NCBI GenBank assembly: GCA_002104945.1
Contig: MCFH01000054.1
Span: 124,001 to 188,000, forward strand
Reading direction: 5' to 3'
Source: Piromyces finnis finn
Lineage: Eukaryota > Fungi > Neocallimastigomycota
DNA: 64,000 nucleotides
Positions 1-64,000 of this stretch are shown piece by piece; position 1 is the stretch's first letter; each line of letters opens with the position of its first letter. The position numbers were made by a program, and so were the translations under genes. The notes beneath the pieces were generated by a model. The model worked only from the letters and a program-made list of their open reading frames with translations. It was not told the DNA's origin and did not search any database.

Positions 1-52
1 TAATACTAATACTAATACTAATACTAATACTAATACTAATACTAATACTAAT
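1..52. repeat. (TAATAC)n hexamer tandem repeat, open at the window edge
   Basis: About 8.5 perfect TAATAC units from base 1; reads (TTAGTA)n on the minus strand. Confidence 0.9.
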
Positions 53-429
53 AAAGTTTTTATAATAATACCAACAATAACAACAACCAATAAAAGAGCA
101 ATAATAATGAAAATTTATTAAAGAATACTATATTTTTTTATTAATACTGTTTCTCTAACTGATTATAAAAGTTGTTAATATTTTATTATTATTTTTATTA
201 CTATAAAATGTTTTTTACTGAATATATAATCTAAAAAAAAAAAAAAAAAATGAATGATTGAATAAACTTAAAAATATTTACATTTAAATATTTTAAAAAA
301 AAATAATTATAAAATATATAAACAGAAAGGTGAAAAAAAAAGATTATTAAATAGTATATACTATTTTCAATATATATATATTAATTATAATGAATACATT
401 ATGAGAGAGAGGTATGTGTCATTGATTAT

Positions 430-1820
430 TTAATGATTTATAATATTGAATAAAGCTTCTTTAGCATTTTCTTCACCTGTCATAACACCTTCAGTAACAC
501 CAGTATGTGAAAAGCCTTCAGCGATGTATAGGTCAACAGAAGTATTACCAACTCTTTGCATTTGCTCGTATAAACCAAGAGCAATAGATTTAGGAACTGT
601 TTGATCTTCCGAAAAATGGACAATAGTAAAATGCTCAGCACCAAGATAATTAATAGAATGATCAGAATATTCCTTTAAAATATCTGTTGGACATGATTGT
701 TCTGAACCTAAAATGAAAGAAGCAAAAGCTTCAAATTTACTATTTTCAACGGATTCCCCCATTACTCTAGTGTGATAGGAATAAGCATCAAAATCAAATG
801 GGCCACCTAATAAAATAGCTTTTTTAATTGGAGGATAGTGTTGAGTAATAGAATTAACACCGATACCTTTTAATCCAAGAGTAGATTTAAAAAGACCCAA
901 AGCAGTAAGGTGAGCACCAGAGGAATGACCAATAACAATGATATTTTGATTATCTCCACCATATTTATCAATGTTATTGTATATCCAAGCTAGTGAATTA
1001 CCAATATCATAAACCATATCATCCAAATGACCAAATGGGAATTGAACATAATTTGGAATGACACCAACATAGCCTAGTTCATTTAAGAATTCACCAAGTT
1101 TTGAATATAATGTCTTTTCCCCTTTTTTTTTTTTTTTTCAATATTATTATTATAATCAAAGATTTTTTATTATTATAGATATTATGATAGAATAAAAAAA
1201 AAAAAAAGAATATTAGATAATATTTAATTATTATGTTCTATATTTAAATATTAAATTTTTATAAATTTTATTTCTAAAATAATTTTATCTATTAAATTAC
1301 TATCATATAGCCAATCTATATTTATAATGAAAGAGTGATATTAAAAAATCTTTAAAAAAATTTTTTAATTCTTATCTATTCTTACCTAAAAACCAAATAC
1401 CACCATAAATGTAAACAACTACCGGCTTTTTATTATAACTGTCATCTTTATTATAATAGATATCCATACATTTTGAATCGTCATAACATACATTACGCCT
1501 TTAGTACAAATAAAAAAAAAAAAAAAAATTAAATTGATTTTATATAAAATGAAATTTTTAGATTTTATTATTAGTAATTTTTTTTTTTTTATTAAAATTT
1601 TATATATTTTTTTTTTCACAACACTAGTCTCATTTAACAAATTAACAAAATATATATATATATTCAAAATTTTATAGTATACTTACTCTATATCATGAGA
1701 AAAAACGTAATTTCCAAGAGAAGAAACATAGGAACCAATTCCTCCAATTGGGCTACATGTAACTGTACCCCAACAGGCAATAATAACTAAAAAAAGACTT
1801 TGTATATTTAATAATTTCAT
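430..1820 (-). CDS. Secreted alpha/beta-hydrolase (esterase/lipase, HSL/BD-FAE-like), 3 exons
   Basis: Exons 1820-1687, 1498-1386 and 1121-430 join in frame with GT..AG introns. The protein has a signal peptide (MKLLNIQSLFLVIIACWG), an oxyanion motif (VYIYGGIW), the nucleophile motif GHSSG, Asp (SEDQTVP) and His (GFSHTG). Confidence 0.88.
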
Positions 1821-3287
1821 TGATATATATAAATATATATATATTCCTTGATATTTTTATTATTAATTTTATTTTATCTTTGTTATTTTATTATTCTTTT
1901 TCTTCCTATTATTTAGTATTATCAATATTTAAAAATAAATAATGTATAAGGTTTTTTTTAAAAGATTACTTTTTTTAAAAAAAAAAAAAAAAAAAAGAAA
2001 TGATGATTTTTTTAATAATTAATTTTTTTTTTAACTGAAAAATTGCCGTTCCATTTTTATATTAAAAAATATTAAATCTTATATTAATATTATTAAAAAA
2101 AAAAGATCAACAATTAAAAAAAAAATTAAATTTTTAATTTGTGTAACCTTTCATAATTTAATATTACACTACATTATTAAATAGGTTATTAACTATATTA
2201 ATTATATTACATTTTAGTACATGTACATAATACAAGTACATGATTCTATTACACGAATCTATATTGTTATTATAAGCCACATACAGTTATATATAATTCT
2301 TAAAAGCACTACAATATATTAAATTAATAATAAATTAAATCCATTAAATGTATTGTTGTACATTGTTATTAAAATAATATTAAATATTTCTGTATTGTAA
2401 TTGTAATTAATAAATATAATAAATATTAAATAATAATAATTATAAAAAAAAGGTCAATAGGATTATTATAATTAGACAAAACCTTTTATCAAGAAATCTT
2501 TTTTTTTTTTTTTCAAAAAAGTTAATCGTCCATTCTTTTAAAGATTATCAATCTTTTTATTTTTTAATAATTTTTCTATTTTATTTTTATTATCAATATA
2601 GTTTTCAATTAAAAAAAATTCTATTAAAAGGTTTACTATAATAAATATACAAACAATTTATCAAGTCTATTTAATCAAGTCTATTTAAAATGTTGATTAA
2701 ATGCCAATTTTATTGTAATTAAACTTTTATACTTTTTTTTATTTTGAATATAATTTTTTTTTTCCTTCATTAAATGTAAATAGAGTTTTTTTTTTTTTTT
2801 TTTTTTTTTTTAACTCTATTTAGAAAAAAAAAAAAAAGGTAAATATATCCATATATCTATTTAAATTTGGTTTGTTATATGCAAATTTATCTTAGATGCA
2901 CAAAAAAGATATAATTATAAAATGTATTATTTTTTTATTTCAATTATATCCACTTTTTTTCTTCTTCTTCATTTTATACATTTTTAAATTTATATATGTA
3001 CATATATGTTTATATTTAATATTATAATTGTTATATATATAAAAAGGTATTATATACCTACATACATATTTAAAATGATGCTTTAATTTAAAAAAAAGAA
3101 TTCATAGTATGACATATTATATATATATTCTTTTTTGAATAAACTACTATGAAAATTATTGTTTATATGTGGAGAAAGAGACGGAGAATGGTTTAAAAGC
3201 AAAAACTATTATTGCTATTACCTAAATTGAGCTAAATAGAGTTAAAAATTGTAGAAAAAAAAAATAAATATATCCTAATGTTAAAAG

Positions 3288-4181
3288 TTATTGATTAATT
3301 TTCTTTTTTTTCATGTTTAAAACCCTATTCCTAAAAATTCCCCATGCAACCAAAATAACTAATATTCCTGTTAATATTGATAAAAAGGGAATAATATTTA
3401 AAATAAGTAAATTGTTAGGAGTGTATTCTGCGTGTTGATCTTCTTTATTCCAACAGATATTTTTATAGGTAAAATTACTGAGACATTCAAAAGGATGTTG
3501 ACTCAATTCTTGATTTAATTTTTTACATTCGGTTGTCCCTATGGTATCAGTGAAAAGGGTTTCTTCTGTTACTCTAGGTTTACAGTTGTACATTGTAAAT
3601 TTATTAGATTTTAAACATTGATTTCCCTCACATACTTGGGTTAAACAGTTGGTATTATCCAAGCAATGTATTTCATTTTTTTTAGGACAATAGTGATACT
3701 TTAAACTTTCATTCGTACAATAGTAGGGTGAAGTTATATTATTTTTAAAAAAAGATTTTTTTAATGGGTAATCCAATGAATTTACTAATAATTCATTGCT
3801 ATATATGAAATCATTATTGAATTCTTTTTCTTCTTCTTTTCCGTTAAATGTCACATAACAATTTAAATTACCATCCTTATTATTTTGTTGTTCATTTTCC
3901 GGACAAAGAAAAGAAAATAAGCAATAACCATATATATTATTATTTAATAAAGAGTCTTTATCATATAAATTAGTTTCAACATTTGAATTCCTGATTGTCC
4001 TATTAAAAATATTTAAAGGAAGGTAACAACCATTACTATAGTGTGGACAATCCAGATTAGAAAAACATTTTTGTAGTTTTATATTTTTTATAAAATCAAT
4101 TGTATAGTTAGTTGTTAAATAAAGTTCATGTTTGGATTTTTCATATTTATCAATAGAAAAATTATTAACTGTTGATTCCAT
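3288..4181 (-). CDS. Hypothetical Cys-rich protein with a C-terminal transmembrane helix
   Basis: 297-aa ORF with many Cys (CLDNTNCLTQVCEGNQC), a hydrophobic C-terminal segment (LLILNIIPFLSILTGILVILVAWGIF) and a basic tail. No signal peptide is visible. Confidence 0.7.
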   Translation of the reverse strand: MESTVNNFSIDKYEKSKHELYLTTNYTIDFIKNIKLQKCFSNLDCPHYSNGCYLPLNIFNRTIRNSNVETNLYDKDSLLNNNIYGYCLFSFLCPENEQQNNKDGNLNCYVTFNGKEEEKEFNNDFIYSNELLVNSLDYPLKKSFFKNNITSPYYCTNESLKYHYCPKKNEIHCLDNTNCLTQVCEGNQCLKSNKFTMYNCKPRVTEETLFTDTIGTTECKKLNQELSQHPFECLSNFTYKNICWNKEDQHAEYTPNNLLILNIIPFLSILTGILVILVAWGIFRNRVLNMKKKKINQ

Positions 4182-4730
4182 TGTAATAGTTTTTTTTTTT
4201 TATTTATATTATATATTATATTATACATATATACATATATCCTTTTCTTTTTTTATGTGTGCATTACATATATGCATTACATATATATTCCTTTGTTAGG
4301 ATAGTATTATCATACTATTACTAAATATGATTTTTTTTTTTTTTTTAGTTTTTTATTTTCCAAAAAGTTTTTCTTTTGTTGGTGTTTAAATATTTTTTTT
4401 TTTGGTTTCAAAATTATAATAAATAAAGTTTTATTCTTTAGAATTTCTATTAATTTTTTTTTTTGAAGTCAAATTTTTTTTTTTTTTTTTTTTACAAAAG
4501 AAAGCAAGAATTTAAAAGTTTTTATATAATAAAATAATGGATAAAAGAAAAGTTTTAATCTTTTATCAACTCTTTCTTTTCTATTTATAATAAAAAGTTT
4601 TTTTTTTTATTTTTTATATATATAGAAAGAAAAAAAAAATTGTCAATTGATTTTGAAACAATTCATTTTCATTTTCTTTTCATTCATGCGAGTTTTAATA
4701 AATCAATTTAATATTATTGTTTTGTATATA

Positions 4731-4763
<33 letters not shown>

Positions 4764-5966
4764 TATAATATCATCATAGTTTTCTAATAAAAAAAGATTT
4801 TTATTTTTGAAAAAAAACCTTTCAATTCCCATTCCTTTTTATTCCATTAAAAAAAAAAAACTTTTACTCTTTTACCTTTTAATTAAAGAAAAAAAAATTT
4901 TTATATTTAAAATAATCCTTCTTTAATGAGTCATTTTTTAACATTTATTAATTAAAAAAAGGAAAAATAAAAAAAAAAAAAGAAAAATAAAAAGAAAAAA
5001 GACCATAATAAAATAGAAATTGAAATGATGAAGGTTAAAGTTTACATAATAAAATAAGAAAGAAAAACAAACAAAAGGTTTTTAAAAAAAAAAGTTTTCT
5101 TTCAAATTCAAGTTCATTTGGTCAACATTATTATTCAAATAAATCATAAAATGTAAATTAATATAGAAAATGTAATTGAAAATGTAAACGTAATTGTAAT
5201 TATAGAATTCATATCATAAGGATAAGGATTGAAATAAGGCTATATAAATTATAATAAAAACAAATTATAGTATATATTTTTCATTTTCAATTGCTATAGT
5301 AGGGTATGAAAGAGTGAAAAAAAAGTCTAGCTAAAATTCTGCATGAGCTCGAATTTCTTCTGGCTAAAAAGTCTGGCTAAAATCCCCAAAAATCTAGGAT
5401 AAATAGGAAAAAAAAAAAAAAAGAAACAATAATAGATATTTCATATTAAAAATACAAATTATGAATTCATAAAATGTTTCATTTCGTTTTACACATAAAA
5501 TTATATGATGTCACATGTTTAATACATGTGATTTATTAATAAAATTGATTTTTAGAATTTTCTAAGTATTTTTTTATTTTGGAGACTTTTTTAAAAAAAA
5601 GATAAAAAAAAAAAAGGTTAAGAGTATGATAACTTTCTTTTTTTTTTTAAAGAAAAAAAAAGTAATTAGAATAAACTTCACCCAAAATTCTATTTACAGT
5701 AGATTTTTATTAAAAAACTTTTTATACTAGAAAAAAAAGAAACGTTTATTAATCTTGTCAAAAAATTTATTTTTTATATAATTGCTATAGTTTATTGAAT
5801 ATTAACAGTAAAAAAAAAAAAAAAAAAAAATTATTTTTCTACTGATAATAATACGATCTATAATATACATTTTTTTAAATATATAGGTATGTCGGTAGGT
5901 TTATATGGATATAAATGTATATGTGTGTATGTATGCATGAAGGTGTGAATGTACGTACGCGTGTAT

Positions 5967-8881
5967 TTAATCAATTTCATATCTACAAGTAGGACTATGT
6001 TGATGAATATTAAGAATTTATAACATACATAATTTTAAAAAAAGTAATAGTAAAATAAATATTATAATATTATTTATTAGTTGGGATAAGAAATTAAATA
6101 ATTATAATAAATTGGAATAATTTACCATTTATTATGTTCAGCAAACCATATTGATATACAATTCTTGTGATAGATATGTTTGCAAGGAAGTTGTTTAACC
6201 TTTGTTTTTAATTTAAATGATTCCATACATATTACACAACTAAAAATATTGGAATATAAATTAATTTCAGTGGAATTCTAATGAAATAATATCGTTTTTT
6301 TAAGGTAATAATAACATATATGAATAAATAATAAAAAAAAAGAGATAAATTACAAAGAATCTTGTTCAATAACATCTTTTGTGACTTCAATAGTATTAAT
6401 TTTTTTAAATTGACTCATTGAAACTCCTTCATATTTTGGTAATAACATAAATAATGTCCAACATGGCTTTTTTATATATTGATAGATGAATTAAAAGAAA
6501 TGGGTATATTAATAATTATTTAAAAATTATATTATTATAAAGATTAGGAAAAAATAAATATATAAAAAATATTTCTATATAAAATAAATATAATTTTTGT
6601 GTTATATTTATTTTTTTTTTTTTTTTTTGCTTAAATGATAATAACTTACCGTTATTAATAATATAATCACCATTAAAATATAAGTACAAGTAGTAATTAA
6701 TGTGACATAAAAGATAAAGTTATACGAACTACTTTTTATAATGCTATGATCAACATCCTAAATCATCATTATTCATAAAATCATGAAAAAAGAATATATG
6801 GAAAATAATTATTTAAAAATAGATATAATTTAAAAAAAAAAAAAAAAAGAGTATTAGAAGAAAATATTTCTTTATAAATAATTCAATTCAATTAAAATAT
6901 TTTTATATATTTATATTTAATTGAAATTATTTTTATTGATAATTCCAAATTAAATAAAAATAAACTCTAAATATTTCAATTAGAATTATTTTTGTTGTTA
7001 GTGTTATTTCTAAAATTCATTACACATGTATTTTGAGGATCTTTTAAAATATTTATTCCAATAGGAAGCATAATTAATTGAACAGTATCAATTAGACTTT
7101 GGAAACCCCATAAAATTTTTGCTATAAATAGTCTTTTATATAAAGTAGAAATGATTAAAATATATATGTATATATATGTATATAAAATAAAAGTTAAAAC
7201 GATATATTTATATATAGAATAATGTTAATAAATAAAAAAATAATATAATATATATATTGATAAATAAATCAATAAATAAAACAATAGAACATATATAAAG
7301 AATATATATATATTTTTTTATCCTATATACCTTCTATGCATTCGATAATTAATTTGATAAATTTTATGAGGTAAATAAATGATTAGTAAACCATTTAGAA
7401 TGAGTTGAGCGATAGAAATGCAAATATAAAACATGGAAAATAGTTTATAATTTTTGAAACAATCCACTTTATAATCAATTGAAAAAGATCTAATTCCAAA
7501 AAGTAAAATAAGTAAGGAAAATAAAAATTTGATAATACACCATAATCTTTATATACCAATGTCATTATTGTTTATTTTTTTTTTTTGACATTGAGATTAT
7601 CAACAGTATATATATTTTTATATATAGAGGTATATAGATAGTATAAATAGATAAATATGGATAAATGAAAATATAGAAATAAGGAAAAGAAAAATTCAAT
7701 ATTATAATTATTATTATTATTAGTAGTAGTAATAGTAATAGTAATAGTAGTAATAGTAGTAATAGTAGTAGTAGTAATAGTATTAGTATCAATTTATGAA
7801 TTATTAAAATGACTTGTATTAAAAGGATTAAAAAAAAAAAAAAACTATCAATTGATTGATCGATCGGTTACTATATATAATCTTACCTCCAAGTATTCCA
7901 AGCTGTATGGGTTGGTTCTAATTCTTCTCGTGTTAAATCATTAAAATTATTTGTTTCATTACTACTGGTGGAAATCGTTGTCATGATTTCATTTTGAAAA
8001 CAATAATTATTGTTATAATTGGTATCGTCATGAACGGAATAGGTATCATTAATAAAGAGAATATTACTTGGATGATGAATATCATTTTTATTTAAGGTTG
8101 TTGTTGTTGTTGTTGTTGTGTTTGTCGTGGTGGTAGTAGTTGTGGTATCTTCCATTTGTATTTTTTTCTTTTTAATATAATCATTATAAATATCATCGTA
8201 AATGGAATGGGAAGAAGAAGGAGTACCTTGATCTACCACTATAGTTTCCGTTGAACAGAAATTACTATCTGCTGAAGCAAGCGTACCATGAATAATATCA
8301 CATTCTGATTTGTCTGGTTCTAGTATTTTATTTTCATCACTATCACCACAATACGAACTGGAGCATAAATAGTTTAATGGATGTAGATGATCATGATGAT
8401 CATGGTCATTTCGATTTTTTTGACCGACATAAGGAGTATTGGATTTTTTCATTTGATCATTAAATGTGGAGTTATGATTGATATTTTGATTTTCATTATA
8501 AATATTAATCTTAATTTCATTATTAGTTATTGTTCCGGTATAAGGATTGGTATTTTTAATATTTTTATCTTTATCCTTATTATCATTATCATCATCATCA
8601 TTCATATCTTTATTTTTATTGTTACTACTACCAATACTGCTATGATTAAGATTTGAAGTAAGTCCGCTAAATAATGGTCTTTTCTTTTTTTCATTGATAG
8701 GACAATCGATTTCTTCATCAAATGGATAGTCTTTTTTATTTTCTTTCAAAGATTCACTGATAGTATACGGCTTTTCATTCGAGATTACTTTATCATTATT
8801 TGAATTATGACTATAACTATGACTATGATGATGATTGTTGTTGCTATTGCTACTATTAGTATTACTATCCAAATTATCCAT
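5967..8881 (-). CDS. Transmembrane RING-H2 E3 ubiquitin ligase, multi-exon
   Basis: Exon 1 (8881-7887, low complexity) splices to hydrophobic exons near 7.55-7.33, 7.13-7.03 and 6.76-6.65 kb, then to PCWTLFMLLPKYEG...DSF. It continues as CVICMESFKLKTKVKQLPCKHIYHKNCISIWFAEHNKC|PTCRYEID* (stop at 5967-5969). One internal junction (about 7.03/6.76 kb) is unresolved. Confidence 0.85.
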
Positions 8882-9442
8882 ATTATATATGAATTATTTA
8901 ACTGGTGTTTTTTTAAGTAAATCCAATAATATTATTACAATTTTACTTTTTAGACTATTATTATTATTTTATTGTTGTTATTAATATTTTTTTTTTGAAT
9001 AATATATATATTATATATAATAAATAGTAATTATACTAATTTAGAAGGAAGAATTAAAAAAAAAAGTTTGGCTTTAATTTAAATGCAATTTGTCGTTCAA
9101 GAATTTAAATATCAATTAAATTACCGAAAAATATTTTACTAAAAAATTATTATATATATTATTAAAAAAAAAAAAAAAAAAAGTTTAAACGTAAAAAAAA
9201 AAAAAAAAAGAAAGAAATGTATATATGGGTGTGAATGTGAATGCCTATCAAAAGATATTTGTCAAAAGTTATTTTTTAAACAATTTCCTTTTTTTTTTTT
9301 TTTAAATATATATATATATATATATAAGATAGTTTATAAAAAAGAATAGTATGAAAAGTAATGAAAGATATATTAATAAATAAAAAAAAAATTATTTAAA
9401 ATTTTATAGACATTTAAAATAAAAAAATATATATATATATAT

Positions 9443-9479
<37 letters not shown>

Positions 9480-11402
9480 CGTTCTTTCGTTCTTTCTTCT
9501 TTTATAATATATATAATGTGGTAAAAATAAAAAAATAAAAATAAAAAAAAAAAAAAAAATTAATGTTTTGAATATAAATATTTTTTTTTTTTTTTTTTTG
9601 ACATTTTATCCTTTTTTTTTAAATATTAAAATTTTAAAATTTTTTTTTAAAGTTTATTTTCCTTTTTTTCTTTTTCTTTTTCTTTTTCTTTTTCTTTTTC
9701 TTTTTTTTCTTTTTATTACAACAATACCAACCAACTTTTTTTTTCTTTTATTCATTCCTATCTTAAAACCATGATTTTTCTTTTTTTTTTTTCTTAAAGA
9801 AAATTATACAACAATTATTCAATAATTTTATTTATTTTTTCGATTCATACCAACTCTACCATAAAAAATAAACTCTTTCTTTTCCAAATTAAAAAACTTT
9901 TTTTTTTTTTTTTTTCATTCTCTTTGACCTCTTTTTTTTTTTTTTTAAACAAACAAACAAACAAACAAAAAAAAAAGTTTCTTCTTTCTATTTTAAACTT
10001 TTTTTTTTATAATTTTTTTTTATTATTTTTAATTTTTTTTTTTTATTATTAATTTATTGACATTTTGTTTTGGTTTTGGTTTTTTGCCTTTGCTTATTTA
10101 TATTTCAATTTTTTTTTTATTTTATATATAATTCAATTTTGAAATTTTTTTTTTCTTTCTTTCTTTTTTTTTTTTTTTTTACTTTCTTTAAACCTTCAAT
10201 AAAAACTATTTTTTTATTAAAAGTTTTTTTTTTCTTGTTTCAACTCTTTTTTTTTTTTTCTATTTTTCTTTTCTTTCTTTCCCTTCTTTTATAGATATAT
10301 AAAAAAAAAAGGTGAGAAAATAAAAGAATATGAAAAAAAAAATATTTAAAATTAAAAAAAAAAGTTGAATCTTTTTATCTATACGATAATTTATTTTTTA
10401 TTTATGAACGTTATATTATTTGTATCATTATTTTTATGTCTTTTGGAATGTTTTTCTTTTTCTTTCAATTTCTCTTTTTCTTTCGTTTTTTTTTTTTTCC
10501 TCTCTAAATTCTTTTTTTTTTTTTTTTTTTTTTTTTTTGTTTTTCATTACGATATAAAGTGTTGTTTTATAGAGTATTCGATAAATTTTTTTATTTTTTT
10601 GTCTAGTCATTAAATGGATAAATATATCTATTTGAATGAATAAAAATTTAAATTCCTATATATATATATATATTATGAATATATAATAATTTCTAAAGTT
10701 ATGTCTAATTTATATTTATAATCTTTTTTTTTTTTTTTTCATTACTATGTCTTTTTTTTTTTTTCGATTTATTATTACCCTGTATTATTATAATATAAAT
10801 AATAATATTTTTGATTTCTTTTCGTTTTATCGTATATTTATATATATGTTGTATGTTAAATTAGAAATAATTGAAATAAATAAATAAAAAAAAAAAGAGA
10901 AAAATAAAAAAAAAATACAATGTCTTTTTTTTTTATTTTATTTTTTTATTTATTTATCCTATATATATAACATTGTTAAAAAGGTTGTTGATAATAAATA
11001 TTTAAAAAAAAAAAGTAAAATTGATAAACTGGGATAGAAAATTATTTTAATAAAATTGATTAAAATAAATTAAGAAAATTATACCAACAATATTGGTTTT
11101 TTCCTTTTTTTTTTTTTTTTTTGATGCTATTTATAATAATGAAAAAAAAAAAAAAAGTTGTTTAAAAAAAAAGATAATCTATCATTATATATACTAAATG
11201 GATGATTGATTCTTTCTTTTTTTTTTTTACAACTTCTTATTGTATTATTATTATCGAGTAGTATATATAAAACAGGTGTTATTGTACTGAAAATTAAAAA
11301 TGGTTAAAAGATATAGATTTGGAAGTAGAAAAAAATGAAAAAAAAAAACGATGATGCTATTTATTTTTGACTTTTAATTCATCTGTTTTTTATGGTGTGA
11401 TT

Positions 11403-12074
11403 TTAACAAATAGCCTTAACAGATTTGATACTTTCATGAATCTTTTCAACCTTATTTAAAGTTAAACGAAGACGTTCAGTAAAACTTTCCATTTTTTCAT
11501 TTTGTTCAGCAATAGTACTCTTTGTCTTATTTAAGAAGAAAAGAGCATCTTCTCTATCATACATTAATTTTTGTTTTTCTTTCTTTAATTCTTGAAGTTC
11601 AGCAATAAGTTTACTTTGGTCAAAAGATTCATTCTTAACATCCTTTTCAACTGGTTTTGATGGAGCAAGAGAACCAGACTTATTAGATTGACTACTTAAT
11701 TGTGGAGATTGTTGTTGTTTTTTACCTTGCTTTAATTGTGGAGAGCTACTTGGATTTTGTTGTTGTTGTTGTTGTTGTTGTTGATGTTGCTTCTTTTGGT
11801 TTAACTTTGGAGAAGTAACTTTTTGTTGTTGGTTTAATTGTGGACTCTTAATACTTTGTTGAGATTGACTTTGTTGTTGTTGAAGTTGTAAAGCTCTCTT
11901 CTTACAAGCACGCTTATGTTGTTTCCAGTGAGATTTTTGACATTCCTTTGAACAGTATTTAGCTTGTCCACATTGAGAGCAAGACTTAAACATAGGTTGT
12001 CCTTGAACCCATTTCTTTTGACAAGCTGGGTTAGAACAAGCAACGTCACGCTTATTATTATTATTTCCTGCCAT
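11403..12074 (-). CDS. MYND zinc-finger protein with polyQ linker and C-terminal coiled coil
   Basis: CSNPAC...CSQCGQAKYCSKECQKSHWKQHKRAC is a MYND signature, followed by a Q-rich middle and a heptad-like C-terminus. Confidence 0.88.
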   Translation of the reverse strand: MAGNNNNKRDVACSNPACQKKWVQGQPMFKSCSQCGQAKYCSKECQKSHWKQHKRACKKRALQLQQQQSQSQQSIKSPQLNQQQKVTSPKLNQKKQHQQQQQQQQQNPSSSPQLKQGKKQQQSPQLSSQSNKSGSLAPSKPVEKDVKNESFDQSKLIAELQELKKEKQKLMYDREDALFFLNKTKSTIAEQNEKMESFTERLRLTLNKVEKIHESIKSVKAIC

Positions 12075-15000
12075 TATTCTTGATTTTTTTATTTAAAATT
12101 CTTTTTTAATTTTAATTAAATAGATTAAAAAACTGTAATACTATAATAATAGATGAGGGTTTCAATTAAATGGTTATATTTTTTAATTAAAGGGTTGTAT
12201 TATAAAATTTTTCGATTATATAATTATCAATGTCGTTGTTGTTTTTTTTTAAAAAAAAAAAATTAGGTCAAGTGAAAATAATAAATAGTAAATAATTTGA
12301 TAAAAAGTATATATATAGGTAAAATATATAAAAAATATATATATTAATTAAATTTTCTATTAAATTGGAAATCTTATAATAAATGAAATATTTATATAAA
12401 ACGGGTGTATTTTTATTATTATTATTATCAATATATAGAAATGTATATCGAAAATATTAATTTACAATTAATTCAGCTAATTTTCTTTTTTTTAAAAAAA
12501 AATATTTGCTTCAGTAGGTGTAAATAGTGCTGTAGTTATATACTTTTAAATCTTTTTTTTTTTTTGATTATATTATTATAATAATAATTTTTTTAATTAT
12601 TACTTTTAAATAAAAAAATGGTAAGAAAAATATTTATATTATAAAAAGATTTTTGATAACTATAATAATAAAAAAAAAGGTTGCTTTTTTTTTTTTATTA
12701 TTTAAAAAAATAATAATGATATAAATAAAAATAATAGGTTTATAAATAAGAGTATTCAAATAACAGCTATTATATATTTAAATTAATAAATAAATTTATA
12801 GTTCAATAACTATTCAATATATTAATAACTGTTGTTGTTGTTTATTTATTTGTTTTTTTCAATATATTTATTTTCTTTTGATATATTCAAAAGTAGGTAT
12901 TACCGATGGATTATTTTAGTTTGTTATTAATTAATAAATTATAAATAAATAAAATAATAAAAAAAAAAAAAAAGTGTTTAAATGTTTTTTTTTTCTTCTT
13001 CTTTTTTAATCAGTTTATTGGTATTTTTATACAACAAATTGGTTTTTAAAGTGTAGGAACGTTCTTTTTTTTTTTTTTTTTTTTTTGTTCTAATCTACCC
13101 TTGAATAATAAAAAAGAAAATAAATTTTTTTTCTTTTAGATGTTGTTTGAGAAAAGGAAAGTAAAAAAAAAAAGGAAAGAAAATTTTTTTTTTTTTTTTT
13201 TTACCTACCCTCGATCCTTGTTCTAATTTTAATATATAAAAATTTAATTATGATTTAAATTCAATTGAAATGGCATCATCTTTTTTTTTTTTTTTTTGAA
13301 TGTAGAAACAAATACGTTGATATCAATAAAATGTAGTACAAAAGCAAATAAGAATGTTAATGTAATGTATGACAAGAGAGGAATGTGAAATGTATATGTT
13401 TTGTATACAATAAATGTATTAAAATGTACCACATCAAATGATATATTAAATACTATAAGGTAATTTATTTTATTATATTAGTTAATATATATGCAATAAT
13501 ATTTATATATTAATAACTTTATTTGTAGAACCATGATTAATATATTAAACATGTCAAAGCCTTAAATTAATTATTATAAATTTAATTAATTCATATATTA
13601 TTAATATATTTTAATATATTTAAAATTAATTAAATTTTTAATTGTCATACAAATAAAAAAAAGTAAACTTTTTTGAAAAAGATAAGTAAAAAGGGAAAGG
13701 AAAGAAAGAAAGAAAGAAAGAAAGAAAAGTGGAATAAGGGAAATAGAGAAATGAGAAATAACGAAAAGGGAATCATAAAAGGAAAAACAGGATTTTATTG
13801 GGACTTTACTAATGTTTTATTAGGATTTCATCTTTTTTTTTTATTTAAATATTTTTTTTATCACAAATTAAAGTTTTTTTTTTATTAAAAATTTATTGGT
13901 TGAAATAGAATTGAAAAAAGTGCACTTTTTTTTAAGACAAAAAAAAAAACAGAAAGAATCAGCCAGAGAAAAATAAAACGGGTTAATGATGACTTGTCGT
14001 AAAAAGATGTGATGAATATTCTTATGCTTTTTCATTTTAAAAGAAATTATTTAGTGAATTTATAAATATATATATTACATTTTTTTATAAAAATACTTGT
14101 TACTGTAACACCACCACCAGGTTAAATAATAGTGAATGAAGTTGATCTGGTCTTATTATTGCTTTTTTTTAATTAGATTAATAATCCTTTTATCATTATT
14201 ATTTTTAAAAATATATATATATATTTTAATAATATAAATATTTATCTATAGGACCTACTTTATGAATATTTATAAATTCATTTTAAAATGTGAGGAATCA
14301 TAATAAGTTTTTTTTTTCCATAGTTTGATGGATGATTCATATATTTTATATATAAATCACCCCTTTTACTCTTATTTAAAAAAAAAAACTAGTTTTATAT
14401 AAATTTATATTAGCAAGGGAAAGGTTTTAAAATAATAATTGGCTTAATGTTTTTATACCTATATATAAAAGAAAAACTTATAAAAAAACAAATATAAATA
14501 TATATATATTTATTATTGAACATTATAAATTCGGTATATTGACTTTTCGATCTTAAACACAACAATCAAATCTCTTTTGTTATACTAGGAAATTTTTTTT
14601 TTTTTTGATCCTATACAAATAAAACTCTATTCTTAATATGGATAAATGGATACTATTGAACTAAAAGTTGAAAATTCTACCTTTACCATAAAAGTTAAAG
14701 AATTCAAAATATTAATGTTTGGAATTTGCATAGATATCTATTCGAATTAATGATATTACAATATCTTAATTTAATTATAGATTAGTTTTAAATAGGATTT
14801 TAATGGTAATACCTCTTTATTTATATAAACTATATTTTTCTTTAGCAACTCTATAATTATTAATTTTTTTTTTTTTTAAAAAAAAAAGAAATTTATATTT
14901 TAAATACAAAAAAAGTTTACTCATACAAAATAAAAAAAAAAAAGGAAATGAACTTTTTAAATAAAAAAAACTTTTTTTGAAAAAAATAATAGGATTAAAC

Positions 15001-15186
15001 TATTAATTTTTTTTTTATTTATGAGCTCTATTGATAATATTTAATTTAAAAAGATTGTTAAAAAGTTAACAACCTTTATATATTCAAAAAAAAATATACT
15101 TTTTTTTTTTTTCATTTTAGCCATATATCTCAAAAAATTGAATATATTCATTTTATATTAAAATAGGTATCAAAAAAAAAAGTGAT

Positions 15187-16373
15187 TTAAATGTTGATAG
15201 AATTAACATCTACGTAGGAAGATTGAATTAAACTAATGAAAGATGCTGTAATACCTTCATCCTTATTTTTAATACCATTAATAATGTAATCGTAATTTCC
15301 ATGATAAACTTTTTTGACAAGTTCGACGTCATAAACAACACGTTTTACTTCTTGCATGATTTCATGAGAAGAACCAATAGGATAATTGGTATCATTATCA
15401 CATTCAATAAAAGTAATTTTTTCAGTACCAAGAGATAAAATGGAATCATCCTCTTGTTCCTTTAACATATTTACTTCATCTACATTATTATTACCGAGAA
15501 TGAGTGCTTCTTTTGCTTCAGCATACTTTTCAAGATATTTTAATTCTGGTGAATATTTAGATATGGCTTTCATATTGTTTATTTCAAATGAAAGTCTTTC
15601 ATCCTTTTCAAAACTATATGGACTATTTAATAAAATTAAATTCTTAAATGTAACTGGAATGACTAATTGGGTATCTTTCACTTTCATTTCAAGAGTTTTC
15701 CTCAATAATGTCATGGATGCAAGGTAAGCACCAGCATTAAAACCAACAAGAGTCATAGCTCTTGGATCACCACCATACCTTTCAATATTATTTATTGTCC
15801 ATTGAATCACGAAATAAATATCTAAAATCATATCATCAATAGAATTAACTTTTGGGTAGAGTCTATAGTTTGAAAGGACGGCAACATAACCTTCCTTTTG
15901 AATACGTTCACCAATTGCTTCATCTTCTTTTTTATCTCCTTCACACCAATAACCACCATGAATATAAATAACTACAGGTTTACCTTCAACTAAATCATTT
16001 TTATCATAATAAATATCAAGTTTTTGTTCTTCTTCACCATCATTTTCAACATAAGAAATATTTTTTCTAATTTATTAAGAGGTATATTAATTTTTTTTTA
16101 AAAAAAAAAATTAGAGATAGAGATATAATAGATATATATATTGGAATAAAATAATATTAAATAATTTATTCATTTATTTTTTTTTAAATAATGTTTTTTT
16201 TTTAAATAATGTTTTTTTTTTAAATAATGAAATTAAAAATATATATTTATATAAATATTTTACTCGACAGTATAATCAGGTTTTAATTCTTCAGCTCGTG
16301 TACTAATAACTTTAGTATGAATACTAAAGATGAAGGTCATCAAGAGAATCGTCAAAAATATTAAATGTTTCAT
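15187..16373 (-). CDS. Secreted alpha/beta-hydrolase paralog lacking the catalytic Ser (probable pseudoenzyme), 2 exons
   Basis: Exon 1 (16373-16264; signal peptide MKHLIFLTILLMTFIFS) and exon 2 (16066-15187) are in frame. KPVVIYIHGGYW is retained, but GxSxG reads GFNAG. The phase-2 intron sits at the same position as in the 430-1820 gene. Confidence 0.85.
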
Positions 16374-18175
16374 TTTGATTGCAAAAATCCTTTTTTTTTT
16401 ATTATTTTAAGTGATAATAATGCTATGTCTTTAAAAAAATTTGGGTATATATAAACTTTAAAAAAGATTTAATGGGTATAAAAAGTTTATTATTATATTT
16501 AAGCTTTTATGTGGAAAAGGGTATAGTTTCTTTTTTTTTTTTTATTGTTTTATTAATATGATTTTTTTTAAAAAAAAAAAGAAAAAAGAAAAAAAATTCC
16601 TCTTTTATTATATATATTTTCAGCCAATATCTTATTAAGCAAGTTTTTATTATTTATATCCATCATCATCACCTGCATACCCTTATAAACCATACAAATC
16701 ATTGAAAATTTTAGGTTTTATTACACAAATTTTATTAAAGATAAAAATAAAGATTAATTTTTATTATTACATATATAAATCTATTCATATTTTTATTTTC
16801 ATTTTAATTATTCCTTTTTTTTTTTTTTACTTTAAAGACTATTCATTTTTAAGTTTCTGTTAAAATCCTTTTCATAGGGTCACTTTTATTTTTAGAAACA
16901 TAGAAATTTTATTTGATAATTTTTATTTAATACTATCAAATTATTTTTTTAAATGCATTAAATTTTTTATTAAAAATGGGTTAATTAGAAAATTATTTAA
17001 ATAGGATTATTATTGGTATTAGTAATGGTATTAAGGAATGAAAAAAAGTAATGCTATATATAATGGATATTACTAAATATTGATAAATATTATAAATATT
17101 ATAAATGTTATTATTTTAGTTAAAAAAGTATATATATAGAAATTAACAAATAGTTAAAAGGAAAAAAAAAAGTATATACATATTTACATTTAAATTTTTA
17201 TTAGAAATTATGATACATTAAAGTTGTTGATAACAAGAATACACCAATATATATTATTAAATAACTGTTTTATTTTTTTTATTCCCAATAACACCATATT
17301 CTATATATATATAAAAAATCTTTTTTTAATGTAAATTATAGTAAATCCTCTTTAAAAATCCTCTATAAAATACAAAATACTCTTACTCAATAGAGGCGGC
17401 TGGTAAAAACCAATTAAAATTTATCGACAACTTAACTAATGATAATTCAACTGTTATATTGGTAATAACCTATTATATTGTTGTTTAAATAAACAAGTAC
17501 ATAAATAAATAAATACATAAATAAATAAATAAATAAATAAATAAATACATAAATAATAAATAAATATTGTTTATAAAAGGAAAAAAATAATTGTAAATAA
17601 GAAAGCTGTCCAAATAAAATAAATTAAATTTAATGGTTAAATGAATAACTTTTTTTTTTTTTGTAAAGTGAATATAAATATAATATAAAAATATATTTAA
17701 AAAAAGTCGTCATTATCTTAATAAAAACTTTTTCATGAATTATCTTCATTGTTTTTTTAAAACTATTGTAATTGGTCTTTTCATAATTAAAAAAAAAAGA
17801 CAAGAAATTATTTTGTATTAAAGTTTATTATTTTTTTGGAATCAAGAAAAAAAAAAAAAAAAAAGAATTTAATTAAAATTAACTCATTTTTTTTGTCCAT
17901 TATTTTAAAATAATAAAAATAAAATAAATTCTTTTTTTTTTTTTTTAAAAAAAAAGGGATTATAATCGGAAAAGTTGAAAAAAACTTTCATTTATATTTT
18001 AATATTATATATATATAAAATAATAGATTAATAGACATTTAAAGTAAAAATTAAAATCATTAGAAAAAGAAAATATATATAAATAAAAAAATGTTTAAAT
18101 TTTTTATTTAAATAAATATTTAAAATTATTTATATTAGTACAATAGTTGTTATTAAATAATTAAAATTACTTAGA

Positions 18176-19990
18176 ATGTCAAATGCTGTTGGCATTGATT
18201 TAGGTACTACTTATTCATGTATTGCTGTTTGTAAAAATGGCCATGTAGAAGTTATTGCTAATGATCAAGGCCATCGTACAACACCTTCTTGTATTCTTTT
18301 TCATGAAGATAGAATTTATATAGGAAAAAATGCTGAATATAAATATAAAAAATATTTAGAAAATTACGTTTATGATGTAAAACGATTAATTGGAAGAGAA
18401 TACTCAGATCCAAATGTTCAGTCTGATTTAAAATATTGGCCTTTTAAAGTTATTGAAAGGCATGGAAAGCCTTATATTCAAGTTGAATATGGAGGTGAAA
18501 CTAATGAATTTATTCCAGAACAAATATCTGCCATGATTCTTTCTAAATTAAAAGATAACGCTCAAGATTATTTGGGTGAAGAAATAAAGGATGTTGTAAT
18601 CACCGTTCCTGCTTATTTTAATGATGCTCAACGTCGAGCGACTAGAGATGCCGGTAGAATTGCTGGTTTAAATGTTTTACAAATTATAAATGAACCAACA
18701 GCTGCTGCTCTTGCCTACGGTCTTAATCGAGCAATACGAGCTGAAAAAAATATTTTAATTTTTGACCTTGGAGGAGGTACATTTGATATTTCTATTCTAA
18801 CTATCAAAAATGGTATATTTAAAGTTAAGGCTACTACGGGCGATACACACCTTGGTGGTGAAGATTTCACCAATTGTCTTGTTGATTATTTTGCTGAAGA
18901 ATTTAAAAGAAAATATGACAAAGATCTTTCCACTAATCCAAGATCATTAAATAGATTAAAAGGAGAGTGTGAACATGCTAAATGTATTCTATCATTTTCT
19001 TCCTATGCTCCTATTGAAATAGAAAAATTATATGAAGATATTAATTTCTTTACCAGCATCACTCGTAGTGGTTTTGAAGAACTAATTTCAAAATTTTATG
19101 ATAGAATTATTGAACTAATTGAGAGAGCATTTAATGATACTCATTTAAACAAATCTGATATTAGTGAGATTGTCATGGTAGGCGGATCGACTAGAATACC
19201 AAAAATTCAAGAATTAGTTTCATCCTATTTTGATGGGAAAAAAATAAGAAAAACTATTAATCCAGATGAAGCAGTAGCACAAGGAGCCGCAATTCAAGCA
19301 GCATGTCTATCTGGTGATCAATCAGAATCAATTAGAGATTATGAACTACAAGATGCTATACCATTATCTCTTGGTGTAGAAAGTGAAAAAGGTTTAATGA
19401 GTATTATCATTAAACGTAATTCAACTTTTCCAATAAAGAAAACTGTTACATGTATAACCTGTGAGGATAACCAAAATTCAGTGTTTATCCGTATATTTCA
19501 AGGTGAACGAAGTTTAGTAAAAGATAATATTTTATTAGGTGAATTTATATTAGAAGGAATTACGGAAGCACCGTGTGGAGAAACATTAATAGAATTAACA
19601 ATAGATATTGATAAAAATGGAATTATTAATGTTTCTGCAGTTGAAGTAGGTACTGGTCTTTCTAGAGAGATTACCATCTCAAATAATAAAGATAAATTAT
19701 ATCAAGAAGAAATTGAACGTTTAATTAATGAAGCTGAAATGTATCGAGAAGAGGATTAGAGATCAAGAGAAAGAATTCAGGCTATGATTAATCTTGATGA
19801 ATATGCTCGTCAACTTCGTAAACGCCTCAATAATGAAGGGAATAATCTAAATATGAATGATAAAGAAAGATTGATTAATGAAATTAGTTCTACAATTGAA
19901 TGGATTATTAATCAACGTAATGCAAGTAAAGAAGAATATGATAATAGAAAAAATGAATTACAAAATCTTTTTAATACACTATTTAATTAA
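18176..19990 (+). CDS. HSP70: Atypical Hsp70 (copy A) interrupted by one in-frame TAG at 19757-19759
   Basis: Motifs [42 protein letters not shown] and GGEDF are present. After REED-TAG the same frame continues (RSRERIQAMINLDEYARQ...LFN*) and aligns with the lid of copy C. Confidence 0.92.
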
Positions 19991-20124
19991 TATTTTATAA
20001 TAACATTATCAAAGCTTTTCATGATTTAATTGATCTATTATGTATAATAATATCGAATATTATATTTCTTTATTTTTTTTTTTTACTTTATTTTTTAAAA
20101 AATTGTCGTTTTAATTAATTAATT

Positions 20125-20530
<406 letters not shown>

Positions 20531-22166
20531 TTATTACTATATTAATATTTAATACTTTTTTTTTTTTATATTTCATAATAATCATTTTTATTATTAATGA
20601 ATTAATATAGCTTTTTATGGTATTATTATTAAATCAAAATTGGAAAAAAAAAAAAGAAAAACGTACTTTGATTTTAATTAAATAATATAAAAGTACATTT
20701 TGAAATGGCTTCATTTTTAAATGAATTAAAAAAAAGATGAGAAAAAGGATAGAGTAATAAGGAAAAAAAATACTTATTTTCTATATAAAAATATAGAAAG
20801 ATTATTAAAACTTCATTTTTTTCATCTTTATAAAAAAGATAAAATTGATTTTATTTTTTTTTGTCACGAATTTTTATGGATTTTAAAACATTAATTAAAG
20901 TTAAATTTACGAATGATTTAATTAAAAATAATAATATTTTACTTTTTTATTCATAGAAAAATTACGACAAAATAAATAGTTCTTTTTTTTTTCAAAAAAA
21001 ATGTTATTCATTTTTTACACGATACTTTCTATTACTTTAAATATCCATATTATTAACTTTTTCTTATTTTAATGGTTTTTATTTTTTTCTTTTTTTTACC
21101 TTTCATAGAGTCTTTTTTTTTTTTTGAATAATCTTCTATTGTTTTGAATTTTAGTCATTTTAGGTTACACATATTTATGAAACCTTAAAATGATACAGTT
21201 TATTATTATTTAAAGTTAATATTTTAATTTATATAAATATTAAAAATATCTAATTTTTGTCAACTATCCTAACAATATAATTTATAATTTATTATAATAA
21301 ATAGTATAATATATAAATTAATTATACTTTTTACAATATAAAATTTAATTTAATATAATATTTATATAAAGTTTCAATGAGAGGTTGATTTATTGTTTTA
21401 CAATGTTGCACAAACTTTAATAATAATAAAAAGCTTTTTAAATAAATTAAATTTATTATCCATTTGAAATATCATATATTATTTATTACTTAAACAATAT
21501 ATTAAATAAATGTATAATATAATATTATATATTTGTATATAAATTTAAAGAATAGTAAATTAATCCATTATTTTAAAAATTACCAAAAAATCATTTTTTT
21601 TAATATAAAGATTAAATTTAAATATAAATTAAAGTTTATCCTTCTTTTAATTCAATTACCCAAAATCTAAACCAGAAAAAAAGTAATGTGCTAGTTAAAT
21701 TCTGGTGTAATCATTTAATATTTTTTTTATATAAAAGAATTGAAATTTTCCAAAATTTTATTTTTTTTTTTTTTTTTAAACAAAATTAAAAGTGTAATTT
21801 CCTTCATTATTAATATTGATATTAATAAGAAAGAAGGAATTAACCCATAAAATAAAAAAAAAAAAAAGATAATTAAAGAAATTGGTTATTAAATAACTTT
21901 TAGTTTCATTATTTTTTTTTATGATAAAAGAATAAAAATTTATAAATTCAATTGTTATTTATTAGAATACTTCTTTTATAGTATTTAAAAGAAATTCATA
22001 ATTATCTTTTTTTACTTAATCCAAAATAATTATAGAATTAATTATTTAGTAGTAATTATTTAATAAATTACAAATAAATAAAATTATTTATAAAAAAAAA
22101 TAAAACAAACAATAATACCTACATTATCTAATATATAATATCATAATTAAAAATATAAATATCAAA

Positions 22167-25100
22167 ATGAAAAATCTTGGTTTATTATTTATAACTTGTA
22201 AGTTGAATATAATATTAAAATTTTTAATAATTAAAATTTACAGAAATAAGGATTCCTTTTTGTAATATGTAAAAGAGAAAAGAAGAAAAGTTAGAATTGA
22301 ATATTTATATTCATTATTTGTAAATTTATTTATCTTTATTATTTATTAACATTTATTAATACATTATAAAAGAAAAAAAGAAAAAAAACCTTCATAATGT
22401 CTTAACATCAATAATAACATAGCTTTTCTTTTTTTAATTAATATCAATAATATCATACTATAATAATCTAATTAATTTAATATATATTAAATATTTTATT
22501 AAATTGTTTTTTAAAAAAAATAGTTGTTGGTAGTGCCTATGCTGCCGATAATTATTTTAGTAATTCTACTAGAGCAGCAATTTTCGATAAAACAGATTTA
22601 AAAGTTGCAGATCTTACCATTAATTTAAAGGATGATGATTATAAAAATTATTTCCTTACCTATCAATGTATGTATGATACTAATATAAGATATCGTGTAA
22701 AAAATGAAGAATGTTATTCAGCTCCATGGATTAATCTTGATGCTATTTTGGAGGGTGCTGAGAAAAAATCCCTTATAAAAAAGGAAGATATCACTGATGC
22801 TGAAGATTTAGCTATTTATACCAAAAAAAATATTACTATGACTGAATTTGAACATCTTTTCAGTACTTACACTAATTATACTATGGAAGATATTTTTTCC
22901 TCTTCTAACAACTTATACACCATTCCTTTATTTGAAACTGATAATGCTGGCATGACTTTAAAAATTGATGGGTAAGTAGTCATTATGTAAAACATTAATA
23001 TACAATCTGTATACTCTTTATTTTTATTAAAAAAAAAAAAATTAAATTCAAAGAATATCAAGGTTTATAAATAAAACTTTTATTAATGAATAGATATAAA
23101 GAAGGGAAAAAAAATTTTTTTTAAACTAAAAATAATAGCTAATATTTAAATTTTTTTCTAATTTTATAAAATATTTATAATTAAATAAATATACATGATG
23201 GTATAGTGAAGAAGATGAATCTACAAAAATAAAATTATCTATTGGTGGTAAATATACAAAGATTTTTGAAAAATTGGGTTACAACATTAAAGTTAAAAAG
23301 GGTGAATTTTTAGAGAGAAAACAACTTCGTTTACGTACAGAAGCTGTTGATCCATCTTTCCTTAGAGAAAAATTAGCATATGATATTTGTAATGTTGTTG
23401 GTTTACCATCATTATCCGCAAATTATGTTCGTGTATTCTTTAATGAAAAATATATGGGTTTATATGTTTTAAGAGATGCTTTTAAATCTCAATGGATTGA
23501 ATATACTTTTGGTGAAAAATCCACCAAGCATTTATATACTTGTGATAGAAAATATGGTGATAATTCCTATTTCAATTGTATTAATGATGATGAAACTATC
23601 ACCGAAGATAAGGATTGGGAAAATTTCCTTATTCGTTTAGCAGAAACTAAAACAAGAGAAGAACTTGAAGAATTTTTTGACGTTAAAACTTTTATTAAAT
23701 GGCAAGCCCTTAAATACTTATTCGGTTCCTGGGATCATATTACTAATGCTCATAATCAAGTTTTATATATGTACCATGATACCTCTAATGATAGAGATAT
23801 GTGGATTCCATTACTTTATGATTTTGATAGTGAATTTGGTGCTTACAAAGATATTAAAACTAACAGATCTTTTGATGAAGAAGCCCTTGATTCTCCAAAC
23901 CCACTCTACAAACTTCTTAAATTACACGATGATAATGAAGAACTCCTTTCCTACATTGATGAAATCATGAGAAAAGCTTTCAATCCAGGTAACTTATTTG
24001 CACGTATTGATCAATTAAAGGAATTCCTTTCACCTTACGTTAAAGAGGACCGTACTCCAGGTGAAGATGGTCGTTTACCAGGTAGAGTAAAGAGAATTAA
24101 TGTCAAGGTCGAAGATTACTTTGGTTATGATGATTTCATTGGTAACAGTGAATACACTATGATAAAACTTCATAAATATACTAGTGATGAAATTGTTAAT
24201 ACCGATCGTATTATGGGTTTAAAACAATGGATCATTGAAAGATTCCAATTTGCATGTGAATATTACAAATTTGATTGTAGCTATGCTGAAGAATATTTAC
24301 ATGACTATCCATACGAAACTGACGTCATTGAACATGAAGAAAAGAATGGTGGATGTAAAAATTCAGGTTATCCATGTTGTGTAAAAACTAAAACTCTTGT
24401 TTCCAGTGATGCTGTTGGTGACTGGGGTATTGAAAATAATGACTGGTGTCTCTTTGAAACCCCATTTGATAAGAATAGTGAATGTTGGTCAGAAGTTTTG
24501 GGCTATTCTTGTTGTAAAGATAAGAAAACAAAGGTTTCCTATGTTGATGCATCAGGTGAATGGGGTGCTGAACATGGTCAATGGTGTGGTATTACTGACC
24601 TTCAACGTTGTCCAAGTTTTGGTGAATACAAATGTTGTGAAAAATGTAAAGTAGTTTACAGTGATGGTGAAGATTGGGGTGTTGAACATGGAAATTGGTG
24701 TTCAATTCCATACAGCTGTGCAGCTGAAATTAAAGATCCTACCACCACCACCACCACTACTACTACTACTACCACCAGTAAAGTTGAAACTCCAATAGAA
24801 ACTACAATTGATGAAGAAGAAACCACCGATCTTATAGAACCAACTTCAACTATAACCTTTATCGAATTAACTACAGAAAATGTTGAAACCTCAATGGTTG
24901 AAGAGACTACACCAGTAGTGGATTCAACTGAAACCATCATAACAACTGTATTTATTGAAGAAACTACACCAGTAGTGGATTCAACTGAAACCATCATAAC
25001 AACTGTATTTATTGAAGAAACTTCTACTATTACTATTGATATTGAACCTACCACCACCATTGTTCATGAAGAAAGTACTATTGTTTTCCCAGAACCAACT

Positions 25101-25559
25101 ACCACTGTTGATGAACAAGAAACTGAAGCTACCACTATTGTTTCAATACCAACCACTACAGTTGATGGACAAGAAACTGAAGCTACCACTATTGTTTCAA
25201 TACCAACCACTACAGTTGATGGACAAGAAACTGAAGCTACCGAATCTAGTGATGATGACAGTAGTAGTGATGATGAAGATGAAACCATGGATATTTCTGA
25301 TTTAAGAGAAATTACCGAACATGATTCAGTAGAAGAACCCACTTCTTCAATTGTACCAGAACGTACCAGAACAATTACCATTACATCAACATCTATTCGT
25401 CCAATAATTCTTCCTACAAATATTATTAATCCAATTATTTCCATTATTGATGAAATAGAAATTAGTGATGATGAAGAAGTTACAGTATCAGCAACTGTTG
25501 AAGAAGCCGACAGTGACAGTAGTGACAGTGAAAGTGATGAAGGAGAAGAATTTGTTTAA
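22167..25559 (+). CDS. cotH: CotH-family secreted kinase with 3 fungal dockerins (CBM10/NCDD) and a Thr/Glu/Asp-rich tail, 3 exons
   Basis: Exons 22167-22197, 22524-22971 and 23207-25559 join in frame. CotH motifs: LRLRTEAVDPSFLREKLAYD, GSWDH, IPLLYDFDSEFG. Three Cys/Trp dockerins (GYPCC...WGIENNDWC etc.) precede Thr-rich repeats. Confidence 0.92.
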
Positions 25560-25705
25560 TTTTAACTAAACCAAGTCAACATTAGAAATGTATAAATAAT
25601 TTTACATGCATAAAATAAAAAAAAAAAAAAAAGCATTCTTTTACACCTATATACATTTACGAAAATTAAATAAAATTTTATAAATTAATAAAAAAAATAG
25701 AAATA

Positions 25706-25755
<50 letters not shown>

Positions 25756-26583
25756 GAAATTCCATAGAGAATTTTCTTTTTATCATCATCTTATTTAATA
25801 ATAAGAAAAAAATATATCAATATTAATTACAAAAAAAAAAAAAAAAAACAATAATAATCATTATTATTTTTAATAAACCATTGTTAAATATTCATCATTT
25901 AATTATTCATCAATCTATGTAAATTATATAATAATTTATTATAAAATTAAAAAAATGATAATTAACAATAAAATAAATATTTAAAAAAAATATTTATTTA
26001 TATACATTAATAAAACATTTCATGTTTTATGGTACTATTTTATCTCCCTCTATAATAACATTAAATCATTAAAATTTCTTTTTTTTTTTTTTATTTTTTA
26101 TTTTTTATTTTCATATATATAAAAATTAATTATGAGAAAATATAAAAAATATTTTAAAACTTTTTCAATAAAAAAATTTTAAATGTTGCAAGTGTTATAG
26201 TCAGGTATATAACATAAGAAAAAAAAAAAATATAAAAAAAGAAAGTTAGATTAAATAGATAAAAATTACATTAAAAAAAAAAAAAAAAAAAAAAAAAGAG
26301 AATAATCAATAAAGATAGCATTTTTTTTATAAAAGAAAAAATGGTAATTTTAAAAAATAAGTATATTATGTTTTTTGTTTAATATTTTTTTTTTTACTAT
26401 GGAGTAATAAATATATTAAAAAAATAGACTATTAATATTATCTTCACTAATTTCAATTTAGGTAAGAATGAAATAAATAAGATTAGTAAATTTATTTTCT
26501 TTATTTCTCATATTAATTTCTTTAAAATAGTAATAAAAATTATAGGTATAATCTTCAAAGTTATTTAAAGATATAATTCTTTT

Positions 26584-28140
26584 CTATATTGTTAATCTTT
26601 CGATTTCTTCTTGATATAATCTTTCTCTGTCGTTTGTTATGGTAATCTTTCTAGAAAGACCAGTTCCTATTTCAACTGCAGAAACATTAATAATTCCATT
26701 TTTATCAATATCTATTGTTAATTCTATTAATGTTTCTCCACACGGTGCTTCCGTAATTCCTTCTAATATAAATTCACCTAATAAAAAATTATCTCTTACA
26801 TATATCTCCTCTCCTTCATATATACTGATATATACTGAATTTTGATTATTCTCATTTGTTGTACAAAATATAGTTTTACTAGTTGGAAGACTGGAATTAC
26901 GTTCAATAATAATATTCATATAACCATTGCTATCCTCAATGCCAATGGAAAATGTCGTAACATCTTGTAAATTTATATTTTTAATAGATTCTGATTGATC
27001 ACCTGAAATATTTGCTGATTGAATAGCCGCTCCACATGCAACCGCTTCATCCGGATTAACTGTCTTGTTTAATTTTTTCCCATCAAAATAGGAGGTGACC
27101 AATTGTTGGATTTTTGGAATTCGGGTGGATCCACCAACTAACACAATTTCATCAATATCCGATTTGTCTGAATCTGTATCAGAAAGAACTCGTTCAATGG
27201 GTTCAAGTATCTTTTCAAAATAATCTGAATTTAATTCTTCAAATTGAGCACGTGTTATACCACTGTATAAATCTATACCATCAAATAAATGTTCAATTTC
27301 AACAGAAGCATAGAAAGAAGATGAAAGAATGCATTTTGCTCGTTCACACAATTTCCTTAATCTATTTAATGATCTTGAATTAGTAGAAATATCTCTGTCA
27401 TATTTTCTTTTAAATTCTTCAACAAAATAGTCTACTAGACGATTAGTTAGATCTTCCCCACCAAGACGAGTATCTCCTGCTGTAGCTTTAACCGTAAATG
27501 TACCATTATTAATAGATAAAAGAGAAACATCTGTTGTACCTCCACCAACATCAACAACTAAAATATTTTCTTCACCCTTTATTGTTTTATTAAGACCATA
27601 GGCAAGGGCAGCGGCAGTTGGTTCATTTATAATTTGTAAAACATTTAAACCAGCGATCCTAGAAGCATCCACGGTCGCTCGACGTTGAGCATCATTAAAA
27701 TAAGCAGGAACGGTGATTACAACATCTTTTACTTCTTCGCCTAAATAATCTTGAGCATAATCCTTTAATTTAGAAAGAATCATGGCAGATATTTCTTCTG
27801 GCATAAAATCCTTGATTTCATTTTTATATTCAACTTGAATAAAAGGTTTTCCATTTCTTTCAATAACTTTGAAAGGCCAGTACCTTAAATTAGATTGAAC
27901 TTCTATATCATTAAAATTACGACCTATTAATCGTTTGACATCAAAGACTATGTTTTTAAAATCAATTCCATTTATCTGTTGAGCTTCATCACCAACTAAT
28001 CTTTCAGTAGAGGTAAATGCAACCAAAGAAGGTGTTGTACGATGTCCTTGATAATTAGCAATAACTTCTACATGACCATCTCTATAAATAGCAATACATG
28101 AATAAGTAGTGCCTAAGTCAATACCAATAAATCCCCTCAT
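26584..28140 (-). CDS. HSP70: Atypical Hsp70 (copy B), truncated before the lid; degenerate lid sequence follows the stop
   Basis: Full NBD motifs are present and the ORF ends EEIERLTI*. The same frame past the stop reads KRIISLNNFEDYTYNF...ILT*IE, which resembles the lid of copies C and D. Confidence 0.9.
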   Translation of the reverse strand: MRGFIGIDLGTTYSCIAIYRDGHVEVIANYQGHRTTPSLVAFTSTERLVGDEAQQINGIDFKNIVFDVKRLIGRNFNDIEVQSNLRYWPFKVIERNGKPFIQVEYKNEIKDFMPEEISAMILSKLKDYAQDYLGEEVKDVVITVPAYFNDAQRRATVDASRIAGLNVLQIINEPTAAALAYGLNKTIKGEENILVVDVGGGTTDVSLLSINNGTFTVKATAGDTRLGGEDLTNRLVDYFVEEFKRKYDRDISTNSRSLNRLRKLCERAKCILSSSFYASVEIEHLFDGIDLYSGITRAQFEELNSDYFEKILEPIERVLSDTDSDKSDIDEIVLVGGSTRIPKIQQLVTSYFDGKKLNKTVNPDEAVACGAAIQSANISGDQSESIKNINLQDVTTFSIGIEDSNGYMNIIIERNSSLPTSKTIFCTTNENNQNSVYISIYEGEEIYVRDNFLLGEFILEGITEAPCGETLIELTIDIDKNGIINVSAVEIGTGLSRKITITNDRERLYQEEIERLTI

Positions 28141-29115
28141 TTTTAATTTTTAATTAATATATTAATAAAAATGAAAAATAAAAAAAAAATTTAAAGAAAA
28201 TTTTTCTTTTCATATTAATTTATAAAATATAAATATGTGTCTAATTATCTAATTAATATAATTTTATTAATAAAATGATCAACTATAAATTGATTCGATA
28301 TTTTATATTAAATTTTTTTATAATAATAAATTAGACTTTAAAAAATGGAAATGAAAATGAAAATGATAATCTTCTTTAATATGTAAAATAAACAATTATA
28401 TTTTAGTATAATTCCTGTATCCTGTATAATAAATAAAATGTATTAGAAAATATTATAATAAAATAGAATTATATTTATTAATATTTATTAATATTTTTTT
28501 GTTATTAAATATATATAAAATAATAAAAAATAAAAAGTTCTTTTTTTTCTATATGATTATTAAAACATTGAATTATTTAACTACCTCTCTTTATCTTTCT
28601 CATTTAATATCGTTTTTTTTTATAAACACATAATTATTTACGTATATATTTATTTAAAAGTTTTTTTTAATTTTATTTATTTATAAATTATTGTTTTTTT
28701 TTTCCTTCATTATATGTATACAAACATAGAACAAATTCTGTAAATATTTATTTATATATGTTATCCTTTATATATAATTAAAAAAAATAAAATAAAATAT
28801 TTCATTAAATATTTATCATTAAAAGATTTATTGAATTTTAAATACTTGAAATGGTGGTGTAGTTTACAATATTATTTAAAGAATTTTGAGATATTTTATT
28901 TATAATTTTATTCATTTCATTTATTCAATTTCATTTATTCATTTCATTTATCTATATAACCGAATAAAAAAAAAAAAAGTAGAATATTAGATTAATAAGA
29001 TGAAAAAAGAAGATAATATTTTTTTTAAAAAAAACAAATAAATAGTAATTATGAGAAATAGGAATATATAATGTTTTAATTTAATATATTTTATTATAGA
29101 AGAATAAAAGATATA

Positions 29116-29327
29116 TTATGAAAACAGATTATTAACATGTTCTTGTAATACTTTCTAGTGGTACCTTTTGCTAATTCACTTTCATACTGCACTACTCTAA
29201 ATTTTATGATTATTTGTCCATAATGTCATATTATATATATATACTTAACCTTCTACTGGAATATAGGTGTATTATTATTTTGTTCAATGATAGGATTCAT
29301 CATAATTCCCAAATTACCAACACTTGA
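29116..29327 (-). pseudogene. Degenerate Hsp70 SBD/C-terminal fragment (mirror copy)
   Basis: Reverse complement of 33371-33582. Confidence 0.7.
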
Positions 29328-29609
29328 TAAAAAATAAAATCTTTAAGATTTCTAATAGATTTTGATTGATCATTTGAAAAATTAAAAAAATTCAATCATA
29401 ATATAAGTTATATATATATTATGATATTTTAATAAAAAATATTTTTAAAAAAAAAACACATAAAAGTTGATATACACTTTAAAAAACAATGATAATATAT
29501 ATATATTTTTTTAATTTGTTTTTTTTTTTTATTTTTAAAGTTATAAGATTATTTTTGAAGTAATAAATTTATATATGTATTGATTTTTATATATTTATAT
29601 ATTATTTAA

Positions 29610-30662
29610 TTAGTTAGCCAAGCGCTTTTCGGATTTTAAGTATTCAACAATTTCAGGATTGCTAGAAACAGTTTTGTAAACCTTTATAAGATTTGGAGTA
29701 GTCTCATTGCTGAAAAATCCTTTTAATGGTGGGAAATCAATATAACTTTCAACAAGGCAATAGGCAACAATATCAACATAAGTAAGTTTATCATTCATGT
29801 AATGGCCATTAGACCCATTATTGGCAAGAATTTCTTCTTGATATTTAATACCGTTCTTAATGGCATCGTTGTTTAATACAGTCTTTTCAACAGGTTCACC
29901 TAACCCTCTCTATTATTAATATTAATATTTAGTTTATTTATAGATATAAATATAAATATTAGGTATAGGTATAGATGTTAGGTATTAGATATAAGTATAG
30001 ATACAGGTATAGGTATAGGTATAGATATTAGGTATAGATATAGATGTTAGGTAGAGGTATAAAAAATATTTTTTAAATACTACGTTTCCATTTTTAAAAT
30101 ATGAATACAAAAGAATAACTAATAGTAATAGAAATGGATGGTTACCTCAGCCATAAAAACAGCAGACATAATTTTATCAGCGACATCATAGAGTCCAGTA
30201 AAGTAAGAATCAAGAAGTGCATTCTTACATGGACATTTAGTATTTAAATCTATAATTATTTATTAATATTATTTTTTAATATTAATATTATTATTATTAT
30301 TATTTAGATAATATACAATTATTAAAATATTTAAATATAAATTAATTTTTTGTATTAAATATACTTATGCAAAAGGCATAAGTAATTAATAATATATAAT
30401 AGTAATAATATATACCAAAAGTGCTGGCGATATATCTAATAATGGCACTAGTTTCAACTAAACGAAGTTCTTCTCCATTAGCTTTATGTTCGATTAACAT
30501 TGGAACTTGCTTATATAAAAGACCTTCAGTAGAAAACTTCTCTTTAGCCCAGTCATTAACTAATTTATTTTCCCAGTTAGCTTTAGCAGCAGCTAAAACT
30601 AAACGAACAAATTCACCTCTACCTTTAATTGGGAAATAGTAAATTTCAAATTTGGAATCCAT
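29610..30662 (-). CDS. GST: Glutathione S-transferase (Tyr-type), 3 exons
   Basis: Exons 30662-30416, 30249-30146 and 29909-29610. Motifs YYFPIKGRGEFVRL, QVPML, ETSAIIRY and LTYVDI; mirror of 32035-33087. Confidence 0.92.
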
Positions 30663-31096
30663 TGTTTGTTTTTATTTAATAATTATTTAATAATTTATTG
30701 TTTTCTTTAATTTTTTGTTTTTGATTAAAGTGTATATGTATTAAAGAAAAATAAAAAAAAAAAAAAAAAAGAAAATATAAATGTCTTTTTATATTAAAAA
30801 TTTTAATTTCCAAAAATTTATTAATTAGTAATTGATATTAATTTATAAACTTTAATTATTAATATTTAATACTATTATTTAATATAATATTAATAAAAAT
30901 TATGATGATTTCGAAAATAAATTCCACCATGCCTTCGATCTAATTCTTAACTCAACCGATCAATTTTAAATGATCCATTAAATATGGAAATGCATAGATA
31001 ATGCTTTAGTTATTCATAATTTATAAGAAAATATTCGTTTATGCCGGTTTTAGTAATATATATATATATAAATAATATATTAATAAAATAATATAT

Positions 31097-31584
31097 ATAT
31101 TATTTTTAAAAATTAATAAAATATTACAATACTTGAAATGGTGATGTAGTTTGCAATATCTTTTAAAGTATTTTGAGATATTTTATTTACAATTATAATT
31201 TTATTCATTTATTTTTTTTTTTCATTTATTTATATATAAAAGAATATTTTAATAAATAGATAAAAATTAATATAAAAAAGAGAGAATAATGAAACAACGA
31301 TAACTAATTATTTTTTTTTTTTAAAAAAAATGTAATTATGAGAAATTGGTATATTATATTTTTAATCTAAATATTATAAGAATAGATTATTAGCGTTTTC
31401 TTGTAATATTTTAAAAATAGATTATTGAATTAAAAATTATTAGATACTTTTATATATTATCTTTTAAATATTTATAATTCCAATGTTGTTTGTGATAGTA
31501 TAATGATTATAATTATAATTATTCATTATACTATAATAATTTAATAATACAATATATTTAATAATATAAAAATATTAGTATTAA
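31097..31584. other. Non-palindromic spacer of the inverted repeat, containing the last 12 codons of an Hsp70-D-like gene (31374-31409, minus strand)
   Basis: The minus strand reads ILQENANNLFL*, as at the end of copy D. The rest matches 40335-40820 in rearranged order. Confidence 0.85.
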
Positions 31585-32034
31585 ATATATTATTTTATTA
31601 ATATATTATTTATATATATATATATTTATATATATATATATTACTAAAACCGGCATAAACGAATATTTTCTTATAAATTATGAATAACTAAAGCATTATC
31701 TATGCATTTCCATATTTAATGGATCATTTAAAATTGATCGGTTGAGTTAAGAATTAGATCGAAGGCATGGTGGAATTTATTTTCGAAATCATCATAATTT
31801 TTATTAATATTATATTAAATAATAGTATTAAATATTAATAATTAAAGTTTATAAATTAATATCAATTACTAATTAATAAATTTTTGGAAATTAAAATTTT
31901 TAATATAAAAAGACATTTATATTTTCTTTTTTTTTTTTTTTTTTATTTTTCTTTAATACATATACACTTTAATCAAAAACAAAAAATTAAAGAAAACAAT
32001 AAATTATTAAATAATTATTAAATAAAAACAAACA

Positions 32035-33087
32035 ATGGATTCCAAATTTGAAATTTACTATTTCCCAATTAAAGGTAGAGGTGAATTTGTTCGTTTAGTT
32101 TTAGCTGCTGCTAAAGCTAACTGGGAAAATAAATTAGTTAATGACTGGGCTAAAGAGAAGTTTTCTACTGAAGGTCTTTTATATAAGCAAGTTCCAATGT
32201 TAATCGAACATAAAGCTAATGGAGAAGAACTTCGTTTAGTTGAAACTAGTGCCATTATTAGATATATCGCCAGCACTTTTGGTATATATTATTACTATTA
32301 TATATTATTAATTACTTATGCCTTTTGCATAAGTATATTTAATACAAAAAATTAATTTATATTTAAATATTTTAATAATTGTATATTATCTAAATAATAA
32401 TAATAATAATATTAATATTAAAAAATAATATTAATAAATAATTATAGATTTAAATACTAAATGTCCATGTAAGAATGCACTTCTTGATTCTTACTTTACT
32501 GGACTCTATGATGTCGCTGATAAAATTATGTCTGCTGTTTTTATGGCTGAGGTAACCATCCATTTCTATTACTATTAGTTATTCTTTTGTATTCATATTT
32601 TAAAAATGGAAACGTAGTATTTAAAAAATATTTTTTATACCTCTACCTAACATCTATATCTATACCTAATATCTATACCTATACCTATACCTGTATCTAT
32701 ACTTATATCTAATACCTAACATCTATACCTATACCTAATATTTATATTTATATCTATAAATAAACTAAATATTAATATTAATAATAGAGAGGGTTAGGTG
32801 AACCTGTTGAAAAGACTGTATTAAACAACGATGCCATTAAGAACGGTATTAAATATCAAGAAGAAATTCTTGCCAATAATGGGTCTAATGGCCATTACAT
32901 GAATGATAAACTTACTTATGTTGATATTGTTGCCTATTGCCTTGTTGAAAGTTATATTGATTTCCCACCATTAAAAGGATTTTTCAGCAATGAGACTACT
33001 CCAAATCTTATAAAGGTTTACAAAACTGTTTCTAGCAATCCTGAAATTGTTGAATACTTAAAATCCGAAAAGCGCTTGGCTAACTAA
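32035..33087 (+). CDS. GST: Glutathione S-transferase (Tyr-type), 3 exons
   Basis: Exons 32035-32281, 32448-32551 and 32788-33087 give an open ~217-aa GST with N-terminal thioredoxin-like and C-terminal helical domains. Confidence 0.92.
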
Positions 33088-33370
33088 TTAAATAATATAT
33101 AAATATATAAAAATCAATACATATATAAATTTATTACTTCAAAAATAATCTTATAACTTTAAAAATAAAAAAAAAAAAACAAATTAAAAAAATATATATA
33201 TATTATCATTGTTTTTTAAAGTGTATATCAACTTTTATGTGTTTTTTTTTTAAAAATATTTTTTATTAAAATATCATAATATATATATAACTTATATTAT
33301 GATTGAATTTTTTTAATTTTTCAAATGATCAATCAAAATCTATTAGAAATCTTAAAGATTTTATTTTTTA

Positions 33371-33582
33371 TCAAGTGTTGGTAATTTGGGAATTATGATG
33401 AATCCTATCATTGAACAAAATAATAATACACCTATATTCCAGTAGAAGGTTAAGTATATATATATAATATGACATTATGGACAAATAATCATAAAATTTA
33501 GAGTAGTGCAGTATGAAAGTGAATTAGCAAAAGGTACCACTAGAAAGTATTACAAGAACATGTTAATAATCTGTTTTCATAA
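33371..33582 (+). pseudogene. Degenerate Hsp70 SBD fragment fused to an Hsp70 C-terminal end
   Basis: GGACAAATAATCATAAAATTTAGAGTAGTGCAGTATGAAAGTGAATTAGCAAAAGGT (GQIIIKFRVVQYESELAKG) aligns with copy C GQTVIRFKVLQGERELVKD. The fragment ends KVLQEHVNNLFS*, like copy D KILQENANNLFL*. Stops and frameshifts are present. Confidence 0.75.
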
Positions 33583-34557
33583 TATATCTTTTATTCTTCT
33601 ATAATAAAATATATTAAATTAAAACATTATATATTCCTATTTCTCATAATTACTATTTATTTGTTTTTTTTAAAAAAAATATTATCTTCTTTTTTCATCT
33701 TATTAATCTAATATTCTACTTTTTTTTTTTTTATTCGGTTATATAGATAAATGAAATGAATAAATGAAATTGAATAAATGAAATGAATAAAATTATAAAT
33801 AAAATATCTCAAAATTCTTTAAATAATATTGTAAACTACACCACCATTTCAAGTATTTAAAATTCAATAAATCTTTTAATGATAAATATTTAATGAAATA
33901 TTTTATTTTATTTTTTTTAATTATATATAAAGGATAACATATATAAATAAATATTTACAGAATTTGTTCTATGTTTGTATACATATAATGAAGGAAAAAA
34001 AAAACAATAATTTATAAATAAATAAAATTAAAAAAAACTTTTAAATAAATATATACGTAAATAATTATGTGTTTATAAAAAAAAACGATATTAAATGAGA
34101 AAGATAAAGAGAGGTAGTTAAATAATTCAATGTTTTAATAATCATATAGAAAAAAAAGAACTTTTTATTTTTTATTATTTTATATATATTTAATAACAAA
34201 AAAATATTAATAAATATTAATAAATATAATTCTATTTTATTATAATATTTTCTAATACATTTTATTTATTATACAGGATACAGGAATTATACTAAAATAT
34301 AATTGTTTATTTTACATATTAAAGAAGATTATCATTTTCATTTTCATTTCCATTTTTTAAAGTCTAATTTATTATTATAAAAAAATTTAATATAAAATAT
34401 CGAATCAATTTATAGTTGATCATTTTATTAATAAAATTATATTAATTAGATAATTAGACACATATTTATATTTTATAAATTAATATGAAAAGAAAAATTT
34501 TCTTTAAATTTTTTTTTTATTTTTCATTTTTATTAATATATTAATTAAAAATTAAAA

Positions 34558-36372
34558 ATGAGTGGATTTATTGGTATTGACTTAGGTACTACTTATTCAT
34601 GTATTGCTATTTATAGAGATGGTCATGTAGAAGTTATTGCTAATTATCAAGGACATCGTACAACACCTTCTTTGGTTGCATTTACCTCTACTGAAAGATT
34701 AGTTGGTGATGAAGCTCAACAGATAAATGGAATTGATTTTAAAAACATAGTCTTTGATGTTAAACGATTAATAGGTCGTAATTTTAATGATATAGAAGTT
34801 CAATCTAATTTAAGGTACTGGCCTTTCAAAGTTATTGAAAGAAATGGAAAACCTTTTATTCAAGTTGAATATAAAAATGAAATCAAGGATTTTATGCCAG
34901 AAGAAATATCTGCCATGATTCTTTCTAAATTAAAGGATTATGCTCAAGATTATTTAGGCGAAGAAGTAAAAGATGTTGTAATCACCGTTCCTGCTTATTT
35001 TAATGATGCTCAACGTCGAGCGACCGTGGATGCTTCTAGGATCGCTGGTTTAAATGTTTTACAAATTATAAATGAACCAACTGCCGCTGCCCTTGCCTAT
35101 GGTCTTAATAAAACAATAAAGGGTGAAGAAAATATTTTAGTTGTTGATGTTGGTGGAGGTACAACAGATGTTTCTCTTTTATCTATTAATAATGGTACAT
35201 TTACGGTTAAAGCTACAGCAGGAGATACTCGTCTTGGTGGGGAAGATCTAACTAATCGTCTAGTAGACTATTTTGTTGAAGAATTTAAAAGAAAATATGA
35301 CAGAGATATTTCTACTAATTCAAGATCATTAAATAGATTAAGGAAATTGTGTGAACGAGCAAAATGCATTCTTTCATCTTCTTTCTATGCTTCTGTTGAA
35401 ATTGAACATTTATTTGATGGTATAGATTTATACAGTGGTATAACACGTGCTCAATTTGAAGAATTAAATTCAGATTATTTTGAAAAGATACTTGAACCCA
35501 TTGAACGAGTTCTTTCTGATACCGATTTAGACAAATCGGATATTGATGAAATTGTGTTAGTTGGTGGATCCACCCGAATTCCAAAAATCCAACAATTGGT
35601 CACCTCCTATTTTGATGGGAAAAAATTAAACAAGACAGTTAATCCGGATGAAGCGGTTGCATGTGGAGCGGCTATTCAATCAGCAAATATTTCAGGTGAT
35701 CAATCAGAATCTATTAAAAATATAAATTTACAAGATGTTATTTCTCTTTCATTAGGTGTTGATAATAGAGGAACAACAGTAGATACTATCATTAAACGTA
35801 ATACCCATATTCCAGCAGAAGGTAAGGATATTCGTATAACATGTCGTGATGGACAAACAGTCATAAGATTTAAAGTTTTACAAGGTGAGCGTGAATTAGT
35901 AAAAGATAATACTGTCCTAGGTGAAGTTGTATTAGAAGGTATTACATCAGCTCCTCGTGGTGAAACAAAAGTTGAATTAACTTATAAAGTAGATATCAAT
36001 GGTATTATTCATGTGTCTGCTGTTGAGTTAGGCACTGGTCTTTCTAGAGAGATTACCATATCAAATAATGAATTATCTCAAGAAGAGATTGAACATTTAA
36101 TTAATGAAGCTGAAATGTATCGAGAAGAAGACAGGAAAGCCAAAGAAAGAATTCAATCTATGAATAAACTTGATGATTATGCTCGTCAACTTCTTAAACG
36201 TCTTAATAATGAAAAGGATAGATACAAAATTAAAATAGAGGATGAAAATAAATTAAGAAATATTATTACTGCCACAATTGAATGGATTTTCGATCATCAT
36301 GATGCAAGTAAAGAAGAATATGATGAAAAAAGAAATGAATTATTAAATCTTGCTTCTTCTCTTTTTAAATAA
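34558..36372 (+). CDS. HSP70: Atypical Hsp70 (copy C), the only uninterrupted copy; no EEVD tail
   Basis: 604-aa ORF with all NBD motifs, an SBD-beta and a lid; it ends LASSLFK. Confidence 0.95.
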   Translation: MSGFIGIDLGTTYSCIAIYRDGHVEVIANYQGHRTTPSLVAFTSTERLVGDEAQQINGIDFKNIVFDVKRLIGRNFNDIEVQSNLRYWPFKVIERNGKPFIQVEYKNEIKDFMPEEISAMILSKLKDYAQDYLGEEVKDVVITVPAYFNDAQRRATVDASRIAGLNVLQIINEPTAAALAYGLNKTIKGEENILVVDVGGGTTDVSLLSINNGTFTVKATAGDTRLGGEDLTNRLVDYFVEEFKRKYDRDISTNSRSLNRLRKLCERAKCILSSSFYASVEIEHLFDGIDLYSGITRAQFEELNSDYFEKILEPIERVLSDTDLDKSDIDEIVLVGGSTRIPKIQQLVTSYFDGKKLNKTVNPDEAVACGAAIQSANISGDQSESIKNINLQDVISLSLGVDNRGTTVDTIIKRNTHIPAEGKDIRITCRDGQTVIRFKVLQGERELVKDNTVLGEVVLEGITSAPRGETKVELTYKVDINGIIHVSAVELGTGLSREITISNNELSQEEIEHLINEAEMYREEDRKAKERIQSMNKLDDYARQLLKRLNNEKDRYKIKIEDENKLRNIITATIEWIFDHHDASKEEYDEKRNELLNLASSLFK

Positions 36373-36532
36373 TATCAATACTTTAGTGTATCATATACAT
36401 CATATATATAAATGGTTTTCCCATTTTTTAAACTATTATATAAAATAACTATCAGACATTCTTTTAATATGTTGTTTTTGTAAAATTATAATATTTAGTC
36501 TATTTTATTATTTTTTCTTTTATTTATCATAC

Positions 36533-36535
36533 TAT

Positions 36536-36567
<32 letters not shown>

Positions 36568-36574
36568 TTACTAC

Positions 36575-36643
<69 letters not shown>

Positions 36644-36685
36644 TGATGATGATGATGATGATAATAATAATGATGATAATAATAT
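36533..36685. repeat. Compound (ACT)n(AAT)n(GAT)n microsatellite at the duplication junction
   Basis: Direct reading of 36533-36685. Confidence 0.9.
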
Positions 36686-36713
36686 TACTAATAATATTAA
36701 TAAATAATTATAG

Positions 36714-37353
36714 ACTTAAATACTAAATGTCCATGTAAGAATGTACTTCTTGATTCTTACTTTACTGGACTCTATGATGTCGCTGATAAAATTATGTCTG
36801 CTGTTTTTATGGCTGAGGTAACCATCCATTTCTATTACTATTAGTTATTCTTTTGTATTCATATTTTAAAAATGGAAACGTAGTATTTAAAAAATATTTT
36901 TTATACCTCTACCTAACATCTATATCTATACCTAATATCTATACCTATACCTATACCTGTATCTATACTTATATCTAATACCTAACATCTATATATATAC
37001 CTAATATTTATATTTATATCTATAAATAAACTAAATATTAATATTAATAATAGAGAGGGTTAGGTGAACCTGTTGAAAAGACTGTATTAAACAACGATGC
37101 CATTAAGAACGGTATTAAATATCAAGAAGAAATTCTTACCAATAATGGGTCTAATGGCCATTACATGAATGATAAACTTACTTATGTTGATATTATTGCC
37201 TATTGCCTTGTTGAAAGTTATATTGATTTCCCACCATTAAAAGGATTTTTCAGCAATGAGACTACTCCAAATCTTATAAAGGTTTACAAAACTGTTTCTA
37301 GCAATCCTGAAATTGTTGAATACTTAAAATCCGAAAAGCGCTTGGCTAACTAA
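36714..37353 (+). pseudogene. GST: 5'-truncated GST (exons 2 and 3 only)
   Basis: Exons 36714-36817 and 37054-37353 match the other copies with a few substitutions. Exon 1 is absent; the microsatellite lies upstream. Confidence 0.85.
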
Positions 37354-37633
37354 TTAAATAATATATAAATATATAAAAATCAATACATATATAAATTTAT
37401 TACTTCAAAAATAATCTTATAACTTTAAAAATAAAAAAAAAAAACAAATTAAAAATATATATATATTATCATTGTTTTTTAAAGTGTATATCAACTTTTA
37501 TGTGTTTTTTTTTTAAAAATATTTTTTATTAAAATATCATAATATATATATAACTTATATTATGATTGAATTTTTTTAATTTTTCAAATGATCAATCAAA
37601 ATCTATTAGAAATCTTAAAGATTTTATTTTTTA

Positions 37634-37845
37634 TCAAGTGTTGGTAATTTGGGAATTATGATGAATCCTATCATTGAACAAAATAATAATACACCTATAT
37701 TCCAGTAGAAGGTTAAGTATATATATATAATATGACATTATGGACAAATAATCATAAAATTTAGAGTAGTGCAGTATGAAAGTGAATTAGCAAAAGGTAA
37801 CACTAGAAAGTATTACAAGAACATGTTAATAATCTGTTTTCATAA
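37634..37845 (+). pseudogene. Third copy of the degenerate Hsp70 SBD/C-terminal fragment
   Basis: Near-identical to 33371-33582. Confidence 0.7.
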
Positions 37846-38846
37846 TATATCTTTTATTCTTCTATAATGAAATATATTAAATTAAAACATTATATATTCC
37901 TATTTCTCATAATTACTATTTATTTGTTTTTTTTTAAAAAAAATATTATCTTCTTTTTTCATCTTATTAATCTAATATTCTACTTTTTTTTTTTTATTCG
38001 GTTATATAGATAAATGAAATGAATAAATGAAATTGAATAAATGAAATGAATAAATGAAATTGAATAAATGAAATGAATAAAATTATAAATAAAATATCTC
38101 AAAATTCTTTAAATAATATTGTAAACTACACCACCATTTCAAGTATTTAAAATTCAATAAATCTTTTAATGATAAATATTTAATGAAATATTTTATTTTA
38201 TTTTTTTTAATTATATATAAAGGATAACATATATAAATAAATATTTACAGAATTTGTTCTATGTTTGTATACATATAATGAAGGAGAAAGAAACAATAAT
38301 TGATAAATAAATAAAATTAAAAAAAAACTTTTAAATAAATATATACGTAAATAATTATGTGTTTATAAAAAAAAACGATATTAAGTGAGAAAGATAAAGA
38401 GAGGTAGTTAAATAATTCAATGTTTTAATAATCATATAGAAAAAAAAGAACTTTTTATTTTTTATTATTTTATATATATTTAATAACAAAAAAATATTAA
38501 TAAATATTAATAAATATAATTCTATTTTATTATAATATTTTCTAATACATTTTATTTATTATACAGGATACAGGAATTATACTAAAATATAATTGTTTAT
38601 TTTACATATTAAAGAAGATTATCATTTTCATTTTCATTTCCATTTTTTAAAGTCTAATTTATTATTATAAAAAAATTTAATATAAAATATCGAATCAATT
38701 TATAGTTGATCATTTTATTAATAAAATTATATTAATTAGATAATTAGACACATATTTATATTTTATAAATTAATATGAAAAGAAAAATTCTCTTTAAATT
38801 TTTTTTTATTTTTCATTTTTATTAATAAATTAATAAAAAATTAAAA

Positions 38847-40370
38847 ATGAGTGGATTTATTGGTATTGACTTAGGTACTACTTATTCATGTATTGCTATT
38901 TATAGAGATGGTCATGTAGAAGTTATTGCTAATTATCAAGGACATCGTACAACACCTTCTTGTGTTCAAATTAATGGTGATTAAATTTTAATTGGAGAAG
39001 CTGCTATCCAAATAAATAAAAGAAATCCGCAAAATACAATTTTTGATGTAAAACGATTAATGGATCGTAATTTTAATAATACAGAAGTTCAATCTAATTT
39101 AAAACATTGGCCTTTCAAAGTTATTGAAAGAAATGGAAAACCTTTTATTCAAGTTGAATATGAAGGTGAAACTAAGGAATTTATCCCAGAACAAATATCT
39201 GCCATGATTCTTTCTAAATTAAAAGATTATGCTCAAGATTATTTAGGCGAAGAAGTAAAAGATGTTGTAATCACCGTTCCTACTTATTTTAATGATGCTC
39301 AACGTCGAGCGACCGTGGATGCTTCTAGGATCGCTGGTTTAAATGTTTTACAAATTATAAATGAACCCATTGAACGAGTTTTTTCATATACCGATTTAGA
39401 CGAATTGGATATTGATAAAATTATGTTAGTTGGTGAACCCACCCGAATTCCAAAAATCCAACAATTGGTCACCTCCTATTTTGATGGGAAAAAATTAAAC
39501 AAGACAGTTAATCCGGATGAAGCGGTTGCATGTGGAGCAATTCTTCAACAAGCTACTCTTTCTAGTGATCAATCAGAATCTATTAAAAATATAAATTTAC
39601 AAGATGTTACGACATTTTCCATTGGCATTGAGGATAGCAATGGTTATATGAATATTATTATTGAACGTAATTCCAGTCTTCAAATTAGTAGAACTCTATT
39701 TTGTACAACAAATGAGAATAATCAAAATTCAGTATATATCAGTATATATGAAGGAGAAGAAAGGTATGTAAGAGATAATTTTTTATTAGGTGAATTTATA
39801 TTAGAAGGAATTACGGAAGCACCGTGTGGAGAAACATTAATAGAATTAACAATAGATATTGATAAAAATGGAATTATTAATGTTTCTGCAGTTGAAGAAG
39901 GTACTGGTCTATCTAGAAAGCTTACCATCAAAGAAGAATGTAAAGAAAGGGATAAAATATTACAAGAATCTATTTTTTCTTATTTTGATGAAAAAAAATT
40001 AAAGAGAACTATTAATCCAGATGAAACAGTTGCATATAAAGCAACGCATCAAACAGCGAATCAGTCAAGTGATATAATTACTAAACATAATGCACCTATT
40101 TCAGAAGAAAAAGAAAAAAAAGATATGGATTCAAGTAAAATAATTGAAGAAAGTAAAGAATTTTTATATGATCTTCAATTTTATGCTTTTAACCTTCTTT
40201 ATCGTATTAAAGAAACTGATATAAATGATGAAACTAAAACAAATACATTATCTATTCTTATTGATTCTGTTCTTACGTGGATTGGAAGTAATAAAGTTAA
40301 TATTACTAAAGAAGAGTGTGAAGAAAGAAAAAAGATATTACAAGAAAACGCTAATAATCTATTTTTGTAA
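38847..40370 (+). pseudogene. HSP70: Hsp70 copy D: pseudogene with early TAA, 420-bp NBD deletion and fused duplicated segments
   Basis: ATG at 38847 and in-frame TAA at 38982-38984. IINEP joins directly to IERV. SYFDxKKL..T.NPDE.VA and KEEC.ER.KILQE each occur twice. Confidence 0.88.
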
Positions 40371-41030
40371 TATTTAGATTAAAAAATATTATATACCTAT
40401 TTTTCATAATTACTTTTTTTTAAAAAAAAAAAAAAAAAAATAATTAGCTATCGTTGTTTCATTATTCTCTCTTTTTTATATTAATTTTTATCTATTTATT
40501 ATAATATTCTTTTATATATAAATAAATGAAATAAATAAATAAATGAATAAAATTATAATTATAAATAAAATATCTCAAAATACTTTAAAAGATATTGCAA
40601 ACTACATCACCATTTCAAGTATTGTAATATTTTATTAATTTTTAAAAATAGATTATTGAATTAAAAATTATTAGATACTTTTATATATTATCTTTTAAAT
40701 ATTTATTGTTCCAATGTTGTTTGTGATAGTTTAATGATTATATTTATAATTATTCATTATACCCTAATACTTTAATAATACAATATATTTAATAATATAA
40801 AAATATCAGCATTAAATATATTCTTTTATTAAAGCCATCATAAGTCATAAAATAATAAACTGGGAAAAAGAGTGTCGAGCCTTAGATCTAATTCTTAACT
40901 CAACCGATCAATTTTAAATGATCCATAAAATATGGAGATGCATAGATAATGTTTTAGTTATTCATAATTTATAAGAAAATATTCGTTTATGCAAGTTTTA
41001 GTAATACTTATATATATTTATAAATAAATA
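40335..41030. repeat. Rearranged copy of the inverted-repeat spacer and inner-arm sequence
   Basis: 40335-40650 is approximately the reverse complement of 31101-31410; 40640-40820 matches 31409-31590 directly; 40885-41030 matches about 30935-31075 directly. Confidence 0.85.
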
Positions 41031-41929
41031 ACATATTAGCAACTTTTAATAATTCAACTTTTCTCTATTTCCTGCTTTCAATAAAGTTTATAAAAAGCTA
41101 TAATAAAGTGATTACTATTTCTAAACTAATTTTTTTTAATCATTGCCATTTTTTATTTCTTCTTTTTAATTCTTCTACAAATTTATTAAAAAAAATAAAA
41201 AATAAAAAAGAGGATATATAAATAAAAATTATTCACATTTTAATTAAAATTCTATTTTTATAAACAATTAGATTTTTTATTTATTTATTTAATTATTTAT
41301 TTTATTATTTATATATAATTTTGGATAAATAGATAAATAGTTGTTATTAATAATAATTTAATATACTTTTTGATAGATATATGTTTATATATTTATAAAT
41401 AATGTTTCAATAAAAGAAACATTTTTATGCTAATGTTTTATATAAAAGATATTTGTGATAAATGTTAATAGATATTTTTTATATAATTTATATATAGTTT
41501 GAATATTTGTGGTATTATAATTATTTCATTATATTTTTTTTATAAAATATTATAACTACGTAGATATTTATTTCTTATTTATTGATAATAAGAAATTTAA
41601 ATTTTTTTTTTTCATTTTTTTTTACATACAAATAATAATATTAATAATAAAAAGAATATTATTATTATCATTTTACTTAATGTTATAAATATATTATGTT
41701 ATCCGATATTATAAAGTTTTTTTTTGTTTTTTTTTTTTTCATTGCTTAGCTTGTTTTATATTTTATATTTTTTATATGATAATATAAAAATATATAAAAT
41801 AAATATTATTAATCAATTAATAATATTTTCCCTTTGACAAGTTACAAATAACAAAGGTTTTTTATATATTGATATATATATTATTAATTGTTTTATTTTT
41901 TTCATAACTTGATAAACTTCCTTTTATGC

Positions 41930-44900
41930 TTAAAATTTGTTTTCAATTAATGCACATCTGTAGTAGAAATCGTTGACATATTCACATCTAAATCCCTCTT
42001 CACAGCATGGAGAGGCATCAGGATAATTCAAACCACCACATGGATAATATCTTTTTGTTATAGATTCACAAACTTCTGGAGTAGGAATGATTGTGGAATT
42101 AGCAGTTGTAGTTGTAGTAATAGTTTTAACTTTAGTAGTAGTGGTGGTAGTAGTGGTAGTAGTGGTAGTGGTAGTTTTTGTTTTTGTAGTTTTTGTTTTT
42201 GTAGTTTTTGTTTTTGTAGTTTTTGTTTTTGTAGTAGTAGTTGTTGTAGTTGGTTTTTCAGTAGTAGTAGTTGTTGTAGTTGGTTTTTCAGTAGTAGTAG
42301 TTGTTGTAGTTGGTTTTTCAGTAGTAGTAGTTGTTGTAGTTGGTTTTTCAGTAGTAGTAGTTGTTGTAGTTGGTTTTTCAGTAGTAGTAGTTGTTGTAGT
42401 TGGTTTTTCAGTAGTGGTAGTAGTAGTAGTTGGTTTTTCAGTTGTAGTAGTTGTATTTGAAACTTCTTCTTTGTATGGAACGCACATGTAGTAGAAAATA
42501 TTTTGATATTCACATCTGTATCCCTTTTCACAACAAGGAGAGGCATTTGGATAATTAAGTCCACCACATGCATAATAACCTTTAGTATAGCTAGTACATA
42601 CTTCTGGAGTTGGTATAACTGTAGAAGTTGTTGTTGTTGTCTTTGTTTTAGTAGTAGTGGTAGTAGTAGTAGTCTTTGGTTTTTCAGTAGTGGTGGTAGT
42701 AGTTGTGGTCTTTGGTTTTTCAGTAGTAGTGGTAGTAGTTGTGGTCTTTGGTTTTTCAGTAGTGGTAGTAGTGGTAGTAGTAGTCTTTGGTTTTTCAGTA
42801 GTGGTGGTAGTGGTAGTAGTTGTGGTCTTTGGTTTTTCAGTAGTAGTGGTAGTAGTTGTGGTCTTTGGTTTTTCAGTAGTGGTAGTAGTGGTAGTTGTAG
42901 TCTTTGATTTTTCAGTAGTAGTGGTAGTAGTGGTGGTCTTTGGTTTTTCAGTAGTGGTGGTAGTGGTAGTAGTAGTCTTTGGTTTTTCAGTAGTGGTGGT
43001 AGTGGTAGTAGTAGTCTTTGGTTTTTCAGTAGTGGTGGTAGTGGTAGTAGTAGTCTTTGGTTTTTCAGTAGTGGTGGTAGTGGTAGTAGTAGTCTTTGGT
43101 TTTTCAGTAGTGGTGGTAGTGGTAGTAGTAGTCTTTGGTTCTTCAGTAGTAGTGGTGGTAGTAGTGGTAGTCTTTGGTTCTTCAGTAGTAGTGGTAGTAG
43201 TGGTGGTATTTACTTTACAAGAATATGGAATTAAACACCAATCATCTTCAAAACCCCATAGATAATTATCCTCGAATGTAATTGTACAGGTATTCTTACA
43301 ACATTTATAATTTTCAAATCTTGGACAACGTTGAAGATCAGTGATACCACACCATTCGTTATTTTCTATACCCCATTCTTTTCCATCTTTTGTTGGAATA
43401 ATGGTAGTTTTTTCATCTTGACAACATTGATAACCTTCTTTAAGAGACCAACATTCCTCTTTTATGTAACACCATTGACCATATTCTATACCCCAATTAC
43501 CTGATCTATCTGACATTATAACTGTAGTGGTGAAAACACAACATGGATAACCAGAATTGTTACAGCCACCATTCTTTTCATCATATTCAATAATATCAGT
43601 CTTATAATTTTTGTAATCCAAGTATTCAGCAGCATAACTACAATCTAAATTATAGTTTTTACAAGCAAATTGGAATCTATTTAAAATCCAATACTTTAAA
43701 CCCATAATTTCTTCTGTATAATAATGGATACTACTTGTATACTTGTTAAGTCTAATGGTTGTGTATTCGGTATTATGATCGAAATCATCATAACTGAAAT
43801 AATCTTCAATTTTTATGTTCACTCTCTTTATTCTACCTGGTAAATTATCATCCTTTCCTGGAGTACGATCTTCTTTAATGTATGGAGAAATGAATTTCTT
43901 TAATTCATCAATACGAGGGAAGAGAATTTTTGGATTGAAAATCTTTCTCATATATTCATCAATGTAAGATATAAGTTCTTTATTATTATCATCTAATTTA
44001 AGAATAGTATAAAATGGATGTTTTTTATCTACTAGGTTTTCAATATATTTTGAAAATGATTTACGAGGTTCAAGACCTTTAAAAGCACCAAATTCACTAT
44101 CAAAATCATACAGTAATGGAATCCATGTATCTTTTCCTGAGACAGGATCATGGAATCTATATAAAGCTTGATTATGAGCATTAGTATTATGATCCCAAGA
44201 GCCAAATAAATATTTAAGGGCTTGCCATTTTATATAAGTTTTAACATCAAAGAATTCTTCGAGATCTTCTCTTGTCTTGACGGTTTCTAAACGTTTAAGA
44301 AAATCATTCCAGTCTTGATCAACTACAATTTCTTCATCATCATTTACACAGTTAAAGAAACGGTTTATTTCAGTATTATCACAAGTATACAAGTGTTTAG
44401 TAGATTTTTCACCAAAAGTATATTCAATCCATTGAGATTTGTAAGCATCTCTTAAAGAATATAAACCCATAAATTCATCATTAAGGTAAAAACGAGCAAA
44501 ATTAGATGAAAGTGATGGTAATTCTAAAATATTACAAATATCATAAGCTAATTTTTCTCTAAGGAAAGATGGATCAACAGCTTCTGAACGTAAACGTAAT
44601 TGTTTTCTATCGAAAAGAAGACCCTTTTTTATTTTAATATTATATCCTAATTTCTCAAAATTCTTGGTATATTTACCTCCTACAGCAAATTTAATTTTTG
44701 GTAAATCATTAACATCCCTAAAATATATAGATATAATAAATGAAAAATATTATAATTATTATATATTATTATTTCATTATAAATATTAATTTTTTATAGT
44801 AACTATTATGATATCCCAATTTTTACAAATATTATAAACTTTTTGTATCTATTTATTATAATAGATACAATTATATCTAATATTTTTCTTATCGTCTTTT

Positions 44901-45621
44901 TTTTTTTATTATTAAATTAAGGAATAATAAGTAATAATAATAATAATCCTAAAAAATATTTGTTTTTTTTTTTTTTTTTAAATTTACCCATCAATATCAA
45001 ATGTCATGCCAGCATTTTCAGTTTCAAAAGTTGGGAATGAAATTAAATTAAATTCACTAGAAAAGACATCTTCCATGGTGTAATTAGTGTAAGTACTAAA
45101 AATGTGTTTAATATCAGACAATGTCATATTTCTATTATTAATTATTTCGATATCTTGTTTAGTAATATCTTTTTTTGATAAAATATTTATTTTAAAAGCG
45201 TTATCCATAATGTTATCATAATTAACCCATGAAGCAGAATAACATTCTTCATTTCTAATTTTATATCTAACATTTGTATCATACATACATTGATAGATAA
45301 GTTTGAATTGATGATAATCTTCATCATTAATATTTATATTAATTTTTGGCATTTTAAAATCACTATTTTCAAATAATTTAGCTCTGGAAACATCTCCAAA
45401 ATAAGCATCCTTAGCAAAGGTACTGCCTAAAACTAAAAATAGTTGAACATGAATAAAAATGAATGAGTAAAGAATTTTTTTTTAATGATTATCATTTAAA
45501 ATCATAAAAATTATTTTAAAGTAAATATATATTCTATAATATATTTTTTATTTTTTCTTTTTCTTTAATTAAAATACTTTATTTACTTACAAGACAATAA
45601 TAAAAGACCAAGCTTCTTCAT
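41930..45621 (-). CDS. cotH: CotH-family secreted kinase with 3 dockerins, Thr-rich repeat linkers and two CBM1-like modules, 3 exons
   Basis: Exons 45621-45591, 45432-44988 and 44717-41930 join in frame, with the same intron positions as the 22167 gene. After the dockerins come (T6-8EKPK)n linkers and two CGGLNYP..SPCC..G..C.Y.N.FYY.C modules. Confidence 0.92.
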
Positions 45622-47453
45622 TTTTAAATAATAATATTTATTTTACTTTTAATTTATAAATATATGGTATGTTTTTGTTATTTAATATTATAAAAATTAT
45701 ATAATATTTTAGGTAAAGGTGTTGTATATATGTATTTTCTTTTTTATTTAAAGAATATATATTTTTATAAGTTTTTTAAATAATGTTTCAAAATTATAAA
45801 CCTATATATTCTTTTAAATATAACTTTTTTATTATTAATAACAATTATTTTTTTTTAAAAAAAAATTCTTTTTTTCCTAGCAAAAAAGAACCCTTTTTTC
45901 TTTTTTTTCTCTTTTTTTTTTTCTTAAAAAATAAAAGATTAAAAAAGGGAAACGAAAAGGGAAAGCCTTTTTCTTTTTATATGAAAATAGAAAAAGAATG
46001 AATTTTATTAATAAATTTTAATTCCTATTTTTTTAAATAAAAATTAAAATAATAAAATAAGCATGCTTATGCTGTGTTGTGATATTTTAATAATTAATAA
46101 AGTTTTTTCATTAAAAATAAAAACAATTTAAATTTTTAATTAAAAGTAAATTTATTCACTTAATTAATATTTAATATTTATTTATTTTATTAAATATTTA
46201 TTCATTTATTAATTATTGGGGTCATCATGGTTCTTCCTAAAAATTGGCATCAAGCCTTTATGGTAAAAAAAGCATATTGATCAAAAAAAACTGAATTTTT
46301 ATAATATATAAAGTTTATAAAATTTAATAAAGCCGTTTTTCTTTTCTCTTTTAATATTATTATTATTATTTGTTACTTTTTTATTAAAAATTAATCAAAA
46401 AAATAAATGAATTAATTTATTTTCCTATTAATTTATTTATATATTATTTTATATATTCATTTACTTATATTAATAATTTATTTAAATAATTATTGATTCA
46501 TTCATTAAAATTTGGTGATAAACCTTTTTATCAAGATTTGTGTTACATTTAATATAGACTAAATTAATTTATTCCAATACATTTAATATAAAATAAATTA
46601 AATTATTTTAATTTATTTACTTAACAAAAATGCTATTGTATACTATTATCTTTTTATCTTTTATTAAATATAAATTAAATTACGAAACTTTATTTAATAT
46701 ATTTTATTAAAAATTCTACCACTTTTTTTTTTTAAACATTTTTTCATAAGTTTTGAGAAAAAAGTGTTATTTATCTAGAATTATTTATTATTAATAATAG
46801 TGGTAATAGTAATCATGGTGGTAATATTACTATTTTTATTAATTATCAAAGTAAAAAAAAAAAAAGAAATCTTTTAATAAAAAGCATTATCAGTTCATCA
46901 CCGTTTATCGATTGTTGGGTTGAAAAGAAATAACGAATAATAATAATTTTATATTTAAAAAGAAAAATGAATAATAAAAGAATTATTAAAAAATGAAACA
47001 AAAAATAAATTAAAATATTTTTCATATTTTGGTAGTACTGTGCTTAGTAAAATAAAAAAAAAAAAAAGGTAATTTTTGGGATGTTTTTCTTGTTTGATTC
47101 TTGAATATTTTATTAAAATTAAAAATAATAAACTAGTAAAATAGTAATAATAATAAAGGCATCATTTAATAATAATAATTGAAAAAGTCATCTTTTTATT
47201 ATAATGAATTTTATATCATACCATCATGATTATCAATGGATAATGTGACAAAGTTTTCAATAAATTAGTTTAATTTTTTATTATTAAATTTGTTACAGGA
47301 ATATAAGTCAAAATTAATAAAAGGCAATAATAATAATAACAACAAATAATAATAATAGGTAACATTTAAATAATAATAAATAATAATAACAGATAATAAT
47401 CATTTAATAATATATAATAGATATTAAATACTTTTAATATAATGTATATTTAC

Positions 47454-48040
<587 letters not shown>

Positions 48041-49904
48041 TAATATTATTATCTTTTATTTATATTATTTATATCATTTAAATGTTACCTATTATCAATA
48101 TTTGTTATTATTCTATTTATGTTATTATTACCTTTTTTAATATTAAATGTTTGAATAAAATATTGATATTTAATTTAATGTTTTACTCTTTAAACAATGG
48201 ACTTTTTTTATTTTTGGTTCAATACCGCAAAATTAAAAAAAAAATCTTTCTTTTATTTAATCCTAATGATTATTTACTTATAATGTATTTACTTATTTAG
48301 TGTTTTCTTTTTTTTTTTTTTTTTTTTTTTACTTTTATTATTCAATGTCTTTTTTTTTTTTTTTTGCCTTGTTTTCTTCACCATCACTTTCAAATTATTT
48401 TTCCCTCTTTCTACCAGCCAGCAACTTTTTTTTTTTTAATTTATTCAAATTAAAAAAGGAGCTCAAACATCAAAATGGGAACTTTTAATTTAGAATTAAT
48501 TAAAAAATTAAAAATAAAATTTTAAAAAGAATTTTTATGTTTATAATTATTGATTAATGGGATAATTATGATTAATAATTATTAGTAGTAGTTTATTAAT
48601 AGATTGGTAGGGTAATAGGTTAAGTATAAAGTTATTTTAATTAGTTATTAGTGTTTATTAGTTATTAATGTTTGTCAAAAAAAAAAAAAAGTTTAAAAAA
48701 ATATCAAAAAGAAAAGAAAAACGTCAACATTGGAAAGTGAGAGATTTTTAATTATTCTAAAATAGAACAAAAAAAAAAAGTACATTTTTTATATATCATC
48801 TAATTAAATTAAATAAATAAAATAATAATAATTAAATAAATAATAATCCTAATTAAATTAAATGAATAAAATAATAATAATTAAATAAACCATAATAATA
48901 AAATAAAGCATAGGCATAATATTAATGTGTTATTATTGTTAAATTAAATTAAATGAATATTTAAATAAATTATAATAAAAGTAAATGAATAAATAAAATA
49001 AATGATCTGTAAACTAAATTTAGTATTATTTTCAATTTATAGAATTTTAGAAAATGCTATTTAAAAAATGTTTAAAAACAAAAAATGTTAAGATTTTAAG
49101 TAGTTATTTAGTAGTGGTATTATGTATCATTTGGTTTTGTATTAATATTATAGCTATATTTAGTAGTAGTAATTAGTTTTATAAGAAGTAAATTTTTATT
49201 ATTATTAATGTTGTTGTTAGTATAAAGTTATTATTATTAATGTTATTGTTGAGAAAAAAAAAAAAAAAGTGTAATAGAAAGAAAGAGATGGCAATGATAA
49301 GTTGTTGAAAATAAAGTAGATCTTTATTATTATACATATAAAAATCACAATAAATAATGGGGGAAATATAATTATTTATTTATTGATAGATAGAATAGCC
49401 AAAAAAATAATAATTACTCTTTACTGATATAATGCAAAAAAAACATCAATATTTTCAAAAGGAAATTTTGAAAAAGAAAGAAATTTAAAAATGAATAATT
49501 TTAAGGCTTTCATTAAAACTTGATGCTTATAACTATTCATACTCAAAAAATATTCATAGTATAAAAAAAAAAAAAAAAAAAGATGATAAAAGTGTACATT
49601 AGTAGAAATATTTAAAATAAAAATAAATGCCATTTAAATGGGTGACAAAAAAAAAAAGACAACTATTAACATACAAGAGATAAAAATTGAACATTTTATA
49701 TTTTTTGATATAGACAAATAAGCAGCATAATCTGTAATGGATACATGAATTAAACATCAATGCTATTGAAATCAATAATTAAAAGGGATAAAGCATTGAG
49801 TTTTTTTTACTACGAAAAAAAAAAAAGAATCTAGTTTATTATTAAGTAGTCAAGATAATAGATGTTGTTTTAAAGAAGTCAGAGTGTTGATATCAAAAGA
49901 AATA

Positions 49905-49906
49905 TA

Positions 49907-49965
<59 letters not shown>
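49905..49965. repeat. (ATT)n microsatellite
   Basis: Perfect ATT run. Confidence 0.9.
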
Positions 49966-52794
49966 GAAATGAAACAGTTTCATTAATAAATAAAAGAAAT
50001 GAAAAAAAAAACCCATTATATCAATGAAATTAAAAAAAAAAGAGAGAGAGAGAAAGAAAGATCATTTCACCATTATATTCTTGTAAATAAGCAATCTTTG
50101 AAAAAACTGTTATAGATTGTATCATCGCAAGAATTAAATGTTTTGAAATTTTAAATGAATCTCAAAAAAAAAAAAAGAAAAAAGTAGTCATAATGAAGGT
50201 CAATTGGAAAATTAGCATTTCCACCATTATATGAACTATTTATAAAGAAAGAGTTAAAATACTTTAAAAAAATATCATTTTACAAAGATATTATGACGAT
50301 CTTTATAAAAAGCTCTATTCTTTTAAAAACTAAAATGACAAAAAATGTTTAAAGTAAAATAAAACAAAAACAAAAAAAAAAAATTAACGGATGACCGTTG
50401 TTGTGATTTTTACCATAAAAGGAAAAATCTTGTTGGAAAGAAAATTTTAAAATCATGAAAAATAAATTTGCCTTTAATAAAAATGAAAGATTTACTTTGA
50501 AAAAAAAAAAAGTTGAAGTTGTTGGAAAAGGATTCAACAAAAGAAAAAAAGAACAAAATTAATTGAAATTACTTTTCATTTCAAGATGAATAAAGAGAAT
50601 ACATATAATTTTAAAAGAATGAAAAAAAAAAAAAAAGAAAGATTTGTTTTTTTTATTTGATGAAAAAATTATTATCAAATTATGAATGAAGATAATACAC
50701 CTCTATGAAGAAAGAAAAGTTTTATAATAATATGCATCATTATAAAATAAAAGATGAAAAATAAAAAAAAAAAAAAAAAACCTATTTTATAAAATTATGT
50801 GACTTTAATAAGGGTTAGTTTTTATGTAAAAAGAATTATAAATTTTATTTTTTTTCTCTCTCTTTAAATAGTAAATTATTTCTATTCTTTTTCGTATACT
50901 ATACTAGACTTTTACCAAGAATCTTTTTTAATACTAGATATTCGTATATTCTCTACAATGTTTATGACTAAGGAGACTTTCTAATTGTTGAAGGATATGG
51001 ATCATACATTTATATTATTACATTCACATTACACATACATTCTTTTACATAATTAAAGATTTTCATTTATTATTATTTTGACAGAGTAATTTAAAGATAT
51101 ATTGTATAATCCATTATCCTATTTATGTTATCTATGTCTATATTGTCTTTTTAATGTATAAAAATCATTAATTAAATAATATAGATGATTTATTTTTATT
51201 TTTATTTTGGTTAATAAAGATCGTAATAATGACAAATGTCAAAAAAAAAAAAAAAAAACAAGTCATTAATAATATAGAAATCATTAATTATTCTACCCAA
51301 AATAAAATATAATCTAATAATAGGTAACAAAAAAAAAAAAAAAAAAAACCCATATTATATTTGGATGAATACTCGAGATCTTTAATACTACATTTATTAC
51401 ATATATATATGTTAAAATAAGAATTAGAAACCTTTCCGGAACATTTTTTATAATATCTTAACTCTATTAACCATGTAGTATTATAATTTAAAAAAAAAAA
51501 AAAAAAAAAAAAAGAAATTGAATAATATTTTACAATATTTGAATACAAAATAGTATTAGGGTAGGGGATAATATCTTGAATAGAATGAAATGATGTAAAC
51601 TTTGTATTATACGTTTTTATATCTATCATTCCGTAAAAATCTACTAATATAATACACTTTATTAATAATATCACCCCGTCCTTTAGTTTTTATTATTATC
51701 TAATAGTATTAATAAATAACAAAAAAAATGTATATAATATTAATAATATTATTAATATTATATAATATGTAGTAGTAGAATAATTAAGGATATTTCAAAT
51801 TGATATATAATTAAATATGTTATGAAAAAGTATTTACAATCTTCCAAATAAATAGCTATACTTTACAATGATATTTATATATCATGGTATCTTTTTTTTT
51901 TACAATGTCATTTTCATTTATAAATATTAATTAATAAAAAGGAATAATATATCAATTTGAAAGTAGATAGCATAGTGAATATTTTTTTCAAACAATTATT
52001 TTCAATCTTTCATGGATTATCAACCCATTTTTTTTTTATTTTTTATTTTAATATTTTTGGGATCAATAATTTTTATTGGCCAAAATTGGCCATGATCTAT
52101 AAAAATAACAAAAAAATTTTTTTATAATAAAAGCTTTAAAACAAAGCTTTTTTATTATTGAAAAGTTAAAAATTAATATTTTTTTTTTCTTTTCTTTTAT
52201 TTTATTATTATTGTTCTTTTTCTATTTAAAAAAAAAAAAAAAACAATTGAAATTGTTATAGTTGAAAAGAATAATTTTCAATAAAAAAGGAAAACAATAT
52301 AAAAAAACAATAAAATCAATATTAATAATAAATAATAATAAATAAAAATTATTCTTTAAAACAAACATTTGATAGTTGTTCTTTAATAAAAAAATATAAA
52401 TAATTGATTTATTTATATAGAAATATACAAGATATTCTCTTTCTATCTTTCTTTTTTTTTTTTTTTTTTTAATAAAAAGTAGTATTTAGGTAAAAAAAAA
52501 AAAAAAAGGTATTCAACTAATTATCTGGAATAATTACAAAATTATATATATATATTTGCATAACAAACGTCTTAAAAATCTGTAAATATCAAAAAATAAT
52601 AATTCAATTATATTATAATAAATAATAATAAAAAAGAAAATAAATAAATAACAACAACAACAATAACAAAAAAAAAAAACAAAAAAAAAACAATAGTTTT
52701 TATATATAAAAATATATTAATTTCAAATATAATAAATTCAACTGAATAAATTTTTTAATTTCAATATTGTAGTTTATAAAAAAAAAAAAAAAAA

Positions 52795-54781
52795 ATGAGA
52801 TTTTCAGTAAAAAAATCATTAAAAATTTGTCTTATTATAGGACTTACAATTTCTTGTCTTTTGGTATGCTTATATTTATTTATTTTTTTTAAAAGTGTAT
52901 AGATAGATATTAATATAAAAATAGTTTCATTAAAATTTATCATTATTTTCTTCCCTTATTTCATAATATTATAATTTATTTAAATAAATGGGAATGGTAA
53001 TCCTTACTTCCTGTCATTGTGTAAATAAAAAATAACAACAACAACAACAATAGTTGGTTCGTAGTTTAAGAGGAAAAAATAAAGAAGGAAAACTTGGTGG
53101 TGGTATTTTTATTAAAGAAGGTGTTGATTTACCGGATAATTTAAGAAATTTTAATGTTATTGAATCTTCATCTAACGAATATGACGATTTTGCATTTGTT
53201 ATAAAGTCTGGTGCTGATGTATTCTATGATAGAATACCGGGACTTTTACAAAGTTATCCAAAATATATTAAAAATAAAATTATTGTTGGTGAAAAACCAG
53301 GTTATAAAGTTGGTAACTATACCATGCATGATGTTTGTACTCCAACCTACGGTGAAATTAAGGAAACCTATTGGAGTCAACATAAAGATACCATTGAAAA
53401 GAAAATGAAAGAACAAGAAGAAAATGGTCCAAACGATGAATCCCAAGGAAGAAAACAAGATTTCACTAAGCTTGGTTGGCAGCTTGATGTTTATAAAAAT
53501 ATTCCAGCCTTTAAATTACTTTATGATACCTATCCTAATGCTAAATGGTATGTTATGGTAGATGATGATACCTACGTTTTCCTTTCTAATCTTAAAAAAA
53601 GACTTTCCTTTTATGACCCTGATGAAAAATTATATTTAGGTGCTAATTGGCCAATTCCAACTGGATGTTATCGTAAGTTTTTTTTTTTTTTTTTACTCAT
53701 AATCTTTGTTAATTTCTTTCTCCCTTTTTTATAATAATAATTCTAAGTAAAAATAAAAATAAAAAAAAAGTTATTGATAAGTTTTATATAATTTTTTATA
53801 TAATTTTTTATTTTACTGTCCTTTATGATCCATGATCTTTATAATATTTACAATGATACAATTATGAATACACATTAAATACTACTCAATGCTAAATAAT
53901 TATTCCTCTGCATTTATATTAACTAATTAATTATACCATTAACCAACTATCTTAAATACCTCTATGAATACAACTAATGATACAACACTCATTGATTATA
54001 CCACTAAATGATGATTATACAAATATATATATATATATATATATTTTTAAAAAAAAAAAAAAAAATAGCTTCATGGCAAAATGCTAGATTTGCTCATGGT
54101 GGTGCTGGTATTATTTTATCTCATGCTGCTATGTTAGCCTTTGTTGGTAATTATGATCAATGTGTTCATGATTTTGATGATTGCTATGCTGGTGATGTTA
54201 GATTAGCCTTGTGTCTTAATACCGTTGGTATTCGACTTAATCGTTTTGAACATCGTCATGTTAATATTAATTGGAGAGGACATTCTGACCAAGCTCCAAA
54301 TTTAGAATACAGTTGGACAGAACCTTGTGATTTACCCTTAACCTTCCATCATTTATTTGCCAAGCAACAAAAATTATTATTTGATATCCAAAGATATCAT
54401 AATCGTGATTCCTTTAATCTTCTTAAGGATGAAGAAGATGGTAATTTCCATACTCTTATTTCCTACAGTGATGTTTTCAATTCCTTAGATTTAGATCTTA
54501 AGATGGGTCCACCGGAAAAGGCCACCTATCGTCTTGGTAGTGATTATCGACGTGTATCCTATGGTAAAGTTATTAATGAAACTGAAGTGTTAGAAGAAAA
54601 TGTTATTCGTTGTCAACAACTCTGTATTCAAGAAATGCCAAAATGTAAGAGTTGGCAATATTCTAATTTTATGTGTCATTTAAAGAGCGGTATTCCAGGT
54701 GCTATTGATGGTACCCCTAATAGTTATTCTGGTATTACCGGTGTTCCAATTTTCTGTGATGGTGAATTACTTCTTAAATAA
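52795..54781 (+). CDS. GT31-family (C1GALT/fringe-like) type II membrane glycosyltransferase with a C-terminal PAN/apple domain, 3 exons
   Basis: Exons 52795-52863 (TM anchor MRFSVKKSLKICLIIGLTISCLL), 53054-53672 and 54069-54781 join in frame. Motifs: KWYVMVDDDTYVF, LYLG, GGAG, GDVRLALCL, TFHHL; C-terminal CQQLC...CKSWQY...CHLK. Confidence 0.88.
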
Positions 54782-56211
54782 ATGTAAAAAAAAATAATAA
54801 TAATAATAATAAAAAAATAAATATATTTTGCTATAGTTTATAATTTTTTTTTTTTTTTTTTTGTAAAAAAAAAAAAAAAGATTTATTTATTGTATATTTA
54901 TTCACACCTATCTTTTTTTTTTTTTTTCCCACTTTTGTAGCATAAAAAAAAAAAAATCCACGACAACAACGACGACTAATAAAATACAATAATATTACTA
55001 CTACTATTACTAATAATAATAATAATAATAATAATAATTAGTAATAATAATAATAAAAAATAATAATAAAAATTAAATAAATAAAATAATGCTAAAAATT
55101 AAATAAATAATACATATATGGTTAATACATCTTTGAAAAAAGTTGACTTTTAATGTATACAATAGAAAAAAAAATAGTAAATATGATTAATAAAGTATGA
55201 TAAATTAAATAATTTAGGATTACTTTTTTTTTTTTTTTTTTTACCCATTTTACTATATGACCATTATATAGTCATTATATAAAAAAAGAAAATTCATGAT
55301 GACCCAAAATTTTAAATATAAAAAAAGTACAAACATTTCCATTTTTAAAATCGTATTCTTTTTTTTTTTTTTACTCTAAAAATTTTATATTAATTGTTAG
55401 TAAAAAAAAAAAAGTTTAAAAATGTTTCCACCCCCCAGAATGATGAAAGAGAATTACTCATCTTTACTCATCATGATGATTTTAATTTAATTTAAGATTT
55501 TGGGATTTCCAAAAAAAAAAAAAAAAAAAAAAAAAAATGTATATTTAAATGTAATAATAATATAAATATATTTATATTTATATTTATATTTATTTAAAAA
55601 GTATTACTATTTAAAAAAAAAAAAATGTATATATATATGTATATATATATAATAATAGTTATAATAACATTTGTATTTTTTAATATTTGTAATAGCAAAG
55701 TCTTTATCTACAAACTTTTTTTTTTATACATTTTATTTTTATTACTTACTAATAAATATATTAGTTAATTATTTTCAATAATCCCTTTACTTTTCATTTA
55801 TTAATTAATAGAAAAAGAGTTTAAAATGATGAGTAAGAAGGATATTAATAATATAATAAATAAAAATAAATAGATGGATTTAGTTTTATCACCACCTTGA
55901 GAATCATTATAATTTAATAATAACAACAACAATAATAATAAAAATGGAATTTTTTTTTTATTTTATTTTCCGTTTTTTTTTTTTTTTTTAATTTATTCTC
56001 CATTTAATACTAGTTTATTTTCCATTTATTTATAAATATAAAATATGGATAACATAGAAGAAAAAAAAAAAAGGTATAAAAATACATTCAAGATTTAATT
56101 ATTTAATGTAAAATATATAGATATATATTCATTTTATTCAAATGGTTGAGTTGTTGGGTATATATAAAAGTTTATGGAATATTAATGATAATAATAATAA
56201 TAAAAAACTAT

Positions 56212-56242
<31 letters not shown>

Positions 56243-56348
56243 CAGGTAGTAATAATATAATAATAATAGGAATAATAAAAAATTCATATTTTAGCTGGTA
56301 GTAGATCAAAAATAAATAGTTCTATGTTAATTTTTTTTTTTTTTAATA

Positions 56349-58014
56349 TTAGTGATGTCTAGAAGAGGAATTTCTTTTGGGAGAATCTTCTCTTCTTCTA
56401 TGGCTAGAATGAGATCTAGAACTTCTTCTCATTCTATCATCATGAGAATGAGGTTGTTTTTCTTTATGATGACGGTGATGATGATGATGACGATGATGAT
56501 GATGAAATTTTTTATCCTTTGATTTTTTATCTTTGGATTTTTCTTTTTCATTATTTGATCTTTTTAATTTTTTATGCCTTTTTTTTTCTTCTCCAGAGTC
56601 ATTATCATCTTCACCTTCAGAATCATCACTTCCTCTATCTCTTTTTTGTTTTAAGGCATCTTCAAATGAAATGTTTTCATTATTTGTATTATGAAGTCCA
56701 AAGCTAAATATATATTTATATATATAAATTTTGAAAATTAAAAAATAACATTATTATTATTATTTCTTCAATAACTATATATAAAATATTTTAAACTATA
56801 TATAAAAGTAACAAGAATAATGACATATAAAATATTTTAAACTATTTATAAAAGTAACAAGAATAATGGCCATACTATTAATATTAAAAAAAAAAAGGGA
56901 ATAGAATTATTTATTTACCTTCCAAATCCAACACCTTTAATCGTATCAACATCATTTCCTGTCTCTGCTTCTTCCTTATTTATAATAGTTTGAAGTTCTT
57001 TTTTTGATACTTGCTCTGTATGTCTTTTTTTTGGAACACTAACCCCTCTATATAAATAAATATGGAGTATAATGTATTTTTTTTTAAAAAAAAAAAGAAA
57101 AAGGGGGAAATAGTGGTTAAAAATTGATATATAGATGTTAAAACTAAAAAAAAAAAAAACAATGTTGAATTTTGTAATTGGCTTTAATTGTAAAATGTAT
57201 AAAAAAAAAAAAAGATATATATTTACAAAAATTCAGCCATAGCTAATAAAATATAATATATAATTAAAAAAGAAAAAGAAAAAAAAAAAGTACAATTAAT
57301 TAAATTTAGATATGAATTAAAATATTATTGTATATATATTTTTTCCTCTCCTTTTTACCTTCTGCTTCATTTTGTTTAATTAATTCTAATTCATCATTGA
57401 TATTAGCATCGGAATTAACTTCATGCGATTTATCATACCAAAGTAAATCTTTAAATAAAGTATATTTATTAATGGATAGATAGATAAAATTAGATTTCAC
57501 CATTTAAAATCCCATAATTTTAAAAAAATAAAATGATATAGTTTTTATTCTCCTTACCTTTATTTTTTTGCCATCTACCAATAGGTGCATTAATAGAATG
57601 CCCTAGATAATTTTCTCTGTATTTATCCGATTTTACTATTTATTATTATTAGTTGTTAAAGCGTCATTTATAAATAATGTTAATGATTAATATTTTTTAA
57701 AAAAAAAAAAGTATTTATTATATATAGTATTAAATCCTATATATATATATATATATTTTAGTACCATTTTCCCATGAAAAAGAATCCTATATTGATATAT
57801 ATATATATATATACATTGTAAAAAATATTTATTATCAATATATAAATTATAAAATTGTAATTTATTAGAGAATTTTTTTTTTTTTCATTTAAATGTGTGT
57901 TATATTTATATATTTGTCTATATAATTTAACAAATCTTTCGACTATTCTATATTGGTAATAATAATATTCACCTGACCACCTCTTGAACCACCACGAATA
58001 GGATAAGACATCAT
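56349..58014 (-). CDS. MMTAG2: MMTAG2/C1orf35-like protein (MMtag domain, His/Arg/Ser-rich tail), 7 exons
   Basis: Exons 58014-57973, 57786-57765, 57635-57558, 57448-57359, 57242-57227, 57047-56919 and 56703-56349 give [46 protein letters not shown], the MMtag signature. Confidence 0.88.
56779..56868. repeat. 46-bp tandem duplication inside intron 6 of the MMTAG2-like gene
   Basis: ATATAAAATATTTTAAACTATxTATAAAAGTAACAAGAATAATG occurs at 56779 and 56825. Confidence 0.85.
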
Positions 58015-58631
58015 TTTGGGTAAAATTAAACTTTTTAAAAACTTTTTTCTTTTTTTTTAAAAAAAAAAATAAATATAAAATATTTTATGTTAAAACCTCA
58101 ACCAAATAAAAAATATATATATAATTAAATATAATTAAAAAAAATTTATATATTAATTAATTAAAAAAAAAGACTTTATTTTTTTTGGGTATTATTCATA
58201 AAATGTTTAAAAAAAAAAACATTTATTATAAATACTTTTATTTTGTAAAAAATTATATATATGCAAAGATGATGAATTATCAATAAATACTTTTTTTTAA
58301 AAAAAAAAAGAAAAAAGATATAATGATCATTAAATACATTTAGATAGGTTGAAATAATAATAAAAAAAAATAGTAATAATAGTAATAATATACTTTTATA
58401 TTATGATTTATTCTACATTTAATCACCACCAAGGTAAAAAATAAATAAATAAATAAATAAAATAAAAAAGAAAACTTTTAAGTGTATAGTATTGATTTAA
58501 ATTATTGATTTTCTTTTTCTTTCTTTTTTTTTTTTTTTCCTTTTATCTATAAAAAAAAAAAATAATAAAAATTAAAAGAGGATATCGATTTATTATATAA
58601 ATATTTATATATATTTCTTTTTTTTTTTTTT

Positions 58632-59980
58632 TTAGAAAGAAACAACTTTCTTTTTTGGTGCAACAGGTTTATTTACAGCTTTTTTCTTCATATCTTTTTC
58701 ATCTTGCATTCTTTTTAATGCAGTAAAAACATCATCATCATCAGCACCTTGATTAGCATCAATAGTACCAATTTCTATAAGTTCTTTTTCTTTTTTATTG
58801 GCTGGATCACAATCCTTGGCTAAATGTCTAACAGAACCACAATATTTACAACAACCACCATTTGGATATAAACCTTTTTCATTTTGTGAACATTGAGAAG
58901 CTAAGTGACCTTTTTGATTACATACATAACATTGAGCATAAGGTAATACATTTTCCTCTGTCATAATAATAATTATTTTCAGTGTTGTTATTGTATTTTT
59001 GTTGGATAATTTTTTTTTCCCCATTGAATTATTTAATTTGAAATTTGTAAATGGTTATTTTAAAATTTTATAAAATTTATTATTTGTATTTTATATTGTT
59101 GAATGTATCCAAGTGTATTTCAATTTATATAAATTGTGTGTGTGTGTGTGTGTTTTAATAATTAATAAAAATAAATACATTGAGTATATTAATATAGAAA
59201 AAAAAAAAAAGTAGTTCTAGGTAAAAAATGATTATACATTCAAATTACCTCCTTTTTTAACCGGAACCTTACAATTCTTTAATGTATGTTCAGTTGAGCC
59301 ACAACGGAAACAAATACCAGTAGCGTTATTTGAAGTATTTTCACCTTCGGATTTTAATCTATCTTTACAATTGGCAACAGAATGTCCTCTTTTTCTACAA
59401 AAGAAACATATCTTTTTTTAAAAATAATAATAATAATAAAACATATTAATATTTTTCGTTTTATTGTAATGCAATAAATTTAAATAATACTCTATTTTAT
59501 TTTAATACTATTTAATTATGATATTATGTTGGTATTATTATAAAAAAAGTGGAAATAGTTACTAAATGTCTATCTTTTCCCTTGAATTTTTTTCTTTGTT
59601 GTTTTTCGCCCTTTTTTTCTTTATTATGTTAAGAGATATCAAGTTAAAAAAATTTTTTTTTTTTTTTTGTGAATATTATGATAAAAGTAATAATTGAAAA
59701 TTATTAATTATTAGAATTGACAATTTTTTTTTTTTAAAAATAAAGTATAAATGAAACAAATATATTGTAAAAATGATAAACAATATATCTATCCTTTTAC
59801 ATTTTATTAAAATATTTTTTTTAAAAAAAAAAAGTTTCAATACAAAATAGATAAAGATAATTTACTCATTTCAATTCTTTTTAAAGCTTGAGATTTCTTT
59901 TCGTCCTTTGTTTGTTTCATTTTTTCCCAACCTGTTGCTTCAACATACTTTTTTCTTCCCATTTTAGTTACACGAGTCAT
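58632..59980 (-). CDS. ZCCHC9: CCHC zinc-knuckle protein with four knuckles (ZCCHC9-like), 4 exons
   Basis: Exons 59980-59866, 59618-59563, 59411-59249 and 58957-58632 join in frame. Knuckles: CFFCRKRGHSVANC, CFRCGSTEHTLKNC, CYVCNQKGHLASQC and CKYCGSVRHLAKDC; C-terminal KKVVSF. Confidence 0.85.
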
Positions 59981-62900
59981 TTTTAGTAATTATATCTATC
60001 TTTTTTATTCTGTTTTATATATAATACTATAATTTTTCTTTTATTTGATTTATAATTTGAAATTGGTTCAATGGAAACACTTTTCCCTTTATTCTTTTAA
60101 TATTAACAAAATTGAATATCAAATATTTTTACTATTAATTAAAATTTTAAAAGAAAAAAAAAAAAATTAAAAAAAAAATATAAAAATTTAAAAATAAATG
60201 ATTGGCTCAATTCAAGATTAAATTTTTTAAATTTAAAAAAGACTTTAATATTTTAATAAAAATAAAAAAATAAAAAAGAGAAAGTAGAACTTTATCATTA
60301 TTATTTAACACTTTTATTTTATTTACTATTCTAAGAACGGATAGAGAATGAAACCTTTTTTTTTATATTTATTAAATATTACAAAAAAAAATGTTTTATA
60401 ATCTTTTTTTTTTTAAATATTAAAAATTTTTTTAAATTAAATGAAGGACTTTCAAGGGTTAAAAGGAAAAAAAGATGAATAAAAAAAAAAAAAAAAAGGT
60501 CTTTTTTAACTTTTAATTATACTAACAATTTGTTTGTATATCCCATTATAAATACATTATGGGGGAAATAGTAAAATAATAATAATAATAAAAATAAAAA
60601 TAAAATCCTCTTAATATTCTAGTAAATATAAGAATAAATAATAAATGTTTAGCGTTTTTTTTTAAAAAAAAAAATAAAAAGATTTATTCTTTCTTTTATA
60701 TATCTATATATTTTTTTTTTTTTGAAAATATAAAAACATAGATATTGATAGTATAAAAAAAAATTATGACTAATAAAAATAAAATGCCTCTCTTTCAATA
60801 ATAGAAATAATTTCTATTACATAATTTAATTATATAAAAAAAAAAAGTTTTTACAGAATGGATTTAATATCTCCCACCACAAAAAAATGTATTGTTTTTT
60901 TTTTTAAAAAAAAAGAAATACAATGTTAAGAAATAGAACTTTTTTTTATTTTTAATTATGATTAAAACTTTAAAAAATATTATTCTTTTTCATTCTTATA
61001 TATTTAATTATTAATTAATATTTATATTATTAACCATGTTTCAATTCTATTCCAAAAGAAAAAAAAAAAAATTAAAACATTAATCATTATAATAAAATAT
61101 GTAATATATCAACGAATGGAATTTTAATCTTTTATCAAGTTTCATTTTAAGGTTTTTAAATAAAGATATACGGAATATACGGTATATATATAAAAAAGAT
61201 ATTAACAATAAAGTTTGAAACAATGCTTTTAGGGTGATAGATTTTATCGATAGCATCAATCTCTCTATAAATAATCATGTGTTTATAAAATGGGTGTCGT
61301 TTTCACTTTTGGGCATTGTGAAATTGTGAAATTCCGTTTATAAATAAATCGATGAAATATATCAACTGTTATCGATTTTTTTTTAAAAAAATATTTACGG
61401 GATGGTATTTGTTTGAATTGAAGAGCTTTAATAAAAAAACATTTTGTCCTTAATAATCGATGAAGAAAAAGATATATAATTTTTAATTAGGTATAATTAT
61501 TTCCTATTGTTTTTTTTTTATTATTATTTATTTTTACTTTTTATTTTGATATTAAGAAAATTAAATGCTAAAAACATGAATAATAAATTGTATAACGAGT
61601 AACAATATAAAAGACCATAAACACTCTATGTATAATAATAATGTAATATATGGTATAATAAAATATTAATATAATAAACTACAAAATATATAAACATTAT
61701 AATAAAATAATATAATAAACTATAAACACTATATTTATAATAATATAATAAACACGCTATGTATAATATAATGATTTAATGATATAATATATACTATCTA
61801 TATATAGTAATCTAATAGGCCATCTATCTCTAAGAAAAAAGTATAAAACATTCAAATTAAAATTAATTAAAAGAAATAAATGGGTCAAATTGTATTTTAT
61901 TCGTTCTTTTTTTTTTTATTTTTATTATTAAATAAACTTTGAAACAAATTAATTATTTCATAGAAAAATATCCATTAAAATTTCCTATTCCTTATTAAAT
62001 TTAATTGTCACACACACACGCAAAAAAAATTTTTTTTTCCTTAAATTAAATAATTTTATTTATTATTAAATTAATTTTGAATGAATGGAGGATTACAATA
62101 GAAAAAAAAGTTTAAATCAATGGAGTAGATTATATTGTTTTTTAAAGTAAAAAAAGAATATATCCTATATAATCATAGAAATTAGATTCTAGGCTTTTTT
62201 TTTAAATAATAAATATTTGTATATAAATTCATATATTATTTTATTATTTCCTATATACAATTAATACTGTTTTATTATTATTATTATTTTTTTTAAATAG
62301 AGGCCACTTTTTATAATTACTAAAAATAGTTACATTTATTTTAATATATCTTTTAATAATGATTCATAATTACAAATCAAAATGTAAAGGTCAAGAAATG
62401 GAAAAGATTCATTATAAAGTTTAACTTTCCAATACAATATTAATAATAATAGTAAAAAAAAAACTTTTTTCATCTTTTTCTCATTATAATTTAGGGTAAT
62501 TTTTTTTTTCATGGGAAATATATAAAATTCTATAGAAAAAAAAAGTAATTGTATATCTTTTTTTTATTATAAACAAAACAAAACAAAACAAGAGTATAAA
62601 ATGAAACAAACAATCCAATATCAAGTGGAAAATAAAAATCTCTATTTTTAATTAATAGAAAAATTTAATTAATAGTAACAGAATACTATATATATTTTTA
62701 TATATAAAACTATATAAGCCTTATCTATTATTTCTTATTTCTGCTTATTTTTTTTTATTCATAAATATATAAATGTCCTATACCATATATATGATAAATA
62801 GAATTGAATTTAATAGAATTATTAAAATATAAACCATTTTTTTTATTTAATAGTAATTATAATTAATATAATTATATATTATTTTAAAAAGAATATATTT

Positions 62901-64000
62901 TTTTCCATATGCAAATTAAAAAATAAACTTTATTATAAATAAATTGAATGTAGACCTTGTCATTTTTTAATATAATAAATTATTTTTTTTTCACATTCAT
63001 AATGAGTGAATTAAATTAAATTAAATAATAATAATAATAATAATAAAAGAATATATCCATTTATTTATTTATTTTTTTTTTTTAAAAAAGTATATTATAT
63101 AAAGGTGAAATAAAAAATTAAATAAAGCATTTGATATTTTTAAATTAATCAATGTATTAGTAGTATTAAAACTTAAAATGATTAATAAATAAAATATTTA
63201 TTGAGAATGGTTTATTTTTTATTAATTTATTAACATCATAATAAGTTTTATAAATAGTTCACAATAGAAAAAAAAAATTTTTTATTTTCTTCATGGTTGA
63301 TAATTATTTAATACTTTTGAAATAAATTAAATCTTCTATAATAATTAAACTTTATTTCTGATGTAGAATTTTAATTAAAGTTTTATTTATTTCCGTTGAA
63401 ACATTTTTTTATTATATTAAAATTTAAAACTTTATATATTATTACTATTAGAAATTTTATATTTTATGGATCAGCCGGGCATTTTTTTTTTTTAGTTTAA
63501 AATAAAGGTATTCTTTACCTAAATTTAAAAAAATTATTGGGTAGATATCGTTTGTGTATTAATTTTATAATTCATATTATATGTACGTACTTTATTTTAT
63601 CATTAACTAGATCTACATTACCGAAAGAAAAAAAAAATTTCTATAATATACCCATTTCTCATTTTAATTTTGGTATAAAAATGGTTTTTTTTATATAGTG
63701 TTATACTAGTCATAAATTGTTTATATGATGTAATAATAATAATGAAACAATATAAAAAAGTAATAGTGGCAATAAAGAAATGATATTATAATATATTGTA
63801 TTATATTATATTTATATTATATTATATAATCTTTAAATTAGAATAGATATAGATATTTTTTAAAAAAAATATGAACGAATGATGAGTAACAAAAACATTT
63901 TAAAACACTATATATTTTAATGAAATTCTAATGATTTAATTATATTTTTGCATATAAAATAATATAATGGTATATATTGTTATTATAACTTTAAATAATG

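Follow-up and report, generated by a model that had tools for sequence, protein, structure and literature searches.

How did two mirrored Hsp70 genes come to share a near-identical upstream region, neighbouring gene and NBD, and to carry two different SBDs? This question is raised by an inverted structure spanning 8.8 kb in the anaerobic gut fungus Piromyces finnis finn (Neocallimastigomycota), located within the 64,000-nucleotide stretch analysed here (assembly GCA_002104945.1, contig MCFH01000054.1, positions 124,001 to 188,000; hereafter the window, whose numbering is used throughout). A repeat search of the window returned inverted arms at 99% identity (26930-29539/33159-35768) and at 100% identity (29506-31074/31623-33191), the two pairs being separated solely by a 1-bp indel. 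When the reverse complement of arm 1 was aligned with arm 2 using MAFFT, the core (26958-31074 versus 31623-35740) contained exactly five substitutions, at 34563, 34587, 34761, 35523 and 35528 in arm-2 coordinates, all of them in the Hsp70 NBD. The single 1-bp indel (29531/33167) is an A12 versus A13 difference in a homopolymer run, and a (TA)n length change constitutes a further difference, with a register shift that carries the arms to 31102/31579. Global alignment of the full arms paired 4138 identical positions, with 7 mismatches and 17 columns containing gaps. With an arm divergence of 0.12%, identity stays at ~99.9% from the spacer through the NBD end, far above that of the next-closest copy (unit C, 95.9%) and of other paralogs (at most 89%). 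A 4.1-kb match at 99.9% lies far beyond chance. The repeat search and the MAFFT core thus agree with the original prediction of near-identical arms of ~4.1 kb bearing at least five NBD substitutions, a 1-bp indel and a TA-repeat change; the GST genes it considered identical do have identical exons.

Arm 1 (26958..31102, minus strand) contains the NBD of Hsp70-A, a 1.47-kb intergenic stretch, GST-A and ~440 bp upstream of this GST, and arm 2 (31579..35740, plus strand) contains GST-B with the region upstream of it, the corresponding intergenic stretch and the NBD of Hsp70-B; the two units lie head to head. GST-B (32035..33087, plus strand) has exons at ~32035-32283, 32452-32556 and 32806-33087, bounds that are approximate and were set by eye from reading frames and GT/AG sites; GST-A (29610..30662, minus strand) likewise has ~3 exons. 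In separate searches, exon 1 hit GST_N at E=4e-8, and GST_C_3 was matched by the last exon at E=2e-9. Hsp70-B (34558..36372, plus strand; 604 aa) comprises NBD, SBD-beta and lid, and is the sole intact full-length Hsp70 among A, B and C; in a Pfam scan it matched PF00012 over essentially the full profile (E=7e-208, positions 2-591 of 599). Hsp70-A (26584..28140, minus strand; 518 aa) joins an NBD 99.5% identical to that of B to an A-type SBD-beta, and matched the same profile at positions 2-510 (E=3e-194), with the lid missing. Its reading frame stops just past SBD-beta, and degenerate lid remnants with more stops lie downstream. An intron rescuing the lid was considered and rejected, as no GT donor lies close to the stop, and the remnants contain a deletion as well as stops.

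The best solved relatives of these proteins are human HSPA1A, HSPA2 and HSPA8 (E ~1e-200). Hsp70-B ends in ...ASSLFK and lacks the EEVD tail that would mark a canonical cytosolic member, its linker reads NINLQDV versus the DLLLLDV type of canonical cytosolic Hsp70s, and paralogs of canonical length (654 aa) elsewhere in the genome are only 56% identical. For these reasons, the Hsp70s of this locus are assigned to a divergent, lineage-specific subfamily rather than to the housekeeping SSA type. Heat-shock elements of the nGAAnnTTCnnGAAn type were absent from the entire window, shared promoter included.

The arms are separated by a unique, AT-rich spacer of 476 bp (31103..31578) bounded on both sides by (TA)n tracts, which yielded no ORF and neither an Rfam family nor a tRNA; the 1.47-kb GST-Hsp70 intergenic DNA likewise returned no Rfam family and no tRNA. 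A copy of the spacer and inner arm end (40331..41036; 92-94% identity) lies downstream of unit C and is rearranged, the left part of the spacer being inverted relative to the right part. A mobile element or MITE as the source of the spacer or arms was rejected on the basis of this one rearranged 94% copy, 9 kb off; all other matches in the genome to which the window belongs were weak and AT-rich. On general grounds, it is plausible that recombination between the arms could flip the spacer.

At the outer ends, arm identity stops after ...CAAGATGTTA (26958/35740). Past the LQDV codons, DNA identity drops from ~99.9% to ~60-70%, while A and B remain in register and their SBD-beta proteins are 45.5% identical, the divergence of the two SBD modules being ancient. 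The claims that identity ends after these codons, and that one promoter-plus-NBD unit is joined to two SBDs, therefore hold, the joins being in frame and the shared unit also including the GST. The 45-bp junction window (35696..35740, plus strand), which encodes ..GDQSESIKNINLQDV, is the same in A, B and C. Maximum chi-square analysis (permutation p<=0.001 in each case) placed a break point between B-like and C-like sequence in A at 35695-35741, one between A-like and C213_1-like sequence in B at 35733-35741, and one in the paralog C183_17k at 35694-35700; sliding windows showed sharp identity steps at 35680-35740. The genealogies on either side of this abrupt step conflict. AU tests rejected A+B when forced on the SBD data (p=4e-46), C183_17k+C213_2 on the SBD data (p=5e-5) and C183_17k+C213_1+B on the NBD data (p=3e-47). 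Break points and trees together support the reading of the linker junction of the arms as a recombination junction.

Relatives of both SBD types were found elsewhere. The A-type SBD-beta of Hsp70-A (26639..26957, minus strand) matches pseudogene C at 39610-39928 with 96% DNA and 91% protein identity (90.9% between the A and C SBD-beta domains). The X-type 3' module of Hsp70-B (35741..36540, plus strand) consists of SBD-beta, lid and ~170 bp of 3' flank; its identity is 96% with C183:16353-17169 and 94% with C213:159825-160621. At the protein level, B is 94.5% identical to both C213_1 and C183_17k in SBD-beta and 92% in the lid, versus 86.5% (C213_1) and 75% (C183_17k) in the NBD. In all three carriers, this SBD-lid-3'UTR cassette of ~0.8-1 kb has the same 5' end and the same 3' end, the latter lying ~170-190 bp beyond the stop codon, at a (TAC)n microsatellite. 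Because C183_17k occupies the position that matches C213_2 in a collinear segmental duplication, it is the recipient of the cassette; it is a second, independent chimera, whose junction falls in the same 47 bp. On C90, a solo SBD-lid fragment has homology that begins right after LQDV. Each SBD is ~4% away from its closest relatives in the genome, versus 0.12% between the arms; the arms were therefore homogenised more recently than either SBD relationship arose. The original prediction attributed the structure to a recombination or template switch that swapped the SBD. Its recombination junction is upheld by the chi-square analysis and the trees, but the idea that the event that made the repeat also swapped the SBD is not supported, as both SBD types occur in other paralogs at ~4%; a template switch is not needed as the cause of the repeat.

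The surrounding family is mosaic and partly decayed. Unit C (36661..39367, plus strand) is a tandem partial copy of arm 2 that begins in GST intron 1 at a (TAA)n microsatellite, with exon 1 missing, and reaches the 5' part of the NBD. The Hsp70-C pseudogene (38847..40370, plus strand) has an in-frame stop at codon 46 and an NBD deletion of ~130 codons, followed towards its 3' end by an A-type SBD-beta, a stray piece of the NBD tail and a lid that is unrelated; PF00012 matched it in two partial stretches. A further paralog, Hsp70-D (18176..19984, plus strand), has one in-frame TAG. Its tract at 19530-19646 (117 bp) is identical to C 39781-39897, and 116 bp of it also to A 26671-26786, a short conversion patch; such patches are scattered along the Hsp70 gene. 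The genome contains at least 17 Hsp70 paralogs, and an Hsp70 expansion has been reported in Neocallimastigomycota (PMC8778642). Estimates of dN/dS in the family (0.3-1) suggest weak constraint rather than a tuned system.

Taken as a pattern in one assembly, these data are probably best explained by arm-to-arm gene conversion between pre-existing inverted units, with a homology cliff at the SBD, in a mosaic and partly decayed Hsp70 family. Ectopic intrachromosomal conversion would keep the arms alike. Because the partners must be similar enough, conversion tracts would reach only as far as that similarity and halt at the SBD start, where DNA identity is ~60-70%; the SBD difference itself stems from an older event. 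The original locus may have held one unit type with an A-type SBD, retained in A and in the tandem copy C. The SBD-lid-3'UTR of B would later have been overwritten by a ~0.8-1 kb cassette of the C213_1/C183_17k type, through gap repair anchored in the conserved NBD end and the 3' microsatellite. B is the more likely recipient at the locus; the reverse order, in which the SBD of A was replaced by a C-like SBD, is less likely. As only B is intact, with A a lid-less truncation and C a pseudogene, the locus looks like birth-and-death evolution overlaid by concerted evolution, not a designed two-SBD system.

The distribution of the arm differences stands against simple uniform homogenisation, as none of the five substitutions falls outside the outermost 1.18 kb of the arm (p ~0.002 under a uniform spread) and A carries every one of them. 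Hsp70-A carries the derived state at each site, and B has the allele of C and of most paralogs; import of the A alleles from another paralog was rejected, since none of the ten aligned paralogs carries them. To account for this clustering, either a further inner tract of more recent date or a different cause is needed.

The same one-sided distribution would be expected if A were young and less constrained, that is, if a single recent inverted duplication (a fold-back or template switch at (TA)n) had created the repeat and its far end had landed by homology in an older Hsp70 to give a one-step chimera. The very low arm divergence and the self-complementary (TA)n tracts, placed exactly at both inner arm ends, also fit such an event. 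However, a homologous gene is joined at its outer end with both register and reading frame preserved, which requires homologous recombination with an older paralog, and because such recombination is needed anyway, the scenario becomes a special case of conversion. Moreover, the SBD of A differs from unit C by ~4%, as C does from the arms, which fits an old three-unit locus, and the spacer is non-palindromic and has an older 94% copy elsewhere. A one-step origin is thus considered unlikely. An artefact of assembly or polishing (a fold-back chimera among the reads, mis-joined haplotypes or over-polished repeats) is very improbable. The assembly is a single one built from PacBio reads only with Falcon/Quiver (PMC5622200), the indel in the A12/A13 run is typical of consensus errors, and the arm differences are confined near the unique outer flank. 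In addition, no independent contig was found: exact-protein look-ups of A and B gave no match, the shared 25-mer across the linker had none in metagenome contigs, and A-type SBD relatives in these contigs were only 41-46% identical. A fold-back chimera, however, is a spacer-less perfect palindrome with identical arms that runs to the read end, whereas here the arms flank 476 bp of unique DNA, are set apart by five substitutions whose derived alleles are unique, and run on into different, in-frame, paralog-related flanks. Single long reads can also cover the 8.8-kb structure.

A different emphasis is placed on the linker itself if it genuinely is a hot spot of recombination or a boundary that selection favours, across which the SBD-lid-3'UTR cassette moves repeatedly, possibly by 3'-biased, cDNA-mediated conversion; the resulting NBD x SBD combinations would share regulation and differ in clients. 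Two independent chimeras with junctions within 47 bp and the alike 5' and 3' cassette ends in three genes point in this direction, as does the position of the 3' end, about where a transcript might end. So does the C90 fragment; the homology cliff accounts for the end of A/B identity, not for the start of this fragment at the linker. On the other hand, other Hsp70 fragments in the genome begin at query residues 307 and 351, which led to the rejection of a universal break-point hot spot in favour of a local excess only. The short conversion patches are spread along the gene, the conservation of linker DNA does not exceed that of the adjoining NBD, A is lid-less and C broken, and the dN/dS values suggest weak constraint. 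There are only two or three junctions, for which coincidence has p ~0.003-0.05. It is therefore doubtful that the linker is such a hot spot or selected boundary. The broader proposal that the SBD-lid-3'UTR is a discrete cassette, copied repeatedly onto other paralogs or duplicated on its own, whose 5' junction invariably falls within ~50 bp of linker DNA, whether through a hot spot or selection, deserves somewhat more credence, though it too is unlikely; if true, the inverted repeat would be one visible product of natural NBD x SBD shuffling.

Arm-to-arm conversion, the reading preferred here, is a process already well known, and the pair is no new kind of system. Large genomic palindromes, such as the ampliconic ones of sex chromosomes, undergo gene conversion between their arms. 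The present locus resembles them in its kb-scale arms of >99.9% identity, its unique spacer that could invert and its probable intrachromosomal conversion, but its arms are much smaller (4.1 kb) and ectopic replacement of the 3' gene module seems to have shortened one arm end. The palindromic pairs Hsp70Aa/Hsp70Ab and Hsp70Ba/Bb of Drosophila evolve in concert by ectopic gene conversion (work by Bettencourt and Feder from 2002, reviewed in PMC3924832). There too, cytosolic-type Hsp70s are arranged as mirror images with a short spacer between them, the similarity of the paralogs greatly exceeds what their age would suggest, and promoter regions are homogenised as well. Unlike in Drosophila, the block described here takes in a whole upstream GST, intergenic DNA and, of Hsp70, no more than the NBD half, ends within the coding region at a domain linker, and joins partners with unrelated-looking SBDs (45%), one of which is truncated. 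Among fungi, the SSB1/SSB2 Hsp70s show concerted evolution with conversion boundaries that match the coding region (PMC3879978). Both cases involve fungal Hsp70 paralogs homogenised by conversion, in the present one probably so, with sharp, reproducible boundaries. In SSB1/SSB2, however, the boundaries are the ORF ends and the flanks diverge, whereas in the present case the block includes the 5' flank together with a neighbouring gene, and its 3' boundary is intragenic; and in contrast to the conserved SSB pair, the family is a lineage-specific, fast-evolving expansion with a dN/dS of 0.3-0.5.

The locus thus offers a clean, datable case of concerted evolution bounded by a protein-domain border, in which the promoter, the GST and the ATPase half of Hsp70 are identical in two copies and the client-binding halves differ. 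Together with the second chimera and the shared cassette, it suggests that the Hsp70 expansion in Neocallimastigomycota evolves by mosaic exchange and decay, and not by simple duplication and divergence. Such mosaic exchange matters for gene trees, copy counts and the annotation of these AT-rich genomes.

The original prediction of a large inverted repeat was accurate: the repeat is real, and its five substitutions, its 1-bp indel and its end at ...CAAGATGTTA were all re-found by alignment. A repeat search of the window recovered it as two inverted arm pairs, 26930-29539/33159-35768 and 29506-31074/31623-33191. When the reverse-complemented left half was aligned with the right half using MAFFT, the core (26958-31074 versus 31623-35740) contained exactly five substitutions, at 34563, 34587, 34761, 35523 and 35528 in arm-2 coordinates, and one 1-bp indel in an A12/A13 homopolymer (29531/33167). 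Complementarity reaches 31102/31579 once the register of a (TA)n tract is shifted, leaving a spacer of 476 bp; global alignment of arm 1 (26958-31102, -) with arm 2 (31579-35740, +) gave 4138 matches, 7 mismatches and 17 gap columns. Past the outer ends the two Hsp70 genes, A in arm 1 and B in arm 2, are still in register, with a windowed DNA identity of only about 40-75%. An assembly artefact is an unlikely source of this structure, since the spacer is unique and the arms differ from each other and run on into different in-frame flanks. The assembly was built with PacBio/Falcon/Quiver and comprises 56.46 Mb in 232 contigs (Table 2, PMC5622200).

Each arm combines some 440 bp of DNA upstream of GST, the GST gene itself (about three exons, with GST_N and GST_C_3 matched exon by exon), 1.47 kb of intergenic DNA and the first 394 codons of Hsp70, which form the nucleotide-binding domain (NBD). 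No ORF, Rfam family or tRNA was found in the 1.47-kb intergenic DNA of the arms. The window as a whole has a G+C content of about 20% and contains spliced genes. A CotH gene whose product bears three CBM10 dockerin modules, as is characteristic of anaerobic gut fungi, adjoins the inverted repeat. This 761-aa ORF (23274-25559, +) combines a CotH kinase-like domain and the three CBM10 modules with a long Thr/Glu-rich repeat tail, an architecture typical of cellulosome-associated proteins of anaerobic fungi. A relatively G+C-rich block (0.34) at 42074-43255 comprises some 24 copies of a repeat whose period is roughly 36-39 nt; it is probably repetitive coding sequence.

Hsp70-B (34558-36372; 604 aa) is a complete Hsp70 with the linker NINLQDV but without an EEVD tail, and its nearest solved relatives are human HSPA1A, HSPA2 and HSPA8. 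Hsp70-A (28140-26584; 518 aa) ends right after the beta part of the substrate-binding domain (SBD-beta); 3' of it, the lid survives only as degenerate remnants that carry a deletion and more stops, and no plausible intron that would restore the lid was found downstream of its stop codon. A third, tandem GST-Hsp70 unit, C (36661-39367), is 95.9% identical to arm 2 and begins within GST intron 1 at a (TAA)n microsatellite. Its Hsp70 has an in-frame stop at codon 46, has lost about 130 NBD codons and is scrambled in its 3' part. Downstream of this pseudogene, 40331-41036 repeats the central spacer and inner arm end at 92-94% identity; in this copy, the left part of the spacer is inverted relative to the right and a 155-bp GST-upstream piece lies in arm-1 orientation. 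All observed rearrangement junctions carry simple repeats, such as the (TA)n of the palindrome centre and the (TAC)n(TAA)n(TGA)n compound microsatellite at 36540-36660. The latter is both the 3' end of the SBD cassette that B shares with other paralogues and the point at which unit C begins, within a homologue of GST intron 1.

The genome contains at least 17 Hsp70-like loci, plus fragments. Two clusters on other contigs, C183:10-26 kb and C213:156-172 kb, are collinear segmental duplicates (87-95% identity between C183:10001-26000 and C213:156001-172000) with three or four Hsp70 genes each. A and B are 99.5% identical in the NBD and 45.5% in SBD-beta, and A and C 80.8% (over 208 alignable residues) and 90.9%, respectively; the lid is not comparable in either pair. 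Between B and the paralogue C213_1, identity is 86.5% in the NBD, 94.5% in SBD-beta and 92% in the lid, and between B and the paralogue C183_17k it is 75%, 94.5% and 92%. In whole-genome DNA searches, each SBD type proved to be about 4% from its nearest relative: C matches the A-type SBD at 96% identity, while C183:16353-17169 and C213:159825-160621 match the B-type at 96% and 94%, respectively.

Sliding-window identity revealed sharp steps at 35680-35740 in several pairs. Break points with a permutation p<=0.001 (arm-2 coordinates) were located in A, which is B-like and then C-like (35695-35741); in B, A-like and then C213_1-like (35733-35741); and in C183_17k, C213_2-like and then C213_1-like (35694-35700). 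The maximum-likelihood NBD tree placed {A, B, C} with C213_1 and {C183_17k, C213_2} with D, a further copy in the window (18176-19984, +), while the SBD-beta tree joined {A, C} with D and placed {B, C213_1, C183_17k} together. AU tests on the SBD data rejected the groupings A+B (p=4e-46) and C183_17k+C213_2 (p=5e-5), and on the NBD data C183_17k+C213_1+B (p=3e-47). C183_17k is C213_2-like in its promoter and NBD and C213_1/B-like from the SBD through the lid and 3'UTR; since in the segmental duplication it occupies the position that corresponds to C213_2, it is clearly the recipient of a B-type SBD-lid-3'UTR cassette. The 3' limit of this cassette is shared by all three carriers: a (TAC)n microsatellite about 170-190 bp beyond the stop codon.

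A less likely reading is that the linker is a true recombination hot spot, or part of a cassette-shuffling system. In its favour, two robust junctions and a third, suggestive one fall within about 50 bp; the homology of a degenerate solo SBD-lid fragment on contig C90 (about 811,880-812,430, -), which has several stops and a frameshift and lies tail to tail with an intact Hsp70, starts directly after the LQDV codons. However, further break points lie elsewhere, and several copies are decayed. Other Hsp70 fragments in the genome do not start at the linker, and short conversion patches are dispersed along the gene. A 117-bp SBD-beta tract is shared by D (19530-19646) and C (39781-39897), and A (26671-26786) is identical over 116 bp; this is taken as a short gene-conversion patch because the flanking DNA is just 60-85% alike.

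The most economical explanation for the similarity of the arms is that two inverted GST-Hsp70 units already existed and underwent arm-to-arm gene conversion. Conversion tracts would run outward from the spacer until the SBD begins, where divergence between the partners would block them; as a result, the outer ends of the repeat would lie at the domain linker. Less likely, the repeat arose in one step, by fold-back or template-switch duplication; (TA)n tracts do occur at the inner arm ends, but such an event would need homologous resolution in an older Hsp70 all the same. Under arm-to-arm conversion, the SBD difference between A and B would be the product of an older ectopic replacement. Divergence is 0.12% between the arms, about 4% between unit C and the arms and about 4% between each SBD and its closest relative; thus, the arms were homogenized much later than A and B acquired their SBDs. 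At each of the five differing sites, the base in A is derived and unique to it, and B has the allele common to C and most paralogues. All five also map to the outermost 1.18 kb of the arm (p ~ (1183/4117)^5 = 0.002 if uniform), which suggests that the inner 2.9 kb was converted again even more recently, although this leaves the clustering partly unexplained.

As to the older replacement, the favoured order is that the 3' module of B was replaced by the cassette that also overwrote C183_17k, because A and C are about 4% apart over their whole shared length, because the tandem copy C must have had B's SBD when it arose and because the cassette has demonstrably been transferred on at least one occasion. 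The reverse order is less likely. With the conserved NBD end and the 3' microsatellite as anchors, gap repair would place junctions at the linker without a special signal. For the NBD (34558-35695 and paralogues), dN/dS ranges from 0.3 to 0.5 and reaches about 1 in the C183_20k/C213_3 pair; such values are very high for Hsp70 and point to a lineage-specific expansion whose evolution is relaxed or diversifying. Together with the truncated A and the broken C, they suggest a fast-evolving, weakly constrained family.

An expansion of Hsp70 in Neocallimastigomycota has already been reported (PMC8778642). The palindromic hsp70 pairs of Drosophila, whose similarity is kept by ectopic gene conversion, are classic (PMC3924832), and sharp conversion boundaries are known from fungal SSB Hsp70s (PMC3879978). 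What sets the GST-Hsp70 inverted pair apart is that its tract takes in the neighbouring GST gene and ends within the coding region, at a domain boundary, between partners that bear different SBDs.
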